From NCBI RefSeq assembly GCF_947501045.1, contig NZ_CANMUI010000009.1: a stretch of DNA of 64,000 nucleotides. One strand, given 5' to 3'. This DNA is from an uncultured Psychrobacter sp. Its GTDB lineage: Bacteria; Pseudomonadota; Gammaproteobacteria; Pseudomonadales; Moraxellaceae. Of this stretch, positions 1-64,000 are shown piece by piece. How positions within the stretch are numbered: the stretch's first letter is position 1; each line of letters begins with the position of its first letter. The position numbers and the translations under genes are program-made. The notes beneath the pieces were generated by a model that worked only from the letters and a program-made list of their open reading frames with translations, was not told the origin of the DNA and did no database searches.

Positions 1-199
1 GACTGAGTCCTGTAAAGTACAGAACTCAGTCCTTGATGTAAACTTAAACTGTCCAAGTTTAGGGGGTCAGTTCATATATAAGATGAGCTTTTTTTAGATA
101 AGTTCTAAATTTTTAAAGGTGAGTATTTATATCTATAGAAGCTAAGCTCAAAACTGAACTATGCAAGACAAGTGGTAAGTAAGTTATCGCAACTTTATA

Positions 200-892
200 C
201 TAGCTAGCTTCAGCTACTAGATAATCTACAGCATTTTGCACTTCTTCATCAGGGATATCAGCGCCACCTTTAGCTGGCATAGCGTTGAAACCATTGATAG
301 CATGGTCATATAAAGTGTCTTTACCTTTAGCAATACGAGGACCCCAAGCACCAGCATCACCTAGCATTGGAGCACCAAGTAGCCCTGCGCCATGACAAGT
401 TTGACAGACTGCGCCGTAGACGGCAACACCGTCGCGCGGACTGCCGTCTGCTGAAGCACCAGCGGCCCGTACAGTGACATCACAAGGCTCACCTTCAAAG
501 CATAAATTACCTACAGGCTGAATACGAGCAATCAGGTTTGGGTATAGCGCAATCAGCTTTTGTACTTGCGGCGTATCCTCAGGGATAGGCTCTTCTTCAA
601 CGGCAGGAGCAGCAGCTTGCACAGTTTCTTCAGCGGCGCCGTCTTCGGTAGCAGCATCAGCATCTGTTTCAGCAGTATCTGCAGCAACACTTACCTCTGC
701 ATTCGTATCTGTAGTATCAGCTGCCGCTTGCGTCTGATCACCCAATACCTCAGGTGCCTCTTCAACGACTTCTTGCGCTTCTTCCACTTCCGATACCGTC
801 ACAGGGGTATCTACAATATCTTCAGCTTGGCTCACCGCGATACTAGCGATTCCTAGAATGGCAGCTGCCGATAACATAACTACTTTTCTCAT
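200..892 (-). CDS. cytochrome c5-family monohaem c-type cytochrome with signal peptide and long acidic low-complexity linker
   Basis: Single CxxCH (CQTCHG) near the C-terminus, preceded by a Cys pair (CFEGEPC) as in cytochrome c5. N-terminal hydrophobic signal sequence. A D/E/T/A-rich linker of about 90 aa. Confidence 0.6.
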   Translation of the reverse strand: MRKVVMLSAAAILGIASIAVSQAEDIVDTPVTVSEVEEAQEVVEEAPEVLGDQTQAAADTTDTNAEVSVAADTAETDADAATEDGAAEETVQAAAPAVEEEPIPEDTPQVQKLIALYPNLIARIQPVGNLCFEGEPCDVTVRAAGASADGSPRDGVAVYGAVCQTCHGAGLLGAPMLGDAGAWGPRIAKGKDTLYDHAINGFNAMPAKGGADIPDEEVQNAVDYLVAEAS

Positions 893-1270
893 CCGTCACG
901 TTCTCTTATAGCGTATACAAGTGCCAGCATAATTTAGCATTCTGTTCTTCTTTGAGCTTCAAGGACATGTGGTTATTAACCATTACCCTACCTGCAGGCG
1001 CACTTGTAATCGGTGATTTGATTATCCATGTATATTCTCCATAGCATTATAAGGGAAAAGCGTGGTAAATTGCCATGCTTGTTTGTTGACTATCTTGTTT
1101 ATTGTGAAAGAATATTTATTAGCTGCTTTGAGCATTGGTTTTTTGGCTTTTATTTGTTAGACTAGGCGGTCTTTATTTTTCGACACTTTGCGTTACACGG
1201 CTAGTACTCTCTCCTGTAAAATCTTATCGGGAAAGATCCTAATAGCCGCTCCGTCATCAAATCACATTAA

Positions 1271-1347
1271 GCGCTCGTAGCTCAGTTGGATAGAGTATCG
1301 GTCTCCGAAGCCGAGGGTCGTGGGTTCGATTCCCGCCGAGCGCACCA
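1271..1347 (+). tRNA. tRNA-Arg (anticodon CCG)
   Basis: 77-nt cloverleaf read directly on the + strand, GCGCTCGTAGCTCAG...GGTTCGATTCC...CCA. Anticodon loop CTCCGAA. Strong similarity to enterobacterial tRNA-Arg scaffolds. A T-run follows. Confidence 0.85.
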
Positions 1348-1996
1348 CTTCTTTTTTTATTTTTTCTTGCTTGACTTCCCACCTCAACAATCCTTTTAAA
1401 TAAAAACTTGTCAATATCCTTATCATCACTTTTGTCTTCACAGCTATAAACAATAAAAATATAAACACTAAGAAATAGTCATAAACGCTAATAGATAGTT
1501 ATATGCGTCAAAAAATTGTGTCTAAAACCTCTGACTTTGCCAGTACTCATAGCTCGTAGTATCTCTGCAATTATATAAAATACCCCCTTTATCATATTTT
1601 CCCTACGATGTCTTTATTTTCCGCACCTCATCTCCGACTCCTTCCTTATATTCTTTGGCATCTATTTTGCATATATCTTCGATACAACTAGCAAAATTCA
1701 TCAGTTTATATCTACTATAAAAAAGACAAAAATATCTAATAAATTACTTTCAATTTAAAAGCAATATGCGTATGATTGTTTTTAAGGTATTTATGTAATT
1801 ATATGTAAACAAATGAATATAGTAGTAATAATCTGGAAACTAAATATAAGTTAAGTTTATCAGATTTGAAGTGGGTAAAATCTATTTACCAGATTATTCA
1901 TATTGTTTGACACTATTTATAAAAGACTTGATGGACGAGTTTGGATACCGAATCTATAGCTATTACTATTATTTGATTTAAGTTTAGGAGAGAAAA

Positions 1997-2080
1997 ATGA
2001 GCGTCTTTTATATGGCTTTATTATCAGTTGGCTCTGTGTTTTGGAGTGTGGTTGTTTTTTGGTTGATGGCAACTCGATAA
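1997..2080 (+). CDS. possible 27-aa hydrophobic micro-protein (MSVFYMALLSVGSVFWSVVVFWLMATR)
   Basis: ATG preceded by AGGAG at -7 to -12. Lies in a 900-bp AT-rich gap next to the tRNA. Too short for the ORF track. Speculative. Confidence 0.2.
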   Translation: MSVFYMALLSVGSVFWSVVVFWLMATR

Positions 2081-2251
2081 GTGATAATGACATCAAGCGT
2101 TTCAAAAAAATCTATACTGACCTTGCCTGACGCTAACAAGGCGTTAGTGATAATGATTAAATTTTATGCTGTGACTCATATAGTTGATGGTGTCTAGGGC
2201 GGCTTATTCAAAGTTACGGCTTAGAGCTATATTTAAAGTTACTGTCCAAAA

Positions 2252-2632
2252 TTATTGTGCGTCTTGTAAATTAGTTTTGAGTTGAGCACGACTAGGCACT
2301 TTATGATAGTTAATGATCGGCACCTCTCCTAAACGGCGTTGACCTGCAGCGATACTTTTATCGATAGTAATCATCGCCACTTTTTTGTTAAGTTTACTGA
2401 TAAGCAGATGTTTACTTCTACGCGTAACTTGATAATCTGGAAAATTCTGTTCGAGCACCATAGCTGTTTTTTGTAGGGCGTCATTAGGCGATGCTTTTTT
2501 AATAGCTGAATTACTCATTGCTCTAGTATTCTTATTGTTTCTAACATTCTTAGTGCCGCGCGCAGAAGCTAGCAACCATAATGCAATGATTACTGCTGAT
2601 AATATGACAAGCCACCATTTTCCGTCTATCAT
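2252..2632 (-). CDS. hypothetical membrane-anchored protein (N-terminal TM helix)
   Basis: 126-aa ORF with an N-terminal hydrophobic helix. No recognisable motif. Confidence 0.4.
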   Translation of the reverse strand: MIDGKWWLVILSAVIIALWLLASARGTKNVRNNKNTRAMSNSAIKKASPNDALQKTAMVLEQNFPDYQVTRRSKHLLISKLNKKVAMITIDKSIAAGQRRLGEVPIINYHKVPSRAQLKTNLQDAQ

Positions 2633-2665
2633 AAAGAGATGTATCCTATTGTTAGAGGTTAAGTC

Positions 2666-3478
2666 ATGTTACAAGAATTGCCGCAAGCGTTAGCGGCTAA
2701 TATTCAAAGCGCGGCTAGATTATTAACAGCACCAGCACGTATCTGTATTTTGACCGGTGCTGGGATTTCGGCAGAAAGCGGTATTCCCACCTTTCGTGAC
2801 AAGCAAACTGGTCTATGGGAACAGTACCGCGCTGAAGACTTAGCCAATCCAGCTGCTTTTGCACGCGATCCACAGCTGGTATGGTCATGGTATCAGTGGC
2901 GTAGGCAACTAGTACACAATAAACAGCCCAACCCTGCTCACTTGGCCCTCGCCGATTGGCAAGACTATGCGGCACAGCATAACCAATCAATCAGCTTGAT
3001 TACCCAAAACGTCGATGATCTGCACGAGCAAGCAGGAAGCACAGCGGCTCATCTGCACGGTCATTTATGGCGCAATCGTTGTAGTCACTGTGGCATATCT
3101 TACGAGGACAAATCAAGGGATTTCAACGCTGACAAAGAAGTTAGCGAAGATGACTCTAATTTTAGTACTGATTTAATCACTTGCCAGCACTGTGACAACT
3201 ATATCAGACCCGACATCGTCTGGTTTGGCGAAGCACTGCCTACTGGAGCATGGCAACATGCTGAAGATGCTGCCGCCAATTGCGATGTGTTTATCAGTAT
3301 TGGAACGTCAAGTTTGGTTTATCCTGCGGCAGGTCTGGCGCAATTGGCTCAGCAAAACGGTGCCAAAATTATTGAGATAAACCCCAACCCTACTCCCAAT
3401 ACTATAGTTGATATCACTTTAGCCGATAAAGCGGGAGTGGTCATGCCTCATTTGGTGCAACAGATTAAAGAGACATAG
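2666..3478 (+). CDS. cobB: NAD-dependent protein deacylase, Sir2/CobB family
   Basis: GAGISAESGIPTFRD sirtuin motif. Zn-ribbon Cys pairs (CSHCG ... CQHCDNY). About 270 aa. Confidence 0.85.
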   Translation: MLQELPQALAANIQSAARLLTAPARICILTGAGISAESGIPTFRDKQTGLWEQYRAEDLANPAAFARDPQLVWSWYQWRRQLVHNKQPNPAHLALADWQDYAAQHNQSISLITQNVDDLHEQAGSTAAHLHGHLWRNRCSHCGISYEDKSRDFNADKEVSEDDSNFSTDLITCQHCDNYIRPDIVWFGEALPTGAWQHAEDAAANCDVFISIGTSSLVYPAAGLAQLAQQNGAKIIEINPNPTPNTIVDITLADKAGVVMPHLVQQIKET

Positions 3479-3500
3479 TCAGAGATGAACCAGTCAAAAA

Positions 3501-4499
3501 CTACAGTAATACCTGATCAACTTGCCGCAGATATTGCTGTTTTAGATCGTTGTCAATAAAGGCTGAGCGAAAAGAATTCTTTATTAAAGTAACAATGTTA
3601 GCTTCTGATAAAGATAAGTGCTCATATATGTTAATAAAGTTTTGATTGATATACCCTTTAAAATAAGCGGGATCATCTGAATTCACACTGACATTTAAGC
3701 CGAAGTCCAAAAGCTGTTTTATATTGTGCTGCTCATAACTGTCAAAGACTTTTAACTCAATATTTGAATTTGGGCAAACCGTAAGCGGTATTTGCTCCTC
3801 TTTGAGCCTTTGCATCAGCGCATCACTATTTATAGATTGTACTCCATGATCTATCCTATCAATATCTAATAGGTCCAAAGCCTCATAAATGTAGGAATAA
3901 TCAGCTTCTTCGCCAGCATGCGCCACGAGCTTGAACCCTTCTTCCCTTGCTTTTTTAAACACCGCTTTAAACTTGGAAGGAGGGTTGCCCAATTCTGCTG
4001 AGTCAAGGCCTACGCCGATAATGTGCTGCTTAAATTTTAAGGCTTGCTCTAAAGTTTCAAAAGCTTCTTGCTCCGACAAATGCCTCAAAAAGCACATGAT
4101 GACAGCAGAGGTGATGCCGTAGCGTGCTTTAGCAGCGCTTAAGGCTTGTGTGATTCCAGTGATTACCACCTCAAAAGGCACACCTCGTTGGGTATGGGTT
4201 TGCGGATCAAAGAATATCTCTGTATGAACCACATTGTCTTCCACACATTTTAAGATGTACTCCCAAGTCAGATCATAAAAGTCTTCTTTGGTTACCAGTA
4301 CTTTGGCTCCAGCATAATAAATATCTAAAAAGCTTTGCAAATTGGTGAAATTATAGGCATCACGTATCGCTTCTATATCTTTGTAAGGGATGTCTACATT
4401 ATTTTTTTTAGCCAATCTAAGCATAAGCTCGGGCTCAAGCGAGCCTTCAATATGCAAATGCAGCTCAGCTTTAGGTAGGGCTTTTATCAGCTCAATCAT
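3501..4499 (-). CDS. add: adenosine/adenine deaminase family protein
   Basis: N-terminal metal-binding motif ELHLHIEGSL. C-terminal SVNSDDPAYF motif typical of the adenosine deaminase TIM-barrel. Confidence 0.8.
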   Translation of the reverse strand: MIELIKALPKAELHLHIEGSLEPELMLRLAKKNNVDIPYKDIEAIRDAYNFTNLQSFLDIYYAGAKVLVTKEDFYDLTWEYILKCVEDNVVHTEIFFDPQTHTQRGVPFEVVITGITQALSAAKARYGITSAVIMCFLRHLSEQEAFETLEQALKFKQHIIGVGLDSAELGNPPSKFKAVFKKAREEGFKLVAHAGEEADYSYIYEALDLLDIDRIDHGVQSINSDALMQRLKEEQIPLTVCPNSNIELKVFDSYEQHNIKQLLDFGLNVSVNSDDPAYFKGYINQNFINIYEHLSLSEANIVTLIKNSFRSAFIDNDLKQQYLRQVDQVLL

Positions 4500-4580
4500 A
4501 GGATACCACCATTATCGTTCTTTAAATTGCCAGTGACAAAACCCGTGACATAATTGAAGACCAACGCTACTTTAGGAACG

Positions 4581-5108
4581 CTATTTTAAAAATACCACGG
4601 TATCAGACAACTCATTACCTTCTGGATCATCTTCTAGATGATAGTATTGACGCAGTAGCTGCCCCACTTCATCTAGCAAATCAGCTAGGCTCTCTTCTGT
4701 TTTTTTATTGGCCATACCGGCCAGCGCCTTATCACACATGGCTCGCCATACTGTGGGACTAACGTGAGCACTAATACCGCGATCAGCGACAATCTCTAGG
4801 CTTTGCTCACAGATATTGACATAGATTAAAACGCCTGTATTCTCTTCGGTGTCCCATACTCGGTATTCACTAAACAGATCAATAGCGCGTTCACGGCAGT
4901 TGATATAATAAGCCTCTTGAATGGGCAGATGATTTTCTATCACCAAAAACACCTCGCCGCGATGGCCTTTTTCGACCTCAGTTATCTTCGCAGTTAGACG
5001 TGCTTTGATCTGCGGCGTCAGCCATCTACTATGCAGCATAGGCACGAATAAAACCTGACGCCATAAGCGGGCAAGACTGGTCTGAGACGAGTGTTTTTGT
5101 GCCATCAT
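4581..5108 (-). CDS. putative TPM-domain protein (third gene of a lemA-TPM-TPM operon)
   Basis: 175 aa. Position and size match the small TPM partner found downstream of lemA/ygcG-like genes. Domain assignment is by context and weak pattern only. Confidence 0.4.
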   Translation of the reverse strand: MMAQKHSSQTSLARLWRQVLFVPMLHSRWLTPQIKARLTAKITEVEKGHRGEVFLVIENHLPIQEAYYINCRERAIDLFSEYRVWDTEENTGVLIYVNICEQSLEIVADRGISAHVSPTVWRAMCDKALAGMANKKTEESLADLLDEVGQLLRQYYHLEDDPEGNELSDTVVFLK

Positions 5109-5248
5109 ATTGTATCCTCAAGTATGCGTTTAGTGGCTCTCAGCTACTAATCACTTACGATTATCTATCTATGCAAGCTTAAATTAAACTTGCAACAAAC
5201 TACATATAGTAATGATTTTTATAACTGTTGATTATTGCTCGGTATAGC

Positions 5249-6409
5249 CTACCATGAGCCACCAGCACCGCCACCGCCAAAACCACCGCCGCCACCACCA
5301 AAGCCGCCGCCGCCAAAACCGCCACCGCTACTACCGCCGCCCATACCGGGTAAAAAGATAAAACCGCCGCCGCCGCCGCGTCCACCTCGGCCGCCACCTG
5401 AACCGCGCGAGATGAGGAACATCCAGATAAATATAGCCATGATCAAGGTCATAAAAAAACCGCCGCCTAAAGCCAGCGAACCTGCAAAAAAACCACCAGC
5501 AGTCAAAATAGAGCCAAAAATACGGCCAAAGATACTGGTAATAAAACTACCAAATATCATCGCCATTAGGAATAAAAAAATAGGCGTTGGAACGTCGTCT
5601 GAGCTTTGCTGAGCACTGCGCGCGGCGGCTTGCTCATCTGCACGCGCCAATACTTCAGGATCGGCTGTTAAACGGGTCTCAATACTATTAATACCCGCCA
5701 ATATACCTGACCCATAATCGTTTTGCTTAAAGTATGGAGTGATATCTTCACGAATGATACGGTTTAAAGCGGCATCAGGCAAAACGCCTTCCAAGCCATA
5801 ACCCGATAGGATATACATATCACGATCATTGACCGCAACTACCATTAGTAGTCCATCATCAGTGTCCGCTTCACCCAGCTGCCATTTTTCCGCAACTTGC
5901 AGCGCATAATCAAATATAGGCACACCATTAGTCGTTGGTACAATAACGACTGCAGCTTGCGCTAGGCCTTGACGATAGATGTTTTGCAGCTGAGTTTCTA
6001 AACGCAATCTTTCTTGTGGATTTAGGATATTAGCTTGATCAACTACTGGACTGTTTAGGATTAACTTGTCAGCATCGACGCCAGCAGCAGTGGATTGTAT
6101 AGGCGGCGGCGCTGCGGTATTGGTAGCCGTACTACTAGTAGTAGCGTCTTCATTATTAGCATTAGGATTTATAGCGTCGTTGCCCAGTATAGCTTCATTG
6201 ATCGCTTCATTACCCAGAACCGCATCATTGATGGCTTCGTTGGACTCGCCCGCTTTAGCAATAGCGACTAGATCCTCTACACTACGGTTTTGTAGACTTG
6301 AGGTGGTATTCTCAGTAGCAGCCGTTTCGTCCGCCGCGGCGTGTGCCGTTACACTACTAGCACTAAAGGCAATTAATAATGCTGATATGACTGCTCTTGA
6401 GATATTCAT
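5249..6409 (-). CDS. TPM-domain protein (YgcG-like) with TM segment and Gly-rich C-terminal tail
   Basis: Signal peptide. TPM-like core (VVDQANIL...LQNIYRQ...AAVVIVPTT). TM helix. C-terminal GGGGFGGGG repeats like E. coli YgcG. Internal 10-aa tandem repeat (AINDAVLGNE x3). Confidence 0.7.
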   Translation of the reverse strand: MNISRAVISALLIAFSASSVTAHAAADETAATENTTSSLQNRSVEDLVAIAKAGESNEAINDAVLGNEAINEAILGNDAINPNANNEDATTSSTATNTAAPPPIQSTAAGVDADKLILNSPVVDQANILNPQERLRLETQLQNIYRQGLAQAAVVIVPTTNGVPIFDYALQVAEKWQLGEADTDDGLLMVVAVNDRDMYILSGYGLEGVLPDAALNRIIREDITPYFKQNDYGSGILAGINSIETRLTADPEVLARADEQAAARSAQQSSDDVPTPIFLFLMAMIFGSFITSIFGRIFGSILTAGGFFAGSLALGGGFFMTLIMAIFIWMFLISRGSGGGRGGRGGGGGFIFLPGMGGGSSGGGFGGGGFGGGGGGFGGGGAGGSW

Positions 6410-6571
6410 TCGCTCTTTACCACCTTAATTGACACGGGTACTAGCACATCAGTCACAAGCTTAGCGCGTGCTGAATCATGTTATGGCTATTTCGATCAGT
6501 CACTAGTAACTATTATTAGTAACTGTTTAATCTGTAACTACCTAACTCACATCGTTTTCGCAGCTGCTGCA

Positions 6572-7183
6572 TTACTCACCAAAATCCACGCTTGGTGCGG
6601 TAGAGATAGCCTCTTCATTATCAACTGAAAAATTGGGCTTGGTATCCATACCGAAGACTTTGGCGGTGATATTGGTTGGGAACTGGCGCACCGTAGTGTT
6701 ATAGCCTTGTACTTCTTGGATATAACGGTTACGAGCAACCGCGATACGATTCTCCGTACCCTCTAACTGCGCTTGCAAATCTTGGAATAAGGCGTCAGAT
6801 TTCAGCTCAGGGTAACGCTCAGACACCGCCATCAATCTTGATAGCGCGCCTGTGAGCTGTGACTGCGCTTCGGCGTAACGCTCCATTGCCTCTGGGTCAT
6901 TGAGTACTTCTGGGGTAATCGTAATACCGCCTGCTTGTGAGCGTGCCTGCGCCACCTCAGTGAACACCTCCTGCTCTTGCTCAGCATACTGCTGCACTAC
7001 TTCAACCAAATTTGGTACCAGATCCGAGCGGCGCTGATACTGGTTAACCACTTCTGACCAAGATGCAGTAACTTGTTCGTCTTGAGCTTGCAAGTTGTTG
7101 TAACCACAACCTGAGAGACCCACTGTTGAAGTGGCTAATACAGCTGATAACAGCATAGGTTTTATAATAGCTTTGGGCGTCAT
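6572..7183 (-). CDS. lemA: LemA family protein
   Basis: 203 aa. N-terminal TM. Conserved LemA core (WSEVVNQYQRRSDLVPNLVE...). Directly upstream of the TPM gene, same strand. Confidence 0.8.
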   Translation of the reverse strand: MTPKAIIKPMLLSAVLATSTVGLSGCGYNNLQAQDEQVTASWSEVVNQYQRRSDLVPNLVEVVQQYAEQEQEVFTEVAQARSQAGGITITPEVLNDPEAMERYAEAQSQLTGALSRLMAVSERYPELKSDALFQDLQAQLEGTENRIAVARNRYIQEVQGYNTTVRQFPTNITAKVFGMDTKPNFSVDNEEAISTAPSVDFGE

Positions 7184-7570
7184 ATATGACTCTCCTAATA
7201 ATAAAAAGCGTTCATCTATTCTATTTATTCAAAAACAATCATAAAAAATAGATAAGCGAGTAATCTGAGTAATATCAATTATGCTGCTAATAATGGGGCT
7301 ATCTTCATGGTTTTGCAATTAGACGTTACCAAAAAACAACTACAAATAATTAACAATAATCGATTAAGTTTATGTACTCCTTTTTCATTGTTGAGCATGC
7401 CTACCTAGCAAATATCTATTTATTACTTTTACATGTTTTGATGTAACGAGTATGCATACAAATATAAACGGTAATAGACAGAAAAACCTTTTAATAATAT
7501 GCGCAGTAATGAGGGAATGCTAAAGCCATTATCTTATTTTAAAATGAATTCATTATGTAGGGATGCACAT

Positions 7571-9115
7571 ATGGAAGGTTTAGTTAATAGCGTAAACGGC
7601 GTTATCTGGAGCTCTGCTCTTATTTATCTTTGTTTGGGTGCAGGACTATTTTACTCTATTACAACGCGGTTTTTACAAGTGCGTCTCTTTGGAGAGATGC
7701 TAAGTTTGATATTTAAAGGTAGAGCCAGTACCGACGGTATTTCATCATTTCAGGCTTTAACTTTGTCACTGGCTGGACGCGTGGGTATGGGTAACATTGC
7801 AGGCGTGGCGGCAGCTATCGGCTTTGGTGGACCTGGTGCGGTATTTTGGATGTGGGTTGTTGGCTTTTTGGGTGCCTCCACCGCTTATATTGAATCGACG
7901 CTGGCACAGATATATAAAGAAAAAGACGTGGTCACTGGACAGTACCGCGGTGGCCCTGCTTACTACTTTGAGCGTGCACTAGGACAGCGTTGGTATGGCG
8001 TGGCGTTTGCTGTTACTGCGCTTATTGCTTTGAGTATATTTCTGCCTGGTATTCAGGCAAATGGCGTTGTCAATGCGGTGACCCAAGTGCTCGGAGAAGG
8101 CAGTACTATGTCAGTGCTAGGGTCTGATGTCGGCAGTATGCGTTTAGGAGCCATAGCCATTATCTTAGTGGTCTTTGGTATTATTATTTTTGGCGGTATC
8201 AAACGTATTGCTACCTTTACTGAGGTCGTCGTACCTTTTATGGCCATCGGCTACATCGTTTTGGCTTTAATTATCATGTTTAGTAACTTTAGTTTAATTC
8301 CACAAGTATTCGGCATGATCGTCGGTGACGCTTTTACCGCCCAAGCAGGCTTTGGCGCTGCCATTGGTTGGGGCGTCAAACGTGGTGTTTACTCCAGTGA
8401 AGCAGGTCAAGGTACCGCTCCGCACGCAGCAGCAGCGGCTGAGGTCGATCACCCTGCACAGCAAGGTTTGGTGCAGTCGTTCTCAGTATACGTCGATACG
8501 CTACTGGTGTGCTCTGCAACTGCTTTTATGATCCTAACTATGGGTACTTATAACATTCAAGGCGAATTACCTGATGGTCAGTTTATCGTCCAAAACGTTG
8601 CCGCTGGTGTCGAGATTAACTCCCCTGCCTTCACCCAACTGGCGATGGAATCTGTCTATGGGGCTTTTGGTGATACCTTTATTGCGGTAGCTGTATTCTT
8701 CTTTGCTTTTACGACTATTTTAGCCAACTATTACATAGCTGAGGTGAATGTAGCTTATCTGACCCGCTTTATCAGTACCCATGCTAATAGAGTAGGCTTA
8801 CTTTTGGTTAAAGTGGTCACTATGATTATGATTGCCTATGGTGGTCTTAATTCAGCTGGTTATATTTGGGCTATCGGTGATATTGGCGTCGGTCTCATTG
8901 CCTGGCTAAATATTGTTGGTATCTTGCTCATCTTTGTGGTCGCCCGTCCCGCTATAAAAGCTCTAAAAGACTACGAGGCGCAGCGCAAAGCAGGAGTCGC
9001 CCGTTATACGTTCAATCCAGCTAAGTTTGGTATCAAAAACGCTTCTTATTGGGAGGAGCGCTATTTAAATGAGCAGAAGAGTGATAAACAAAGCTCACTT
9101 GATAAAGATCAGTAG
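7571..9115 (+). CDS. alanine/glycine:cation symporter (AGCS family), paralog 1
   Basis: AGCS hallmark motifs (SSFQALTLSLAGRVGMGNIAGVA, GGPGAVFWMW). Likely start at the internal MEGLVN (7571) by alignment with paralog 2. The ORF track extends to 7499. Confidence 0.85.
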   Translation: MEGLVNSVNGVIWSSALIYLCLGAGLFYSITTRFLQVRLFGEMLSLIFKGRASTDGISSFQALTLSLAGRVGMGNIAGVAAAIGFGGPGAVFWMWVVGFLGASTAYIESTLAQIYKEKDVVTGQYRGGPAYYFERALGQRWYGVAFAVTALIALSIFLPGIQANGVVNAVTQVLGEGSTMSVLGSDVGSMRLGAIAIILVVFGIIIFGGIKRIATFTEVVVPFMAIGYIVLALIIMFSNFSLIPQVFGMIVGDAFTAQAGFGAAIGWGVKRGVYSSEAGQGTAPHAAAAAEVDHPAQQGLVQSFSVYVDTLLVCSATAFMILTMGTYNIQGELPDGQFIVQNVAAGVEINSPAFTQLAMESVYGAFGDTFIAVAVFFFAFTTILANYYIAEVNVAYLTRFISTHANRVGLLLVKVVTMIMIAYGGLNSAGYIWAIGDIGVGLIAWLNIVGILLIFVVARPAIKALKDYEAQRKAGVARYTFNPAKFGIKNASYWEERYLNEQKSDKQSSLDKDQ

Positions 9116-9320
9116 GAAAGATAATACTTTTAGCATTAATTTTGTCGAGTGCTTCTGGAGTGAATTAGCACAACTTTTTATTAGGTATCAACAATATAGA
9201 GCGTTTTTGACCTCAATATATGGAATTAACGACTGTAAAAGCATAGAAAATTCTAGTAATTGTTAAAAAATTATGGCAAATTGCATTTACTTAACCGTCT
9301 GGCTTATACATTGGGTTATG

Positions 9321-9345
9321 GTAGCACTAGCAATGCTAGTGCTAC
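9321..9345. promoter_or_regulatory. perfect 25-bp palindrome (12-bp arms, 1-nt centre) GTAGCACTAGCA-A-TGCTAGTGCTAC
   Basis: Read directly from sequence. Sits between the two AGCS paralogs, about 340 bp upstream of paralog 2. Operator-like rather than terminator-like (no T-run). Confidence 0.5.
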
Positions 9346-9688
9346 TCTTAGCAACCAGAGGGTTAACTATAAATTGAATATCGGTGTAGCATTGCTTGGT
9401 ATTTAATAACAATAATCACCTGTTTTATCCGCTGGTCTATTTTATTTACCTATCTTCACAAGGTTATGTCATTATTATGAGGTAATCCATAAAACGGCAA
9501 AAGGAATTGCGGCCGCAGCTAAAATATCGGTCATAGTAACTGTTTGATTCAATGACCTTATTGATAAGCCAAGCGGATAAATATAGACAATGACAATCTA
9601 TCCTTAGTAATTATGACTTTTATTATTGGTTTCAATAACCTATTAATACTGAGCATAACCACTTTAAGACAGTACTAGGAATATTAAT

Positions 9689-11251
9689 ATGGAAGGTTTA
9701 GTTAATCTAGCAAACGGAATTATTTGGAGCCCAGCACTGGTCTATTTGTGTTTGGGCGCAGGTTTGTTTTATTCTATTTTAACGCGCTTTGTACAAGTGC
9801 GTTTATTCGGTGAGATGATTAGACTTTTATTTAAAGGTAAACCCGATAATGCGGGTATCTCATCGTTTCAGGCATTAGCCGTCTCACTCGCAGGTCGTGT
9901 GGGTATGGGTAACATCGCAGGTGTCGCCGCTGCTATTGGTTTCGGTGGTCCAGGCGCGGTATTTTGGATGTGGGTAGTGGCCTTTTTAGGCGCTTCCACC
10001 GCTTATGTCGAATCCACACTAGGTCAGATTTACAAAGAGCGCGATGTCGTCACAGGCGAGTATCGCGGTGGCCCAGCTTATTACTTTGAGCGCGCTCTTG
10101 GTCAAAAATGGTACGGTGTTGTCTTTGCCATCGCCTCTATTATTGCTTGTGGGGTGTTCCTGCCTGGCGTGCAAGCGAACGGCGTTATCAATGCAGTGGC
10201 TCAGGTCGCAGGTGAAGGTTCAGCGATAAACTTTGTAGGTATGGAAACAGGTTCGACTCGTCTTATTGCCCTAGGTATTATTTTAGTGGTTTTAGGTTTT
10301 ATCATTTTTGGTGGTATTAAGCGTATCGCAACCTTTACTGAGTATGCCGTACCCTTTATGGCAGTAGGCTATATTATCCTAGCTCTGCTTATTATGTTTA
10401 CTAACTTTAGTATGATTCCTCAAGTGTTCGGTGCGATCGTTGGCGACGCTTTTACCGCGCAAGCAGGTTTCGGTGCAGCAATTGGTTGGGGTGTCAAACG
10501 TGGTATTTACTCCAATGAGGCTGGTCAAGGTACAGGCCCTCACGCAGCATCAGCAGCTGCAGTTGATCATCCCGCGCAGCAAGGTTTGGTGCAAGCCTTT
10601 TCAGTATATGTCGATACCTTGTTAGTTTGTTCTGCGACAGCTTTTATGATCCTATCAACGGGTATGTATAACATTCAAGGTACACTAGGCGAAGGTCAAT
10701 TTATCGTCCAAAACGTCGCTGCGGATGTCGAGATCAACTCGCCATCATTTACGCAAATGGCCATGGAATCTGTCTATGGCACGTTTGGTAATACCTTTAT
10801 TGCTATTGCGGTGTTCTTCTTTGCCTTTACCACTATCTTAGCGTACTACTATATCGCTGAGGTCAACATCTCCTATCTAACCCGCTCTATGGGTAAAGGG
10901 GCCAGTAAGACTGGTCAATTTATCGTTAAATTGATTATTATGTTTATGGTCGCTTATGGTGCGCTCAATAGCTCAGGCTATATCTGGGGCCTTGGTGATG
11001 TCGGCGTTGGTCTAATGGCGTGGCTCAATATCGTTGGTATCATTATTATCTTCTTCGTTGCCCGTCCTGCTATCGACATTTTGCGAGACTATGAAGCGCA
11101 GCTTAAAGCAGGTGGCGGTACCAGTTATAAGAGATTTGTCTTTGATCCTAAGAAATTTGGTATCAAAAACGCCACTTATTGGGAAGAGCGTCATGCAAAA
11201 GAAGAAGAGCTTTTAAGACAAGAGTCGTTACGCAAAACACCTCGATCTTAG
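9689..11251 (+). CDS. alanine/glycine:cation symporter (AGCS family), paralog 2
   Basis: About 75% identical to paralog 1 over the full length (my estimate by eye). Same motifs. Confidence 0.85.
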   Translation: MEGLVNLANGIIWSPALVYLCLGAGLFYSILTRFVQVRLFGEMIRLLFKGKPDNAGISSFQALAVSLAGRVGMGNIAGVAAAIGFGGPGAVFWMWVVAFLGASTAYVESTLGQIYKERDVVTGEYRGGPAYYFERALGQKWYGVVFAIASIIACGVFLPGVQANGVINAVAQVAGEGSAINFVGMETGSTRLIALGIILVVLGFIIFGGIKRIATFTEYAVPFMAVGYIILALLIMFTNFSMIPQVFGAIVGDAFTAQAGFGAAIGWGVKRGIYSNEAGQGTGPHAASAAAVDHPAQQGLVQAFSVYVDTLLVCSATAFMILSTGMYNIQGTLGEGQFIVQNVAADVEINSPSFTQMAMESVYGTFGNTFIAIAVFFFAFTTILAYYYIAEVNISYLTRSMGKGASKTGQFIVKLIIMFMVAYGALNSSGYIWGLGDVGVGLMAWLNIVGIIIIFFVARPAIDILRDYEAQLKAGGGTSYKRFVFDPKKFGIKNATYWEERHAKEEELLRQESLRKTPRS

Positions 11252-11291
11252 ATTTTACGTAAACGCTATTTAAACTTTATTAGTAATCATC

Positions 11292-11322
11292 AAAAAGCCC
11301 GTGATCAAGTCACGGGCTTTTT
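11292..11322. terminator. rho-independent terminator (GCCCGTGA-loop-TCACGGGC + T-run), bidirectional between convergent genes
   Basis: AAAAAGCCCGTGATCAAGTCACGGGCTTTTT read from sequence. Confidence 0.6.
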
Positions 11323-11521
11323 GATGGAGCTTTATAATTGATACAAGCGTGGTTTTAGCCAGAACTGTACCTATCTTATAAATGTAGTTCATCAAACCAG
11401 GTAATAATAGATTATTATTTAGACAAAAAAAGGTTTGATACTCAAGTTAATGAATATCAAACCAATATTAGCTTCATTCAAAAATCGTATTTTAAACTCA
11501 GCACATTATTATGATTTGCCT

Positions 11522-12145
11522 TTATTCAGGAACTAATACTGCATCGATAATATGAATAACGCCGTTAGTAGCTTGTACATCTGGCTGAGTAATATTTGCA
11601 GTGCCACCACCAGAAGCTGTAATCACATTATCTTCACTAATAGTAAAGGCATCGCCGTTTACTGTTTCGATATCGCTACCGTAAGGGATATCAGTTGCCA
11701 TCACTGTAGCATCAGGAACCACATGATAAGTCAGTACAGTAGTTAATAAGTCGGTATCAGCTAGTAGTTCATCTTGAGTCACACCAAGCGTTTCTAACAA
11801 AGCAGCAAAGGCATCGTTAGTTGGAGCAAACACAGTAAACTGACCATCTGATGCTAGTGTTTGATCAAGACCAGCTGCCTGCAGAGCGGCAACTAGTGTC
11901 GATAAGTCTGGGTTACCTGCAGCAACTTCAGTAATATTCTGCGTGGCCATAGGATCAGCCATAGGATCGGCTTCTACTGGGTCAGCCATAGGATCAACTT
12001 CAGGAGCCGGTTCCACAACTTCTACAACCTCAGTTTCAGCAACATCAGCTACTGGCTCATCTTGTACGGTTTCATTGTTGCTACAGGCTGCTAATGGTAA
12101 TACAGCCATAGCAAACGCTAGTGGTAATAAATTCTTCTTTAACAT
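11522..12145 (-). CDS. fasciclin (FAS1) domain lipoprotein
   Basis: Lipobox LAAC. FAS1 motifs TVFAPTNDAF and ATNGVIHIIDAVL. DPMADP tandem repeat in the linker. Confidence 0.75.
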   Translation of the reverse strand: MLKKNLLPLAFAMAVLPLAACSNNETVQDEPVADVAETEVVEVVEPAPEVDPMADPVEADPMADPMATQNITEVAAGNPDLSTLVAALQAAGLDQTLASDGQFTVFAPTNDAFAALLETLGVTQDELLADTDLLTTVLTYHVVPDATVMATDIPYGSDIETVNGDAFTISEDNVITASGGGTANITQPDVQATNGVIHIIDAVLVPE

Positions 12146-12255
12146 GAGTACTTCCTTATAAATAGTAATTGAATAATTTTTTATTCAATATAGTTCTATA
12201 ATATATAGTGTTACAAAACCAGCTAAAAACTGGGCGTTGTATTAATAGCGGGTAC

Positions 12256-12840
12256 TTATTTTGGTAGCAGTACCGTGTCAATTACGTGTACTACACCATT
12301 AGTAGCGGCAAGATCAGTCTGTAAAATGTTTGCAGTACGACCATTTTCATCCATTAGCGTGCCTTGAGGGGTCACCACTAAGGTGTCTGTACTAAGCATG
12401 ACAACATTGCCAGGCCTAACGTCTTTGGCATATACTGGCATATTGGCATTGATAACGTGATAGCCTAAGATTTTAGTTAATAAAGCCTTATCAGCAAATA
12501 GCTGCTCTTTAGTCATTCCAGTATCTTGTAATACCTTTGCAAAAGCCTCGTTAGTTGGTGCAAAGATAGTATAATTAGCACTAGGCTCAGACAAAATACC
12601 AGCTAAATTTGCTGCTTGTACTGCCTCGACTAATAAAGAGAAGTCTGGATTACTTTGAGCAATTTGTACTACATTAACATTCGATTTGGTCATATTGGCT
12701 TGAGCTGCAGGTTGGCTTTGAGCCGTCGGTGCAGGCTGCGCCATTGGAGCTTCTTCTGCCGCCATCATATTATTACAAGCCGTTAGACCAGCAAGTGAGA
12801 TGGCTAGAGTACCAATAGTAGCTACTTTGGTAAGTTTCAT
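12256..12840 (-). CDS. fasciclin (FAS1) domain lipoprotein, tandem paralog
   Basis: Lipobox LTAC. TIFAPTNEAF and ATNGVVHVIDTVL. Confidence 0.75.
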   Translation of the reverse strand: MKLTKVATIGTLAISLAGLTACNNMMAAEEAPMAQPAPTAQSQPAAQANMTKSNVNVVQIAQSNPDFSLLVEAVQAANLAGILSEPSANYTIFAPTNEAFAKVLQDTGMTKEQLFADKALLTKILGYHVINANMPVYAKDVRPGNVVMLSTDTLVVTPQGTLMDENGRTANILQTDLAATNGVVHVIDTVLLPK

Positions 12841-13447
12841 ACTTATATCCTTAATAATGAGGTGTATCCTACGTGTTGACTAATGTGTTATATCCTAAGA
12901 CAGCATCTTTATTTAGATCAATTACTGTAAAAAGAAATAAATTTTGAACAGTATAAGTCTAAAAAACTAAAACAAAGTTTATTATTTAGACTAATATTGG
13001 AATTAGTTAACTAAAAATCCTTATTAGTCAAAAACCTTAAATATATAAAATACTGTAAGATGCTAATCTTTATGGTTGTAAACTAACATAGAACTTTGCT
13101 GTAACGCGCCATTGTTACGCTACTTTTTGTGAGACGCTTGTAAGTTTTGTCTATTTTTCAAGAGCATTGTTAAGCTTCTATAACTTTTAACTAAAGAAAA
13201 GCCCTTTAAAAGTAAATTAGTTACACTTCTTTTAACCTTTAAAATATGATTTGATTGAGATTACTTTGAATTTTCAGCGCCAAATAACTAATGCTAAATA
13301 CTCACGCTAAATAAAGCTAAACTATACAGTCATGAACGATTTGTAGTTCATGCTAGACTACTACTAATTTATAATTCTCTATCTATAAAACTTTACGCCT
13401 TTTACCTCTTTTCCCTTTACAACCTTGATGATATAAGCAGTACTTCT

Positions 13448-16400
13448 ATGATTTCACAAAACCCTTTGCAAACTACTACCCCCTCACCTTCAGACAATCC
13501 TAATAATTTTATATTAACTCCGCCAGCTAGCTTTCCCTTTAAGGAAAAGCAGCTGGCCGCGCGTGCACGTATTACCGAGCAAATGAAGGCACGTATTTTG
13601 ATGCTTGATGGCGCGATGGGCACGCATATTCAGAACTATAAGCTAGAAGAAGCGGACTATCGTGGTGAGCGTTTTGCAGATATTAGCCAAGACGTGCGTG
13701 GTAATAACGATTTGCTCGTGTTAACCCAGCCACAAATGATTAAAGAGATTCATAGCGATCATCTAAAAGCGGGTGCAGATATCATCGAGACCAATACCTT
13801 TAACGGTACGCGGCTATCGATGGCTGACTATGACATGGAATATCTAGTACCAGAATTAAATAAGACCGCCGCCAAAATAGCTCGCGACATCGCCGATGAA
13901 TTTACCACCCAAAACCCAGATAAGCCGCGTTTTGTCGCTGGCGTCATTGGTCCGACCTCGCGTACCTGCTCGCTCTCCCCTGATGTCAACGATCCGGCGT
14001 ATCGCAACGTAACCTTTGATCAGTTAGTAGATAATTATCGTGAAGCGACGTTAGCGCTCATTGAAGGTGGCGTCGATATCATCTTGATTGAAACTATCTT
14101 TGATACGCTAAATGCCAAGGCCGCCATCTTTGCCGTTACTGGCGTGTTTGACGATATTGGCTTTGAATTACCGATTATGATTTCGGGTACGATTACCGAT
14201 GCCTCAGGCCGTACGCTATCTGGTCAAACCGCTGAGGCATTTTATAACTCGATTCGCCATGCCAAGCCGTTATCAGTTGGCTTCAACTGTGCGCTTGGTG
14301 CTGATGCGCTGCGCCCGCATATCCAAACGTTATCTAATATTGCTAATACGTATGTCTCCGCGCATCCGAACGCGGGCTTGCCCAATGAGTTTGGTGAATA
14401 TGATGAGACGGCAAAGGAAACCACTGCCCTGCTAGAAGGCTTTGCCAAAGCGGGTATCCTCAATATTGTTGGCGGCTGCTGTGGTACCACCCCTGAGCAT
14501 ATTCGTCAAATTGCTAATATGGTGGCAAAATACCCACCGCGCGAGATTCCTGAGATAGCACCTGCTTGTCGTCTGTCTGGGCTTGAGCCATTTAACATTA
14601 CTTCTGATAGCTTGTTCGTCAACGTTGGTGAGCGTACCAACGTCACTGGCTCGAAGAAATTCTTACGGTTAATTAAAACCGAAGCCTATACTGAAGCACT
14701 TGATGTCGCACGCGATCAGGTCGAAGGCGGCGCGCAAATCGTCGATATCAATATGGATGAGGGTATGCTCGACTCTGAGCAGGCGATGATTCATTTCGTC
14801 AATCTAGTATCCGGTGAGCCGGATATCAGCCGCGTGCCCTTGATGATTGATTCTTCTAAATGGGAGATTATTCAAGCGGGTCTTAAGCGCACGCAGGGTA
14901 AATGCGTGGTCAACTCCATCTCCCTAAAAGAAGGCTATAATGAGTTCGTCGAGCGCGCTAGGCTCTGTATGCGTTACGGCGCGGCAATTATGGTGATGGC
15001 CTTTGACGAAGACGGTCAAGCCGACACTTACGAGCGCAAAATAGAGATTTGCCAGCGCAGTTATGACATCTTGGTCGATGAAGTTGGTTTTCCTAGTGAG
15101 GATATCATCTTTGACCCCAACATCTTTGCCGTCGCCACCGGTATCACCGAACACAATAATTACGGCGCGGACTTTATCAATGCCACACGCTGGATAACCG
15201 AAAATCTACCCAATGCCATGGTATCGGGCGGCGTCTCTAACGTCTCCTTTAGCTTCCGTGGTAATCCAATTCGTGAAGCCATAAACTCAGTATTTCTCTA
15301 CCACGCTATTAAGAACGGTCTGACCATGGGTATCGTCAACCCTTCTATGTTAGAGATTTATGATGATATTCCCAAGGACGCCCGCGACGCTATCGAAGAC
15401 GTCATGCTCAATCGCAACCAAGGCGAAACTGGGCAAGATGCGACCGAACGCCTGATGACTATCGCTGAGAACTACCAAGACGATGGTAAGAAAAAAGAAA
15501 GCACCGTTGATCTATCTTGGCGTGAGCAGAGCGTAGAAAAACGCATCGAGCATGCACTGGTCAAAGGCATTACCACTTATATTGACGCCGATACCAAAGA
15601 GGCTTGGGAGAAATATCCCAAACCGCTCGATGTCATCGAAGGGCCATTGATGGACGGGATGAACGTGGTTGGTGACTTATTTGGCGCAGGTAAAATGTTT
15701 TTACCGCAAGTGGTCAAATCCGCGCGGGTGATGAAGCAATCGGTAGCGTGGCTAAACCCGTACATCGAAGCGGAAAAAGTCGAGGGCGAGGTTAAAGGTA
15801 AAATCCTGATGGCAACCGTCAAAGGTGACGTGCATGATATCGGCAAAAATATCGTCGGCGTGGTACTCGGCTGTAATGGCTACGACGTCGTTGACCTCGG
15901 CGTGATGGTGCCGTGTGAGAAAATCCTCGATACCGCTATTAGCGAGAAAGCCGATATCATCGGACTGTCGGGTCTGATTACTCCCAGCCTCGATGAGATG
16001 GTCTATGTCGCCAAGCAAATGCAAGAGCGCGGCATGAACCTGCCCCTGATGATTGGCGGCGCTACCACCTCAAAAGCACATACCGCGGTCAAAATTGAAC
16101 CGCATTACCAAAACGATGCGGTCATCTACGTCAGTGACGCCTCACGTTCGGTCGGTGTGGTCACCAAACTGCTCTCCAAACAGAACCGTCAAGAGCTGAT
16201 TGACGAAACCCGCGAAGAGTACATAACAGTCCGTGAGCGCCTCGCCAAACGCCAACCAAAAGCGGCGAAGATATCTTATGCTGATGCTATCAAAATTGGC
16301 TTTAAAGCTGACTGGGACAACTACGTGCCACCCGTGCCTAATAAACTCGGACAAGTGATATTTGATGATTATCCTATCACCAATCTGCTGCCTTATATCG

Positions 16401-17239
16401 ACTGGACACCGTTCTTTATCTCTTGGGGCCTGACAGGTAAATACCCAAAAATCTTGCAAGATGACGTGGTCGGCGAAGCGGCACGCGATCTGTTTGAGAA
16501 TGCGAATGACTTAATGCAAAAAATGATAGATGAAAAATTAATCGTTGCCAAAGGTGTGTTTAAACTCATGCCAGCCAAACGCACTGGCGCGGATACGGTA
16601 ACCGTCTATGACAACAGTCCAGCTGATGGCGGCAAGCCGACCTATCAGTTTGAGCACTTACGTCAGCAAAGCGACAAAGCCAGTGGCAAGCCAAACTTTA
16701 GCTTGGCAGACTTTATCTCACCATCGGACACCCATACCGATTACTTAGGTGGCTTTACGGTGTCGATCGTTGGGACAGAAGCACTGGCTGAAAAGTACAA
16801 AGAGGCAGGCGATGACTATAACGCTATCATGGTGCAAGCTTTGTCCGACCGCTTGGCCGAAGCCTTCGCTGAGCACTTGCATGAGCTGATTCGCAAAGAT
16901 TATTGGGGCTATCAGGCTGACGAGAATTTAACCAATGATGAGATGATCAAAGAAAAATATGTCGGTATTCGCCCTGCACCGGGCTACCCTGCCTGTCCTG
17001 AGCATACCGAAAAAGGTAAATTGTTTGACTGGCTCGGTACGGTTGATGCAATTGGTACTAGATTGACTGAAAGCTATGCAATGTGGCCTGCATCATCGGT
17101 CAGCGGCTTTTATTACTCGCACCCTGATAGTGAATACTTTAACGTCGGTAAAATCGACCGCGACCAGTTAGAAGATTATGCCAACCGTAAGGATTGGGAT
17201 ATTAGGACGGCTGAGAAGTGGTTAAATCCGAATTTGTAA
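13448..17239 (+). CDS. metH: cobalamin-dependent methionine synthase
   Basis: Full-length MetH. Hcy-binding domain ([18 protein letters not shown]). Pterin, B12-binding ([19 protein letters not shown]) and AdoMet-activation domains. Start may lie at 13448 or at a nearby alternative codon. Confidence 0.95.
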
Positions 17240-17264
17240 GAATAATTTTTACTAGTTTAAGAAA

Positions 17265-17296
17265 AAGGGATTTCAATCTTTAGAAATCCCTTTTTT
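17265..17296. terminator. bidirectional rho-independent terminator (AAGGGATTTC-loop-GAAATCCCTT + T6)
   Basis: 10-bp perfect stem and 8-nt loop, with T/A runs on both sides, between convergent metH and the PHP-ATPase gene. Confidence 0.65.
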
Positions 17297-17318
17297 AAAT
17301 TTTATTTATACTTAGTCA

Positions 17319-20300
17319 TTATGCTAAACCATACTTTCTTTGTCTATTAATAAATGCTGGTACAGTCCCTTCTAAAACATTAATAATGTGTTGCTTGATT
17401 GTTGGGTTTTCAATAGATCCAGAAATATAAGATATCTTCTTACCAGTATCACGTTCAAACTCTGCATATATAATCTGTTCAGCATCACAAACAACTGCTA
17501 GATTAGGATTATGAGTCACCATAATGACCTGGCGTTTTTTCTTAGCCTCTTTAATTATGGGCACTAAAATATCGTAAATAGTTTGATTATCTAAGTTTTC
17601 TTCTGGCTGATCTATCAATAAAGGATTGTTAGATTTATCTAACAGCAAAAAGAGGATTAATAGCAGCTCTCCTCTTTGTCCTGGCGATAAATAGTCTACA
17701 TCAACACCATCGTACTGAATGCGATTTTGTATTTCAAGATACTCAAATGAATAAATAAAACGGAATAAATCTTCTAATCTTGCTTTGTCCTTTACAATAT
17801 TTTTTAACCTTACATCACCTAACCCATCAAGTTCTTGCAGTACATTAATAAATTTTTCAGGAAAGCTTTCAAAGCAAATGCTACCATTCTCATCAATTAA
17901 GCACTCATCAATAGTTTTATAAATATTATCAATATTTATAACCTTATGTCTTAAATTTATTAAGTTTGCAAGTCTCAATCTAAAAAAATCTTTATCAAAT
18001 TTTACATAAGCTTCAAAGTTTAGCTTAACATTAATACCTCTTGATATAATATTTTGAATTTCCTGTACAATACCGCTAAACATCTCTTCTCTTTTATATA
18101 ACTTTAAATTTATTTTATCTAAAATACTTTTAGATTCTTCTTTTATTTTTCTATTAGTTTCTTTTAAATACTCTTCATATTTTTCCAAGTTAGATGCTTC
18201 AATTTCCAACTGTTTAATTGACGAATTAGCTTTAGAAATTAATTTTTCTAGGTCGTACATCCTATTACGCTTTTCGCCTAACTCATTATTTTTTTCATTA
18301 AGAGCTTTTGATTTGATTTTATAGGCATCATTAGCTAAATTAAATTCCTCACTAACTCTAATAGCATGCTGTCTCTTAGTATTTATATCTTCTTCAATTA
18401 ATTTAATTTTTGATTGTATTAAAGCATCATCGAAATTGAAGCTGATAATCTCGTCAATAGGTATTTCAAAATCAATCAGAAATCTATTTTTAAAATCTTC
18501 TTTTTGCGCCTCATAACTTACTTTAATTCGCTTTAGTTCATCAATAGCATTTTCGAATTTCATTAATTGATTTGACAGATCAATATAAACTCCATCAGCA
18601 ACAGTTTTATGATTAAAAGCACTCATCATCTCTATATGAGCTAGCTCTACATCTTTCATTAATGGGTCATCAAGACTACCGTAAATATCAGTATTTAAAT
18701 CTTGCATTTCATTGCTAGCTTTCTCTAGTTTTTCACGTTCAAGAGCCAAACTATTATTTATTTTAACCTCGTTTTCTGATGTAGTTTTATTTAAATAACT
18801 AACTATCTCACTACTTATCAACTCAATCCTACCTTTAATATCCAAGATATCTTTATTAATGGTTCTTTCGTCTTGGCTAATAAATGCATTATAGTCGTTG
18901 TTACCTAAAACTTTATCACTTGGTACATGACTAAAAACAATACTGTTAATTTGGCTCTGAAATGCGTTACTACTTAAGTCGCTACATAGCTCTTCAAAAT
19001 AACCTTGTGGAATATAAGTAATTCTATCTTTTACATTTGCATCGTTTTTACACAAGTGTGATTCCAAGTTTTCAGAATTACTCATAAAATCCAAATTTAC
19101 TTTATAATTACTGCCAATATTCAATGTGTCAAATTTTTTGACAAAATTGTTGTATTTAATATCTGTTTTGTCTTCGAACACGTGTGAAATAATATCTATA
19201 AATGCACTTTTACCACTACCTTTGTTTCCAATAATGGCTACTAAGTCACTATTTAATTTTTGTTCTATATTTTCGAACCACTCTCCAGCTGTTTCTGAAC
19301 TGTGATTACTAATACAGACTCTGTCTAAGTATTTTTCTGAATTACCTTCAATGGCTTTCAATTTGTCTGGTTTATCGCCTATAAAAGACCTATTTGAAGG
19401 CTCTCTAATAGCTTGTAATAAACCTTCGAAGGTAGTGTCAGCTTTTATCCAGGTTTTATTATTACCAGGAAATACTGCATACCCTCTATCTTCTCCACTA
19501 GTTTTGAACCTATGAGCATCGCTACCCCTTACTGCCAAACAAGGTTTATCTCCTAAGCAGTATTGAAACTCCTTCAAAAAATTTTTGTTATTATCTGTTT
19601 CTACATTTTGAAAAGTTAAAGCTTCTTCTTGATTTTTAACCTCAAAGATGTTAGCAAATTTCATTAGTTTGAAAACGTACTGATAGTTATCTTTTGAAAA
19701 ACTAGTCGCTCCTCCATGAGTACTCCAAGCTAAATACGGAACTGCCCTATCAGGATACATATTTACTGCTTTCTCCCAAGATTCAACAGTTACTTCAGCT
19801 TTCTCCTTACTAGCAGTTAAAGCATCTTCGTCATTTTTCTTGACATCGCCTTTAACATCTTTAGTATTACTATCAGGTAATTTACGTATATATTCAATTA
19901 AAGACTTATTCGATAATGGCTTATCTATTAAATCAAGAATTAGGTTACTCTTAAAATCACTTAAATCAGTAATACTTATATCATTAGAGAAAACTACATG
20001 AGCATTCAATCTAGGTAGTTTTGATGAAGATAGTCTAAGTTCGATTCCAGGGAAAACTACTTTATTTAATTTTGGTGAATTAGGCATGTCTAATCTATTT
20101 TTTAATGCTATCCAGCCATCAAATGTAAAGTAATCCATCAATACGAAAACATCAGCATCTGCTTTGTTCAAAGCTTCAATCATCTCATCAATAATCTCTA
20201 TGTCTACTTGAGTATTCAAATTGGGGTTATTTAGCTTACGACTACCTCTCCAATTAAACGAAGCAGGTGTGTGTACATGAAAATCCCAAACCCTCCACTC

Positions 20301-20327
20301 TGAACCTCTTTGAAATTCTTGTTCCAT
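17319..20327 (-). CDS. PHP-domain phosphoesterase fused to SMC/Rad50-like ABC ATPase with long coiled coil (Ppl/TrlF-like candidate anti-phage protein)
   Basis: N-terminal PHP motifs (WDFHVHTP ... GSDAHRF). Walker A GNKGSGKS. About 330 aa of K/E/N-rich coiled coil. C-terminal ABC signature LSPGQRGE, Walker B LLIDQPEENLD and H-loop VTHN. About 28% GC against 45-50% in flanks. Confidence 0.7.
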   Translation of the reverse strand: MEQEFQRGSEWRVWDFHVHTPASFNWRGSRKLNNPNLNTQVDIEIIDEMIEALNKADADVFVLMDYFTFDGWIALKNRLDMPNSPKLNKVVFPGIELRLSSSKLPRLNAHVVFSNDISITDLSDFKSNLILDLIDKPLSNKSLIEYIRKLPDSNTKDVKGDVKKNDEDALTASKEKAEVTVESWEKAVNMYPDRAVPYLAWSTHGGATSFSKDNYQYVFKLMKFANIFEVKNQEEALTFQNVETDNNKNFLKEFQYCLGDKPCLAVRGSDAHRFKTSGEDRGYAVFPGNNKTWIKADTTFEGLLQAIREPSNRSFIGDKPDKLKAIEGNSEKYLDRVCISNHSSETAGEWFENIEQKLNSDLVAIIGNKGSGKSAFIDIISHVFEDKTDIKYNNFVKKFDTLNIGSNYKVNLDFMSNSENLESHLCKNDANVKDRITYIPQGYFEELCSDLSSNAFQSQINSIVFSHVPSDKVLGNNDYNAFISQDERTINKDILDIKGRIELISSEIVSYLNKTTSENEVKINNSLALEREKLEKASNEMQDLNTDIYGSLDDPLMKDVELAHIEMMSAFNHKTVADGVYIDLSNQLMKFENAIDELKRIKVSYEAQKEDFKNRFLIDFEIPIDEIISFNFDDALIQSKIKLIEEDINTKRQHAIRVSEEFNLANDAYKIKSKALNEKNNELGEKRNRMYDLEKLISKANSSIKQLEIEASNLEKYEEYLKETNRKIKEESKSILDKINLKLYKREEMFSGIVQEIQNIISRGINVKLNFEAYVKFDKDFFRLRLANLINLRHKVINIDNIYKTIDECLIDENGSICFESFPEKFINVLQELDGLGDVRLKNIVKDKARLEDLFRFIYSFEYLEIQNRIQYDGVDVDYLSPGQRGELLLILFLLLDKSNNPLLIDQPEENLDNQTIYDILVPIIKEAKKKRQVIMVTHNPNLAVVCDAEQIIYAEFERDTGKKISYISGSIENPTIKQHIINVLEGTVPAFINRQRKYGLA

Positions 20328-20506
20328 AGATACCGTCTCTAACTATTAAGCTTTTAGTTAATCATAATTTTAAGAATTGATCAGTTTATTGATTTATATA
20401 CAAAAATGCAACTGAACTGTTAATTTTAGTTCATTAATAATTACAGCCGAGTTACAACAAACTTAGCAGTAATGCTACCTTTATCTTCCTTCTCTAATAA
20501 TATCAA

Positions 20507-20548
20507 GTTAGAAAACGTGGTGATTTTCATTGTCTTAATTTTAGCTTA
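20507..20548. repeat. direct repeat S1 (GTTAGAAAACGTGGYGRTTTTCWATTGTCTTRATTTTRGCTTAG), copy 1 of 2
   Basis: About 85% identical to S2 at 21126-21168. Overlaps the stop of the diverged DUF2256-like ORF. Confidence 0.5.
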
Positions 20549-20734
20549 GTCCATCTTACACCGCAGACAACGCTCTAAACAATAAGTCTCTTTATTTCGC
20601 TGATAAGGTAGATATTTTATGAAATTGGTGCGCTGGGCGCAGCCTACGCCAAATTTTGCAGTGCATATGCTATTTGAAGGCTTATTTTTTGTAGGTTGGT
20701 GTCGAGGCACGAGACCCAACAATTTATAAATCAA
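20546..20734 (-). pseudogene. diverged or degenerate DUF2256-like small ORF (possible pseudogene)
   Basis: N-terminal KNKPSNSIC and C-terminal YCLERCLRCK resemble the intact neighbour ([10 protein letters not shown] ... [10 protein letters not shown]). The first CxxC is disrupted. Confidence 0.3.
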
Positions 20735-20745
20735 AAATATATAAT

Positions 20746-20809
20746 CGGTGGGTTACGCCTTGTCTGCATTCTCTGCGAGAATTTGACAAGTCTAACACCA
20801 CCCTACTTC
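20746..20809. repeat. 64-bp imperfect palindromic repeat R1
   Basis: CGGTGGGTTACGCCTTGTCTGCATTCTCTGCGAGAATTTGACAAGTCTAACACCACCCTACTTC. Nested inverted arms (CTTGTC/GACAAG, ATTCTC/GAGAAT, GGTGGGTTA/TAACACCACC). Three copies within 0.8 kb. Confidence 0.6.
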
Positions 20810-21125
20810 AAACGTTAGTTTACCAGCCAAGTCAAAGTTAGAAAATTAAGCAATATTGAATAACGACTATTATTAGCAAGGATACGATGTTGCCGTTAGC
20901 CCTGATTGTAGCGGTTATCCTTGGTTGACCACTAGATTGCGGTGACTTAGCTAGGAGCGATATCGAGGCAACAGGAACGCTACTGGCTATTAGTCACCGC
21001 TCTAGTGGGCGACCAAGATATGAGCGAAAAGCAGGATTGGCTACTTACTACTTTTTAGGTTCTAAATAAGCTATAATCATTTTAACAGCACCGCCGCCTC
21101 TACCTTCTTCAGCTGGCAACATTGG

Positions 21126-21168
21126 GTTAGAAAACGTGGCGGTTTTCTATTGTCTTGATTTTGCTTAG
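21126..21168. repeat. direct repeat S2, copy 2 of 2
   Basis: See S1. Confidence 0.5.
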
Positions 21169-21216
21169 GTCGCATAGAGTTGGTCATTTAACATTTAGAT
21201 TTAGCATGATTTAAAA

Positions 21217-21280
21217 CGGTGGGTTACGTCTTGTCTGCATTCTCTACGAGAATTTGACAAGTCTAACGCCACCCTACTTC
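21217..21280. repeat. 64-bp imperfect palindromic repeat R2
   Basis: About 94% identical to R1. Overlaps the stop codon of the DUF2256 gene. Confidence 0.6.
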
Positions 21281-21414
21281 CTTTTCGCCCGCCGACACCG
21301 CTCAGAACAATAAACCACATTATCCCAATCCTTCTCCCATTTCTTACGCCATGTAAAAAGTCGCTGGCAGACAGGGCATATTTTCTGGGGTAGATTTTGT
21401 TTTTTGTGTGCCAT
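21274..21414 (-). CDS. DUF2256-type zinc-ribbon protein (46 aa: [46 protein letters not shown])
   Basis: Matches the DUF2256 pattern (CPVC...FxWRKKW...YCSERCRR). The real start is the internal ATG of the 86-aa track ORF. Confidence 0.7.
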
Positions 21415-21441
21415 GGTAATGTCTCTTATTTGATTAGAAGT

Positions 21442-21458
21442 GGTGCGCGGGGCGCACC
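21442..21458. promoter_or_regulatory. 17-bp perfect dyad GGTGCGC-GGG-GCGCACC (7-3-7), 28 bp upstream of the DUF2256 start
   Basis: Read from sequence. Same GGTGC...GCACC 7-3-7 geometry as two dyads upstream of the 2091-aa gene. Confidence 0.4.
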
Positions 21459-21510
21459 TTACACGCCACAAACTTTTAAATAGAATTTTTCGTTGCAGAA
21501 TATATAAAAA

Positions 21511-21574
21511 CGGTGGGTTACGTCTTGTCTGCATTCTCTACGAGAATTCGACAAGCCTAACACCACCCTACCTC
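21511..21574. repeat. 64-bp imperfect palindromic repeat R3
   Basis: About 90% identical to R1/R2. Lies 19 bp downstream of the stop of the 2091-aa gene, so it may also act as its terminator hairpin. Confidence 0.6.
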
Positions 21575-21592
21575 ACTTTTTTAATGAGTTAA

Positions 21593-24500
21593 CTACTCAT
21601 AATTATCAAATATTTTATTAAGCCGATTTAAGCTATTGACGATAAGCTTGCCCGATTGGTCGGTGCTGGTGTCGAGGGCGAGTTTTTCATCCATACGCAT
21701 ATTGAGCGGTTCTAGCGCTTGCTTAAGCGCGTTTGCCAAGAGCGCGGTTTGTTCCGTGATGTCGGGGATGTCGGTCTTAGAAGTTTGACTCTCAGCACTC
21801 TTAAACAGGCTATCGGCCATCTGCTGCGCCAGTTGCTCGACCGCGCTGACCAATTGCACCATGAGCTGCTTTTGGATATCTTGGTTTTGCTTGAGGTACT
21901 CCCCTTCTGCTTTATGGTCGTGCTTATAGATTTGTATCAGCTGGTTCATGCTTTTCTCAAAGCCGTTATCGATGCTGTCGCTAACAACTTTGGCGTTGTC
22001 TACAAAACCCGTGATAAAGCTGTCGGCGAGGATTTTTTGCGCCTCAAGCTGGGCATCGATTTGCGCTTGCTGTTCAGCGCCTCGCAAGTGGGCGATTTGT
22101 TCAGGGTCATTTTGGTTAAGGTATTTATCAAACTGACTACTAATAGCATTGAAGCCGCTGGCTAGGTCAACGAGCTGCGCGACGATACGTGCACCAGTGT
22201 CGCCATCTTCCCCGCCCATGGCTTTGTTACGTAAAAAGTCAGCTTTGATTTGCTCCCAGCGCTCTTTTTCTGTCTCCGTTAAGACATTACGCATCTCGCC
22301 AAGCTTAAGTAAGTTACTCTCTGCACCTTGGGTTAATAGCTGCGACTCGCCTAGATAGTGATCATCTACCAGCTGGTTCAGCTCTTGCGCATTCATGACC
22401 GCCGATAGCTTTTCGGTCATCTTATTCATATTACGGTAACTGCCTTGCAGCTTAAATATCGGCTCGACGCGATATTTATCATCTTGCGAAGCCGAGGCGA
22501 TGTAAGCTTGGTTGACGTCAAGGATGACTTCTTGCACGGTAAACATATGGCGCAAGATGGCGATAATTTCGTTAATCTCTGAGGTGCTATAAGGATAAGT
22601 CAGGTCGCTTGCTTGCGCGAGACTTTCGCTATTGGAACCGACGGCTTTTGCCATTTTTATGAGGCGATGGACGTCGCTCAAATCACGGTTGGCAAGTGGC
22701 GCGAGAACTTTGTTTGACGTCAACGAGTTTTCGATATAACTGAGCGCAAAGACTTCTTCCATACCGCTCATGATGTCGCCTAAGTTGTAGATGTCGGCGC
22801 GGTTGGCGAGCATGTCAGGGACTTTAAAGGCCTCACCGCTTTCGGTGTACGGGTTACCCGCCATGACCACGCAGAACTTCTTGCCACGCATATCATAGGT
22901 TTTGGTTTTGCCTTGCCAGACGCCGTCGATACGGCGTGTACCATCGCCAAGTGAGATAAACTTCTGCAAAAATTCGGCATGAGTATGCTGGATATCGTCC
23001 AGATATAGCATGACATTATTGCCCATCTCAAAGGCTAAGTTGATTTTATTCAGCTCTTCTCTAGCAGTGGCGTTGGGCGCTTTTTCGGGATCTAAAGAGG
23101 TGACGTCATGACCGAGGGAAGGACAATTAATCTTCATAAAGATGAGGCCAAGACGGTTTGCCACATACTCCATCAAGGTGGTTTTACCGTAACCTGGTGG
23201 CGATATCATCATCAGGATACCCATCGGATCGGTACGTTTATCTTCGCCGACCGTGCCCATTTGCTTAGCAAGGTTGTCGCCGATTAACGGCAGATAGCTC
23301 TCATTAATCAGACGGTTACGCACAAAGGATGACAGTGGACGTGGCATAAACTCATCCAATCGCAATGATTCTTTTGAGTCGTGCAATATCTCTGAGCGCA
23401 TGGCTAGATAGCGTCTGTAGGCAGGAATGACCTGTGTGTCATGATGGTGCAAACGATTTAAGAAATCATCGACAGCAAAGGTCAAAGTCTGCTGATGAAT
23501 GCGCTCATGTTCGCCTAGTAAGTTATTGACTTGTATTTCAAGCGACACTTTACCTATGCTGCGCTCAAAGCTCTGTACTTGATTGAGCGGATTATTGAGA
23601 CTGGTCAATGAGGTAGTGGCTGAGAATGACAAAGTAGACGGCGTGCCAGTAGCGCTCTTATCAAAGCTAATACCTGAGTCAATGAGACGTTGCACCAAGG
23701 CTTCACGTTGCCCATCATTTAATTGGGTGAGTAAGACCGCAATCGCTTCGGGCACATAGTGGCGGCCAATCTGCAATTGCTGTCTACGTAAGGCGGACTT
23801 TTCCTCAATTTCAGCAAGCTGTTCTTCACTGAGTGGTTTGCCTTCACTATCAGTACTATCTAATGGCTTATTGATTGTTTCGCTATCGCCATAGGTCTTA
23901 TCCAATAGCGCATGAAACCACGTTGCCAATAGCTCATAGGCTGATTTGGGCTGAAAGCCAAGTTTGCCGATTGAGGATCGTAATTGCTCAAAACTGGCAG
24001 CGTTCTGCGTACTGCCTGACGAACTATTTAGCGTTTGCGTCAGCTGCTCGCACAACTGCTGCGCTTGCTGACTGGTTTGCCATTCTATTTCTGTATTTGT
24101 GCCAGTACTTATGCCTGCATTTGGGCTACTCGCCTGCCCCATGACACTGACCAAGTATTCACTGGCAAGCTGAACGTAGCTTTGTTTAAAGATATTGGCG
24201 TTGTGAATGTCGCTGATGTCTAAATTCAGGTCTGAGCTGGAGTTGGATTCTGAGCCTAAATCTGAATCTGACTTCTTATTAGAATTGTTCTCGAGGCTAA
24301 TACTGTCGTTACTAAAGTTATCATCATTATAAGCAGAGACAAAGTTATGCATAACCTCCGTCATATCTTCTACTAGCAAGGCTTTGGCGGTATCACTACC
24401 TAAGCTACGACGCAATTGCTCGGCGGTGATGGCTCTATCCGTCCAGTTACTCACGCGCGTTAGTACGGACTCATTTAGCCAGTTATCGTAACCAAATTGA

Positions 24501-27500
24501 CGTAATCCATTTAAACCGAGTGCTTTTACTAGGCTCAACTGCCAATAGAACAGCTGCGCCAACGCACGTACTTGCGGGGTATAAATGAGCAAGCCAGCTT
24601 CGCGCAAAGTCGGTAGTATTTGCAGCAATAGCAATGTTGCATCATGGTCATGAATGCCTTTGTCATAACCGAGCTGATAACGTGGTGTGGCGTAAGCTTT
24701 GACCAGTTTGGCAAGAGGGCTATCATCGATGTCGCCATTACTATCAATAGTGCTACTAACACTGCTATTAATAGTACTAACAGTGTCGTCATAAGCTTGA
24801 TATAGGCGCGACTCGGTCAAGCCATCTTGACTGTTTTTGGCACTTTCGATAATGCTATACGCTAGGTATTCGGCGCGGTAGACGGTATCGGACTCGGAGG
24901 CGATGTTCATATCCCAATACGGACGCAAAGCGTTTAATTCGGCATTGTCCAATACTTCATAATAATCTGTGCCCGTTAAATGCAGATTAAGGACGCGTTT
25001 GCCGTCTGTCTGCCCACGACTTAGTAAGGTCAAATCCAATGGCTGAGTATTGACCGAAAAGCGGTGCTTGCCAAGCTTGATGATTTGACCACCATCTTCA
25101 AACAAATCTGACTTGTCTTTTAGGCTCTTATAACTCTCGATTTGAATGGCTTTTAAGCGCGCATCAATATCATCTGCTTTGACACTAAAGCCTAATGTTA
25201 GCAGCTCTTTGGCGATGCTACGAACTTTTTGCACTAGGCCATCTGAGGCAAAGTAAGTATTTAAAGCTTCTTCCTCTGTGAAGCCTGTTACGCCTGTGCT
25301 TTGCGTGCGTTTTTTGATGCTCTCCAGCATACGTAGTGCGCCATCACCTAAGTTTTGTGCCTTACGGTTGCGGGCATCGAGCAATTGCTGCTTATGATTT
25401 TCAAAGGTTTCGTAAATCTCTTCACGCTTGCTGATAATGTCGGCTAAAAACTGATCGCCACTATTAGTCTCTGGGTCAGCAAACTGGCTCTCTAACTCTT
25501 CTAACTGCACCAGCAATTTTGCCATTTGCTCATCTGACTTCTCAGGCGTATTGGCAATGGATAAAGCATTGGCAATGGATTGACCAAACAGTTTAAATTG
25601 CGCGCCAAATTGCGCCACGGCTTCAGCTGAGCCTAAGCTTTTACGTTTATGATTTAGCTTAGCTTTACTTTGATTGAGACTCGCATAGATGGTCGAGATG
25701 TCATCGATAATTTGCGTGCGTACCGTGGCATCGGCGACGTCTAGTGTACCTAGCAGCTCGGTCAACAAGTCTAAACCTTGAGCGGTCTCATCGATTTTTT
25801 CTAATACTGGCTTGAGCTCGGCATTGGTCTCGCTCGTATTTAAACGCTCACTAACATCTGCTAACACCCCTTCGTAGCTTGATAGCGCCTCTTCACCACT
25901 TAGAAATAGTACGGTTTTTTCGGCAAGCTCGCTCTCTGCTGCTTCTAGTTGTGTTTGTAGCGCTACTAATTTATCGCTATCTAAATAACGTAAATCTTCC
26001 AAGCTGACCAAGCGGCCTTTTTGCCGTCTTAACGCCGACAATTGATCAACATAGTCACTGGCCGACTCAAAAGTAGTGACTCTTATCTGCCGCAATATTT
26101 CATTCTGCTGGGCTTCAGCATCGGCTATAGCGGTTTGAGTTTGCTTTTGAATACTTTGTACTTTGGCAAATTCATCAATGACCAGCTCAGCAGTGGCCGT
26201 CACCTCTTTGATACTACCTGCAATCTCGGTCAGCTCAGGTTCAGATAGCCAATAATAGCTATCAAAGAGACGGCTAGTATTGTCGGCTAATTCTTCATAG
26301 AGCTTTTGTGACACGCTTTGATTGTCAATGAGGCGGGTGATGCTATAGAGATCTGAGATGCCGCGCACCAATTCTTTATTGCCAATTTTGCCATAGAAGC
26401 TCGTGCTTTCAGGTAATTCACTGACATACTCAGGAGAGGCATAAGGGGTATGCCATATCTGCATCGGGTGAATGCGTGATGGTTCACTTTGGGCGCTGAA
26501 CAGTACCAAGCGACCATTTTCTGCCAGTGCCATACCATTACAATAAATGGGGTTTGCCAGTTGTTTTTTGATAAGGTTATAAGGGAATAACCCCGTGATG
26601 CCCAACGCCACGTCATAGAATAAGAATAAAACGTCTTCGCCGTTGGGTGAGACGATTTTACGCTTAAATTGTAAGTTCTTTTCATTGCCATTATTGGCAT
26701 CGACGTTCTGAGCATCAAACAGTTTATGTTCGCCAGTTTGCAAGTAATAACCGCCCGGGAAGATAATGCCGTGATCTTCGGGTAGCTGGACACAAGATTG
26801 GCCGATGGCATCCAGTCGCAGCACTTCTTCAGTCAAGGTGTTGTAGACGAAATAGCGATGACTGTCTTCACGATACGGCAAAATCTTTAACAATATTAAA
26901 CTACCAACTTTGGCATAAGAAATCTCAGCATCTGTCAGAGATTGCGTACTATCACTAACGGGTTCGCTATAAATTCCTAGCCCTGATTGAGTATTATCTT
27001 CAATTTTAATGGTCAAACTGCCGCTAACAGTTTCTACAAATATCGTATCTAAGATATTCATATGCGGGTATTTGCCATTGATCATCTGATCACGAGTAGT
27101 CTCAGTCCAATCAAAATCATAGGCTGGCGGCAACTCGATATCGCGCTCACCTCTATTATCTACATAGGCGACTTGGGCGGATTCTGGTGTGCCTTCGCTA
27201 AAGTCTAGGGCAAAACGAAACACTCGAATATCGGTGATACGTTCACCGATCTGAAATGCTAATAGCAGCTTGCTGTCTTTAACGGTCAGTTGAATCAAGC
27301 GCGTTTGCTTGTAATATCTATACAGCTCATTAAAGTCTTGTACAAAGGCTTGTTGATCTAAAAATGTGCCCGTTAAATCGACCTCTTCAAGCTGGTAGTC
27401 TTTCTCAACATCGTTACTGTTATTATCAGGCTTCGTATTATCAGACTCTATCAAACGATACAACGACAGCACATCTTTGACATTGCTCGCGCGTTTAAGA

Positions 27501-27868
27501 CCCATAAAGACGTTGTAGCCGAATAGCAAATAGCCACCGACCTGCACCATATCCTGCGCCACACAGTTGTGTTCGGTGCGAATACGAGTACGAGCTGTCA
27601 CTTGCATTTGAGTGCTACCAAACTCTTCAAGACGCGCGTTATTCAGGGTAGCGGTCTGTTGCTCTAAACGGCTGCCCTGCTCCGTTAGACGTTTTTTGAT
27701 GAGCTCATAGGCATTGCCGGCGGCAACAGCCTGATCAGTTTGACCGGTTTGTTCAGCTTGATTGGCTTGGCTATCGTTGCTTGGGCTATCTGAATTGGTT
27801 GAGTTTTGCGTATCCGCCATCGTGAGTCGTCCACTTCTGTTTTTATATAATAAGAGAGTTTTGCGCAA
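21593..27868 (-). CDS. giant (about 2090 aa) coiled-coil protein with internal MoxR/dynein-type (AAA_5-like) AAA+ ATPase domain; function unknown
   Basis: Walker A SPPGYGKTT. Walker B VMLYLDD. Sensor-1/MoxR signature FCVVMAGNPYTE...VPDMLANRA (compare MoxR ATQNP.E...LPEA.LDRF) at about aa 1500-1700. Long E/Q/L-rich helical stretches before and after. N-terminal 500 aa unrecognised. First codon is TTG; the first ATG is 48 nt downstream (27820). Confidence 0.6.
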   Translation of the reverse strand: MRKTLLLYKNRSGRLTMADTQNSTNSDSPSNDSQANQAEQTGQTDQAVAAGNAYELIKKRLTEQGSRLEQQTATLNNARLEEFGSTQMQVTARTRIRTEHNCVAQDMVQVGGYLLFGYNVFMGLKRASNVKDVLSLYRLIESDNTKPDNNSNDVEKDYQLEEVDLTGTFLDQQAFVQDFNELYRYYKQTRLIQLTVKDSKLLLAFQIGERITDIRVFRFALDFSEGTPESAQVAYVDNRGERDIELPPAYDFDWTETTRDQMINGKYPHMNILDTIFVETVSGSLTIKIEDNTQSGLGIYSEPVSDSTQSLTDAEISYAKVGSLILLKILPYREDSHRYFVYNTLTEEVLRLDAIGQSCVQLPEDHGIIFPGGYYLQTGEHKLFDAQNVDANNGNEKNLQFKRKIVSPNGEDVLFLFYDVALGITGLFPYNLIKKQLANPIYCNGMALAENGRLVLFSAQSEPSRIHPMQIWHTPYASPEYVSELPESTSFYGKIGNKELVRGISDLYSITRLIDNQSVSQKLYEELADNTSRLFDSYYWLSEPELTEIAGSIKEVTATAELVIDEFAKVQSIQKQTQTAIADAEAQQNEILRQIRVTTFESASDYVDQLSALRRQKGRLVSLEDLRYLDSDKLVALQTQLEAAESELAEKTVLFLSGEEALSSYEGVLADVSERLNTSETNAELKPVLEKIDETAQGLDLLTELLGTLDVADATVRTQIIDDISTIYASLNQSKAKLNHKRKSLGSAEAVAQFGAQFKLFGQSIANALSIANTPEKSDEQMAKLLVQLEELESQFADPETNSGDQFLADIISKREEIYETFENHKQQLLDARNRKAQNLGDGALRMLESIKKRTQSTGVTGFTEEEALNTYFASDGLVQKVRSIAKELLTLGFSVKADDIDARLKAIQIESYKSLKDKSDLFEDGGQIIKLGKHRFSVNTQPLDLTLLSRGQTDGKRVLNLHLTGTDYYEVLDNAELNALRPYWDMNIASESDTVYRAEYLAYSIIESAKNSQDGLTESRLYQAYDDTVSTINSSVSSTIDSNGDIDDSPLAKLVKAYATPRYQLGYDKGIHDHDATLLLLQILPTLREAGLLIYTPQVRALAQLFYWQLSLVKALGLNGLRQFGYDNWLNESVLTRVSNWTDRAITAEQLRRSLGSDTAKALLVEDMTEVMHNFVSAYNDDNFSNDSISLENNSNKKSDSDLGSESNSSSDLNLDISDIHNANIFKQSYVQLASEYLVSVMGQASSPNAGISTGTNTEIEWQTSQQAQQLCEQLTQTLNSSSGSTQNAASFEQLRSSIGKLGFQPKSAYELLATWFHALLDKTYGDSETINKPLDSTDSEGKPLSEEQLAEIEEKSALRRQQLQIGRHYVPEAIAVLLTQLNDGQREALVQRLIDSGISFDKSATGTPSTLSFSATTSLTSLNNPLNQVQSFERSIGKVSLEIQVNNLLGEHERIHQQTLTFAVDDFLNRLHHHDTQVIPAYRRYLAMRSEILHDSKESLRLDEFMPRPLSSFVRNRLINESYLPLIGDNLAKQMGTVGEDKRTDPMGILMMISPPGYGKTTLMEYVANRLGLIFMKINCPSLGHDVTSLDPEKAPNATAREELNKINLAFEMGNNVMLYLDDIQHTHAEFLQKFISLGDGTRRIDGVWQGKTKTYDMRGKKFCVVMAGNPYTESGEAFKVPDMLANRADIYNLGDIMSGMEEVFALSYIENSLTSNKVLAPLANRDLSDVHRLIKMAKAVGSNSESLAQASDLTYPYSTSEINEIIAILRHMFTVQEVILDVNQAYIASASQDDKYRVEPIFKLQGSYRNMNKMTEKLSAVMNAQELNQLVDDHYLGESQLLTQGAESNLLKLGEMRNVLTETEKERWEQIKADFLRNKAMGGEDGDTGARIVAQLVDLASGFNAISSQFDKYLNQNDPEQIAHLRGAEQQAQIDAQLEAQKILADSFITGFVDNAKVVSDSIDNGFEKSMNQLIQIYKHDHKAEGEYLKQNQDIQKQLMVQLVSAVEQLAQQMADSLFKSAESQTSKTDIPDITEQTALLANALKQALEPLNMRMDEKLALDTSTDQSGKLIVNSLNRLNKIFDNYE

Positions 27869-27931
27869 TAAGAAAAGGTGAGAAGGTTAAATGTGGCTAG
27901 TCTAAAGAAACGTTTTATAAATTATAGGTAG

Positions 27932-27948
27932 GGTGCTTTTTAAGCACC
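27932..27948. promoter_or_regulatory. 17-bp perfect dyad GGTGCTT-TTT-AAGCACC (7-3-7), upstream of the 2091-aa gene
   Basis: Read from sequence. Confidence 0.4.
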
Positions 27949-28025
27949 TAAAAGCCATGAAAAAGCACTGCCGCGTTCAGCAATGAAAATCTTTTAAATA
28001 AGACTTTCTATTATCACACTATCAT

Positions 28026-28042
28026 GGTGCATGGAATGCACC
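28026..28042. promoter_or_regulatory. 17-bp perfect dyad GGTGCAT-GGA-ATGCACC (7-3-7), upstream of the 2091-aa gene
   Basis: Read from sequence. Confidence 0.4.
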
Positions 28043-28165
28043 CTACGACAATTCATAGTAAGTCATGTATATAAAACATTTTTTTAGAGTAGCCAACTCA
28101 GTGTTTTAAGTTGGCTTGGAAATCTGCCACCTAAGCAACAGATTTTTTATTGATATTTAAAACGA

Positions 28166-30124
28166 CTAATCGTTATATTGAGCAGTCTTATTAGACTCGT
28201 TAGCTTTAGTCATAACTTGACCTGCCATAACCGTATTGATGATACCGCTTAGCGTGTCAGACTTGCCAGCTAAGCCATCAATGGCTTTACCGATAGAGAG
28301 TGACTTAGCGAAGTTATCAAAGAAGTGCGCTTCACCGCCGACAATATCGATTTTGGCTTTTTGGAGCGCCACTGCCAACACTTCAGCGTTTTCTTTAGCA
28401 ATCTCTTTGCCCGCATCGATCGACGCCATCGCTTCTTGCAATGCAGTCTCAAGACTCATGCGGAACTCTTCATGCTCACGTGCTTCCTTGCTCATGCTAC
28501 CCATGGCATTGAACTTCTCGACCAGACCATCGGCCTCAGCTTGGAAGTGCGCGCGGGTAACTTCAGCTTTTGCCAGTCCAACTTCACGTTCTGCTTTGGC
28601 ATTCGATTCACCGCGAGCGGCGATAATCTCCGCATCTGCCATGCCTTTTTCACGCTCTGATTGCGCTTCAGCTTGTCCAGTCGCTTTAATAATATTGGCT
28701 TTAGCAATGCCTTCTTTTTCCAAAGAGCTTGCTTTGGCTTCTTGAATCGCTGCTTCAGCAAACCCATGAGCAGACTCTTCAGCTTTGATACCCTCGGCAA
28801 GCTTGATTTTAGCTTCTGACTCTTTGGCAGACGCTTCAAGATTGGCAGTGGCAAGCGTGGTGATCTCAACCGCTTTATGCTTGGCAGACAGCTCTTCTGC
28901 TTCCGCCTTTTTCACCTGACGCACTTTGATTTCTTCAGCATCCGCTTCGGCAGCCAATACGCGTGTTTGCTTGGAGCGATCCGCTTCACTGACTTCGCGG
29001 ACTTCTTTGATACGCTCTTCTTCTTGCGCAACAGTTTTATCTACCGCAATACGCTCACGAATCACGTTAGCGATTTCTTTTTTCTCAACTTCAATCGCAC
29101 GTTCCGCTTCGATACGCTGTAAGTCGACTTCACGCTCACGAGAGACGATTTCTAAATCACGAGCACGAATGACTTTCTCTTCTTCAATGACGACAGCACG
29201 CAGACGGTTCTGTCCAGCCACTTCAATTTCACGTTGCTGATTCTCACGCTGAATCGCCAAATCTTGCTCAACCATAATGACAGCTGTTTCCGATTTTTTA
29301 CGCTCTTCTTCTTCAATCTTGCGGGTTTCAGCAGTCTCACGTGCAATTACAGAAGAGATTTCACGTTGCTGTTTGGCTTCGGCATCGGCTTGTTGACGCT
29401 CAAGCTCCAGCATAGCTTCCCTAGTTTCAACGTTTTTCTTCTTAACCGCTAGCTCTTCATCACGCTCAAGCTCGTTAGTGATGACATTTTGAAAGGCCGT
29501 TAATTGAGTAATCTTTTTGATACCTTCAGCATCCAAGATATTACTAGAATCTAATGACGCTTTTGGCGTTTGCTCTAAGTAATCAATTGCGACGTCTTCT
29601 AGGACATAACCATTGAGATCGTTGCCAATTTCTTGGACGATACTGTCACGAAATTCGCTGCGGTTCTCAAATAGCTTAACGAAATCAATTTGCTTACCGA
29701 CTGTTTTTAGCGCTTCTGAGAACTTGGCATTAAACAGCTCATTGACAGCGACTTTATCTGAGGCTCTTTCAACCCCAACCGATTTGGCGACTTTGAGGAC
29801 ATCCTCTTCGGTCTCGTTAACTCGCAGGTAAAACGCAACGGTGATATCAGCGCGCATGTTGTCGGCGCAAATCAGCCCTTCTTTACCGCGTCTATCCACT
29901 TCTAAAGTGATAAGCGAGATTCTCATCAATTCTTTTTTGTTGATAATGGGCCAAACGAAACCACCATCAAAGCGTACAGCGATTTTACTAACACCATTAA
30001 TAATCAGTGCTTTGCCTTGCTCAACCTTAAAATAAAAGGCTTTTAGCATCAAAAGTGCTGCCATGATGAAAACAAACGCCAGCACTACAACCACGCCGAC
30101 GATAATGAGTATGTCCATATTCAT
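28166..30124 (-). CDS. yqiK: flotillin-family SPFH (band-7) protein, YqiK-like
   Basis: N-terminal TM. SPFH core (KALIINGVSK...FVWPIINKKELMRISLITLEV...ADITVAFYLRV). About 400 aa of E/A/K-rich coiled coil, typical of bacterial flotillins. Confidence 0.8.
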   Translation of the reverse strand: MNMDILIIVGVVVVLAFVFIMAALLMLKAFYFKVEQGKALIINGVSKIAVRFDGGFVWPIINKKELMRISLITLEVDRRGKEGLICADNMRADITVAFYLRVNETEEDVLKVAKSVGVERASDKVAVNELFNAKFSEALKTVGKQIDFVKLFENRSEFRDSIVQEIGNDLNGYVLEDVAIDYLEQTPKASLDSSNILDAEGIKKITQLTAFQNVITNELERDEELAVKKKNVETREAMLELERQQADAEAKQQREISSVIARETAETRKIEEEERKKSETAVIMVEQDLAIQRENQQREIEVAGQNRLRAVVIEEEKVIRARDLEIVSREREVDLQRIEAERAIEVEKKEIANVIRERIAVDKTVAQEEERIKEVREVSEADRSKQTRVLAAEADAEEIKVRQVKKAEAEELSAKHKAVEITTLATANLEASAKESEAKIKLAEGIKAEESAHGFAEAAIQEAKASSLEKEGIAKANIIKATGQAEAQSEREKGMADAEIIAARGESNAKAEREVGLAKAEVTRAHFQAEADGLVEKFNAMGSMSKEAREHEEFRMSLETALQEAMASIDAGKEIAKENAEVLAVALQKAKIDIVGGEAHFFDNFAKSLSIGKAIDGLAGKSDTLSGIINTVMAGQVMTKANESNKTAQYND

Positions 30125-30328
30125 TCCTCTAATTAAAACATTCCAACCAAATTTAAAACAGTTGCTACAATGCCTGCCAATAGATTACTTATCGTTTATA
30201 CATTGCCCGATCGTTATTACATTTTCATTTTTAAGTTCAATTTTTACTCAAAAATCGCTTTTGCAAGCTACCCAGTTAAAAATACTTTTGTGTGAAGGTT
30301 CTTCAATTAACCCATTCAATTTTTAGCG

Positions 30329-30985
30329 TTATTTATCTTTAACAGGAGCAACTAGGTAAACATTGGCTTCATTTAGATATTCTACCAATACCACTTTGTC
30401 GCCTTGCTTTAATGAATTCTCATTCATGTCTGGACGAATTTTGAGTATTAATCCTGCGCCGCCGTCATTTAGCTCAGCTTCACCATGTTTATCTGTCACA
30501 CTAAGCGTGCGCACTATGGCTGTCTTACCCACATTACTAATGGCATTACGCTTAGGAATTTTGGCGATGTTTTTACGGATGGGTGAAATAATAACCCCCG
30601 TCAACCACATCGATACCACCAATACAAAAATGAGCGCCCCTGTGCCAAACACATAATACAAAACGCCTGAATCAAAATAGTGATGCAAAAAGCTGGTGTA
30701 GAGATAGCTTAATACCCAACCGATTAAACTAATCAAGGTTAGTATGATGATTAAAGGCACGCCATAAAGGCCAAATTTGAGCATAAGACCTGTAAAAAAT
30801 CCGGTCGATGATAGGTTGGAGACATCAGCATCACCGCCTGATTCACCAAACTCTACGGTGTCCATATCTGTCATGCCGAGTAAAGATACTACCCAATACA
30901 AGGTGACAAACATCACCAGCCCTGTAAACACAAAGGTAGGGTATAAACTTATTTTGGTAATAAAAATCAAAAACGATTCTTGCAT
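30329..30985 (-). CDS. yqiJ: NfeD-like membrane protein (YqiJ/YuaF-like) with C-terminal OB-fold
   Basis: Four or five predicted TM helices followed by an NfeD-type beta-barrel tail (GKTAIVRT...GDKVVLVEY...VYLVAPV). The canonical partner gene sits immediately upstream of the flotillin gene. Confidence 0.6.
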   Translation of the reverse strand: MQESFLIFITKISLYPTFVFTGLVMFVTLYWVVSLLGMTDMDTVEFGESGGDADVSNLSSTGFFTGLMLKFGLYGVPLIIILTLISLIGWVLSYLYTSFLHHYFDSGVLYYVFGTGALIFVLVVSMWLTGVIISPIRKNIAKIPKRNAISNVGKTAIVRTLSVTDKHGEAELNDGGAGLILKIRPDMNENSLKQGDKVVLVEYLNEANVYLVAPVKDK

Positions 30986-31209
30986 CCTGCACTCCTAAGC
31001 CATACCACCATACAAATTAGCCATGATTGTTATATGGTTTTGTCCTGTAATTTATAAATTTATATGGCTTATTTTATAAATTTACGTACTCACCTTGTAT
31101 AAGTTGCGCCAAACGTAAACGCTTCTCAAACTCATACCTGTAAATGAACTTATGTTTGCTATAAAGTTATTATATACACAAGATGTCAAAAAATATACTT
31201 GATTTGCAA

Positions 31210-32217
31210 TCAGTTTCCCCATACTGGCGACCTAACCATGCCGCCATCCTTACTACTGATAGCATAACTACTATTATCAGCTAAAGAGCGCACAGTTAAA
31301 CTACCCCCACTTTGACCACTAATTTGTTTAACTGGTAAGGTGCGCGCTGGGTACAGAACATACTGTCCAGAAGGCGACAGACGTGCAGGCTCATCAAGTC
31401 CTGTTTCTGCAAGCTTGATGATTTGTCCGGTTGCTACAGTCATTATGGCTGCCTGACGACCGTTGAGATAAGCCAGGCGCTGACCGTCAACACTCAACTG
31501 CGCGCTGGCAGCATAATCTTCATTACTAATCTGCTCAGCACTGCCAGTTGCAAAGTGATAGCGATAAATGCGCGGACGCCCTGCGTGTTTTTTGTCACTG
31601 GTGTAGACGAAACTTTGCCCGTCAAAGGCATAGCTTGGTTGGACTTCGGTACTAGGTAAAGTGGTGAGCTGCTGGGTTTTACCATCGCGTAAATTCATCT
31701 CGTAGATATCGGCATTACCGCCGATCGTTGAGCTATAAAGCAGCTTTTGTCCATCTGGAGAGAATGACGGTGACAGATTGCTGCCAGCTGTGTCTACTAC
31801 TAAATTTCGAGTTTGGCTATTAGTATCGTAGATATAAATCTTTGGATTTTGCAGCATGGCTTGTTTGCTATAGGCTAATAATTTGCCGTCCTTTGACCAT
31901 GCTGGGGCGTAGATAAAGCCGTTGATTTGATCAAGTAGCCGTCTATCGCTACCATCAGGGTTTAGGGTATAAAGACTTGATATTATTGCAGAACCTGCAC
32001 TTAGTTCCTCTACATAAGCGATACGACCTTGCCGATCTACAATTGGCATATTTGCTGTTAACGGATCAACAATTATAGGATTCGCGGTGCTACTGAGCGG
32101 TTGTATCGTTTGGGGTAAAGTACTACAAGCTGTTAAAAGCACACTCAAAGTGGTACTCAGAGCAATAGTAGTAGAGTGCCTACTAATTAAAGATCGATTA
32201 AACATAGAAATACTCAT
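31210..32217 (-). CDS. PD40/TolB-like beta-propeller lipoprotein
   Basis: Lipobox LTACS. Repeated PDGS/SPDG/KDGK beta-propeller blade motifs. Confidence 0.65.
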   Translation of the reverse strand: MSISMFNRSLISRHSTTIALSTTLSVLLTACSTLPQTIQPLSSTANPIIVDPLTANMPIVDRQGRIAYVEELSAGSAIISSLYTLNPDGSDRRLLDQINGFIYAPAWSKDGKLLAYSKQAMLQNPKIYIYDTNSQTRNLVVDTAGSNLSPSFSPDGQKLLYSSTIGGNADIYEMNLRDGKTQQLTTLPSTEVQPSYAFDGQSFVYTSDKKHAGRPRIYRYHFATGSAEQISNEDYAASAQLSVDGQRLAYLNGRQAAIMTVATGQIIKLAETGLDEPARLSPSGQYVLYPARTLPVKQISGQSGGSLTVRSLADNSSYAISSKDGGMVRSPVWGN

Positions 32218-32461
32218 AGAGACAGAAGTAACATAAATTAGAATTGTTTTAGACAGTTTATTAACAAATATATAACATATAGTATAACTTAATTTACGAA
32301 ATATCTTTAATTAAAATAGACTTATTAGTAATAAAACAAACCTTTGTCTAAGCCTTAACTAAAATTTAACCAAAAAAAACGCTCCACTATAAATAGTAGA
32401 GCGCTTTTATGGGGGATATAAGCTTGAACATCACATTACTAATGTCCGAGAATTAAGACAA

Positions 32462-32968
32462 TTATTTAGCAACCCCTTTAAAATAGGCTACTTGATTGTC
32501 GTTTTTAATCGTCAAAATAGGTAAATTATTAGCATTTTCGCCAAGACTGTACTTACCCTGTACAGTTGCCATCGTCGCAGTATCAAAGCTGGCTTCGGGT
32601 TCAGGACAAGCTTTCATAGTACTAAATACGTTGCTAAGTTGGACGCTACCATCAACTACGCTGTATTCACCGCCGATGTTATTACAAGTATTTATAAAGC
32701 TGACGCGATCAGTACCGTTGTCTTTGAAAAAGTTTAGCGTAAGCGGCTTGGCTGGATCAACAAATAGCTGTGTTACTTTATCGCCATTGCTGCGTTTGGC
32801 ATCGACAAGTTGCCAATTGTAAGCTTGCAGCTGTTGTTTAGTCACAGGCTGGGCAACTGGAGCTGGGGCTTCAACGCTTGATTTTGGCGTAGTAGTCGTT
32901 TGACAGCCTGCAGCTAGCGTACCTAAGGTAAGCGTCGCCGCCATCATTATTTTGGTCATATTTTTCAT
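32462..32968 (-). CDS. lipoprotein, META/HslJ-like domain (tentative)
   Basis: Lipobox LAAGC. YNWQLV...TCNNIGGEY pattern reminiscent of the META domain. Confidence 0.4.
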   Translation of the reverse strand: MKNMTKIMMAATLTLGTLAAGCQTTTTPKSSVEAPAPVAQPVTKQQLQAYNWQLVDAKRSNGDKVTQLFVDPAKPLTLNFFKDNGTDRVSFINTCNNIGGEYSVVDGSVQLSNVFSTMKACPEPEASFDTATMATVQGKYSLGENANNLPILTIKNDNQVAYFKGVAK

Positions 32969-33247
32969 ATAGGCTCCTAGAATTATTAGATTTTATATTA
33001 TGGATTCTTAGTAATCGATAATTTTCACAATAGCTGATTATAATTTTTAATTTAAATGTAAGATCGTAGGATATCATAATGCCAAAGCTAACAATAGTAA
33101 GGCAGTCTAAATCAAGATTGATTTTGCCAAAAAAACCTCACTAAGTAGTGAGGTTTTTATATAAAGGCTGACTTAGATATATGGGATAACTAGATATTGC
33201 TAAGTCTTAATAATTAGCTTTGATATTTGCCTTTGATAAATAACGAA

Positions 33248-33379
33248 TTATATGACATCCGTGCCAGTGATATTAGGCTCAGAAGTTGGCGGCGCAGTCA
33301 TACTGGGTGTAGATTGACAGCCTGCTAGTACACTCATTACAACCAAACCAGTCATTAATATTTTGCTTATACTTTTCAT
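33248..33379 (-). CDS. small putative lipoprotein (43 aa: MKSISKILMTGLVVMSVLAGCQSTPSMTAPPTSEPNITGTDVI)
   Basis: Below the ORF-track cutoff. AGGAG SD 7 nt upstream. Signal peptide plus lipobox LAGC. Confidence 0.35.
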   Translation of the reverse strand: MKSISKILMTGLVVMSVLAGCQSTPSMTAPPTSEPNITGTDVI

Positions 33380-33558
33380 ACGAACTCCTACAATAATGAA
33401 TAAAATTTAAATACGAGCTATGTCTTTACTGTTATTCTTTACTAACGCTAACATCTAAAACATCTACTTTTTCGTTAGTAACCATAACTTATTTGAACTT
33501 TATACTTCACTGCTTTTTGCGTTACTACTCGTTATTTAATGTTAAGCTTAAACGCCTA

Positions 33559-34665
33559 TTATGGCTTTACCTGTTGCAGGGCAGCATAGCCTGTCAAACG
33601 TTTGCGCTCAGTATCACTAAATAACTGCTGTTCAAGCTGCCTGATTTGTGCACTTGTTTGATCATTTGTCGCCGCGTTATTATTGTTTTGATTGAGAATA
33701 ATCTGCTTTTGCGCTTGGTACTGCTTAAAACGCTGATCGAAATTGGCATCCTCCTTATCCAATTGCGCAAGCCTTGCTGCTGCTGGCGCGCCTACCAGCT
33801 CACGGCGCATATTATATAATTGTTCAGGAGTCGCACCTTCATTTTTCATCTGTTCAGTGCGACTCATAAGCTCGTTTAAGTTGGCTTGCTGCTGAATAGC
33901 AGCTTTGGTTGCATTATCTGGCATCCGGCTAATATAGTCTTGCCGCGCTACTTGTTTTTGTGCTTTTGAGAGCTGATCGTTTTGATTGATCCTCACCATC
34001 TCTATACTATAGTCATCGTATTCGTCTTCTACGCTAAAGAAGGCGGCAATAGTGTTTTTATCAAAATACTGTTGACGCAGCCGCGCCACGTCTTGCTTTT
34101 GCTGAGCCACTATATTTAAATCCAGCTCGCCGTTTTGTGTGGCTTGCAGTTGCAAATTACCGTAACGCTTTTCTATCTTAGGAATCGCCTTTAAATAAGC
34201 TATATAGTTATTAAATATAACGATAGCTTGGCTAGCGGCCGGTTCAGGAACAAAACTGCGAATATAGCTCTCAACGCGGGCAAAGATAGTGACTTCATCT
34301 TCTTCACCAAGCGCGGATAAGAAGTAATCAAACAATCGCTTTAGCCCTTCGGTAACAATTAATTGTTGGTTTTCATCTATGATAATTTCGCCATCAACAT
34401 CCGTGCCTTGTAAAGAATGCGGCAAGTTTTCAAGTCCGGTGGTAAACTTAGTGCCACTTTGAGTAGAGGATATATTAAGATTTTGCTCAAGATTTGACTC
34501 ACTATCTATTGAACCATTAGTACTCTTACTTACTACTGTAGACACTTCTTGAGAAAGTGTTATGTTGCTTTGGGTAGGCTTAAACCACCAAATAATTGCT
34601 GCCGTTATTATAATAACGCCAGCAATAGTAGTAAGGATTAAATATGAGCGCTGTCTAGCAGACAT
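33559..34665 (-). CDS. lifO: lipase-specific foldase (Lif/LipB chaperone)
   Basis: N-terminal TM anchor. Q/A-rich helical body. Located immediately downstream of the lipase gene, as in Acinetobacter/Pseudomonas lipA-lipB. Confidence 0.65.
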   Translation of the reverse strand: MSARQRSYLILTTIAGVIIITAAIIWWFKPTQSNITLSQEVSTVVSKSTNGSIDSESNLEQNLNISSTQSGTKFTTGLENLPHSLQGTDVDGEIIIDENQQLIVTEGLKRLFDYFLSALGEEDEVTIFARVESYIRSFVPEPAASQAIVIFNNYIAYLKAIPKIEKRYGNLQLQATQNGELDLNIVAQQKQDVARLRQQYFDKNTIAAFFSVEDEYDDYSIEMVRINQNDQLSKAQKQVARQDYISRMPDNATKAAIQQQANLNELMSRTEQMKNEGATPEQLYNMRRELVGAPAAARLAQLDKEDANFDQRFKQYQAQKQIILNQNNNNAATNDQTSAQIRQLEQQLFSDTERKRLTGYAALQQVKP

Positions 34666-34686
34666 AAAAGCGGCATCCTATTTTGC

Positions 34687-35736
34687 TTATAGATTGGCGT
34701 TTTTGAGGCGATTAACCTGACTACGATATACGGTTGTTGGATTAACGCTTCCAAAGGCTACTAAGCCTAGTACTTGATTAACCGAATCCAAATGATTCAT
34801 TCTATAGTTATCACGAATAACATAACCAAGACGACTCGAACACGTAGATACCAAACCATCATTTGGCTCACCTCGATAGGTAGTACTGGTCGACAACAGC
34901 AAAGGATCACCGGCATCAAGTAAGTTGGTCAGTTGCCCAACGCCACTAAACGAATAATACTTAATACCATTGACCTCAGTATCAGCTGGTTGCCCACAAT
35001 AAGTAGTCGGCATCGCTGCCGGGAATCTAGCATTAAATTCAGCCGCGCCATCAGTGGACAGAGCAACTAACGATTTCCAACCATCTTGCTCTTGTAACTC
35101 AGTGACACTAACACCAGAGCCGATGTCGGTAGCAATGCCGATGAGTTTGAATAAGCCAAGCGCCGCCTCTGTGGTGATAGTACCCTCTGAGAGTTGCTGC
35201 AAAACAGCGTCTGCCGTTTTTGAGCCTTGTTCTGGGCTTGAAACTGCGGTTGCTGAGGCTATATATTCAGGGGCAACGCCAGCGACATAGCGAACGTCAA
35301 TACCGCCTTGGCTGTGTCCTATTAGATTGACTTTGGGGTTGCCGGAGATAGCTGAGATGAGTTTGACTTGTGCCAGTAGTTGTTCACCGCGAACTTCACT
35401 ATTATTAATGGCCGAGGTTTTGGTTGCAAATACATCGGTACCTCCTCTCATCAAGGTTTGAGGAATACCATAAAAGTAATCTAGGGCACCGAATAGTTTA
35501 TTAAAACCACCAAGTCCATGCGCCAGCACCACCGGATGCTGAGTAGTTGTATAATTTGACGTTAATAATCTAGCGCCTACCAATTGGCATCCGCTGGGTG
35601 CAGAACAACTATAGTAGGTAGAAGCTTTCGCCGGAGTGGTTTGCAGTGTCATTAGCAAAATACCACTGCCAATAGCACTAAATAGTGGTAAAAATGCACG
35701 TGGTCTTTTGTATGATTTTATACTATGAAAGGTCAT
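34687..35736 (-). CDS. lipA: secreted triacylglycerol lipase (family I, alpha/beta hydrolase)
   Basis: Signal peptide. Oxyanion-hole motif VVLAHGLGG. Nucleophile elbow IGHSQGG. Conserved Cys pair. Confidence 0.8.
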   Translation of the reverse strand: MTFHSIKSYKRPRAFLPLFSAIGSGILLMTLQTTPAKASTYYSCSAPSGCQLVGARLLTSNYTTTQHPVVLAHGLGGFNKLFGALDYFYGIPQTLMRGGTDVFATKTSAINNSEVRGEQLLAQVKLISAISGNPKVNLIGHSQGGIDVRYVAGVAPEYIASATAVSSPEQGSKTADAVLQQLSEGTITTEAALGLFKLIGIATDIGSGVSVTELQEQDGWKSLVALSTDGAAEFNARFPAAMPTTYCGQPADTEVNGIKYYSFSGVGQLTNLLDAGDPLLLSTSTTYRGEPNDGLVSTCSSRLGYVIRDNYRMNHLDSVNQVLGLVAFGSVNPTTVYRSQVNRLKNANL

Positions 35737-36081
35737 AACAACATCCTTGTTATTGTATCAATAAGAGTGTTTTTAACCAGCTTATGTTTGTCTTGGCATA
35801 AAAAGCTATCAAAAACAATTACTAATCCATTTAGCAATCAAATTTACATTACTTGTATATTTTGTATTATTCAATAGATTTTTCTGTCCGCTTAGTGTAT
35901 ATAAATAACGAATATTTCAAAGACCGACAGATGTTTTTTAATAATTTTATAGTTACGACTATTAGCTCATAAAACGACAACAGACCTTGATTAGCATAAA
36001 ACCGTCACCATTATGTTTATGATATAATTCATATAAATTAATTCTGTCTCTATTAATTCTACGACTAATATAAGTACAACA

Positions 36082-36876
36082 ATGATGACTAAAAAATCTC
36101 TTATTCAATCTCCTGAAGCTATAGAAAAAATGCGCGTCGCCGGTAAACTTGCCAGCGATGTGCTAGTGATGCTTGATGAGCATGTCAAAGTTGGCGTGAG
36201 TACCGAAGCGCTTAACCAGATTGCTCATGACTATATTGTTAATGAGCAAGGGGCTATTCCTGCGCCGCTTAATTATCATGGCTTTCCTAAATCTATTTGT
36301 ACCTCGGTCAATCATGTGGTTTGTCACGGTATCCCAACTGAGAACAAACTGCTTAAAGATGGCGACATTATTAATATTGATGTCACTGTCATCAAAGATG
36401 GCTATTATGGTGACACCTCAAAGATGTGGATCGTTGGTGAAGGTTCTATCATGGCGCAGCGTATTTGTGATGTGGCTCAAAAAGCACTCTATGCCGGTAT
36501 GAGCGTGGTCAAAGATGGCGCACGTTTGGGTGATGTGGGCGCCGCGATTCAAGAAGTGGTCGAGCCTGAGCGCTTTAGTATCGTCCGCGAGTTCTGTGGT
36601 CACGGTATCAGCAATGAGTTTCACCACGAGCCGCAAGTCATGCACTATGGCAAAAAGGGTACTGGCTTTGAGCTCAAAACGGGTATGACTTTTACCATTG
36701 AGCCGATGATCAATCAAGGCACTTGGCAGACCAAAATATTACCTGATGAATGGACCGCCATCACCAAAGATCGTAAGCTGTCAGCGCAGTGGGAGCATAC
36801 GATGGTGGTCACCGATAATGGCTGTGAGGTATTTACCACACGCCCTGAAGAAGATTTAAGTTTTTTGACTCAGTAA
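36082..36876 (+). CDS. map: methionine aminopeptidase type I
   Basis: Full-length MetAP1 with conserved metal ligands (HGIP..., DIINIDV, EFCGHGIS, TIEPM). Confidence 0.95.
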   Translation: MMTKKSLIQSPEAIEKMRVAGKLASDVLVMLDEHVKVGVSTEALNQIAHDYIVNEQGAIPAPLNYHGFPKSICTSVNHVVCHGIPTENKLLKDGDIINIDVTVIKDGYYGDTSKMWIVGEGSIMAQRICDVAQKALYAGMSVVKDGARLGDVGAAIQEVVEPERFSIVREFCGHGISNEFHHEPQVMHYGKKGTGFELKTGMTFTIEPMINQGTWQTKILPDEWTAITKDRKLSAQWEHTMVVTDNGCEVFTTRPEEDLSFLTQ

Positions 36877-36885
36877 TAACATAAA

Positions 36886-36910
36886 AGATCGCCTAGGCGG
36901 TCTTTTTTTT
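36886..36910. terminator. rho-independent terminator after map (GATCGCCTAGGCGGTC + T8)
   Basis: Read from sequence. Confidence 0.6.
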
Positions 36911-36956
36911 GCTAATTTTATCTTAAACTCCAATTAGATAACACTGGACAACTTGC

Positions 36957-39701
36957 ATGTTTACTTGCGATACCACCTCTATTAATATTACGCCGCTACC
37001 GTCAGTTCTCTTGCGTCCCCCATCAGCAGCAACCCATTCTGAATCAGTATTATCTGATCAGGCGTTGACAGCTATCTCTGCGTGGGTAGTACAAATTAAT
37101 AATGATATCAGCCGTGCTCTTGAGCGCGGTGTTAGTATTCGTCAGTTGGTTGCCGCTCGCGCTTGCGCCATCGATGATCTGCTAATCGCTTTGTTTGAAC
37201 GATTTGGCCTCAATGATACAGACTTGGCTCTATTTGCTACCGGTGGTTATGGTCGCGGCGAGTTGTCGCTCTATTCAGATGTCGATATTTTACTACTTAG
37301 CCTTACCCGTATTAGCAGTGAGGTTAGCGCCAAGATTGATAAATTAGTGGCGCTACTTTGGGATATCGGGCTTGAGCCTTCATTATCAGTCCGTGATACC
37401 AGCGACTGTCTGGAGGCGGCCAAAGACCATACCGTAGCCAGTGCGCTACTCGAAGCAAGATTACTTACTGGTAACGAGACACTGCAAAAAGTACCCCATG
37501 CGATTGTCAATAAACGGTGGTCGCCGCGAGAGTTTTATGAGGTAAAAACAGCTGAGGCAAAAGCGCGTTACCTGCGTCACAATGCCACAGAATACAACCT
37601 TGAGCCTAATATTAAAACGGCTCCTGGTGGGCTGCGCGATATCCATATCATTGGCTGGGTCACCAAGCGCTACTTTCGAGTCAGCAAACTTTATGACTTA
37701 GTTCAGCAAGACTTTTTGACCGAAAAAGAATTCGATGAATTACAGTTTGCAGAGAGTTATTTATGGCAAATACGTCATTACTTGCATGAGCTGACAAAAC
37801 GTAACGAGAATAAATTGTTATTTGATTATCAGCGCGATATTGCTGAGCTTATGGGTTATGAGACGCAGCCTGATGACGCGCCCAATGCTGCTGTTGAGCG
37901 TTTTATGCGTGACTATTATCGCTGTGCGATGCAAATATCTACGCTATCTGAGATGCTCATCAACCACTATTATGAAACCATTATTGAGCCTGAACTGCCA
38001 GATGACGAGCGTCCCATAAAACGGCCTATCAATGCACGCTTTAATCAAGTTGGTGATCAGATTGCCATCGCTCATCACCGCGTTTTTGCACAAACCCCAG
38101 CGGCGATCATGGAGATGTTTCTGCTTATGGGTCAGTACGGGATCAAAAATATCCGTACGCGCACCGTACGCGCGCTAAAGATTGCGGCGCGCGGTATTGA
38201 TCAAGCTTATCGTGATAATTCTGAACATCAGGCGCTGTTCTTAGCCAATTTAAAAGAACAAAACTATCTGTTTCACCGTCTGCGCGCTATGAATCGCTAT
38301 GGGGTACTTGGCAGTTATATCCCTGCTTTTGCACAAGTCACTGGCATGATGCAGTATGATTTGTTTCATCGCTACACCGTCGATGCCCATACGCTATTTT
38401 TGATTCGAATTTTACACCGTTTTACCGATCCTAATTATGCACAAGACTTTCCACTCATCAGTGCCATTTTTCAGCGAATCGAGCGCAAAGAGATTATTGT
38501 ACTAGCAGCTATGTTTCATGACATTGCCAAAGGCCGCGGCGGTAATCATAGTCAGCTTGGCGAAACTGAGGCCACCCAATTCTGTTTGGCACATGGTATG
38601 AGTCAAGCGGACGCCCATCTGGTTGGTTGGTTGACCCGCTACCATCTACTGATGTCGATGACCGCGCAGAAAAAGGATATCTCTGACCCTGAAGTGGTGA
38701 CTGTTTTTGCTAATCTTGTCGGTAACGTCACTCATCTCAACCATTTATACGTACTGACTGTTGCTGATATGAATGCCACCAATCCTCAGCTTTGGAATAG
38801 CTGGCGGGCGACCTTGATGAAGCAGCTATATTCGCAAACGCGGCGTATCTTGCGTGCTGATATCGATGCCCCAACCAATCGTCGAGATATGATTAGCGCC
38901 ACACGCAAACAGACGTTGGCGAGGCTTGACAGTGTCGACAATCAGCATATGAATCGTGATGAAGTACTTAGATTATGGGATGATCTGGGCGATGAGTATT
39001 TTTTGCGGGAGATTGTAGAAGATATTTTGTGGCATACCGAAGCCATTTTAAATCATCCTCCTATCGGACGCGCCTCTGATACCGATAGTGCACCTTTGGT
39101 GGTGCTACGTGAGCATCGAGAGCTGGCGCTTGATGCGGTGCAGGTCTTTGTTTATACCCAAGATCAGGCCAATCTTTTTGCCGTAACTATGGCGGTGTTT
39201 GATCAGATGAATCTAGATGTTTTGGACGCGCGAATCATCACAGCTACTCGTAATTTTGCCTTGGACTCTTATGTTTTGCTTGATCGCAGCGGTACTTTAC
39301 TAACTGATAAGGACACTCAGCAAGAGCTAAAACAGCGCCTCATTGATGCTTTTAAAAATCCAGCAGCGCCCAAGCTTACCTATAAGCGCTTGCCTCGCCA
39401 GCTAAGGCATTTTGAAGTACCCACAGTGATTAGTTTTGACTTTAATGAAGCCTCATCGCAGCACATAATGAATTTGCAAACGCTTGATCAGCCAGGACTG
39501 CTTGCACGCGTAGGACAGATATTTTTGCAGCAAGGTATCGAGGTACATGCGGCACGTATTACGACATTAGGTGAGCGAGCAGAAGATATGTTTTATATCA
39601 GCGATCAACACGATGCCCCTTTATCTGCTGATAAACTTGCAACATTAAAAAGCGCACTTATCACTAGCTTGAATGCTCATACTGAGGACAAATACACTTA
39701 A
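36957..39701 (+). CDS. glnD: bifunctional [protein-PII] uridylyltransferase/uridylyl-removing enzyme
   Basis: Nucleotidyltransferase (GGYGRGELSLYSDVD), HD (FHDIAKG) and two ACT domains. Follows map as in many gammaproteobacteria. Confidence 0.9.
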   Translation: MFTCDTTSINITPLPSVLLRPPSAATHSESVLSDQALTAISAWVVQINNDISRALERGVSIRQLVAARACAIDDLLIALFERFGLNDTDLALFATGGYGRGELSLYSDVDILLLSLTRISSEVSAKIDKLVALLWDIGLEPSLSVRDTSDCLEAAKDHTVASALLEARLLTGNETLQKVPHAIVNKRWSPREFYEVKTAEAKARYLRHNATEYNLEPNIKTAPGGLRDIHIIGWVTKRYFRVSKLYDLVQQDFLTEKEFDELQFAESYLWQIRHYLHELTKRNENKLLFDYQRDIAELMGYETQPDDAPNAAVERFMRDYYRCAMQISTLSEMLINHYYETIIEPELPDDERPIKRPINARFNQVGDQIAIAHHRVFAQTPAAIMEMFLLMGQYGIKNIRTRTVRALKIAARGIDQAYRDNSEHQALFLANLKEQNYLFHRLRAMNRYGVLGSYIPAFAQVTGMMQYDLFHRYTVDAHTLFLIRILHRFTDPNYAQDFPLISAIFQRIERKEIIVLAAMFHDIAKGRGGNHSQLGETEATQFCLAHGMSQADAHLVGWLTRYHLLMSMTAQKKDISDPEVVTVFANLVGNVTHLNHLYVLTVADMNATNPQLWNSWRATLMKQLYSQTRRILRADIDAPTNRRDMISATRKQTLARLDSVDNQHMNRDEVLRLWDDLGDEYFLREIVEDILWHTEAILNHPPIGRASDTDSAPLVVLREHRELALDAVQVFVYTQDQANLFAVTMAVFDQMNLDVLDARIITATRNFALDSYVLLDRSGTLLTDKDTQQELKQRLIDAFKNPAAPKLTYKRLPRQLRHFEVPTVISFDFNEASSQHIMNLQTLDQPGLLARVGQIFLQQGIEVHAARITTLGERAEDMFYISDQHDAPLSADKLATLKSALITSLNAHTEDKYT

Positions 39702-39726
39702 TTATCAACCGAAGTGTTTAGCTTAG

Positions 39727-40437
39727 CTAGCTTGAATAAGTGATTAGACTTTTATAAACCATCTCGCTGGCATATGGAGTCAACTCATCATCGACAAACT
39801 CTGGAGGCAATATCTCTGCCTCTATTTGGTGCTGATCTAAAATCAGTCGGCCAGCATCAATCTCTTTTTGGAGTAAACGCTGCAAGGTTGCAAGCCTTAA
39901 CTGTGCTTTATAATGCGTATAAATCGTTTGTAAAGAGATTGGCGCCTGATCATGAACATACGGAAAAATATTCTCTGATGCTAAATCAGCCATCTTCGTT
40001 AGCGCCTGTTCACACATAGTGTCTGCGTCATTAATGTGCTCTTGTATATAATTGGCCAGCTGACCTTTAAATATTAGCGCAATTATAAACACCATTGTTT
40101 GGATGCCAAATACTATCGTGTAGTGCCACAATGACATGGGTATATTAAATAACTTACCCAACGTCATCATTACGATAGCCACGATTACATAACTGACTAA
40201 TTGCCATAACAACCAAGTGATTATACTATTGTCACCAAACCAAAACATCTGTCTTTCTTTGAGATTAATAAAGCGCTGACGAGCTTGCCACCACTGTTGT
40301 TCATATTGTTTAAGCTGCTCATAAGATGGACCGCTCAGATCATTACCTGTCTCGTCGTCAATACTTATATCATCGTTAACGAAATTGCCCCCCTCTTTAA
40401 AAGCCTTAAAGTTGTCAATTTTTGGAGCATCGATCAT
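39727..40437 (-). CDS. hypothetical membrane protein (2-3 TM helices)
   Basis: 236-aa ORF on the opposite strand between glnD and dapC. No recognisable motif. Confidence 0.4.
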   Translation of the reverse strand: MIDAPKIDNFKAFKEGGNFVNDDISIDDETGNDLSGPSYEQLKQYEQQWWQARQRFINLKERQMFWFGDNSIITWLLWQLVSYVIVAIVMMTLGKLFNIPMSLWHYTIVFGIQTMVFIIALIFKGQLANYIQEHINDADTMCEQALTKMADLASENIFPYVHDQAPISLQTIYTHYKAQLRLATLQRLLQKEIDAGRLILDQHQIEAEILPPEFVDDELTPYASEMVYKSLITYSS

Positions 40438-40742
40438 AAGGTTATCCTAACGATAATTTGCCTTAGTCTCTGGCAGCAGTTATCTGTTTTATTGTCTATT
40501 GTTGTTTTTAAGTTGTAAGCATATAAATTATTAGCATAAAAGTAGTAGGTAAGTTGTTGAAAAATGAATAATAGTTTAGAGAAATCGATAAGAGAAGGAA
40601 AAGACAAATAATAAGCTAAATGCTACACTGCCTAATTGGTAGTTTTTTACGAATATATAATATTATGACGATCGAAATTACGCTCAACTAACTATTCTAA
40701 TTTTCGTTAACAATTACTTACTTAATGTAGCCTCTTATTATA

Positions 40743-41960
40743 ATGATCTTACTTATGAATAACAACTTAGCACATCTGCACCCTTACCCCTTTGCCAAAA
40801 TGGCACAGTTGCTTGCTAACAGCGAGCCTGCTCGTAATTACACTGAAATAAAGCTCGGTATTGGCGAGCCAAAACATACGCCGCCGGCTTTTGTTTTAGA
40901 CGTACTACAAGAAAATTTGGACAAGATATCTCGTTATCCCACTACTAATGGCAGCTTTGAGCTACGTCAAACCATAGCGCATTGGCTTGAGAAGCGGTTT
41001 TTCTTGCGTCATGTCGATCCCAATACTGAAGTATTGCCAGTTATGGGTACACGTGAGGCGATTTTTAGCTTTGTACAAGCTGTAGTGAATACTAATAAAA
41101 GCAATCCTACTGTCGTCATGCCGAATCCGTTTTATCAAATCTATGAAGGTGCTACGATACTGGCACAGGCAACGCCTTACTTTATTCCTTGTACGCCGGA
41201 CAACAATTTTAAAGGTAGCTACCGCGCTGTACCTAAAGAGATATGGGAGCAAACCCAGCTGCTATTTATCTGTAGTCCCAATAATCCTACCGGTTCGATT
41301 ATGAGCTTGGATGACTGGGAAGATCTCATTCGTTTGTCCGACAAATATGACTTTGTTATCGCAAGCGATGAGTGCTATAGCGAGCTATATTTTAATGAGC
41401 CTCCTATCGGCTTACTTCAGGCCTGTACTACTTTTGGCCGTGATGATTTTAAAAACTGCGTGGTCTTTCATTCCCTATCAAAACGCTCAAACCTGCCCGG
41501 TCTACGCTCAGGTTTTATCGCCGGCGACGCAGCCATCCTACAGCCGTATTTGCAATATCGTACTTATCAAGGCTGTGCGATGCCGATACCGCATCAGCTT
41601 GCTTCTATCGCCGCCTGGCAAGATGAAAAGCACGTGGCGCATAACCGCGCGCTGTACCAAGAAAAATTTGCGCTATGGATGGATGAATTGGGCGAGCTAC
41701 TCGAGTTAACCATGCCAGAAGCTGGGTTTTACTTTTGGGTAAAAGTTCCTACGCAGTTTGATAATGATGACGAAGTGTTTGTCAAAGCGTTGTATGAGCA
41801 GGCAAATATCCATGCTCTTGCTGGGCGTTATCTGTCACGTGAGGTCAATGGCAAAAACCCTGGTAAAGGTTATGTACGTATTGCGCTAGTGGCTAGCGTT
41901 GCTGAGAGCCGAGAAGCTATTGAGCGTATTAAAGAGCTGCTCACCGCTCATTTGAGATAA
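40743..41960 (+). CDS. dapC: class-I aminotransferase, probable succinyldiaminopimelate transaminase
   Basis: Fold-type I PLP aminotransferase (SLSKRSNLPGLRSG with Lys). map-glnD-dapC synteny as in Pseudomonas. Confidence 0.6.
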   Translation: MILLMNNNLAHLHPYPFAKMAQLLANSEPARNYTEIKLGIGEPKHTPPAFVLDVLQENLDKISRYPTTNGSFELRQTIAHWLEKRFFLRHVDPNTEVLPVMGTREAIFSFVQAVVNTNKSNPTVVMPNPFYQIYEGATILAQATPYFIPCTPDNNFKGSYRAVPKEIWEQTQLLFICSPNNPTGSIMSLDDWEDLIRLSDKYDFVIASDECYSELYFNEPPIGLLQACTTFGRDDFKNCVVFHSLSKRSNLPGLRSGFIAGDAAILQPYLQYRTYQGCAMPIPHQLASIAAWQDEKHVAHNRALYQEKFALWMDELGELLELTMPEAGFYFWVKVPTQFDNDDEVFVKALYEQANIHALAGRYLSREVNGKNPGKGYVRIALVASVAESREAIERIKELLTAHLR

Positions 41961-42097
41961 AGATAACCTTGTTCTTAGTAATGTTATTGATAATAACGGC
42001 TTAGATAATGCTATAGTAAAAGCAGATGCTTACCATTTGTTATACCTCTTAAAGCATTTTATCAGTATCATGAGCCCACATTATCAAGGATAATGCT

Positions 42098-44074
42098 ATG
42101 CCGCAGCTTGATTTCACTCAGCCCCCTTTTGATGTGCTCAGTCTCACTGAGCGCCAAAGTCTCAAAAAGCATACTCAAGTGCGTTATCTCGCAGCTGGCG
42201 AATCTTTACCTACCGATGATTTAAGTTATTTTTTTGTGGTATTAAAAGGTCAGATTGAACAGCGCTTAGGCGACGAATTTATTGCCTCGTATGTCGGTAG
42301 TAGTTACTCCGATCAGCTCAATAGTAACGACTGGTTCGATAGTCGCCGTACTCCTGACGCTCGGGAGCTGCCGTCAGCTAAATTGCCTAGAGCAGATATT
42401 AAGAATACTTCAGCATATCAATACCGCGCTATTGAGGACACCTTACTGCTGCAAGTAGAGGGTTCAGCCATCGATAGAATGAGTGCCCAAAATCATCTCA
42501 TACGCCAGTTGTTATCCAATGAACTGCCGGAGCGCCTAAAAGCGTTGCAACAAAGGCGCGGCGCTCAAAATCAAGCGCTGGGAGCAAACGCTACCAGTTA
42601 TAATGCTCAGCAAGAAGTACAGCAAATCATGCTCCAGCCTGTCGTGGCTGTCACTTTATTGCCCGTACATATCATCGACGCGGACAGTAGCCTGTATCAA
42701 GCGGCGCGTACTATGACTGCTGCGGGACTTAAACATGTACTGTTGCGTCAATCAGCAGACCAGACTCAAGGCTCGCATTCAACCTCTGACCCCATAGCTG
42801 GCTTGGCACCTGAATTGGGGATTTTGACTGATGCTGATCTTTGCCGTGCGGTTAGCGAGCAAAGTGATCCTGCCACAACACCCTGCCGGCAGTTTGCAAA
42901 CTTTAATCTGCGTACGATAGGCGCTGATGATGAGATTGGGGATGCGCTACTGACTATGACGCGCTACCGTATCCATCGCCTGCCCGTCATTGATGATAAA
43001 GGCGCGGTCATTGGTATCTTGGGTCAAAGCGATGTACTGGCGCACTTGGGTCATCACTCGCAGCTGATCAGTGTGCAGATCGAACAAGCAAAGGATCTGG
43101 CAAGCCTTGATACCGCGGTTGAATTAATTGGCCGCTATATCCGCGCCCAGCATCAAAACGGGGTGAAGATTGGTATCGTAAGCCGCATGGTACAGACCTT
43201 AAACGCGCAAGTTTTTACCAAGCTTTGGGAGCTTATTGTCCCAAAAGAGGTCGTTGACAATACTTGCGTCATCGTTATGGGCTCAGAGGGGCGCGGCGAA
43301 CAAATTATGCGTACCGATCAAGATAATGCCCTGATTATCCGCGACGGTTATTCTCATCCTGACTTAGCCAAGTTTGCCGACACCTTTAATCAGCAGTTGG
43401 CGGCACTTGGGTATCCCTTGTGCGATGGTAATATTATGATGACCAATCCGCTGTGGCGTCAACCACTGAGTGATTTTAAAAAGCAGATCAGTTTATGGTT
43501 TAAAAACACCGATCCGATGCATAGTATTTGGATATCATCGATACTGGATGGCGCCTACGTTTGCGGTGATGAGTCGCTGTTGACCCAAATCCGCGAGCAC
43601 CTGAAAGTTGCGCATCGACAATCAGATCCCATGTTTGTACGTCAGTTTGCAAGGGCTGCACTACAGTTTGGTGAAGTTAATCAGTGGTGGCAAAAGTTTA
43701 TACCATTACTTGGTAAGCCTAGCGTACAAGATATTGACCTTAAAAAAGCAGGGATTTTCCCATTGGTGCACGGTATTCGCACTCTAACACTTGAGCATGA
43801 TATATTGTATGTCCCCAGCTCCAAAGGCCGGCTCAAAGCGCTAGTAGAGGTGGGTATGCTAACGCAAGTACGCGCCGACACTCTAAACGAGGCGCTGGAG
43901 TTTTTTATGGCGCAGCGTCTAACCGTAGCGCTGTCTACAGATGACAAACACGCGCGGCAAGTTGATCCGACTACCTTATCAGCGCTTGAGCGCGATGTCC
44001 TCAAAGAATGCCTCGCTGTCGTCAAAAGCTTTAAAGCTCAGCTACGCCAGCATTATCAGCTCGAGATTGGATAA
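42098..44074 (+). CDS. DUF294 nucleotidyltransferase-domain protein with CBS pair (putative signal-transducing nucleotidyltransferase)
   Basis: CBS-like segments. DUF294 core VIVMGSEGRGEQIMRTDQDNALI. C-terminal substrate-binding domain. Confidence 0.6.
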   Translation: MPQLDFTQPPFDVLSLTERQSLKKHTQVRYLAAGESLPTDDLSYFFVVLKGQIEQRLGDEFIASYVGSSYSDQLNSNDWFDSRRTPDARELPSAKLPRADIKNTSAYQYRAIEDTLLLQVEGSAIDRMSAQNHLIRQLLSNELPERLKALQQRRGAQNQALGANATSYNAQQEVQQIMLQPVVAVTLLPVHIIDADSSLYQAARTMTAAGLKHVLLRQSADQTQGSHSTSDPIAGLAPELGILTDADLCRAVSEQSDPATTPCRQFANFNLRTIGADDEIGDALLTMTRYRIHRLPVIDDKGAVIGILGQSDVLAHLGHHSQLISVQIEQAKDLASLDTAVELIGRYIRAQHQNGVKIGIVSRMVQTLNAQVFTKLWELIVPKEVVDNTCVIVMGSEGRGEQIMRTDQDNALIIRDGYSHPDLAKFADTFNQQLAALGYPLCDGNIMMTNPLWRQPLSDFKKQISLWFKNTDPMHSIWISSILDGAYVCGDESLLTQIREHLKVAHRQSDPMFVRQFARAALQFGEVNQWWQKFIPLLGKPSVQDIDLKKAGIFPLVHGIRTLTLEHDILYVPSSKGRLKALVEVGMLTQVRADTLNEALEFFMAQRLTVALSTDDKHARQVDPTTLSALERDVLKECLAVVKSFKAQLRQHYQLEIG

Positions 44075-44091
44075 ATGGATGATAAAGTAAT

Positions 44092-44694
44092 ATGAGCTGG
44101 CTTAAACAACTGACAACTAGTTGGCAAAAAAGACAGCTACAGCGTCCGGAGCTGGCATCCATGTTTGAGCCGCCACCTACCAAGCAGTGGGTTGCTATTG
44201 ATTGTGAGATGACTGGACTTAACCCCAAAAAGCATCACTTGCTGTCAGTAGCTGCTATCCATATCGATGGTGATACTATTGATACCGGCAATGGTTTGCA
44301 TTTGGTGTGCCGTCCGCCGATCATGCCTGATCGAGATACTATTGTCATTCACGGTTTGCGTCCTACTGATGTTGAGCACGGTATGACTTATGATGAGATG
44401 CTCGCTTTGCTACTGCCTTTTATCGATAATCGTCCACTGGTAGGGTTTTGTACGCCCATAGATACCGCGTTTTTGAACCCACTAGTCAAGCACTATATGG
44501 GTACGTCGCTGCCTAACGAAGTGCTCGATGTACGTGAGCTTTACAGCCAGCGTATGGGCGGCGCTCAAGGGATTCCAGCTCAGTCGCAACAGCTTAGCAG
44601 TATCTTAGCGTATTATGATATTCCGGAGCTTGGTAATCACAATGCCTATAATGATGCGGTGATGACCGCTATGGCTTTTTTGCATGTACGCTAA
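44092..44694 (+). CDS. DEDD-family 3'-5' exonuclease (DnaQ-like)
   Basis: Exo I motif VAIDCEMTGL. Exo III motif YNDAVMTAMAF (YxxxD pattern). Commonly paired with DUF294 genes. Confidence 0.7.
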   Translation: MSWLKQLTTSWQKRQLQRPELASMFEPPPTKQWVAIDCEMTGLNPKKHHLLSVAAIHIDGDTIDTGNGLHLVCRPPIMPDRDTIVIHGLRPTDVEHGMTYDEMLALLLPFIDNRPLVGFCTPIDTAFLNPLVKHYMGTSLPNEVLDVRELYSQRMGGAQGIPAQSQQLSSILAYYDIPELGNHNAYNDAVMTAMAFLHVR

Positions 44695-44774
44695 GGTTAG
44701 AACTGTACTCGTTTAAGCTAAAAATATTAACGCTAGAGCTAAAAGTTAGTAACTCATGTTACCATAGGCGGTTT

Positions 44775-46817
44775 TTGATACCTGACGATATTACTACCAT
44801 GCCTACCCTTGTCAAACCTGCCAATAATTCAACAGGTGTTACTGATTTGAACGCGCCTAAGGTTACTTACCCTACCCTCAAACCACCGCTTTACTTTAAA
44901 TCAGCTAAGCTTAAGCTACTCATTGCAATTGGTGTATTGCTCCCACTAAGTAGTCAAGCAGCGCTGCCAGAATCTGTCCAAACTGCGCTAGATCGCGCGG
45001 CGATAGATTCGCAGGATATCAGTATTGTAGTGACGCCCATTGGCGATAAATATAACAGCCGCTTACCGTCAGTGGTAAGGGTAGTTGATAGTGCGAGCAC
45101 AAAAGATAATAGTCCTAAAATAGACAACACTACAAATAACGCCGGACCCGTTGTCGATCAGCAAGTGATCTGGCATCAAGAGCGCAAGATCAACGCTTAT
45201 ACTGATGATCCCTATACTCATTACAGTATAGCAAGTACGCCTGCTCTATTACCTGCGCGCGCGGTGGCTCAAAATACAACCATCAAAAACAAGGCTACTA
45301 ATGCTACGGTAGACACTACTCAAAACGTCACACAACCTATCCTCAGTCATCAAATAGACATCGCGCGCACGCCTGCCAGCACTATGAAGCTGGTACCGAG
45401 CTTGATTGCCCTAGATACCTTGGGGGCTAATTTTACTTGGTATACCCGTGTTTATCATACTGGCCTTATCATTAAGGATCGCTTATATGGCGATCTTATT
45501 ATCCAAGGTAGCGGCGACCCGAAGATGACCCATGAGCGCCTGCAAGCGCTGCTTTTGCAAGTGCAAAAATCAGGCGTTCGTCATATCAACGGCGATATCA
45601 TTATTGATAGCGCTATTTTTAATAAGGTGAATAAAGATCCGGCAACGTTTGATCGCTCACCGCTACGTTCCTACAACGCCAGTCCTGATGGGTTCTTGGT
45701 CAATTTTAATAGTGTGGCGCTAAGAAGTCGGCCTTTAGACAACGGACAAGCTGAGCTTAATTATACGCCGCAGCTGGCTAGTTATCAGTTGCCACCTACT
45801 ATTGACATGCGCAGTGCACCTTGCTCCCAGGCTCGTTACAGCCTCGCCCCAACATGGCAGATGGATCAGCTAAGCTTAAACGCCAAATTACCAAATAGCT
45901 GCGGTGAACACGTATTTTATATCGCTTACCCCGATGCCAAAGACTTTGCCTCCCGCGTCGTTGCTGCCAAATGGCAACAATTAGGTAATACTTTAACGGG
46001 TAAAGTTGTAGCGCAAGAGCAACCTTATAGTATTTATAAAAATAACAGTGGTGTAAACAATAGCTATAAAAACAACGATTATAAAAACAGTCTCGCTGCC
46101 ACAAACTTATCTACAAAGCCATCTGGTTTAAAGTCTCTAGCTATTACTCCATTGCCCATCGTCAGCTATCCATCCTTGCCTTTAAAGCAGCAAATTTACG
46201 ATATCAATCATTTCTCCAACAACGTATTAACTGAACAAGTGGCGCTATCAATAGACGCTTATAAGATAGAAAATGGTGCTACAAACTTAACTTCTAAAAA
46301 ATCAGCTTCAAATCAGGCGCAGTCTCAAGCACAGCATAAAAAGATGTCAGCGACTAGCTTATATGAGTTTGGCGCGCCCAAAATGACTGATTACCCGCAG
46401 GCGCTACAAACTATCAATCAGTGGTGGCAAACTCACTTAACCACAGCACCGCCGCACCTAACCAACGGCTCCGGCCTATGCCGCGACTGTACGATCAGCG
46501 CCGCTAACTTAAATGAGCTCTTAACCTATGCTTACTATCAGCCAAGCTTTGACGCTTACGTCAACTCATTAGGGGTAGCGGGCGTGAGTGGCACCATCGT
46601 TTATCATAGCGAGCGCTTGCCTGACTCTGCTGCTATTGGACGAGCTTGGATAAAAACCGGTACTCTTAATAACGTTACCGCCATGGCAGGTTACGTGAAA
46701 GGACAATCAGGTCAGGACTATTCTGTGGTAGGATTGATCAATACACAGCAAGCACTAAACCCTTACACGGCAAGACCTGTATTAGACAGCTTGCTTGACT
46801 GGACAGCGCAGCAATAA
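44775..46817 (+). CDS. dacB: D-alanyl-D-alanine carboxypeptidase/endopeptidase (PBP4, peptidase S13)
   Basis: STMK (SxxK) and KTGTL motifs. Signal peptide about 40 aa into the ORF, so the true start is probably internal. N/T/K-rich low-complexity insert. Confidence 0.7.
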   Translation: MIPDDITTMPTLVKPANNSTGVTDLNAPKVTYPTLKPPLYFKSAKLKLLIAIGVLLPLSSQAALPESVQTALDRAAIDSQDISIVVTPIGDKYNSRLPSVVRVVDSASTKDNSPKIDNTTNNAGPVVDQQVIWHQERKINAYTDDPYTHYSIASTPALLPARAVAQNTTIKNKATNATVDTTQNVTQPILSHQIDIARTPASTMKLVPSLIALDTLGANFTWYTRVYHTGLIIKDRLYGDLIIQGSGDPKMTHERLQALLLQVQKSGVRHINGDIIIDSAIFNKVNKDPATFDRSPLRSYNASPDGFLVNFNSVALRSRPLDNGQAELNYTPQLASYQLPPTIDMRSAPCSQARYSLAPTWQMDQLSLNAKLPNSCGEHVFYIAYPDAKDFASRVVAAKWQQLGNTLTGKVVAQEQPYSIYKNNSGVNNSYKNNDYKNSLAATNLSTKPSGLKSLAITPLPIVSYPSLPLKQQIYDINHFSNNVLTEQVALSIDAYKIENGATNLTSKKSASNQAQSQAQHKKMSATSLYEFGAPKMTDYPQALQTINQWWQTHLTTAPPHLTNGSGLCRDCTISAANLNELLTYAYYQPSFDAYVNSLGVAGVSGTIVYHSERLPDSAAIGRAWIKTGTLNNVTAMAGYVKGQSGQDYSVVGLINTQQALNPYTARPVLDSLLDWTAQQ

Positions 46818-46931
46818 AATGTTTGTACTTTAGTTATAACCTCACAACAATCACGCTCTCATTATCATTCTTGACTCATTTATCGTTACCTGTTTAATGC
46901 TAGTCAATTTAACGATCATATAGGCAATACT

Positions 46932-47441
46932 ATGTCCCGTCGCTCTCCGATCACGCCTAATCAACACAAAGACCCTACTCAGTCAAAACGGACGCAGCAG
47001 CATTCAAAGACGGGGATATTACAATATGTAGGGTTTTTCGCGGTTGGTTATTTGCTAGCCAGCGCTATCTTTATGATTGTTCAATTAAAATTTCCTCTTA
47101 ATCCCTATCTGGTTACTATTATCGCTGTGTTTGTTGGCGCTTATATTGGGGTACTGAAATTTACAAAACATCAGCAGCGCGCTCTTACCATTAGCGAGAT
47201 AAACCGTTTGACTTTTGGAGGCACAGGAGCGGTCTGGACAATAACTGCCATTTATTTTTTGGCAGTATGGCTATGGTTGTTTGACGCCGCTAACCGTGCT
47301 GTATTTATGGAGATGACTATGCAGCAGCCGCTACCTTTGATAGCCGCTTTAGTCATGATCTTGGTAATAACCTTGGTAGGCGCGCGCATAAGTATTTTGA
47401 TTGTAAATCGTTTGCTAGATCCTAAACGTAAAACCTTTTGA
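46932..47441 (+). CDS. hypothetical membrane protein (4 TM helices)
   Basis: Hydrophobicity pattern only. Confidence 0.4.
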   Translation: MSRRSPITPNQHKDPTQSKRTQQHSKTGILQYVGFFAVGYLLASAIFMIVQLKFPLNPYLVTIIAVFVGAYIGVLKFTKHQQRALTISEINRLTFGGTGAVWTITAIYFLAVWLWLFDAANRAVFMEMTMQQPLPLIAALVMILVITLVGARISILIVNRLLDPKRKTF

Positions 47442-47472
47442 TTAGCAATTTTTTATAGTAGATACTCTATAA

Positions 47473-48066
47473 TTGGCTTTAGATAACATTACTAAATTAA
47501 GATTCACTAGCATAAAATTATCAATAGGAATAATCAGCATGGATATGTTATTTTTTGACCATATTGAAAAACTTGGGCGTATTGCAGCAACAGCGACCAT
47601 GGTTTATATAACAATCATTTTACTTACTAAAGCGTCGGGTAAACGTTCCACCTCGCAGCTCAATAACTTCGACTGGGTGATGACGGTCATGATTGGCTCC
47701 TTAGGTGCCAGTATCATTTTGCTAAGAGAGATTCCGTTCATCGAAGGTGCAGCTTCTCTTGTCACTTTGTATGTGTTGCAATTTTTAGTAACTAAATACT
47801 CTTCTATCTCCCAACCCTTTGCTAGTCTGCTATTGTCTGAGCCGCGCGTGGTTTTCTATCAAGGTCAATATTTGCCTGAGGCTATGCGCGATGAGCGTTT
47901 GACCCAGCAAGAGCTTGAAAGCGCCATGCGCTCAGCAGGTATTCATAACCTAGATGATGTGGAGGCTATTATTTTTGAATCTGATGCTACGCTTGCGGTC
48001 ATATCCAAGAGCGACAAATCTAAAGAAGGTACGGTTTCAGAAACCTTAAAAACAGTGATTCGCTAA
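47473..48066 (+). CDS. DUF421 (YetF-like) membrane protein
   Basis: GKRSTSQLNNFDWVMTVMIGSLGAS matches the DUF421 N-terminal signature. Confidence 0.55.
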   Translation: MALDNITKLRFTSIKLSIGIISMDMLFFDHIEKLGRIAATATMVYITIILLTKASGKRSTSQLNNFDWVMTVMIGSLGASIILLREIPFIEGAASLVTLYVLQFLVTKYSSISQPFASLLLSEPRVVFYQGQYLPEAMRDERLTQQELESAMRSAGIHNLDDVEAIIFESDATLAVISKSDKSKEGTVSETLKTVIR

Positions 48067-48121
48067 GCTAAATCCAAACTGTAAAAAACCTCAATGAGTA
48101 CTAAAACTAGGATTAAGGGTA

Positions 48122-48610
48122 ATGAGAGCAAGAATTTTGGCAGTGGGTAACAAAATGCCTAATTGGGTGCAAAGCGGCTTCGATGAATACTATAAACGCA
48201 TTCAACCTATGCTCAGTACCGAAATGGTCGAGTTGGCTGCCGCCAAGCGTGCTAAAAACCCCTCCGATGCTAACTTAGCTCAGTACCGTGAACAAGAGAG
48301 CCAGGCGCTATTAGCGGCGCATAGCAGTGCTAGTCGTGAGCAGCTTTGGGTGCTCGATGTGAAAGGCAAGATGCTTTCAACAGAAAATCTAGCGGTCAAA
48401 TTAAGCGCAGCGATGCAGCAAGGTGATGATATCGCTTTAGTGATTGGCGGCGCAGATGGGGTCGCCCCAGAGCTGCTAGCAAAGGCTGATATGACATGGT
48501 CACTATCGGCATTAACCCTACCGCATCCACTGGTGCGAGTCGTACTTATGGAGCAGCTTTACCGGGCCATGAGTATCAATCACAACCACCCTTATCACCG
48601 CGGTAATTGA
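48122..48610 (+). CDS. rlmH: 23S rRNA (pseudouridine1915-N3)-methyltransferase
   Basis: SPOUT fold. N-terminus MRARILAVGNKMPNWVQSGFDEY closely matches RlmH. About 155 aa. Confidence 0.9.
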   Translation: MRARILAVGNKMPNWVQSGFDEYYKRIQPMLSTEMVELAAAKRAKNPSDANLAQYREQESQALLAAHSSASREQLWVLDVKGKMLSTENLAVKLSAAMQQGDDIALVIGGADGVAPELLAKADMTWSLSALTLPHPLVRVVLMEQLYRAMSINHNHPYHRGN

Positions 48611-48666
48611 GCAATATCAATGACAAAAGAGATTGAAAAACACGCGCCCGCCCTAATAAACGCAGC

Positions 48667-49554
48667 ATGACCTATTCAAAATCCGCCAGTTATATCAGCC
48701 GTAGCCGTCCTGATTATCAGCATAAAACCACTTCTACTACGCCTATTACCGCGTCAGTAGCGTGGGAAGGTGCACCTGCAAGTTTAGCTAATGCGGCACG
48801 TCTGCCCTCACTATTTATCTCGCATGGCGCGCCCACTCTGGCGGTTGAGCAATCAGCGACTACTAGCGCTTTGGCGCGTATAGGGCAAAACCTACCCGTA
48901 CCGCGCGCGATCATTATTATGTCCGCCCATTGGCAGTCTAATAAGCTTGAGATTAGCAGCAACCCGCAGCCCAAAACTTGGCATGACTTTTCAGGCTTTG
49001 AGTCTGAGCTTTATGACGTGCAGTATCCAGCGCCCGGTCACGCCGCTCTCGCCGAGTCACTTGCGCAGCAACTAACGGCGCGCGGGATCACTTGCAGTGT
49101 CAATCCGATGCGAGTTTGGGATCATGGAGTATGGGCACCGCTCACGCATCTGTATCCAGAGGCCAGCGTGCCTATTATACAAATCTCCCTGCCGCGGTAT
49201 TATGACAGTGTGGCCTGCTACCAGCTCGGCGCGCAATTGACCAAGCTACGTGAAGAGCAAATACTTATTATTGGCTCCGGCAACATTACTCATAATATGC
49301 AAGCAATGCGCTGGCAAGCTGATAGTATCGATCAAACCGCCAAGGATTTTAAGCTTTGGCTATTGCAGCAGCTTAAAATCGACATTCCTACGGCTCTGGA
49401 CTGGCAGCAGTATCCTAATTATAAAAACATCCATCCAAGCGATGAGCACCTACTACCGTTGTTTTTTGCATTGGGGGCCGGTCAGCGGGTGTCAGTTGTA
49501 CATCAAAGCATGGCGCATCATAGCTTGGGGATGGATATTTATCGCTTTGACTGA
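48667..49554 (+). CDS. ygiD: class III extradiol dioxygenase, YgiD/DODA-like
   Basis: LFISHGAPT ... MSAHW ... HNM motifs of the LigB/YgiD family. N-terminal about 40 aa may be 5' over-extension. Confidence 0.75.
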   Translation: MTYSKSASYISRSRPDYQHKTTSTTPITASVAWEGAPASLANAARLPSLFISHGAPTLAVEQSATTSALARIGQNLPVPRAIIIMSAHWQSNKLEISSNPQPKTWHDFSGFESELYDVQYPAPGHAALAESLAQQLTARGITCSVNPMRVWDHGVWAPLTHLYPEASVPIIQISLPRYYDSVACYQLGAQLTKLREEQILIIGSGNITHNMQAMRWQADSIDQTAKDFKLWLLQQLKIDIPTALDWQQYPNYKNIHPSDEHLLPLFFALGAGQRVSVVHQSMAHHSLGMDIYRFD

Positions 49555-49571
49555 TTTTTATCGTTTTAGGG

Positions 49572-51065
49572 CTACTTCTCAACAGCAGGCTTAGTAAATA
49601 ATCCTGCACGCTCAAGCTCCCCTGCTACGCTAAATAGCGTCGTCTCATCATTCATACGTCCGATCAGTTGCATACCAATGGGCAACCCTTTTTTGCTCAT
49701 ACCCATCGGTACTGACATTGCTGGCAGACCTGTGATATTACCAAGTAACGTAAAAGACATTTTGCTCAGCACCGGGTGACTAAGCTTCTCAATCATGCCC
49801 GAGCTAAAGGTATACTTGCCCATGTTGATGCCGCGGCTTAATAAGCCTGAGGTGTTCATCAGCATCTCATCTATCCGGCTTGGTGGCAGTACTCCGTGCT
49901 TAACAGCGGTTGTGGGCACCGTTGGGCATAAGATCATATCGTATTCTTCAAGCAGTAGCCCAGTCTGGTACTGAGTATCATGCCAGCCGTGTTTGGCATG
50001 GACCAGATCGACCGCCGATAGTGAACGACCCAGCATCGCTAAATTATAGGTTTGTGGTTCGAGGTTTTCAATATGCTCACTACCATAATTGCTTTCAATA
50101 TCATCTACAGTAAAGGCGGTATGCGCGCAGATCATAACGATAAAATCATACCAAAACCTATCAATATCGATATTGGGCTCAGCGTGGACGACGTTATGTC
50201 CCATAGCCTCTAGCTGCTTAGCCGTATCCTCAAGCACAGCCAACACTTCTTTATCAACTACCGTATTAGCAATGAGCGGGCGTTGATGTAGCGCAATCTT
50301 TAACGCTCTAGGAGCACGCATCGCCGCTTGCAAAAAAGTTCCGTTAGGCGGCGCAATTATATAAGGCGCGCCAATCTCCATCCCGCTGGTAGCATCGAGC
50401 ATGGCAGCACTATCACGTACCGTGCGCGTAATTACATGGTCGGCGACCGCGCCCTCCCACCCTTCACCAAACTTAGGACCCATAGGGTTACGACCACGGC
50501 TGGGCTTTAGTCCTATCACCCCGCACCACGCCGCTGGAAAACGGATTGAACCGCCGCCGTCACCCGCACCTGCCATTGGTACAATGCCGCTACTTACCGC
50601 CGCTGCACTGCCGCCGGAAGAGCCGCCAGAGCTATAGCCTTTTTTAAAAGGATTATGGGTCGCACCATGCGCTTTGGGTTCGGTAGTGATAATCAAACCA
50701 AATTCAGGGGTATTGGTCTTACCAAAGGTATTGACGCCCGTTGCCTTCATACGTTTGACAATTTCGGTGTCATATTGTGAGACGATATTGACGCTGCGGC
50801 TGCCCATGGTTATTGGCTCACCTGCAAAATGAAAGGATAAGTCTTTGAGTAAATAGGGTACACTGTTAAATACCCCTTTAGGCAATCCTTGCTGCGCCGC
50901 CTTATAAGCGCGTTCATCAAAGCGGTGAATGATAGCGTTGAGTTTAGGATTTAGCGTATTGGCTTGGTGGGTAGCGGCGTCCAGTAGCTCTTTAGCGCTG
51001 ACCTCTTTTGAATTCACTAATCCTGCCAATCCTAGCGCGTCATATTGGGTGTATTCTTTAAACAT
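49572..51065 (-). CDS. amidase (amidase-signature family)
   Basis: [11 protein letters not shown] signature plus Ser-cisSer-Lys triad context. Confidence 0.8.
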
Positions 51066-51092
51066 AGCGTCATCCTTGTTATGCGTTTAAAT

Positions 51093-51126
51093 AAAAAAGC
51101 GAGCTACTATCGTAACTCGCTTTTTA
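51093..51126. terminator. rho-independent terminator downstream of ftsK (AAAAGCGAG-loop-CTCGCTTTTT)
   Basis: Read from sequence. Confidence 0.55.
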
Positions 51127-51147
51127 CACCTAATAAAAGTATAAACT

Positions 51148-54100
51148 CTACATCAGCAGCTCACGTTTACCGCTTTTGCCCATAGAGCTGACCAATCCTG
51201 CCTCCTCCATAGAGTCTACAATGCGAGCGGCGCGGTTATAACCAATACTAAATTTACGCTGAATACTGGAGGCCGATACTTTGCGCGTCTCCATGATAAA
51301 GGCCACGGCATCATTGTACAGATCGTCGTCCTCGCCAGAAGCATTAGCAGAGCCGCCACCGCTCGGACTCGACAATTCAAAATTGCCCGCCATATTATCG
51401 ATATAATCAGGAGCACCGCGCTCACGCCAAGCGTCACAGACGCGGTTGACCTCCTCGTCGCTCACATAAGCGCCATGCACGCGATCCGGCTCAATCTGCC
51501 CTGGCCCTAAAAACAGCATATCGCCGTTACCAAGCATGTCTTCTGCGCCGCCGCTATCCAAAATTGTCCGTGAGTCTACTTTGGAGTTGACTCGCAGCGC
51601 TGCCCGTACCGGAATATTGGCTTTAATCAGACCGGTAATGACATCGACTGATGGGCGCTGAGTCGCGAGCATCAAATGAATGCCAGCAGCCCGCGACTTT
51701 TGGGCTAAGCGGGTGATCAGCTCTTCAGCTTGCTTACCAACCTGCATAATCATATCGGCAAACTCATCGGCGACGATGACGATCATCGGTAGGGTTTTAA
51801 GCTTGGGTGCTTGCTCAATGCTCACGTTGTCATTGGGTCGCCACAATGGATCAAGCATGGGCTTACCTGCTTTTTCGGCAGCGCGTACCTTTTTGTTGAA
51901 CTCATTAAGCTTACGTACTTTAAGCAAACTCATCAGCTGATAACGCCTCTCCATCTCAGCTACGCACCATGACAAGCTGCTCGCCGCTTCGGTCATATCA
52001 GTGACTACGGGCGTTAATAGATGCGGAATATCATTGTAATTGGCAAGCTCAAGCTGCTTTGGATCAATCAGGATCAAACGCAGCTCATTGGGTGTATATT
52101 TAAGCAGCATCGATAATAGCATGGAATTGACCAATACTGATTTACCTGAGCCTGTGGTACCAGCAACCAGCATATGCGGCGCGCGCGCAAGATCGGTAAT
52201 AATAGGGTTGCCACCGATGTCTTTGCCCATCGCCATACTGATTTGCGCTTTGGGGTCTTTGTATTTATCCGTATTTAACAGCTCAATAAGGCGTACCATC
52301 TCACGCTGCTTATTGGGCACTTCGATACCAATATAAGGCTTACCCGGGATGACCTCGACTACCCGCAGGGAGGCCATTGATAAAGAGCGCGCCAGATCGC
52401 GCGAGATACCAGTGACCTTGCTGGCTTTTACTCCAGCAGCTAGCTCCACCTCAAAGCGCGTAACTACCGGTCCGGGGATCGCGTTAACCACAGTCGCTTT
52501 TACATTGAACTCTTGCAACTTAATCTCAAGCAATTCTGATAACTGCTCAAGCTCTGCCATGGTATAGCTGGGTTTACGATCTGGATCTGGCTTATCCAGT
52601 ATCGATACCTCTGGAATAGGCGTTAAACTGCTACGGTAAGCCGCCGTTTGCATAGAGCGCGACTTTTGACTGAATGCCGCATCATCACTGATGTCTGGCA
52701 TAACTGACGTAGCTATCTCATCGTCAGCATCATCGTCTGGCATCATATCAGTGATAAGATTACTACTATCGCCCTCGGGTACCGCAAAGCTCATCGTTGA
52801 CTTGGCAGCAGCTACTGGTTTAGTAGCAGTATTTAACTCAGCTGTCTCTATCGTTGGCGCAGCCTTTGGATTGGCAGGTGGCGTATTAGTAGGAGTCATG
52901 TCCGCTGCTGGCGCTGCGGGTATAGAGGTTTGTACCTCTGAAACTCTTTTATTAGTAGCAGTATCTGAAACAGTAGCAGCTTGCACTTCTACGTGCTGAT
53001 TGTCTGAGGATAGTGATACCGATTGATCAGTTACGGACGTTAAAGCTGACTCTTGTGGTTCTGGCTGCCAAGGCTCCTCGGATTCTGCTGCTATCGACTG
53101 ATAAGCATCCAACCAAGTATCTGCCAATTCAGCAACTTCAGGCGTGATTGCTTCGTCAGATTTATCGTTCAAGGCGGTATCTGTATGATCGGCTGTCTCT
53201 TGCTCAGATTTTTCTGGTTCTAATATCTGCGATGCTACCATCTCTGATTCAGATTCTTTTGTCTCAAAAAACTCTGGTTCAGAAGTAGGCGCTTCAAAAT
53301 CGTTAGCATCAGTGGTATGTGGTGCTCTTGCAAGCGCCGGTATAGCTTTTTGGTCGTCATTGCTAGAATTAGGCGCAGCTGCTAATAGGTCATCAATAAC
53401 ATCGGTATTGTTCCAAGCAAAGCTGGGCTCAACCTTACGTGCTGACGCGGCGTCGATATTATTATGCTTTAGAGTAGACGTAGGGGTTGACAGACTATCA
53501 CTCATAGCGTTCTGATTGGTCGCAGCTTCGGTTGCAAGCGTCGCTTTTACACTAGCGCCAAGTCCTGATTTTATTAAAAAGTCTGTCAATACATCACCAA
53601 AGCGCTCTGTGTCACTTATCGATGCCTGTCCGTGATTAGTTTGTTCGCTATGAGCAGGTTGTAGCTCAAGTGGCAATTGTCCATAGTCAGGTTTGGCTTT
53701 TTTAGACTTTTTACTGATTAAACCTTCTGTAAGCACAGCTTCATTATTCTCTAACGCCTCATCGTTGTCATCTTTTGCATACTGTTCGGTATCGGTAGCC
53801 TCCGCTTTGACACCGGAGCCAAACCACGATAAATCGACAAGTTTATGATATAGCGCTTGCCAATGAATATTGAAGGCAAAAGTAGTCGTAATCACTACAA
53901 ATACGAGCAAGAACAGTACACTGCCCCACTGCGTTAATAGCTGTGCTAAACGTGCCTGCAACTCTAGTCCAATAATACCGCCGGCTACGCCTTCAAGTCC
54001 TGTCACTAGAGGGTTGGCAACTTGCTGTACTAAAGCGACCAGCTGTGCAAACAACGCACTACTACTCAATAATAAAAACACATAAGCAACCACACGCAGT

Positions 54101-54390
54101 GGCCAAAAAGTCGGTTTATTATCCCACCAGATTAAAATGGACTCATAAACTAAAAAGATTAGCAACCACCAAGCCCCAAAACCAAAAAAACTATAAAACA
54201 AATCCGACAGCCACGCGCCCGTAGAGCCGCCCATATTATTAATAGTCGTCATATCACTACTGATATGCGACCAGCTAGGATCATTGCCGGTATAAGTCAG
54301 TAAAATGATAAACAGATAAACTGCCAAAAGTGTCCCAAGGAAAGTAAAAGTTCCTTTTTTCAAGTATTCAATAAATGGTGCTGATATCAC
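51148..54390 (-). CDS. ftsK: DNA translocase FtsK
   Basis: N-terminal 4-TM domain. Long low-complexity linker. C-terminal motor (GTTGSGKS Walker A) and gamma domain. Confidence 0.95.
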   Translation of the reverse strand: MISAPFIEYLKKGTFTFLGTLLAVYLFIILLTYTGNDPSWSHISSDMTTINNMGGSTGAWLSDLFYSFFGFGAWWLLIFLVYESILIWWDNKPTFWPLRVVAYVFLLLSSSALFAQLVALVQQVANPLVTGLEGVAGGIIGLELQARLAQLLTQWGSVLFLLVFVVITTTFAFNIHWQALYHKLVDLSWFGSGVKAEATDTEQYAKDDNDEALENNEAVLTEGLISKKSKKAKPDYGQLPLELQPAHSEQTNHGQASISDTERFGDVLTDFLIKSGLGASVKATLATEAATNQNAMSDSLSTPTSTLKHNNIDAASARKVEPSFAWNNTDVIDDLLAAAPNSSNDDQKAIPALARAPHTTDANDFEAPTSEPEFFETKESESEMVASQILEPEKSEQETADHTDTALNDKSDEAITPEVAELADTWLDAYQSIAAESEEPWQPEPQESALTSVTDQSVSLSSDNQHVEVQAATVSDTATNKRVSEVQTSIPAAPAADMTPTNTPPANPKAAPTIETAELNTATKPVAAAKSTMSFAVPEGDSSNLITDMMPDDDADDEIATSVMPDISDDAAFSQKSRSMQTAAYRSSLTPIPEVSILDKPDPDRKPSYTMAELEQLSELLEIKLQEFNVKATVVNAIPGPVVTRFEVELAAGVKASKVTGISRDLARSLSMASLRVVEVIPGKPYIGIEVPNKQREMVRLIELLNTDKYKDPKAQISMAMGKDIGGNPIITDLARAPHMLVAGTTGSGKSVLVNSMLLSMLLKYTPNELRLILIDPKQLELANYNDIPHLLTPVVTDMTEAASSLSWCVAEMERRYQLMSLLKVRKLNEFNKKVRAAEKAGKPMLDPLWRPNDNVSIEQAPKLKTLPMIVIVADEFADMIMQVGKQAEELITRLAQKSRAAGIHLMLATQRPSVDVITGLIKANIPVRAALRVNSKVDSRTILDSGGAEDMLGNGDMLFLGPGQIEPDRVHGAYVSDEEVNRVCDAWRERGAPDYIDNMAGNFELSSPSGGGSANASGEDDDLYNDAVAFIMETRKVSASSIQRKFSIGYNRAARIVDSMEEAGLVSSMGKSGKRELLM

Positions 54391-55052
54391 GTAGGATCTG
54401 CCTTGTTATTCATACTAAATAGTTGTCAATTCATGATTGAGTGCAATCATATTGACTGGATATGCTGATATAAGTTTACGTCACTAAACACTTATAATAA
54501 ACTAACCATTATAAGACATCTAAGCTTCGCTTATGGCGTAAAATATGGATCTAATTACGAGCTCACCATAAGACTCTTCGTAAGCTTAGTACTGTGCTAA
54601 AGACTCTTATTGCTATCTTGATTACGACAGCTAGCCTTCATCGCTGATTGGGCTTGGCCTAACTTGTTATAATAACAAATACTTAGGTTAAGTGGCGAGC
54701 GTGTTATAAAGAAAGCAGGCAATAGAACACTTTAATAACGCAATTAAAAGCAAGCAGACACACAATAGTGGTTATAGAGCGGTTGTAGATAGAAGGCTAC
54801 GCTATATAATTTGCAATAAAGACAATTCTTTATACCTGTATAATATCCTAACTCTACTGATATCAAAGCTGTGAGTATCGCTACTATAATTAAATCAACT
54901 GTACTTTAATTCTAATAATACCCATATTTGCTTTAGCAAACTTGTGCTCTGTGGCGACTGCCCCTATGTTAGTAACATTAATAATGAATATGCTATAAAA
55001 TTTCTACTTTTTCTCTTTATTTTGTTAAATTTCATATTTTTAAAACTCGTAA

Positions 55053-56102
<1,050 letters not shown>

Positions 56103-56954
56103 GTGAGCTCACCTGCTAAAAACGCTGCAGATACTAATAATAACTGTGCTGTTGATACCCAAAATATTAATAGCCCTCAAGTAACGCCTGAGACCCTAAA
56201 AAGTCTTGGGCGTTACAATTTTCCAGATCCTGCTTTGGTCGATCCTGATGGTATTGGTATTGTGGCAGTCGGTGGTGATTTGGCACCTGAGACCTTAATA
56301 TCTGCTTACGCCCAAGGCCTTTTTCCTTGGTTCAATGAGGATGATCCTGTTGCTTGGTGGTGTCCCCAGCCGCGCTGCGTCATCGTGCCCAGCGACTATG
56401 TACCAAGTAAATCCTTAAAAAAACAAGCAGCACGTACGCGATGGCAGGTGACACTTGATCAAGCCTTTGATGAGGTGATACACGCTTGCAGCCTACCGCG
56501 CTGTGACGACTTCAATAATGAGCATTCTGATGGCGCGCATACTTGGATTCATGATGAGATGATTGAAGCTTATACCGAGCTGTATAATTATGGCTTTGCT
56601 CATAGTATAGAGGTCTGGGATGAGAATAAAAATTTAATCGGCGGCTTATATGGACTCAAATTAGGCCGAGTTTATTTTGGCGAATCTATGTTCCACCGGG
56701 CCTCTAATGCTTCAAAAATTGCCTTTTGGAGCTTGATGGCTTTATGTCAGCAAAGCAAAGTAGAGCTAGTAGATTGTCAGTTGGTTAATGATCATTTGCT
56801 AAGCCTAGGCGCGACCACTCGATCGCGTAATGAATTTTTGACTGAATTAAACACCTTAATTGGTAGTGGCTCTGATAAGTGGCAACATAGTGCTTATAAA
56901 GCACTGTCCGTCTCTCGTCTCAACGATATAGAGCCATGGCAGCGCAAGCACTAA
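56103..56954 (+). CDS. aat: leucyl/phenylalanyl-tRNA--protein transferase
   Basis: GLFPWFNEDDPVAWWCPQPRCV core. GTG start abutting the trxB stop. About 35-aa N-terminal extension relative to E. coli Aat, so the start is uncertain. Confidence 0.8.
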   Translation: MSSPAKNAADTNNNCAVDTQNINSPQVTPETLKSLGRYNFPDPALVDPDGIGIVAVGGDLAPETLISAYAQGLFPWFNEDDPVAWWCPQPRCVIVPSDYVPSKSLKKQAARTRWQVTLDQAFDEVIHACSLPRCDDFNNEHSDGAHTWIHDEMIEAYTELYNYGFAHSIEVWDENKNLIGGLYGLKLGRVYFGESMFHRASNASKIAFWSLMALCQQSKVELVDCQLVNDHLLSLGATTRSRNEFLTELNTLIGSGSDKWQHSAYKALSVSRLNDIEPWQRKH

Positions 56955-57084
56955 AGCTGACATTTATTACAGCTATCATTTAATTCTAAAGGTAACCTTA
57001 ATCTCTACGCTACTTTTGAGTCTTATTATCCTTTTTAAATCGCCTACTTGTAGAAGGCTTAATTCCTAGACATGAGGTTGTTGT

Positions 57085-57498
57085 ATGGCACCTGACACAT
57101 CGTTTCTACTCATTGGTGCACTAGCAGCGCAGGCTCACACCACTAAAGATACGATACGTCACTATGATCAGCTGGGTCTCCTCAAGTCACGCAAACGCCA
57201 AGCAGGGTCACGTCTATATACTGAGTTTCATCCCGAATGTATTGAACGTGTTAAGCTGATAAAAAGTGCGCAAGCGATTGGCTTTACACTGACCGAAATC
57301 AAGAACTGCCTTAATGACTACTATGAAGGGCATCTTGATCTTGATAAGCAAATAAAGGTTGTTGAGCAAAAACTTGCACAAGTTAAAGAGCAGCAAGCCA
57401 ATATCAACCTTATGGTTAAGCTACTAACTGAACAAGTTGCTACCCTTGAATGTAGAAAAAGCGCCGATCTTGCTAGTTCGTGCAAACTAAAAGATTAA
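57085..57498 (+). CDS. MerR-family transcriptional regulator
   Basis: N-terminal HTH (IGALAAQAHTTKDTIRHYDQLGLL). Coiled-coil dimerisation helix. C-terminal Cys-x9-Cys. Confidence 0.75.
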   Translation: MAPDTSFLLIGALAAQAHTTKDTIRHYDQLGLLKSRKRQAGSRLYTEFHPECIERVKLIKSAQAIGFTLTEIKNCLNDYYEGHLDLDKQIKVVEQKLAQVKEQQANINLMVKLLTEQVATLECRKSADLASSCKLKD

Positions 57499-57567
57499 GA
57501 TCTCTAGCTGAGTTCTACCCTTGATTCTCATCATTAAGCTTTATAGTTGACACACTTTAGAATAGGT

Positions 57568-57648
57568 ACAGTGCTGCTGGTATTAATTTCCCTTGTGTGC
57601 TGTGTCTACGCTGACAGAGGCTGCACGAAATTAATACCAGCAGCACGT
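57568..57648. repeat. perfect 20-bp inverted repeat (GTGCTGCTGGTATTAATTTC / GAAATTAATACCAGCAGCAC) with 36-nt spacer
   Basis: Read from sequence. Lies between convergent MerR-family and GNAT genes. Confidence 0.6.
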
Positions 57649-57662
57649 AGAGTGTGCCAATT

Positions 57663-58163
57663 TTATTTAGGATTGACTATATAGCTAAGCTCCATAACCA
57701 AAGCATCAATTGACGGCTGATGCAGGGTTTGATAATAGTTATGGCGGCGATGAATAATAGCAAAGCCCTGCTGCTTATACAGTGCTATGGCAGGAGTATT
57801 ATCTTCTCGTACCTCTAGCAACAAACTCATAACTTCTTTGCTTTGTAACTCTTTATTGATCTCAAAAAATAATTGCGAAGCGACGCCTCGGCGCTGATAA
57901 CAGGGATGCGTACCAATACGCAATATCTCTGCTTGCTCAAATAGCAGCTGATACAAACAGTAACCCACGACCCTCTGTTTTTCTTCTTGAGTACACTCAA
58001 TGACTATCAGTAACTCTACCCCTTCTTGGCTCAGCATATCCTTGATCGTGTTATAAGCCCAAGCATCTTGCGGCTGAATGCTGGCTTCAATGCCAGCCAC
58101 ATCTTTTATGACATTTATACTTTCATCATTGATAGTCCTGATCCTTTGTGTACTAAGCATCAA
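57663..58163 (-). CDS. rimI: GNAT N-acetyltransferase, RimI-like
   Basis: Acetyl-CoA binding motif QRRGVASQLF. About 165 aa. Confidence 0.6.
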   Translation of the reverse strand: MMLSTQRIRTINDESINVIKDVAGIEASIQPQDAWAYNTIKDMLSQEGVELLIVIECTQEEKQRVVGYCLYQLLFEQAEILRIGTHPCYQRRGVASQLFFEINKELQSKEVMSLLLEVREDNTPAIALYKQQGFAIIHRRHNYYQTLHQPSIDALVMELSYIVNPK

Positions 58164-58255
58164 CTATTACTCCTTTTTTATTTTTCTAGTTTATACACAG
58201 CGGCTCATAGATAATGACAATATAGCATCGAAGATATCATTTCAAAATAAGCACG

Positions 58256-58294
58256 CACAAAAAAAGCCGCTCTCATAAGAGAACGGCTTTTAGC
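58256..58294. terminator. rho-independent terminator downstream of tuf (minus-strand transcript)
   Basis: GCCGTTCTC-loop-GAGAGCGGC followed by a T-run on the minus strand. Confidence 0.6.
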
Positions 58295-58372
58295 TAGTAG
58301 GCTAAGACTTTCAAATATCTTTATAGTCCTTAACCTACAGCTCTACTTAGTGATTAAACTAGTTACTAAATA

Positions 58373-59563
58373 TTAATTGCTTACGCTTGCAACTACACCA
58401 GCACCTACCGTACGGCCGCCTTCACGAATCGCGAAACGTAGGCCTTTGTCCATAGCGATGGGGTGGATAAGCTCTACGCCCATCTCAACGTTGTCGCCAG
58501 GCATTACCATTTCAGTACCGTCTTGTAATTGGATTGCGCCAGTCACGTCAGTGGTACGGAAGTAGAACTGTGGACGATAGCCGTTTAGGAATGGCGTGTG
58601 ACGACCACCTTCTTCTTTTGACAGTACATAGACTTCGGCGTCAAACTTGGTGTGCGGGGTGATTGAACCAGGCTTCGCTAGTACTTGGCCACGTTGCACG
58701 TCTTCGCGCTTAGTACCACGTAATAGGACACCACAGTTCTCACCAGCACGACCTTCGTCAAGCAGCTTACGGAACATCTCAACACCAGTACAGGTGGTTT
58801 TTTGGGTCGGACGGATACCAACGATTTCAATCTCGTCGCCGACTTTTACGATACCTGATTCCACACGACCAGTTACTACGGTACCACGACCTGAGATTGA
58901 AAAGACGTCTTCGATGGGCATAAGGAATGCTTTGTCGATGTCACGCTCAGGCTCTGGGATGTAGGTGTCTAGGATGCCGAGTAGTTCGACAACAGCAGGT
59001 TCGCCATAAGGACCGTCAGAGCCTTTTAGGGCTTCTGTTGCTGAGCCTTTGACGATTGGGGTGTCGTCGCCTGGGAAGTCGTAGTCGTTAAGGAGTTCAC
59101 GAACTTCCATTTCAACGAGTTCTAGTAGCTCTTCGTCGTCAACAAGGTCGCACTTGTTCATGAAGACGATGATGTACGGTACGCCAACCTGACGTGATAG
59201 CAAGATGTGCTCACGAGTTTGTGGCATAGGGCCATCGGTCGCTGAGACGACTAGGATGGCGCCGTCCATTTGTGCGGCACCGGTAATCATGTTTTTAACG
59301 TAGTCAGCGTGACCGGGGCAATCAACGTGCGCGTAGTGACGAGCTTCGGTGTCATACTCTACGTGTGAGGTGTTGATGGTGATGCCACGAGCTTTTTCTT
59401 CAGGGGCGCTATCAATTGACGCGTAGTCTTTGGCTTCGCCGCCTGAGGTTTTAGCGGCTACGGTTGCGATAGCAGCAGTTAGTGTGGTTTTGCCGTGGTC
59501 AACGTGTCCGATGGTGCCGACGTTGACGTGGGGCTTGTTGCGTTCAAACTTGGCCTTTGCCAT
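58373..59563 (-). CDS. tuf: elongation factor Tu
   Basis: [28 protein letters not shown] ... full-length EF-Tu. The ORF track is over-extended by 13 codons at the 5' end. Confidence 0.97.
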
Positions 59564-59959
59564 GGGGTTCTTCCTCTTTATTGGTGAATCTTCATTGATC
59601 AAAGATCGGTAAATAATGGTTTAACGGCTTATCATGAATTAAAACCATCAAACTGTTGACGCTAGGATTCGTTTACTAGCTTTTATTCATCAGCATAGCT
59701 GTAATATATGGGTGCTATACTTGTTTTTTCAACTTATTTGCTAGACTAAAGTACAAAAAATTTTCACTATTTCGTTTTACTAGAACGGCATCAAACATTA
59801 AGGCATTGACAGCACTAAAAGGCAACACCTTAGTGTCACCTTTAATTTATTATCTATCAAGCTGACTTTATATTTTTTAGTATCAATATAGAACTTTATA
59901 TAATAACTGTGGCTCTATCTAATTTAGATCGCCAATCATCAATACAAATAGATGATAAA

Positions 59960-60034
<75 letters not shown>

Positions 60035-60156
60035 GTGTTTTAAATAAACCGCTATTTACTAAAAAAAATATCACGAGACAGTTAATAAATATAACTGATA
60101 GTCGTGACTGATTGTTTAGTATTTTATTTAATATTATCTACAGCTGATAGTGTATA

Positions 60157-60230
60157 TGGAGCGGGTGGCGGGAATCGAACCCGCGTCATTAGCTTGGAAG
60201 GCTAAGGTGTTACCATTATACCACACCCGC
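60157..60230 (-). tRNA. tRNA-Gly (anticodon TCC), copy 1
   Basis: Reverse complement GCGGGTGTGGTATAATGGTA...CCTTCCAAG...GGTTCGATTCC...CCA. Confidence 0.85.
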
Positions 60231-60289
60231 AATAACTCAAACTGTCGTGATGAATGATTAGATAATGGTTTAAAATTCTATTACATATA

Positions 60290-60363
60290 TGGAGCGGGCG
60301 GTAGGAATCGAACCCACGTCTTTAGCTTGGAAAGCTAATATGTAACCACTACACTGCACCCGC
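60290..60363 (-). tRNA. tRNA-Gly (anticodon TCC), copy 2
   Basis: Reverse complement GCGGGTGCAGTGTAGTGGTTA...CTTTCCAAG...GGTTCGATTCC...CCA. Confidence 0.8.
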
Positions 60364-60423
60364 ACAAGCTGTTATAAAGTCCAGTATTAATAACACTAGC
60401 TGTTGTAACAAACTTTAAAAATA

Positions 60424-60507
60424 TGGTGGTGGGAGAAGGATTCGAACCTTCGAAGCTTTCGCGACAGATTTACAGTCTGTTGGGTTTGACCGCTCCCCAA
60501 TCCCACC
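60424..60507 (-). tRNA. tRNA-Tyr (anticodon GTA)
   Basis: Reverse complement GGTGGGATTGGGGAGCGG...GACTGTAAATC... long variable arm ...GGTTCGAATCC...CCA. Confidence 0.85.
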
Positions 60508-60568
60508 TTATGTTGCTTTTAATAAAACATTTTAGCAAAAAATTTTTAGAAAAAGCTACCTTGAAGAA

Positions 60569-60644
<76 letters not shown>

Positions 60645-60819
60645 TTGTTCCTTCAAAGTGGGGAGTATTCTATCAAATATATCTTAGAATACAAGCCTTA
60701 TTTCTGCTTTTTCACAGTTTTTTTTGTGAACGTTGATAAAATATTGATTATATTGCTATTTTTATCGCCTATATTATATTCTCTTATAAGCGTTTATAAC
60801 AAAAGCATGTAAGCCATAT

Positions 60820-62316
60820 TTAGCGGATACGCAGTCCATCACAAGCCATTTTTACCGCTTTGACCAGTGCTAAAGCTTTTTTGTTGGTTTCATCCCACTC
60901 AGCCTCTGGTACTGAGTCAGCAACTACCCCAGCACCGGCCTGAATATGAATCTTGCCGCGGCGCATGACTGCGGTGCGAATAGCGATGGCTGTATCCATA
61001 TTGCCATGCCAGCCAAGATAACCTACTGAGCCACCAAATACTGTACGACGTACTGGCTCTATCTCATCAATGATTTGCATGGCACGGATTTTGGGAGCGC
61101 CTGACAAAGTTCCTGCAGGAAAAGTAGCGCAGAACACATCTAAAGCATCTTTATCAGCGGCTATTGTACCCTCAACGTTTGAGGCAATGTGCATCACTTG
61201 CGAGTAACGCTCAATGAGCATCTTTTCAGTAACTTTGACAGTACCATACTCACATACGCGGCCAATATCATTGCGTCCTAAATCTATGAGCATCAAATGC
61301 TCAGCAATCTCTTTTTGATCAGCCAGCAGCTCTTGCTCAAGCGCCAAGTCCTCAACTTCATCCAAGCCGCGCTTGCGTGTCCCAGCGAGAGGACGCACGG
61401 TTACTTTGCCATTCTCTATCCGCGATAATATCTCAGGAGAGGCGCCAATGATATCAAAACGCTTATGATCATCTAAAGTATAACCATGAACCAAAAATAA
61501 ATACGGTGATGGATTCAAAAACCGCAGGGCACGATAAACCGCTAGTGAGTCACCTTTGTAATCTGCTGTCAAGCGCTGTGCGGGAACCACCTGCATAACG
61601 TCGCCTGCTAAAATATAGTCTTTGATTTTATTGACATCGCTACAGTACTTATCTTTTCCGGTTTGGGAGACGAATTTGGGGGTTGGCATAATAGGCGTAG
61701 TCAAATCTGGCATCTCAGCCAGTTTGTCCTCAATTTTTTGTAGCTCGCGTATAGCATCGCCATAGCCGTCTTCATCATGACAATCAGCATAAACAATGAT
61801 CGAGAGAGTGTTTTCTAAGTTATCAAAAACAATGACACTCATTGACAGCGTTAACCACATATCAGGCAAAGTCATAGGGTTTGGCGCAGCGGATAGTCCA
61901 ACGCTTGGTTCAATCACCCGCACCATATCGTAGCCAAAGTAACCGACCAATCCGCCACTAAAGCTTGGTAGCGCCTCAACCTCGTCTACTGTTGGCATCT
62001 TATAATCGCGCATCAGCTTACGAATATAATCAAAGGGATCGTCAACGGCACTGGTGTCGATATGATCCTCTTTTTTAGTCATCATATTGCCATCGGTATA
62101 CTGCAAAATTAAATCATTACCCAGACCAATCATTGAATACCGTGCCCAGCGCTCGCCTCCTACTACCGACTCAAATAAATACGCCGAACCGCTCAAATCA
62201 CGTACTTTGGAGAACACCGATACCGGAGTTTGTGCATCCATTAGACGTTTTTTGACAAGCGGAGCATGACTAAAGCCACGAGCTTTAAAGTCACTATATT
62301 CTTCAAAGGTCATCAT
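60820..62316 (-). CDS. trpE: anthranilate synthase component I
   Basis: Chorismate-binding enzyme fold (LFESV..., GYFGYD, LAGTRKRG, GGSVGY, IRTA). About 498 aa. No adjacent trpG. Confidence 0.8.
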   Translation of the reverse strand: MMTFEEYSDFKARGFSHAPLVKKRLMDAQTPVSVFSKVRDLSGSAYLFESVVGGERWARYSMIGLGNDLILQYTDGNMMTKKEDHIDTSAVDDPFDYIRKLMRDYKMPTVDEVEALPSFSGGLVGYFGYDMVRVIEPSVGLSAAPNPMTLPDMWLTLSMSVIVFDNLENTLSIIVYADCHDEDGYGDAIRELQKIEDKLAEMPDLTTPIMPTPKFVSQTGKDKYCSDVNKIKDYILAGDVMQVVPAQRLTADYKGDSLAVYRALRFLNPSPYLFLVHGYTLDDHKRFDIIGASPEILSRIENGKVTVRPLAGTRKRGLDEVEDLALEQELLADQKEIAEHLMLIDLGRNDIGRVCEYGTVKVTEKMLIERYSQVMHIASNVEGTIAADKDALDVFCATFPAGTLSGAPKIRAMQIIDEIEPVRRTVFGGSVGYLGWHGNMDTAIAIRTAVMRRGKIHIQAGAGVVADSVPEAEWDETNKKALALVKAVKMACDGLRIR

Positions 62317-62603
62317 AATAAGCAGTCTCTTAGTACATCATTAACAAAGAATAAAAATAATAAAAGCAGAAAAAAACCACAGCGTAAGTTCCATACTATG
62401 GAGCCCACACTGAAAATAAATAGAGAGAAAACAACTTAAGTCCATCTAAAACTCAGTTAGCCAGTATAACAAAACTGGCTAACATTTGGGTTTGGGACAG
62501 CTAAATAACTTATGTAAGTCTGAGTACGTGTGCCTCTATTTTTTATGGTCTAAAAATAGCTATCACTAGTACCATATTTGAATCATCAAACAGACCCTAA
62601 GTA

Positions 62604-63803
62604 TTATGCTCCGCCCATGTTAAATAACCATAAGGCGATACCGATAATAAGAATGGCAATAAATACCCAAATAAACCAGCCACCGCTAGGTTTTCTCTCG
62701 GTTTGACCGGGATTAGCAGGGTTATCAATAGCTTGATCCATGGCGTTATTACCCTCAGTACCTAAATCTCGCCCTTGACCCAAATTGGCGGTTCCTGAGA
62801 ACTGTGCTGACGCAGCTTGTTTGGCGCGTAGTACATCTGGATCAGCTTCTTCTTGCAGCTCCGTTGTGGTAGTTTTATCATGTTCTGGCGTGACGACTGA
62901 CTCTTGATGAGCGGCTGTCTTTTTCATCAGCGGTTCATCGGTTTTTGGCTCATCAGTTGCCGGCTTTGTTTCTAATGGTTCTGCTTTTAAGGTCTTATCA
63001 GACTTATCGTTTGACATCATTGTCTCCTGTTCTTCTTCTTCAAGTGGTACGGTGTTTTTTAACAATATAGGTTCTACGACTGCGGCAGCGGGGGAGGTAT
63101 TTTCATCCACTGTAGATGCCATTACCTCTTTGATCATTGTTTCTTTGTTTACTGGCTCGTCAGTGTTACTTGCCGTCTCTTGATCGTCAAGCGTTTCTTT
63201 AATAGTAGTTGTTTGGTCAATGGTAGTTGGTTGTGAAGCTTTAGAGGCGGGTTTAGACGTTTCTCTTGCTTCAGTCTCAGAAGTAACGACAGCATCAGCG
63301 GTAACGGCAGCTATATCCTCTTCTACTGACTCATCTGTAGTAGATGTTGGGGTTGCAGTTTTAGTAGCAGAGCCGTCATTAGCTTGCACATTATCCATCT
63401 CTGCGCTTACAGGTGCTAAATCTACTTGATCATTGCTCCTAGATGTCTTGCTCTCTACAGGCATCGCCACCTGAAAAGCAAAACTTGCAAAGCTGACAGT
63501 ATCATCAACATTGAGCAGCTTGGCATCGCTACCTTCAATACGCTGATCATTAATAAAAGTACCGTTTGATGACTCCAAGTCTTTGATATGTAGTTTACCG
63601 TTTAACACGCTAAGCTGAGCGTGATTACGCGATACAGATTTGCTTCCTAGTACCACATCGTTGTCATTGCCACGACCAATGGATAAATTATCACTGACGG
63701 TCAGTGTCAAATCACCAAGCGCTTCTGTCAAAGCATTGAGTTGCCAAGTATTAGACTCTACATCGGTTGTCGCAGCGTTATTTTGCTCTAAATGATTCGC
63801 CAT
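62604..63803 (-). CDS. FHA-domain protein with acidic T/E-rich disordered region and C-terminal TM anchor
   Basis: FHA core GRGNDNDVVLGSKSVSRNHAQL...SSNGTFIN. C-terminal hydrophobic helix WFIWVFIAILIIGIALWLF. Confidence 0.7.
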   Translation of the reverse strand: MANHLEQNNAATTDVESNTWQLNALTEALGDLTLTVSDNLSIGRGNDNDVVLGSKSVSRNHAQLSVLNGKLHIKDLESSNGTFINDQRIEGSDAKLLNVDDTVSFASFAFQVAMPVESKTSRSNDQVDLAPVSAEMDNVQANDGSATKTATPTSTTDESVEEDIAAVTADAVVTSETEARETSKPASKASQPTTIDQTTTIKETLDDQETASNTDEPVNKETMIKEVMASTVDENTSPAAAVVEPILLKNTVPLEEEEQETMMSNDKSDKTLKAEPLETKPATDEPKTDEPLMKKTAAHQESVVTPEHDKTTTTELQEEADPDVLRAKQAASAQFSGTANLGQGRDLGTEGNNAMDQAIDNPANPGQTERKPSGGWFIWVFIAILIIGIALWLFNMGGA

Positions 63804-64000
63804 ATCGTTACTCCTTTTTATTAAATATTTTATAGGTTCTTTTATTGTATCGATCTAATTATGTTATAAACGACTAACCTGTTATATAAACTATCATATT
63901 AATATTTTACTTTAAAATAGTGGGCATAAAACGCGCTTTGATAACTCCTATTAGCTTACTATAAGGAATACTGAGCACTGGCATGCCATAAGCATACGGG

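Follow-up and report, generated by a model that had tools for sequence, protein, structure and literature searches.

The closest characterized relative of the protein analyzed here is Ppl, which is encoded in P2/P4-type hotspots of E. coli and is described as an anti-phage protein that works as a single gene. The primary paper is that of Xu et al. (Mol Cell 2026; cited in PMC13434339); according to a review and citing papers, Ppl degrades ssDNA as a 3'-5' exonuclease, which is inhibited by NTPs, becomes active on their depletion, and senses 3'-OH ends at overhangs. Ppl restricts T7, and gp130 of Bas63 counters it (PMC11482910). The second system of reference is the trlR-trlF-trlG locus of Photorhabdus laumondii, a three-gene operon. 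Its deletion relieves a growth restriction seen at 36 °C, and a temperature up-shift raises its transcription; the restriction was mapped to trlG, where all mapped mutations lie, and no trlF mutants were recovered in that study (PMC7554251). This is the only paper in the literature in which we found TrlF as a gene, and searches of the accessible literature returned no published defence phenotype for any TrlF member.

The window, a 64,000-nucleotide stretch of a contig from an uncultured Psychrobacter sp., carries an intact, ATG-started ORF of 1002 aa plus a stop codon at positions 17319–20327 on the minus strand. Because the frame stays open over 3 kb at 30% GC, the ORF is real and not a product of chance. 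The initial annotation had pointed to a 1002-aa AT-rich ORF of ∼28% GC at this position, and we find it there with a GC content of 30.3% and a GC3 of 0.226, compared with 46–48% GC and a GC3 of ∼0.5 for the flanking genes and 42.9% GC for the whole window. Its estimate of ∼45% for metH is close to the computed 48.4%, whereas the ∼53% proposed for the neighboring 2091-aa gene has to be corrected to 45.8%. We note that the range it gave for the locus, 17265–20520, also includes the terminator hairpin and ∼200 nt of upstream spacer. The ORF, its profile match, and a 100% identical NCBI entry, "TrlF family AAA-like ATPase [uncultured Psychrobacter sp.]", together identify the TrlF-family gene.

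The profile match is to the curated NCBIfam model of the TrlF family, NF045780, with 538.2 bits (E = 6e-161; cut-off, 350 bits), spanning residues 7–1000 and model positions 1–944 of 944. By the same full-length model, TrlF of P. laumondii belongs to the same family. The NCBIfam model of Ppl (NF042955) scores 92.5 bits (E = 1.7e-26), which is ∼9% of its cut-off of 1000 bits, with the best stretch confined to residues 875–995, and the PADLOC Ppl model PDLC02208 is matched with E = 7.8e-26 over model positions 206–888 of 894. Ppl proper can therefore be rejected as the identity of the protein, and on these profile scores we assign it to the TrlF family, as a homolog of Ppl but not Ppl itself. 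The label "Ppl/TrlF-like" that it had been given holds for TrlF, where the match is full length and above cut-off, and for a weaker, homologous match to Ppl; it does not hold for Ppl proper. The two proteins are homologous, the window protein matching both Ppl models at E of ∼1e-26, and they have in common the combination of PHP and NTPase domains and the single-gene organization. They differ in that the NCBIfam match falls mainly within the C-terminal 120 aa and in that the window gene is chromosomal, whereas Ppl sits in a prophage hotspot. The TrlF family itself comprises 1,348 clusters at 50% identity with E ≤ 1e-30, drawn from many phyla, plasmids, and phages. PHROGs contains no family for the TrlF protein or for its phage-borne homolog, and a pairwise comparison with a TrlF-family protein from a phage reaches significance in the C-terminal part only. 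Since the architecture is known and the exact protein is already named at NCBI, there is little new here for annotation.

The N-terminal part (approximately aa 1–330; 19338–20327, minus strand) is a predicted PHP domain, that is, a metal-dependent nuclease or phosphoesterase. A Pfam search of the protein gave no match to PHP (PF02811) even at E ≤ 1 and returned only sub-threshold ATPase families, so the fold was tested by structure prediction. The predicted structure is the distorted (β/α)7 barrel of PHP proteins, and its top structural matches among these are EndoQ and polymerase proofreading domains. Searches of the PDB with the single sequence and with the family profile retrieved ABC, SMC, and AriA ATPases, with no PHP chain and no solved structure of a TrlF or Ppl protein. 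The motifs H17-V-H19 and G268-S-D270-A-H272 are present, and the putative metal ligands, H17 and H19 on strand 1, D65, E96, H110, E229, and D270-x-H272, are invariant in a 54-sequence family alignment, with the exception of H19 (53/54). The PHP assignment is based on the predicted structure and on motif conservation, and the individual residues are candidate ligands of the metal site as judged from conservation. Both the PHP domain and the HVH and GSDAH motifs reported by the initial annotation are borne out. That annotation had also named two observations that would count against it, the lack of a PHP fold and the occurrence of native-GC orthologs in a housekeeping operon; we found neither.

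The remainder of the protein constitutes an SMC/Rad50-class ABC ATPase whose lobes are split by a helical arm. The N-lobe (approximately aa 334–470; 18918–19328, minus strand) is recognized from sub-threshold Pfam matches (AAA_29, SMC_N, and ABC_tran), invariant alignment columns, and modeled secondary structure, and it contains the Walker A motif GNKGSGKS (367–374) and a Q-loop at Q441. The long coiled-coil arm (approximately aa 480–762; 18042–18890, minus strand) is defined by the full-length model (pLDDT 85) and by Foldseek, with helices at 488–514, 517–549, 555–620, and 635–762. The coiled coil had been expected between the lobes, where the model places it, with a length of ∼280 aa and not the ∼330 aa first proposed. 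The C-lobe (approximately aa 769–1002; 17322–18023, minus strand), defined by invariant columns, carries the signature L880-S-P-G-Q-R-G886, the Walker B motif with its catalytic Glu (D906-Q-P-E909), an NLD D-loop, the H-loop H939, and a conserved C-terminal tail; it is the part common to Ppl, Spaf_1101, and the phage proteins. All motif columns, including the Walker A, signature, Walker B, and H-loop sequences quoted earlier, are invariant or nearly so in the 54 sequences. In Foldseek searches the full-length model matches MukB, JetC, Rad50, SMC, and RecN at E = 1e-9 to 1e-6, with LmuB and AriA also among the structural matches, in agreement with the SMC/Rad50-type ATPase with a coiled-coil insertion that had been proposed.

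The likeness to SbcCD and Mre11-Rad50 lies in the SMC/Rad50-class ATPase, the antiparallel helical arm, and the cooperation with a metal-dependent nuclease. In those complexes the nuclease is a separate calcineurin-like subunit, Mre11 or SbcD, whereas in TrlF a PHP domain is fused to the ATPase; the arm of TrlF is also far shorter and is devoid of the CxxC zinc hook, there being no Cys between residues 449 and 808. An adjacent nuclease gene that could supply a separate Mre11/SbcD partner was likewise not found, and the window gene is not a conserved housekeeping gene as SbcCD and Mre11-Rad50 are. A role in housekeeping DNA repair, with a single chain doing the work of SbcCD or Mre11-Rad50 on hairpins or DNA ends, would fit the fusion of a nuclease to a Rad50-like ATPase with an arm, and EndoQ and the polymerase proofreading domains are themselves repair or replication enzymes. 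We consider such a role very improbable, as the zinc hook is missing, the composition of the gene is foreign, the family is distributed patchily over plasmids, phages, and R-M neighborhoods, and the same locus is without the gene in four closely related Psychrobacter species. JetC (Wadjet), LmuB (Lamassu), AriA (PARIS), and GajA/OLD-type proteins resemble TrlF in ATPase head and arm, by structure or profile, and the defence-island context of the TrlF family is also alike; these proteins use separate partners (JetABD, LmuA/C, AriB, and GajB, respectively), whereas the effector domain of TrlF is fused and no partner is nearby. RloC couples a Rad50-like coiled-coil ATPase to a nuclease and is often linked to type I or type III R-M systems. 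Like PrrC, however, it is an anticodon nuclease, and the nuclease domain of both differs from that of TrlF. Many TrlF homologs are R-M-linked as well, whereas the window gene has no R-M neighbor.

The gene occupies a variable chromosomal slot directly after metH. A DNA alignment of six loci shows homology between species up to the stop codon of metH and no further, which places the left boundary of the variable cargo at position 17240, the first base after this codon. A terminator scan located a hairpin terminator (14-bp stem followed by a T-run) at 17261–17296, between the convergent metH and TrlF genes. It is part of the cargo, the sequence 3' of the metH stop being common only to the TrlF-bearing relative L003. 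Upstream of TrlF, ORF and repeat scans revealed a spacer (20328–21273) with no intact gene, which contains a degraded second copy of a DUF2256 gene (approximately 20546–20600, minus strand) and a 149-nt hairpin matching Rfam Flavo-1. The palindromic repeat array noted in the initial annotation corresponds to a 57-nt palindromic element that occurs three times, at 20747 and 21218 within the spacer and at 21512 outside it, with no further copy in the 64 kb. In L003 the corresponding spacer measures just 60 nt and separates TrlF from an intact copy of DUF2256 upstream. DUF2256 was considered as a partner of TrlF and rejected: its copies belong to a flank that is conserved in Psychrobacter genomes devoid of TrlF, and it is not a recurrent neighbor at other TrlF loci.

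No partner gene, whether TrlG, TrlR, or another, adjoins the window TrlF, which has convergent metH downstream and repeats and DUF2256 upstream. A search for integration signatures revealed neither an integrase nor flanking direct repeats near the gene, and no tRNA lies closer than 15 kb. The window contains no other recognizable defence gene; the ORFs examined at 42–63 kb have housekeeping functions (FtsK, amidase, EF-Tu, TrpE, thioredoxin-reductase-like, and Aat). Other cargo genes gave no PADLOC or NCBIfam match. The view of the locus as a single gene outside a prophage is thus upheld, its surroundings being free of phage genes as well. The organization also differs from that of Photorhabdus, in which the trl locus lies between polA and dsbA; the window gene follows metH and stands solo, without trlG (AlbA_2 + HATPase_c_4) or trlR, and the trlR/trlG operon organization is not present. 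A stress- or temperature-triggered growth restriction, by analogy with the Photorhabdus TRL operon, would be noteworthy in a genus adapted to the cold, and the family is named after a locus whose deletion lifts the 36 °C restriction (PMC7554251). We regard it as extremely improbable for this gene, as the mapped mutations were all in trlG and none in trlF (PMC7554251), the window gene has neither a TrlG nor a TrlR homolog as a neighbor, and it is absent from most of the related Psychrobacter species examined.

An empty-site comparison across Psychrobacter, made via MetH homologs, shows different cargo in the slot after metH in each related species examined, with TrlF absent from this locus in the four closely related species. 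TrlF was horizontally acquired, as had been proposed, and the differing cargo of the related genomes agrees with this. The further claim that the acquisition was recent is not supported, because L003 carries a copy that is 89.9% identical, also solo, in this same slot, and the genes on either side show just as much divergence between the two (84.6–93%). Between the window and L003 copies dS is 0.38 and dN/dS is 0.15; the gene has been under purifying selection since before the split of the two lineages. The low GC content is a family-wide trait: at 56 of 70 TrlF loci it is more than 3 points below that of the flanks. The next-closest relatives are 43–49% identical and lie on contigs too short to point to a donor lineage.

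To place the solo gene within its family, we surveyed the neighborhoods of 80 TrlF-homolog loci from many phyla, with 102 tightly coupled neighbors. The commonest Pfam families among these neighbors are ResIII (12), N6_N4_Mtase (8), SNF2 (8), and AIPR (5), followed by Methylase_S (4), HSDR_N (3), YhcG (3), and Fic (3). A tightly coupled same-strand neighbor is present at 57 loci and none at the remaining 23. A cassette of the order SNF2-TrlF-(AIPR)-Mod-Res recurs at 8 loci, and there the stop codon of SNF2 overlaps with the start codon of TrlF. AlbA_2/TrlG-type neighbors account for at most 1 of the 102 and are not general to the family. These counts, the three-gene type locus (PMC7554251), the overlapping stop and start codons of the cassettes, and the missing partner next to the window copy could all be taken to mean that the gene is left over from, or dependent on, a system of several genes (trlR-trlF-trlG, for example, or one of the R-M/SNF2/AIPR cassettes) and by itself inactive or partly functional. 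We consider this unlikely: the gene is intact, full length against the family model, and equipped with all catalytic residues; dN/dS is 0.15 over a dS of 0.38 relative to another solo copy; the 23 uncoupled loci show that TrlF occurs without such a neighbor, and no partner family is common across TrlF loci; and its cousin Ppl functions as a single gene.

The family is associated with defence genes and mobile elements across the 80 loci, plasmids, and phages. It is found on plasmids in 181 full-length copies, and of the 1151 plasmid records that match at any coverage, 830 are typed as conjugative; one copy, on an IncI plasmid, adjoins Gabija-like and Abi genes. TrlF relatives also occur on 32 viral contigs, and the gpA-gpQ hotspot of vB_YenM_42.18, a P2-like phage of Yersinia, is occupied by a member of the family (465 bits). 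The full-length plasmid copies and the conjugative records, together with JetC (Wadjet) and LmuB (Lamassu) among the best structural matches, suggest, by analogy with Wadjet and its SMC-type restriction of plasmids, that the protein may act mainly in conflict between mobile elements, either against plasmids or by stabilizing its carrier element. We hold this to be decidedly unlikely as the main role of a copy that is chromosomal with no mobile-element genes around it, in a family with a member in a phage-borne anti-phage hotspot and with a closest characterized relative, Ppl, that is described as anti-phage. Anti-plasmid and anti-phage roles are compatible with each other.

Taken together, homology and context point to a defence role, and we consider it probable that the solo TrlF, which was horizontally acquired and has been kept by selection, provides immunity to phages or other mobile DNA as a single nucleic-acid-targeting protein of the nuclease type, in the manner of Ppl. 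Against this reading weigh the outcome of the literature searches, which returned no defence phenotype for TrlF, the mapping of the Photorhabdus restriction to trlG, the failure of Pfam and PDB sequence searches to recognize the PHP domain, and a window in which no second defence gene was recognized. Most likely, the window protein would be an anti-phage or anti-plasmid nuclease. We infer the nuclease activity, its substrate, its regulation by nucleotide, and an anti-phage phenotype by analogy; the earlier designation as a defence candidate is retained to this extent, homology and context supporting it and the function itself being deduced from them. The mechanism reported for Ppl is the best available model for this protein, transferred over a large distance. 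According to this model, the ATPase heads would form a dimer around nucleotide, using their Walker A and signature motifs. Heads and arm would together respond to nucleotide status, to DNA ends or unusual DNA structures, or to both, and would then license the fused PHP domain, such that invading DNA would be degraded exonucleolytically.

A more tentative possibility, which we rate as rather doubtful, is that the TrlF family forms a distinct class of single-protein immune nuclease that is often built into type I/III R-M and SNF2/AIPR cassettes through overlapping stop and start codons, possibly as a back-up guard in the manner of PrrC and RloC, with the solo gene acting autonomously and with a trigger that may differ from that of Ppl. 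If true, the solo Psychrobacter TrlF, being under selection, would show autonomous function. The mechanism of Ppl was published only in 2026, and TrlF, a sister family of much greater size, takes its name from an operon for temperature restriction. The locus described here is a clean natural example of a solo TrlF in a variable slot, maintained by purifying selection in two lineages and with intact catalytic motifs, which makes it a reasonable candidate for asking whether TrlF is an autonomous defence nuclease and whether the Ppl mechanism may extend across the PHP-SMC superfamily.

The TrlF gene is a 1002-codon ORF with an ATG start on the minus strand (17319-20327), convergent with metH (methionine synthase, 1263 aa, assigned from its Pfam domains; 13448-17239) and separated from it by a hairpin terminator at 17261-17296. 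A sliding profile gives a GC content of 0.25-0.32 over 17500-20500 versus 0.45-0.50 on either side. The ORF itself has 30.3% GC and a GC3 of 0.226, compared with 48.4% and 0.522 for metH, 45.8% and 0.488 for the gene of the neighboring 2091-aa protein, and 42.9% GC for the entire window. The ORF, the GC profile, and the per-gene values bear out in substance the initial annotation of an AT-rich islet with a PHP/Rad50-like fusion ORF, though the ~53% GC that it gave for the 2091-aa neighbor was too high.

In the full-length structure model (pLDDT 85), a PHP domain (residues 1-330) is followed by an ATPase N-lobe (334-470), an arm of long helices (480-762), and an ATPase C-lobe (769-1002). The best PDB matches of this model are MukB, JetC, Rad50, SMC, RecN, LmuB, and AriA; no solved TrlF or Ppl structure was found by sequence or profile search. 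The window protein has H17, D65, E96, H110, E229, D270, and H272, none of which varies in the family alignment, as well as H19, which is found in 53 of the 54 aligned sequences. The Walker A motif, Q441, LSPGQRG, D906-Q-P-E909, the NLD D-loop, and H939 are likewise invariant and retained, which shows that an intact PHP active-site constellation and the complete apparatus of an SMC-class ATPase cycle reside in a single chain. The predicted coiled coil is present, with a modeled length of ~280 residues rather than the ~330 first proposed, and since the family alignment and the sequence place no cysteine in the arm, there is no zinc hook. The earlier likening to a one-polypeptide SbcCD/Mre11-Rad50 holds at the level of analogy and not as homology by architecture, because the TrlF nuclease is fused, has a different fold, and is accompanied by no hook. 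The ATPase resembles those of the SMC-like defense proteins JetC, LmuB, and AriA, which employ separate effector proteins.

The protein matches the NCBIfam model NF045780, "TrlF family AAA-like ATPase", end to end with 538 bits (curated cut-off, 350), whereas the NCBIfam sister models Spaf_1101 (117; cut-off 475) and Ppl (92.5; cut-off 1000) give only weak, partial matches. Pfam returns SMC_N, AAA_21, and AAA_29 alone, all below threshold, with no match to a PHP domain. In PADLOC, Ppl ranks first (E = 7.8e-26, model positions 206-888 of 894), ahead of ATPase components from other defense systems. The original label "Ppl/TrlF-like" holds: the protein belongs to the TrlF family and is homologous to Ppl but lies outside the Ppl family. 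Its architecture, family name, and exact sequence are already in public annotation; the NCBI entry "TrlF family AAA-like ATPase [uncultured Psychrobacter sp.]" is 100% identical to the window protein. Identity falls to 90%, 85%, and then ≤49% in the relatives that follow.

Two MAG assemblies of Psychrobacter have the arrangement around the gene, as does L003, a metagenomic contig with a TrlF protein 89.9% identical to that of the window; the shared order is the 652-aa protein, the 2091-aa DUF3686/DUF7902/AAA protein, DUF2256, TrlF, and metH convergent with TrlF. Four related species were located via their MetH proteins, which are 89-92% identical. All four keep the left flank (an alanine:sodium symporter, two fasciclin genes, and metH) and the right flank (a methyltransferase where present, DUF2256, a TolB/Tricorn-like beta-propeller, and META, then peptidase M24 and GlnD where the contig reaches that far). 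The cargo directly after metH varies: IS elements, an oxidoreductase, and a LysR regulator in L092, an SBF transporter in both P. jeotgali (L093) and P. celer (L097), and a 1242-aa PIN-TPR-GreABC protein (13838-17566), whose gene begins 25 nt past the metH stop, in Psychrobacter sp. SC65A.3 (L095, CP106752.1). Cross-species DNA homology ends exactly at the metH stop codon, and the terminator hairpin is common only to the window and its TrlF-bearing relative; the TrlF gene is therefore cargo in a variable slot, outside any conserved operon. As first proposed, it also lies outside a prophage, with no integrase, phage gene, tRNA, or R-M system nearby.

The PIN-TPR-GreABC protein, which has no PADLOC match, is another large conflict-type candidate in the hotspot. 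The DUF3686/DUF7902/AAA gene (21593-27868, minus strand) and the gene of the 652-aa protein (28166-30124, minus strand) form a second cargo module in the same variable region. This module has native-like GC (0.46), is found in the TrlF-bearing relative at 85-90% amino acid identity, and is absent from the four other species. The 652-aa protein has no Pfam, NCBIfam, or PADLOC match, no cargo gene other than TrlF has a hit in PADLOC or NCBIfam, and "DUF3686" is not mentioned in the searchable literature. Psychrobacter loci carry one to three genes for DUF2256 zinc ribbons (46-56 aa), or two or three where the contig spans the whole region. The window has an intact copy at 21274-21414 and, within the spacer upstream of TrlF, a degraded one at about 20546-20600 ending ...YCLERCLRCKMD, both on the minus strand; L003 has one at 9782-9940, and further copies lie in L092, L093, and L095. 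In loci that extend through the region these copies bracket variable segments and perhaps mark the hotspot's recombination boundaries.

The gene had also been taken as recently acquired. Though foreign to this genome, it does not look like a recent arrival. Between the window and L003, TrlF (89.9% amino acid identity), the DUF3686 protein (84.6%), the 652-aa protein (89.8%), and the MetH C-terminus (93.2%) have diverged alike, and TrlF shows a dS of 0.38 and a dN/dS of 0.15. Most simply read, these values place the gene at this locus already in the common ancestor of both lineages, with selection maintaining it since. GC3 is ~0.23 in both copies. Across 70 of the homolog loci from representative genomes, TrlF averages 7.6 GC points under its own flanks, lying more than 3 points under them in 56 loci and more than 3 points over in one, so low GC is a trait of the family and does not date the acquisition.

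The spacer upstream of TrlF is ~0.95 kb in the window versus 60 nt in L003. The "palindromic repeat array" of the initial annotation resolves into a 57-nt REP/MITE-like palindrome, GGTGGGTTACG.CTTGTC...GACAAG.CTAAC.CCACCC, that occurs three times: twice in the spacer (20747-20803 and 21218-21274) and once just past DUF2256 (21512-21568). All three copies fall in the TrlF-DUF2256-DUF3686 intergenic stretches, and the 64 kb contain no others. The spacer also holds a near-perfect 149-nt hairpin (20894-21042, plus strand; -71.3 kcal/mol, z = -8.6) that matches Rfam Flavo-1 (RF01705) with 47.7 bits against a gathering threshold of 42; the conserved nucleotides on both sides fit, with a 74-nt insertion in the loop. 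Flavo-1 is otherwise described as a multi-copy Bacteroidetes motif with no known function, which makes a hit in Psychrobacter taxonomically odd. The hairpin occurs once in the window and also in L001, a locus of the same arrangement with a 100% identical TrlF, and is absent from L003, L092, L093, L095, and L097.

Among 1.84 billion cluster representatives searched exhaustively, 1,348 proteins reach E ≤ 1e-30, and a relative is encoded in at least 577 stretches of representative genomes (577 of 600 among the matches listed). The 80 homolog loci retained span Proteobacteria, Bacteroidota, Planctomycetota, Verrucomicrobiota, Firmicutes, Cyanobacteria, Patescibacteria, and other phyla. We compared 102 tightly coupled same-strand neighbors at these loci with Pfam. 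The commonest families are ResIII (12), N6_N4_Mtase (8), SNF2 (8), and AIPR (5), then Methylase_S (4), HSDR_N (3), YhcG (3), and Fic (3), with single cases of type ISP, Mrr, UvrD, and PD-(D/E)XK proteins. At eight loci (L014, L020, L030, L038, L039, L047, L057, and L090; about 5000-16600 in each) there is a SNF2-TrlF-(AIPR)-type III-like Mod-(YhcG nuclease)-Res cassette; the SNF2 helicase gene overlaps the TrlF start, suggesting translational coupling within an R-M/DISARM-like operon. No coupled neighbor is present at 23 of the 80 loci, so solo TrlF genes are common; no family among the 102 neighbors is a universal partner, and TrlG-type proteins are singletons at most.

Full-length copies (≥80% of the query) lie on 181 plasmids, 830 of 1,151 matching plasmid records (partial matches counted) are typed conjugative, and relatives occur on 32 viral contigs. 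On an IncI plasmid the gene is flanked by a Gabija-like ATPase/UvrD pair and an Abi gene, and other plasmid copies adjoin integrases and IS elements. The closest annotated relative outside Psychrobacter is on the 128-kb Moraxella osloensis plasmid p1 (NZ_CP047227.1; 56% identical over residues 1-519), where the gene (L009 6001-9257) is split by a transposase amid IS3/IS66 elements. In the isolated P2-like Yersinia phage vB_YenM_42.18, an 872-aa "chromosome partition protein Smc" (L091 1754-4372 = OM046624.1 8621-11239) fills the gpA-gpQ hotspot; it has a CehA/McbA-type (PHP-like) N-terminus and belongs to the TrlF family (NCBIfam, 465 bits; cut-off 350), whereas its Ppl score of 126 bits is below that model's cut-off and places it outside Ppl.

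The anti-phage activity of Ppl as a single gene has been validated (PMC11482910); the primary paper on it is cited in PMC13434339. A 2026 review describes Ppl as a ssDNA 3'-5' exonuclease, with NTPs inhibiting its PHP and NTPase domains and with activation by depleted nucleotides in combination with 3'-OH ends from phage homing endonucleases (PMC12904381). Taken together, the homology to Ppl, the neighborhoods, and the mobile carriers make a role in defense or inter-element conflict the best-supported reading. Against it stands the sole genetics on a TrlF gene, from the Photorhabdus trlR-trlF-trlG operon, in which a temperature-restriction phenotype mapped to trlG and trlF mutants were not recovered (PMC7554251); in our view, such a phenotype would fit a toxic immune module that misfires under stress. 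By analogy with Ppl and with SMC/Rad50 biology, two TrlF protomers would engage their heads around nucleotide, heads and arms would sense the nucleotide level and/or DNA ends or structures, and the PHP domain, then released, would degrade the DNA of a phage, of a plasmid, or, as in abortive infection, of the host from 3' ends.

Follow-up and report, generated by a model that had tools for sequence, protein, structure and literature searches.

A palindromic repeat array in Psychrobacter, read as a cluster of GTAG-tagged REPs of a RAYT family

The detailed study of an array of palindromic repeats in Psychrobacter leads us to read its three nested palindromes (R1-R3) as GTAG-tagged repetitive extragenic palindromes (REPs), which represent the long-loop form of the REP family belonging to the single REP-associated tyrosine transposase (RAYT) of Psychrobacter. 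We give this reading a probability of about 0.85. The array, which lies in the 64-kb stretch of DNA that we analysed as a whole (the window), would then be a cluster of REPs (three R copies together with X, T1 and T2) superimposed on an old partial duplication of a DUF2256 unit, and standing beside a separate structured element, F, with its S tail. The features are as follows:

20508-20550, plus strand: S1, a diverged copy of S2, within a partial segmental duplicate made up of spacer, S, the 3' end of DUF2256 and T
20546-20622 (ORF 20546-20734), minus strand: decayed 3' fragment of DUF2256, the CxxC N-terminal half being absent
20627-20647, minus strand: T1, a short GC-rich GTAG REP (GTAGGCTGCGCCCAGCGCACC) upstream of the DUF2256 remnant
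20691-20720, plus strand: X, a second-type GTAG-tagged REP (GTAGGTTGGTGTCGAGGCACGAGACCCAAC) and partner of R1
20747-20806 (core; 64-bp unit 20746-20809), minus strand: R1, putative long-form GTAG-tagged REP
20894-21042, plus strand: F, an imperfect hairpin of 149 nt that matches Rfam Flavo-1 (RF01705) and has a 74-nt apical extension, between R1 and S2
21127-21169, plus strand: S2, conserved segment from the tail of the F unit, with a weak A/U-rich hairpin ahead of a U-rich run
21218-21277 (core; 64-bp unit 21217-21280), minus strand: R2, putative long-form REP directly behind DUF2256
21274-21414, minus strand: intact DUF2256 gene, 46 aa (Pfam PF10013, E 7e-23)
21442-21462, minus strand: T2, a REP of the T1 type whose tag is degenerate (GTAAGGTGCGCCCCGCGCACC), lying between R3 and the start of DUF2256
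21512-21571 (core; 64-bp unit 21511-21574), minus strand: R3, putative long-form REP behind the 2091-aa gene
21593-27868, minus strand: 2091-aa gene (DUF3686, DUF7902, AAA), with R3 behind its 3' end
27928-27948, plus strand: left member of a T-type REP doublet (GTAGGGTGCTTTTTAAGCACC), upstream of the 2091-aa gene
28026-28046, minus strand: right member of the same doublet (GTAGGGTGCATTCCATGCACC)

The three 64-bp repeats lie exactly where the original prediction had put them, and they are slightly more alike than the roughly 90-94% identity that it gave, with pairwise values of about 95% (95.3% for R2 against R1 and 95.1% for R2 against R3). A search of the 64-kb window brought up no copy beyond R1-R3, with 0 matches expected from shuffled sequence. 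Each repeat is a nested palindrome of 60-64 bp with a core bounded by GGTGGGTTA and CCACCCTAC; on the minus strand R1 runs GTAGGGTGGTGTTAGACTTGTC...GACAAGGCGTAACCCACC, and the 3' flanks of R2 and R3 continue with GUUUUAAA and GUUUUUAUAUAU, respectively. Folding gave a strong three-tier hairpin for every copy on either strand (dG of -24 to -30 kcal/mol; z of -3.6 to -5.5). The stop codon of the intact DUF2256 gene, which R2 had been said to contain, is indeed the TAG inside the GTAG tag of R2, and R3 is as close to the 2091-aa gene as claimed, except that the distance from the stop codon is 18 nt to the end of its 64-bp unit, rather than 19, and 21 nt to the start of its GTAG tag. This tag is invariant in 16 of 16 aligned R copies (the plus strand in the window reading ...CCACCCTAC), and across these copies 96.9% of the stem cells are paired, compared with 41-47% when the partners are slid, with compensatory changes in three pairs. 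The strand that keeps the G-U pairs is the minus strand, which is also the one bearing GTAG. The tag on all R copies, the X, T1 and T2 hairpins and the element F had gone unmentioned in the earlier description.

RAYTs are IS200-like HUH/Y1 enzymes, and R is found beside such a gene in two species. R appears as the long-loop form of a 31-nt REP, GTAGGGTGGGTTAGCnnnGCGTAACCCACC, which flanks RAYT homologues. In the conspecific MAG GCA_947497775.1, the RAYT P0125 shares a 440,871-bp contig with the syntenic locus, at a distance of approximately 380 kb, and is flanked by R at 9920-9980 and 10568-10628 of locus L025 and by an inverted 31-nt REP at 10649-10679; it matches the E. coli TnpA-REP structure 4ER8 with an E value of 5e-42. 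In the second species (L010), positions 2393-2926 encode a RAYT (NCBIfam NF047646, 179.8 bits against a cutoff of 80, E 2.7e-53; Pfam Y1_Tnp, 26.4 bits), and R stands on both sides of it, ending 20 nt before the ATG and starting 31 nt after the stop codon. At both loci the RAYT-flanking R pair is direct and not inverted, the short REP being the inverted partner. RAYT homologues with 62-76% identity bear inverted GTAGGGTGGGTTAGCnnnGCGTAACCCACC flanks; those at L011 and L013 have the canonical inverted short REPs, and L017 and L022 add long nested forms. By analogy with E. coli TnpA-REP, the GTAG strand, folded as single-stranded DNA, would be the substrate that RAYT binds and cuts, and its action on this strand would spread the REP family and keep the copies uniform. 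The HUH motif reads H-I-P in the window's species, as compared to H-I-H in 8 of 8 other aligned homologues, and present-day mobility in the window's lineage is therefore doubtful.

We compared R with known REPtrons, namely E. coli REP/BIME with TnpA-REP (YafM, 4ER8), Pseudomonas REP/REPIN and Stenotrophomonas SMAG (Nunvar 2010, PMC2817692; Di Nocera 2013, PMC3733652). GTAG REPs have a GT(A/G)G head, flank RAYT genes, are located downstream of genes, form head-head dimers 20-100 bp apart and can have long self-complementary loops (PMC2817692, PMC3733652), which reach 27 bp (PMC3733652). R shares with these systems the 5' GTAG, the imperfect palindrome, copies directly beside RAYT, an extragenic and mostly gene-downstream position, head-head doublets 20-100 bp apart, coexisting subtypes, variants with a long self-complementary loop, and G-T pairs on the GTAG strand. 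There are also clear differences: the host genus, Psychrobacter (Moraxellaceae), is outside both catalogues (PMC2817692, PMC3733652), R is about 60 nt long instead of the usual 20-40 and seemingly low-copy under the strict pattern, the RAYT-flanking R copies are direct with an inverted short REP, and the RAYT of this species has H-I-P for HUH. While R is thus outside the REP size range of 20-40 bp, the related short REP has 31 nt and GTAG families include long loops; we therefore read the size as a variant and not as an exclusion. A description of R as a REPIN (two fused REPs) was rejected, as R has a single GTAG tag and a 3' end without CTAC.

Beyond this locus, the R stem pattern matched Psychrobacter only in an exact-pattern scan of 185,579 species genomes, and R had 0 occurrences among the 72,556 plasmids of a plasmid collection. 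The unit is not peculiar to the array: it was found in at least eight unrelated contexts, in almost every case immediately after a gene (the 2091-aa gene, DUF2256, a GMC oxidoreductase, RAYT, a methyltransferase, a 386-aa gene, a 190-aa ORF, a 147-aa ORF and DUF2971). GTAG falls on the coding strand of the immediately preceding gene in 8 of 9 independent contexts; one copy, orthologous in L003 and L009, is antisense to the adjoining gene. Classical REP families have hundreds of copies. For R, the strict stem pattern gives 1-2 exact matches per Psychrobacter genome (the complete DM8 genome has both at this locus), and GTAG hairpins of all subtypes number about 45 in 169 kb of a biased sample. 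The proposal of a species-specific REP family that could double as terminators is thus largely correct, given the RAYT flanking and the unrelated loci, and has to be widened in range, which is genus-wide.

The more general idea of a dispersed REP- or MITE-like unit was borne out by the several unrelated Psychrobacter loci and by a presence that varies between species. R2 has orthologues that follow DUF2256 in L005 and L008 and a methyltransferase gene in L006, and R3 is present in L004 and L007. L008 is without R3 and T2, its DUF2256 starting 15 nt after the stop codon of the big gene, and in L006 an X-type REP replaces R1 in the same slot. The species differ at this locus by the gain, loss or swapping of REPs. 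A clean empty site or excision footprint was not found, L008 and L006 differing from the window beyond the element; the L001 and L002 MAG loci are 100% identical over the array and therefore uninformative on its evolution.

R is accompanied by five further GTAG hairpins around the 2091-aa gene, consisting of X, T1, T2 and the doublet at 27.9-28.0 kb. R1 and X form a head-head doublet with a gap of 26 bp, and L006 has a 100% identical copy of X, whose partner is a further X-type REP. X-type REPs are also found directly 3' of F in at least six metagenome loci. The T2 orthologues in L004 and L007 have a proper GTAG (GTAGGGTGCGCCCCGCGCACC), and the T doublet, which is head-head as well, recurs at L025 (~7640-7702). 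A generic GTAG-plus-hairpin scan of the window was too noisy (132 hits compared with 118 ± 10 in shuffles) and was therefore replaced by the GTAGGNTG head plus folding. Rfam contained no match for R, S, X or T.

The DUF2256 micro-genes, originally described as duplicated, come down to one real gene and one remnant, which keeps the last ~20 codons only (YCLERCLRC vs YCSERCRRA) and whose ORF gave no Pfam hit. The direct repeats S1 and S2 do exist, with 89% identity over 36 nt, without being an independent dispersed repeat family: S2 belongs to the conserved tail of F, and S1 comes from local segmental duplication. F, spacer and S are also found together in L005, L006 and L036. S was rejected as a structured element, its hairpin being no more stable than shuffled sequence and broken in L006. 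It had further been suggested that R2 was inserted between gene and S, and in one of the two units only. The 113-nt indel between units A and B does start exactly at the GTAG of R2; it runs 52 nt past the 3' end of R2, and insertion and deletion are indistinguishable. PADLOC gave no hit on the 218-, 652- and 2091-aa genes.

Since the GTAG tag at this locus is on the strand that codes for the preceding gene, the mRNA would end in a hairpin of -24 to -30 kcal/mol followed by a U-rich run. The tails after the R hairpins are GUUUUUAU, GUUUUAAA and GAUUAUAU, the first belonging to R3 and the second to R2, in each case after a strong bulged hairpin; a simple terminator scan was silent at R because the stems are bulged. 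Judging from this anatomy, R3 probably serves the 2091-aa gene, and R2 DUF2256, as a terminator or 3' stabiliser.

The element F scores above the Flavo-1 gathering score of 42 in the window (47.7 bits), in L005 (49.5 bits) and in L006 (48.7 bits), and eight metagenome copies reach 43-53.6 bits. It is dispersed in at least 13 contexts, is intergenic at gene 3' ends, exists in short and long forms, often adjoins GTAG REPs and was absent from the plasmid collection. Its copies show strong covariation, most of them with an apical extension of ~74 nt that covaries and has an invariant GGAA loop, and they are strand-asymmetric (55 G-U vs 15 A-C cells). Many have a promoter-like 5' extension, which begins at ~20858 in the window, and a candidate 3' terminator. 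The ERIC/IRU and YPAL repeats of enterobacteria are likewise long intergenic palindromes; F resembles them as an imperfect palindrome of ~150 nt, in its place at gene 3' ends and in its short and long forms, and differs from them by its strand asymmetry and by the lack of sequence similarity. With Flavo-1 (RF01705; Weinberg 2010, PMC2864571), F shares the basal stem and both conserved internal loops, the multi-copy state and the orphan status. The key distinctions are that Flavo-1 is from Bacteroidetes and F from a gammaproteobacterium, and that F adds the apical extension, the GTAG REP neighbours and, in many copies, the promoter-like extension and terminator. In Flavobacterium psychrophilum, Flavo-1 hits fall outside transcripts or coincide with them in sense or antisense orientation (PMC9723704).

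A tentative proposal, to which we give clearly less than even odds, is that F and the S tail constitute a transcribed multi-copy sRNA family, homologous to the orphan Flavo-1 and placed beside REP/RAYT in Psychrobacter. Such an sRNA would be transcribed from a conserved promoter-like box of its own (TTGAAC-N16-TGTAAGAAT), or as the 3'UTR of a gene directly in front of it, and would end at its own terminator, of which the S repeat would be one version. In the window, the predicted transcript would start on the plus strand at ~20885 (GATGTTGCC) and end at S2; a simple promoter scan returned no plus-strand promoter before F. A role of F as a CsrA-type sponge was considered; F has just two conserved GGA motifs, and the idea remained speculation.

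Other explanations of R have to be weighed against a RAYT-linked REP family. It is unlikely that R is merely a set of locus-specific terminator hairpins, arisen by local segmental duplication and vertical descent without a transposase. Units A and B do resemble an old tandem duplication, R1 and R3 share a TATATAT 3' flank, hairpin and U-run are on the gene strand, the HUH motif is damaged in the RAYT of this species, and the strict-pattern copy number is low. However, the 60-nt element is present at both RAYT ends, far away on the conspecific contig and again in a second species, it stands behind at least eight unrelated genes, and GTAG, for which a terminator has no need, is kept in all copies. 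Moreover, R is ~95% identical while the adjoining DUF2256 duplicate has decayed beyond Pfam recognition. Less probable again is that R2 is the 3' module of one long ncRNA of ~385 nt on the plus strand, made of F, S and R. This would fit the F-spacer-S2-spacer-R2 block, kept at 82-91% in the window, L005 and L006, but these three loci are syntenic, and the conservation of the block can therefore be simple common descent. L036 apparently has F, spacer and S without R, the 500 nt that follow yielding neither R nor a GTAG REP; most F copies are without R and most R copies without F; and the G-U-keeping, GTAG-bearing strand of R is the minus strand, opposite to F.

The two remaining alternatives would assign R to other mobile systems. 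A classical MITE derived from a DDE-type insertion sequence, with TIRs and target-site duplications, is very improbable, in spite of the TIR-like terminal arms (GGTGGGTTA / TAACCCACC) and of a presence that varies between species. None of 16 copies is flanked by direct repeats, the flanks differing freely, so that the search for target-site duplications came back negative; in addition, the GTAG is asymmetric, at one end only, RAYT is the only transposase associated with R, and R is not among the plasmids scanned. We see next to no chance that the array is a degenerate integron-like cassette array with R as attC sites after promoterless small ORFs. This idea, raised in the original prediction, drew on same-orientation small ORFs with an imperfect palindrome near each, a likeness that R does have to attC, and it fails on several grounds. 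In sequence, the R copies agree at ~95%, whereas attC sites have structure, and not sequence, in common; R carries the GTAG tag and flanks a Y1/HUH transposase, not a tyrosine recombinase; an integrase domain was found in 0 of 8 neighbouring ORFs scanned; there is a single real gene among the 'cassette' ORFs, the other being a fragment; and R also lies behind the 2091-aa gene and, elsewhere, ordinary housekeeping genes.

In conclusion, our results explain an odd array as a probable cluster of REPs, and as a result on palindromes this is mostly housekeeping, F being the more interesting by-product. Psychrobacter (Moraxellaceae) would join the lineages with a documented GTAG-REP/RAYT pair, with both short and long-loop REP forms, and the gain, loss and swapping of REPs is seen at a variable spot that hosts defence-type genes. 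For annotation, the array is not an integron and the DUF2256 fragment is not a gene. The H-I-P RAYT provides a natural test of whether REPs persist once their transposase has been disabled. With F, a Flavo-1-type structure, hitherto an orphan motif of Bacteroidetes, is found in a gammaproteobacterium, and its covariation and candidate signals make its function more approachable. If the sRNA proposal is true, the array would in part be an sRNA gene decorated with REPs, and Flavo-1 would be a cross-phylum element with a testable transcription unit.

The three R repeats lie exactly where the original prediction placed them, and they are the only R sites in the 64 kb, whether sought with a 28-nt probe (≤3 mismatches) or with the arm pattern GGTGGGTTA-N-TAACNCCACC, for both of which shuffles expect 0; no fourth copy was found in the window. 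R2, which as predicted holds the stop codon (TAG) of the DUF2256 gene, shares 95.3% identity with R1 and 95.1% with R3. Every copy forms a three-tier hairpin on both strands (dG -24 to -30 kcal/mol, z -3.6 to -5.5), with GTAG immediately ahead of the palindrome on the minus (gene) strand. This tag is a hallmark of the GTAG REP superfamily and of the substrates of RAYTs, the REP-associated tyrosine transposases (PMC2817692; PMC3733652). In a 16-copy alignment, 96.9% of stem positions are paired, versus 41-47% with slid partners, and three stem pairs show compensatory changes.

The decisive evidence for the identity of R is its link to a RAYT gene. L010, a locus of an uncultured Psychrobacter, has a gene of 178 aa that matches NCBIfam NF047646 ("REP-associated tyrosine transposase") at 179.8 bits (cutoff 80) and clears Pfam Y1_Tnp too; one R stops 20 nt short of the start codon of this gene, the next starts 31 nt past its stop, and a third lies 0.7 kb beyond the latter. 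The window's species has the same gene (P0125, WP_367108557.1), on a single contig with the conspecific copy of this locus and ~380 kb from it, where it is bracketed by R (L025 9920-9980 and 10568-10628) and then by an inverted 31-nt REP; its product matches the solved E. coli TnpA-REP structure (4ER8) at E 5e-42. RAYT homologues from other assemblies (62-76% identity) have inverted GTAGGGTGGGTTAGCnnnGCGTAACCCACC copies at their flanks, and ~58-nt nested forms accompany two of these homologues as well. Because short inverted REPs and nested forms flank these homologues, we conclude that R is the short REP whose loop was swapped for an additional 30-nt hairpin, of the same kind as the long self-complementary loops already known in GTAG families (PMC3733652). 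As a whole, the array is a cluster of REPs, a well-known kind of element. Within the REP cluster of one RAYT homologue, an IS110-family transposase gene (L017 1684-2676) stands directly 5' of the RAYT gene. In the window's species the metal-binding HUH motif of RAYT is H-I-P (DHIPTIW; L025 10001-10540; P0124 and P0125, from two independent MAGs), versus H-I-H in 8/8 other aligned homologues; the catalytic Tyr is kept. Judging from these residues, the H-I-P RAYT may be inactive as an enzyme, and the REPs of this species may no longer be mobile.

A scan of 185,579 species, one genome each, with the three R stem segments as query returned 8 loci, all in Psychrobacter; this strict pattern, which counts exact stem segments, gives just 1-2 copies per genome. 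In BLAST searches of the retrieved loci, R copies lie behind the 2091-aa gene, DUF2256, a GMC oxidoreductase gene, the RAYT gene itself, a SAM methyltransferase gene, a 386-aa gene adjoining lplA, ORFs of 190 and 147 aa, and a DUF2971 gene. In 8/9 independent R contexts the GTAG strand is also the one that encodes the nearest upstream gene. On this strand GUUUUUAU (R3), GUUUUAAA (R2) or GAUUAUAU (R1) comes after the hairpin. A consensus scan called no terminator at R1-R3. The orientation and 3' tails fit a terminator or 3'-stabiliser role, in which hairpin and tail would serve the upstream gene.

The comparison with integron cassettes and attC sites, which had been raised for this array, does not hold, since R copies have kept their sequence, bear the GTAG tag and accompany a RAYT, and the eight neighbouring ORFs contain no integrase domain. 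A classical MITE, the other mobile unit considered, is rejected by the lack of target-site duplications and by the absence of R from plasmids (no copy in the plasmid collection). A purely local duplication of a terminator is contradicted by the R copies beside the RAYT gene and beside various unrelated genes.

Beyond R, the REP cluster includes further hairpins: 7/9 of the window's GTAGGNTG words fall in the spacers that flank the 2091-aa gene on its two sides, and each of the seven heads a hairpin.

R1, R2 and R3 (minus): GTAGGNTG-headed hairpins
20691-20720 (plus): X, GTAGGNTG-headed hairpin, forming a head-head dimer with R1 (26 bp gap)
20627-20647 (minus): T1, GTAGGNTG-headed hairpin
27928-27948 and 28026-28046: head-head doublet of GTAGGNTG-headed hairpins
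21442-21462 (minus): T2, eighth GTAG-type hairpin, in the R1-R3 spacer; tag degenerate (GTAA), GTAG in L004 and L007

The doublet combines two distinct T-type REPs (GTAGGGTGCTTTTTAAGCACC, GTAGGGTGCATTCCATGCACC) into a REPIN-like pair, and the species has it both at window 27928-28046 and at L025 ~7640-7702. The S1/S2 direct repeats are real (plus strand), as proposed, and weaker than R (89% over 36 nt). Unit B (spacer, S1, remnant, T1, X, R1) arose long ago by partial duplication of unit A (spacer, S2, R2, DUF2256, T2, R3); the indel between them that covers R2 is 113 nt, beginning at R2's GTAG and extending 52 nt beyond R2. The locus varies between species across L004-L008: L008 is without R3 and T2, and its DUF2256 starts 15 nt past the stop of the 2091-aa gene; L006 has an X-type REP at the exact slot of R1 and a methyltransferase gene separating DUF2256 from R; L005 has neither the three-gene cluster nor the 1002-aa gene. 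Two MAGs carry the same locus, 98.2% identical to the window across 17.4 kb. The 1281-nt array (window 20320-21600) is 100% identical in both of these MAGs (L001/L002), although ~17 differences would be expected.

The intact DUF2256 gene (21274-21414, minus; 46 aa) matches PF10013 at E 7e-23. Its supposed second copy (20546-20734) has no Pfam match and keeps just the C-terminal YC.ERC motif, a remnant rather than a gene. As seen at L004 5048-6546 and L007 3698-4082, Psychrobacter sp. DM8 has three DUF2256 paralogues with 61-93% aa identity to the window's, and the retrieved part of PP-21 contains two or more. Since most of these paralogues adjoin REPs, we conclude that the micro-gene has been duplicated repeatedly at this locus.

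Among the neighbouring genes, the 1002-aa SMC/ABC-type ATPase gene (17319-20327, minus) has ~30% GC (window ~43%) and matches the PADLOC "Ppl" defence model at E 8e-26. At its site, L005 lacks the gene, F abutting metH, and L006 has the end of a type-I-restriction-S-like ORF; the site resembles a variable hotspot for defence genes, with REPs at its borders. A three-gene cluster (21593-30985, minus; 218, 652 and 2091 aa, the last with DUF3686, DUF7902 and AAA), without PADLOC matches, has REPs at either end and is missing from the syntenic site of L005 and L006. Elsewhere in the window are tandem paralogues (7499-9115 and 9689-11251, plus; 538 and 520 aa; ~77-80% DNA identity, 2118-bp period) and an adjacent tRNA-Gly(TCC) pair (60157-60363, minus; 84% identical) within a Thr-Gly-Gly-Tyr-Thr tRNA cluster.

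Inside the array coordinates of the original prediction lies an element that it missed, F, which matches Rfam Flavo-1 (RF01705) at 20894-21042 (plus; 47.7 bits, gathering score 42), its terminal loop being enlarged by a 74-nt insertion.

Window 20858-21169 (plus): whole F unit with 5' extension and S tail
L005 2149-2297 and 6656-6804, plus a third: F copies (one of the three partial)
L006 409-555: F copy
L013 3457-3613: F copy
L026-L054: F copies in metagenome loci

Scanning metagenomes with the F 3' motif yielded 29 loci, whose 26 full-length copies group into 13 flank clusters, and F is present in at least 13 contexts; 8/20 rescanned loci pass the Flavo-1 threshold, on the same strand every time. 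The long form is 150 nt and the short form (L049) 83 nt. In a 26-sequence alignment, 22/34 consensus pairs show compensatory changes, and the basal loops and apical GGAA are invariant. The paired cells include 55 G-U versus 15 A-C, which favours the plus strand of F as the folded strand. F avoids divergent spacers, and the 3'-side gene is convergent on it in 19/21 cases. About half of the copies, the window's included, have a conserved ~45-nt 5' extension resembling TTGAAC-N16-TGTAAGAAT, a promoter-like box; those without it are mostly behind a same-strand gene, five at just 15-38 nt. On their 3' side many copies have a terminator-like end of canonical form, and several an X-type REP. In the window, L005, L006 and L036 the F tail is made of spacer and S, which explains S2; the fold of the S hairpin is not significant. 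F is a structured repeat of a gammaproteobacterium that resembles Flavo-1, to which the literature assigns no function and whose matches in Flavobacterium psychrophilum are reported to be sense, antisense or outside transcripts (PMC9723704; PMC2864571). While the REP cluster itself is of little interest, F is the part of the array that deserves follow-up.

What the first reader, a model, noticed from the sequence alone, without database searches (positions are those of the whole stretch)
21593..30985. Candidate three-gene module: NfeD-like YqiJ, flotillin YqiK, and a giant 2091-aa MoxR-type AAA+ coiled-coil protein
yqiJ (an NfeD OB-fold membrane protein) and yqiK (flotillin) are a well-known conserved pair, normally standing alone. 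Here a 6.3-kb co-directional ORF follows 297 bp downstream. Its only recognisable domain is an AAA+ module of the MoxR/midasin/dynein (AAA_5) type around aa 1500-1700: Walker A SPPGYGKTT, Walker B LYLDD, and sensor-1 block VVMAGNPYTE...PDMLANRA. This is embedded between more than 1000 aa of predicted helical/coiled-coil sequence and an unassignable 500-aa N-terminal region. SPFH proteins classically scaffold AAA+ machines (HflK/C-FtsH, QmcA-FtsH) and NfeD partners. A flotillin plus NfeD plus giant MoxR-like ATPase combination therefore looks like a coherent but, to my knowledge, uncharacterised membrane-microdomain machine. Its location next to a defence-type islet, and its sharing of a putative operator motif with the neighbouring micro-gene, raise the possibility of a stress or defence role.
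Basis: partly seen in the sequence, partly recalled or inferred. Interest (0 to 1): 0.75.

Follow-up and report, generated by a model that had tools for sequence, protein, structure and literature searches.

The report
Known flotillin–NfeD–giant AAA+ ATPase operon
This Psychrobacter locus is a real, strictly conserved three-gene unit (small membrane protein, flotillin-like scaffold, giant soluble ATPase), but the same operon is already in the literature as the core of the Pseudomonas aeruginosa bac/PspA operon, and what the giant ATPase does is still unknown.

Summary
Three co-directional minus-strand ORFs sit at the stated coordinates, with the quoted AAA+ motifs. The linkage idea also holds. 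In 69 of 69 related loci with enough upstream DNA, from at least five phyla, the order YqiJ-like, flotillin-like, giant ATPase is kept. Hymenobacter and Deinococcus plasmid records add two more phyla.

- The N-terminal 500 aa is assignable. It is Pfam DUF3686 (E 2e-190), and a moderate-confidence model looks like a beta-propeller.
- The module is not undescribed. Ravi et al. (mSystems 2024) describe this operon, including the short form without PspA. The window's proteins are 35%, 62% and 47% identical to P. aeruginosa BacC, BacD and BacE (PA3730, PA3729, PA3728). The bacABCDEF operon was shown by RT-PCR to be co-transcribed.
- The defence reading has no support. PADLOC gives no hits and phages carry no homologue. 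The trio is syntenic in six Psychrobacter genomes, while the neighbouring islet is a variable hotspot. The "operator" is a REP-like hairpin that is not conserved.

My best reading is a cytoplasmic-face membrane-stress machine. In it a MoxR/AAA_5-like ATPase remodels flotillin assemblies, and PspA assemblies where present. This is inferred, not shown. The locus is an ordinary member of a known but mechanistically unsolved system.

The parts
30329..30985 (-). YqiJ/YuaF-like (short NfeD-type) membrane protein, 218 aa. It has three hydrophobic segments plus a C-terminal OB-like domain. Ortholog of P. aeruginosa BacC (PA3730).
   Evidence: ORF. Hydropathy segments at aa 14-39, 63-100 and 105-137. 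hhalign against E. coli YqiJ gives probability 95%, E 4e-8. 35% identity, E 2e-32, to the P. aeruginosa 213-aa protein. No Pfam hit above threshold (YqiJ_OB E 0.063). A homolog lies upstream in 69 of 69 loci.
28166..30124 (-). Flotillin-like SPFH protein, 652 aa. It has an N-terminal TM anchor, a Band_7 domain and a long E/A-rich helical region. Ortholog of P. aeruginosa BacD (PA3729 = PaFlo3).
   Evidence: BLASTP to E. coli YqiK: 28% identity over 472 aa, E 3e-39. Band_7 E 3.9e-11 on aa 1-200. One TM segment at aa 1-35. 62% identity over 641 aa to the P. aeruginosa 688-aa protein. The Flot domain PF15975 was not detected.
27821..28165 (-). Intergenic gap between the flotillin gene and the giant gene. 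It holds two inverted GTAG-prefixed hairpins (27932-27948 and 28026-28042) and a terminator-like hairpin (27985-27966). Only the last ~60 bp before the ATG are conserved within the genus.
21593..27820 (-). Giant soluble protein, 2075 aa from ATG 27820 (2091 aa from TTG 27868). Databases name it 'DNA repair ATPase'. Ortholog of P. aeruginosa BacE (PA3728).
   Evidence: 47% identity over ~1900 aa to P0281. No hydrophobic segment. The family has 858 representative clusters at E<=1e-3.
26252..27667 (-). DUF3686 domain (aa 68-539 of the TTG-start ORF), predicted beta-propeller.
   Evidence: Pfam PF12458, E 2.3e-190. The AlphaFold2 model has pLDDT 68 and is almost all beta. The Foldseek PDB top hits are propellers (Sec12, clathrin terminal domain, WD40, TolB) at E 1e-6 to 1e-4, but TM-scores are only ~0.25.
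25637..25891 (-). DUF7902 helical domain (aa 660-744).
   Evidence: Pfam PF25472, E 7e-27.
22844..23215 (-). AAA+ alpha/beta domain (aa 1552-1675) carrying Walker A SPPGYGKTT, Walker B LYLDD and sensor-1 GNP. A conserved lid and C-terminal region follows, up to about aa 1890.

Best explanation
The three genes encode one membrane-associated machine on the cytoplasmic face of the inner membrane. It is the invariant core of the PspA-flotillin-AAA+ ('bac') operon family.

Proposed working:
- The flotillin-like protein is anchored by one N-terminal helix, with its SPFH domain and long helical region in the cytoplasm, and oligomerises into an SPFH scaffold.
- The 3-TM YqiJ-like protein acts as its NfeD-type partner through its C-terminal OB-like domain.
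- The giant soluble protein oligomerises through its single MoxR/AAA_5-like AAA+ module. It uses its N-terminal beta-propeller and long helical arms to engage the scaffold, and uses ATP to assemble, disassemble or remodel it during membrane stress. In genomes that carry a PspA polymer in the operon, that polymer would also be a target.

Shown here: the genes, their domains, their strict linkage, and orthology to bacC, bacD and bacE. Shown in the literature: bacD-bacE co-transcription and co-regulation in P. aeruginosa. Inferred: physical contact, the substrate, and the direction of the ATPase's action.
For: - Linkage: 69 of 69 loci keep the order NfeD-like, flotillin-like, giant on one strand, with gaps down to overlap (-4 bp). 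The loci come from Gamma-, Beta- and Zetaproteobacteria, Myxococcota, Actinomycetota and a Clostridia MAG. Independently annotated Hymenobacter and Deinococcus records show the same order.
- PspA and its CesT-like partner DUF2170 lie just upstream in 33 and 31 of 80 loci. A PLD-family gene lies downstream in 16 and a rhomboid in 10. All of these are membrane-related.
- Topology is compatible. The giant has no hydrophobic segment. In the flotillin, lysines follow the single TM helix, which places its bulk inside the cell.
- P. aeruginosa orthology. RT-PCR shows bacD-PA14_16190 co-transcription, and all five downstream proteins rise 6- to 13-fold in a bacA mutant (PMC10948618).
- Ravi et al. reached the same contextual inference (PMC11237479).
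- A 2025 review notes that bacteria appear to lack a Vps4-like regulator of PspA (PMC7619361).
Against: - No interaction, ATPase activity or phenotype has been reported for the giant protein.
- PaFlo3 (BacD) deletion in P. aeruginosa PA14 gave no pronounced phenotype under laboratory conditions (PMC13086221).
- No PspA or DUF2170 lies in this 64-kb window, so any PspA link here would have to act in trans.
- In Psychrobacter the flotillin-giant gap is 266-525 bp, holds REP-like insertions and a terminator-like hairpin, and is not conserved. Co-transcription in this genus is therefore unproven.
- Both structure models are of moderate or low confidence (pLDDT 68 and 59.5).
- Canonical MoxR ATPases work with a VWA partner, and none is present here.
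Confidence: 0.55

Rival explanations
1. The giant ATPase is a MoxR-type chaperone or maturase for some other membrane complex. In this reading the flotillin/NfeD scaffold is only the platform that concentrates client and chaperone, and is not itself the substrate.
For: The domain is AAA_5/MoxR-like. Known MoxR proteins (NorQ, CbbQ, RavA) mature or remodel specific enzyme complexes (established knowledge). SPFH scaffolds are thought to organise client proteins (PMC13086221). Ravi et al. propose a chaperone-like role in assembling membrane-linked complexes.
Against: No conserved client gene and no VWA partner appears in the neighbourhood. The only invariant neighbours are the flotillin-like and NfeD-like genes.
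Confidence: 0.2
2. The trio is an anti-phage or stress-defence system, as its position next to a defence-type islet would suggest.
For: The neighbouring gene 17319-20327 matches PADLOC Ppl (E 7.8e-26) and sits in low-GC DNA. PLD-family genes, which accompany the operon in 16 loci, also occur in some defence systems (general knowledge). PspA takes its name from a phage-induced stress response.
Against: None of the three proteins hits PADLOC. No homologue was found in 50,697 phage records, and only 13 of 72,556 plasmid records carry one, mostly megaplasmids, chromids or chromosome-sized records. The trio lies in the same place (PD40 ... metH) in six Psychrobacter genomes, whereas the Ppl-like gene is unique to this window. 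All 120 top hits are Psychrobacter proteins at 81-98% identity, consistent with vertical inheritance as a core gene.
Confidence: 0.07
3. The giant protein is a DNA-repair ATPase, as the database name says, and its position next to the membrane genes is incidental.
For: Only the name: the Pfam DUF3686 description reads 'ATPase involved in DNA repair', and NCBI calls the protein 'DNA repair ATPase'.
Against: No DNA-binding, nuclease or helicase domain was detected. The weak RuvB_N and RuvB hits cover only the P-loop. Linkage to two membrane proteins in 69 of 69 loci is not incidental. No paper in the searched library uses the term DUF3686.
Confidence: 0.03

Closest known systems
P. aeruginosa bacABCDEF operon (PA3732-PA3727), specifically bacC-bacD-bacE
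   Same: The three proteins are orthologous in the same order and orientation: 35%, 62% and 47% identity, and the context was confirmed. In P. aeruginosa the genes are co-transcribed and co-regulated (PMC10948618).
   Different: The Psychrobacter locus lacks bacA (DUF2170/CesT-like), bacB (PspA) and bacF (PLD). The giant protein is about 330 aa longer because of S/N/D-rich insertions. The flotillin-giant gap is 345 bp against 150 bp.
The 'abbreviated operon' of Ravi et al. [quoted passage not shown]
   Same: Identical gene content and domain architecture. The paper states that such short forms without PspA are widely distributed.
   Different: None of substance. This analysis adds that the trio, not the PspA dyad, is the invariant part (69 of 69 loci against about 33 of 80).
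E. coli yqiJ-yqiK
   Same: A 3-TM/OB protein followed by an N-terminally anchored flotillin-family protein. Homology holds at E 3e-39 for YqiK and at profile level for YqiJ.
   Different: E. coli has no giant ATPase downstream; sibD/ibsD follow instead. The window proteins are paralogous subfamilies: no Flot PF15975 hit and no YqiJ_N or YqiJ_OB hit above threshold.
MoxR-family AAA+ ATPases (NorQ, CbbQ, RavA) and dynein/midasin AAA_5 modules
HflK/C-FtsH and Vps4-ESCRT-III
   Same: Both are functional analogies: an SPFH scaffold paired with an AAA+ machine, and an AAA+ ATPase genetically tied to an ESCRT-III-family polymer (PspA).
   Different: The giant has no protease domain and no MIT domain, and it is not in the classical AAA clade. 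HflK/C face the periplasm, whereas this SPFH protein is predicted to be cytoplasmic.

Membership tests
SPFH / Band 7 (flotillin-like) proteins | Band_7 (PF01145) domain above the Pfam gathering score | tested here: met
   43.7 bits against a cutoff of 23.6, E 3.9e-11, when aa 1-200 are scanned alone. The full-length scan missed it.
SPFH / Band 7 (flotillin-like) proteins | N-terminal membrane anchor | tested here: met
   A single hydrophobic segment at aa 1-35, mean hydropathy 3.3.
Flotillin subfamily (YqiK/FloT type) | C-terminal Flot domain (PF15975) | tested here: not met
   The C-terminal 244 aa gave no hit even at E<=10, while the E. coli YqiK control hits at 6.4e-41. Overall homology to YqiK is nevertheless clear.
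YqiJ / short NfeD family | YqiJ_N or YqiJ_OB Pfam domains above threshold | tested here: not met
   YqiJ_OB gives E 0.063 and 13.8 bits against a cutoff of 25.4. The E. coli control passes both.
YqiJ / short NfeD family | Profile-level homology, a multi-TM plus C-terminal OB architecture, and a position directly upstream of an SPFH gene | tested here: met
   hhalign probability 95%, E 4e-8 over 138 columns. Hydropathy. Position. NCBI annotates the Hymenobacter ortholog as a DUF1449 family protein.
AAA+ ATPases | Walker A, Walker B and sensor-1 motifs in an AAA fold | tested here: met
MoxR / AAA_5 (helix-2-insert, pre-sensor-1 hairpin) clade | AAA_5 profile match across the whole alpha/beta domain, plus a pre-sensor-1 beta-hairpin | tested here: inconclusive
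MoxR / AAA_5 (helix-2-insert, pre-sensor-1 hairpin) clade | A partner protein with a VWA domain encoded nearby | tested here: not met
   No VWA family appears among the conserved neighbours or in the Pfam lists for two annotated contexts.
PspA-flotillin-AAA+ ('bac') operon | The YqiJ-like, band-7/flotillin and DUF3686-AAA+ genes in this order | tested here: met
   Orthology to BacC, BacD and BacE.
PspA-flotillin-AAA+ ('bac') operon | A CesT/Tir-like (DUF2170) and PspA dyad upstream | tested here: not met
   tblastn finds neither gene anywhere in the 64-kb window. The upstream genes are a PD40 propeller and a META-domain protein. This matches the published 'abbreviated' form.
Known anti-phage defence systems | A match to a PADLOC model, or island-like variable distribution | tested here: not met
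   No PADLOC hit for any of the three proteins. The position is fixed in six Psychrobacter genomes. No homologue in phage records.

The most novel reading that the evidence does not exclude
The DUF3686-AAA+ giant (BacE family) may be the missing bacterial ATP-driven regulator of membrane-remodelling polymers. It would be a functional counterpart of Vps4 that disassembles or recycles flotillin cages and PspA (ESCRT-III-family) assemblies. Its propeller and long helical arms would act as the substrate-recognition apparatus. The NfeD-flotillin-ATPase triad, rather than PspA, would then be the ancestral core of the system.
Probability: 0.2. Interest if true: 0.75.

Novelty: already known. Interest (0 to 1): 0.3.

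Why it matters
The family matters more than this particular locus. It is a large, cross-phylum operon built around a ~2000-aa ATPase that databases name 'DNA repair ATPase' without any supporting evidence. It is tied to flotillin and, in many genomes, to PspA. A 2025 review (PMC7619361) notes that no Vps4-like ATPase regulating PspA polymers has been found in bacteria.

This analysis adds three things to the published description:
- The NfeD-like/flotillin-like/ATPase triad is the invariant unit (69 of 69 loci), and the PspA/CesT dyad is optional (about 40% of loci).
- The ATPase is closest to the MoxR/dynein type.
- Standard Pfam scans miss the SPFH domain in these proteins unless the repeat-rich tail is removed.

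None of this makes the Psychrobacter instance itself unusual.

Tried and rejected
- A literature search for 'DUF3686' found no papers.
- Full-length Pfam and NCBIfam scans of the two small proteins gave nothing usable. The SPFH domain appeared only after the protein was trimmed.
- Sequence searches of the PDB with the flotillin-like and NfeD-like proteins found nothing.
- PDB sequence and profile searches with the AAA region matched only the P-loop segment of p97, NVL and RuvB, so they could not assign a clade.
- The promoter and terminator scan gave no more sites than shuffled sequence, so it settles nothing about co-transcription.
- I considered the GGTGC-N7-GCACC motif as a possible operator. 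It is statistically real in the window (3 sites against 0.13 expected). I rejected the operator reading for three reasons. Each copy carries a 5' GTAG or GTAA. The two copies in the gap are inverted. The gap is not conserved in the genus, and four of five other Psychrobacter loci lack the motif altogether. One genome (L005) does carry it at the two corresponding places, so a local regulatory use is not fully excluded.
- I rejected the defence and DNA-repair readings; see the rival explanations.
- I did not test the claim of more than 1000 aa of coiled coil. Residues ~900-1100 hold conserved, non-repetitive blocks, so the middle is not all coiled coil.
Full report
**Observation.** The window is from a Psychrobacter. 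All 120 best homologues of the giant protein are Psychrobacter proteins at 81-98% identity. The quoted Walker A, Walker B and sensor-1 strings are in the translation. The 297-bp gap is correct for the TTG. However, the ATG at 27820 (MADTQ...) is the start that aligns with five other Psychrobacter loci. That gives 2075 aa and a 345-bp gap.

**The two small proteins.**
- The full-length 652-aa protein gave no Pfam hit and no PDB sequence hit. Even so, it aligns with E. coli YqiK at 28% identity over 472 residues, E 3e-39.
- Its first 200 residues, scanned alone, hit Band_7 at E 3.9e-11, above the gathering score. The full-length miss probably comes from the E/A-rich repeat region.
- The C-terminal Flot domain of true YqiK was not detected.
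- The protein has one N-terminal hydrophobic segment. Lysines follow it, which by the positive-inside rule places the bulk in the cytoplasm. This is an inference.
- The 218-aa protein has three hydrophobic stretches and a C-terminal domain. Pairwise similarity to E. coli YqiJ is marginal (E 0.047), and YqiJ_OB is below threshold.
- A 22-sequence profile of its orthologs matches YqiJ with hhalign probability 95%, E 4e-8. So 'YqiJ-like' and 'YqiK-like' are right as families. Neither gene is an ortholog of the E. coli pair.

**The giant protein.**
- Pfam finds DUF3686 at aa 68-539 (E 2.3e-190), DUF7902 at 660-744 (E 7e-27), and AAA/AAA_5 at 1552-1675. The N-terminal region is therefore not unassignable.
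- An AlphaFold2 model of aa 46-561 is of moderate confidence (pLDDT 68) and almost all beta. Its Foldseek PDB matches are beta-propellers (Sec12, clathrin terminal domain, WD40, TolB) at E 1e-6 to 1e-4, with low TM-scores of ~0.25. This agrees with the published description of the protein as having beta-propeller repeats.
- The AAA+ region is the most conserved part of the family.
- Sequence searches of the PDB match only the P-loop segment of classical AAA proteins. The Pfam AAA_5 alignment, in contrast, spans the whole alpha/beta domain.
- The low-confidence model (pLDDT 59.5) places a beta-hairpin just before sensor 1.
- The protein has no hydrophobic segment. The middle region contains conserved non-repetitive blocks, so it is not simply coiled coil.

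**Linkage.**
- A full-library search found 858 representative clusters for the N-terminal region, typically 1600-1900 aa long.
- An alignment of 37 diverse members recovered 80 loci from species genomes. They span Gamma-, Beta- and Zetaproteobacteria, Myxococcota, Actinomycetota and a Clostridia MAG.
- I translated all ORFs in those loci and searched them with the window's two small proteins. Of 76 full-length giants, 69 have at least 3.2 kb of upstream DNA. All 69 have both the flotillin-like and the NfeD-like gene upstream on the same strand.
- Flotillin-to-giant gaps run from -4 bp upward, with a median near 100 bp.
- The two large gaps (L030, L031) are insertions of PDDEXK_2 transposase-like or NYN/HepT genes.
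- Independently annotated Hymenobacter and Deinococcus records show the same order.

**Accessory genes.**
- PspA and a DUF2170 (YjfI, CesT-like) gene sit directly upstream in 33 and 31 of the 80 loci.
- A PLD-family gene follows the giant in 16 loci and a rhomboid in 10.
- A zinc-ribbon protein sits between or after the core genes in some Betaproteobacteria.
- None of these is anywhere in the 64-kb window.

**Prior knowledge.**
- Ravi et al. (mSystems 2024, PMC11237479; preprint 2020) describe exactly this operon. [quoted passage not shown] They state that abbreviated operons with only the last three are more widely distributed.
- In P. aeruginosa the cluster is bacABCDEF. I confirmed the context DUF2170, PspA, 213 aa, 688 aa, 1746-aa DUF3686-AAA, PLD, YaeQ, RecJ, then a 498-aa Peptidase_M4 protein. 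Equating these genes with PA3732-PA3724 rests on the known PAO1 order, in which recJ and lasB are PA3725 and PA3724. That part comes from my own knowledge.
- The window's proteins are 35%, 62% and 47% identical to the 213-, 688- and 1746-aa proteins.
- RT-PCR showed transcripts spanning every junction, including bacD-PA14_16190. All five downstream proteins rise 6- to 13-fold in a bacA mutant (PMC10948618).
- BacD is the PaFlo3 of a 2026 survey, which reported no pronounced phenotypic changes for SPFH deletions (PMC13086221).
- I found no paper on the biochemistry of the giant protein.

**Defence and operator claims.**
- The trio gives no PADLOC hit. The neighbour at 17319-20327 does (Ppl, E 7.8e-26) and lies in low-GC DNA.
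- In six Psychrobacter genomes the order is PD40 propeller, NfeD-like, flotillin-like, giant, DUF2256 micro-gene(s), a variable stretch of 2.6-7.3 kb, then metH. The Ppl-like gene occurs only in this window. In strain H8-1 the same slot holds an IS1 transposase fragment, a reverse transcriptase and a PIN-domain gene. The adjacency is therefore a hotspot effect.
- The family is absent from 50,697 phage records and present in only 13 of 72,556 plasmid records.
- The shared motif is real in the window: GGTGC-N7-GCACC occurs at 21442, 27932 and 28026, three sites against 0.13 expected.
- Each copy is preceded by GTAG or GTAA, and the two in the gap are inverted relative to each other. The gap is poorly conserved within the genus, and four of five other loci have no copy.
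- A GTAG prefix before a palindrome is the signature of REP elements, from established knowledge. Three copies of a 60-nt GTAG-prefixed palindromic repeat also lie nearby. I therefore read the motif as a REP-type element. One genome (L005) has copies at both corresponding places, so a local regulatory role is not excluded.

**Mechanism.** My best-supported reading (confidence 0.55) is a cytoplasmic-face membrane-stress machine. In it the AAA+ giant remodels flotillin, and PspA where present. The genes, domains, linkage and orthology are shown. Contact, substrate and direction of action are inferred. The rivals are a MoxR-type chaperone for another client (0.2), a defence system (0.07) and DNA repair as named (0.03).

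**Verdict.** The locus is an ordinary ortholog of a system that is already described but whose mechanism is unsolved.

Noticed in passing
window 20747-20806, 21218-21277, 21512-21571 (minus strand): There are three copies (1-2 mismatches) of a 60-nt palindromic repeat, GTAGGGTGGTGTTAGACTTGTCAAATTCTCGTAGAGAATGCAGACAAGACGTAACCCACC, downstream of the giant gene. A diverged copy sits in the flotillin-giant gap of Psychrobacter sp. H8-1 (L002). They look like REP/MITE-type elements.
   Followed up: partly
window 21442-21458, 27932-27948, 28026-28042 (and a diverged copy near 20640): Short GTAG/GTAA-prefixed hairpins of the form GGTGC-N7-GCACC occur here: 3 sites against 0.13 expected. The two in the flotillin-giant gap are inverted, like a REPIN doublet. 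L005 carries the motif at the two corresponding places (7785 and 15001). Four other Psychrobacter loci have none.
   Followed up: yes
window 21274-21414 (minus strand): The 'micro-gene' is a 46-aa DUF2256 four-cysteine zinc-ribbon protein (Pfam E 7e-23). Other Psychrobacter genomes have 2-3 tandem paralogs directly after the giant gene, and this window has one. Outside the genus, the 80 loci hold only one copy, on the opposite strand in a Pseudoalteromonas locus.
   Followed up: partly
window 17319-20327 (minus strand), GC 0.28-0.33: A 1002-aa ABC/SMC-type ATPase here matches PADLOC Ppl (E 7.8e-26), with weaker hits to AriA, Lamassu LmuB and Gabija GajA. It lies in a low-GC insert between the DUF2256 gene and metH. 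It is unique to this genome among six Psychrobacter. The slot is a variable hotspot of 2.6-7.3 kb.
   Followed up: partly
window 28166-30124: Method note: the full-length flotillin-like protein gives no Pfam hit at E<=0.1, and the precomputed Pfam tables for its orthologs show '-'. The first 200 aa alone hit Band_7 at E 3.9e-11. This subfamily is therefore easily missed by routine annotation.
   Followed up: yes
window ~23600-24400 (giant protein aa ~1140-1400): Psychrobacter giants are about 300 aa longer than the ~1750-aa orthologs elsewhere. The extra length comes from S/N/D-rich low-complexity insertions between the conserved middle blocks and the AAA+ module.
   Followed up: no
window 27966-27985 (minus strand): A terminator-like hairpin (CATTGCTGAACGCGGCAGTG followed by CTTTTTC) lies inside the flotillin-giant gap. 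A different hairpin with a T-run sits after the flotillin gene in L003, L004 and L018. The scan as a whole found no more sites than shuffled sequence.
   Followed up: no
L030 4604-7994; L031 5963-7994: In two loci, secondary insertions split the operon between the flotillin-like and giant genes. L031 (a Zetaproteobacteria MAG) has two PDDEXK_2 transposase-like genes. L030 (Lampropedia) has NYN-domain and HepT-like toxin genes.
   Followed up: partly
L059 7372-7938, L062 7402-7935, L082 7432-7995, L008 14898-15455: A ~180-aa protein with a Zn_ribbon_TFIIB domain recurs inside or just after the operon in several Beta- and Gammaproteobacteria. It may be a further accessory component.
   Followed up: no
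whole family: The widespread database name 'DNA repair ATPase' or 'DNA repair protein' seems to come only from the Pfam DUF3686 description. I found no domain, context or publication that supports a role in DNA repair.
   Followed up: partly
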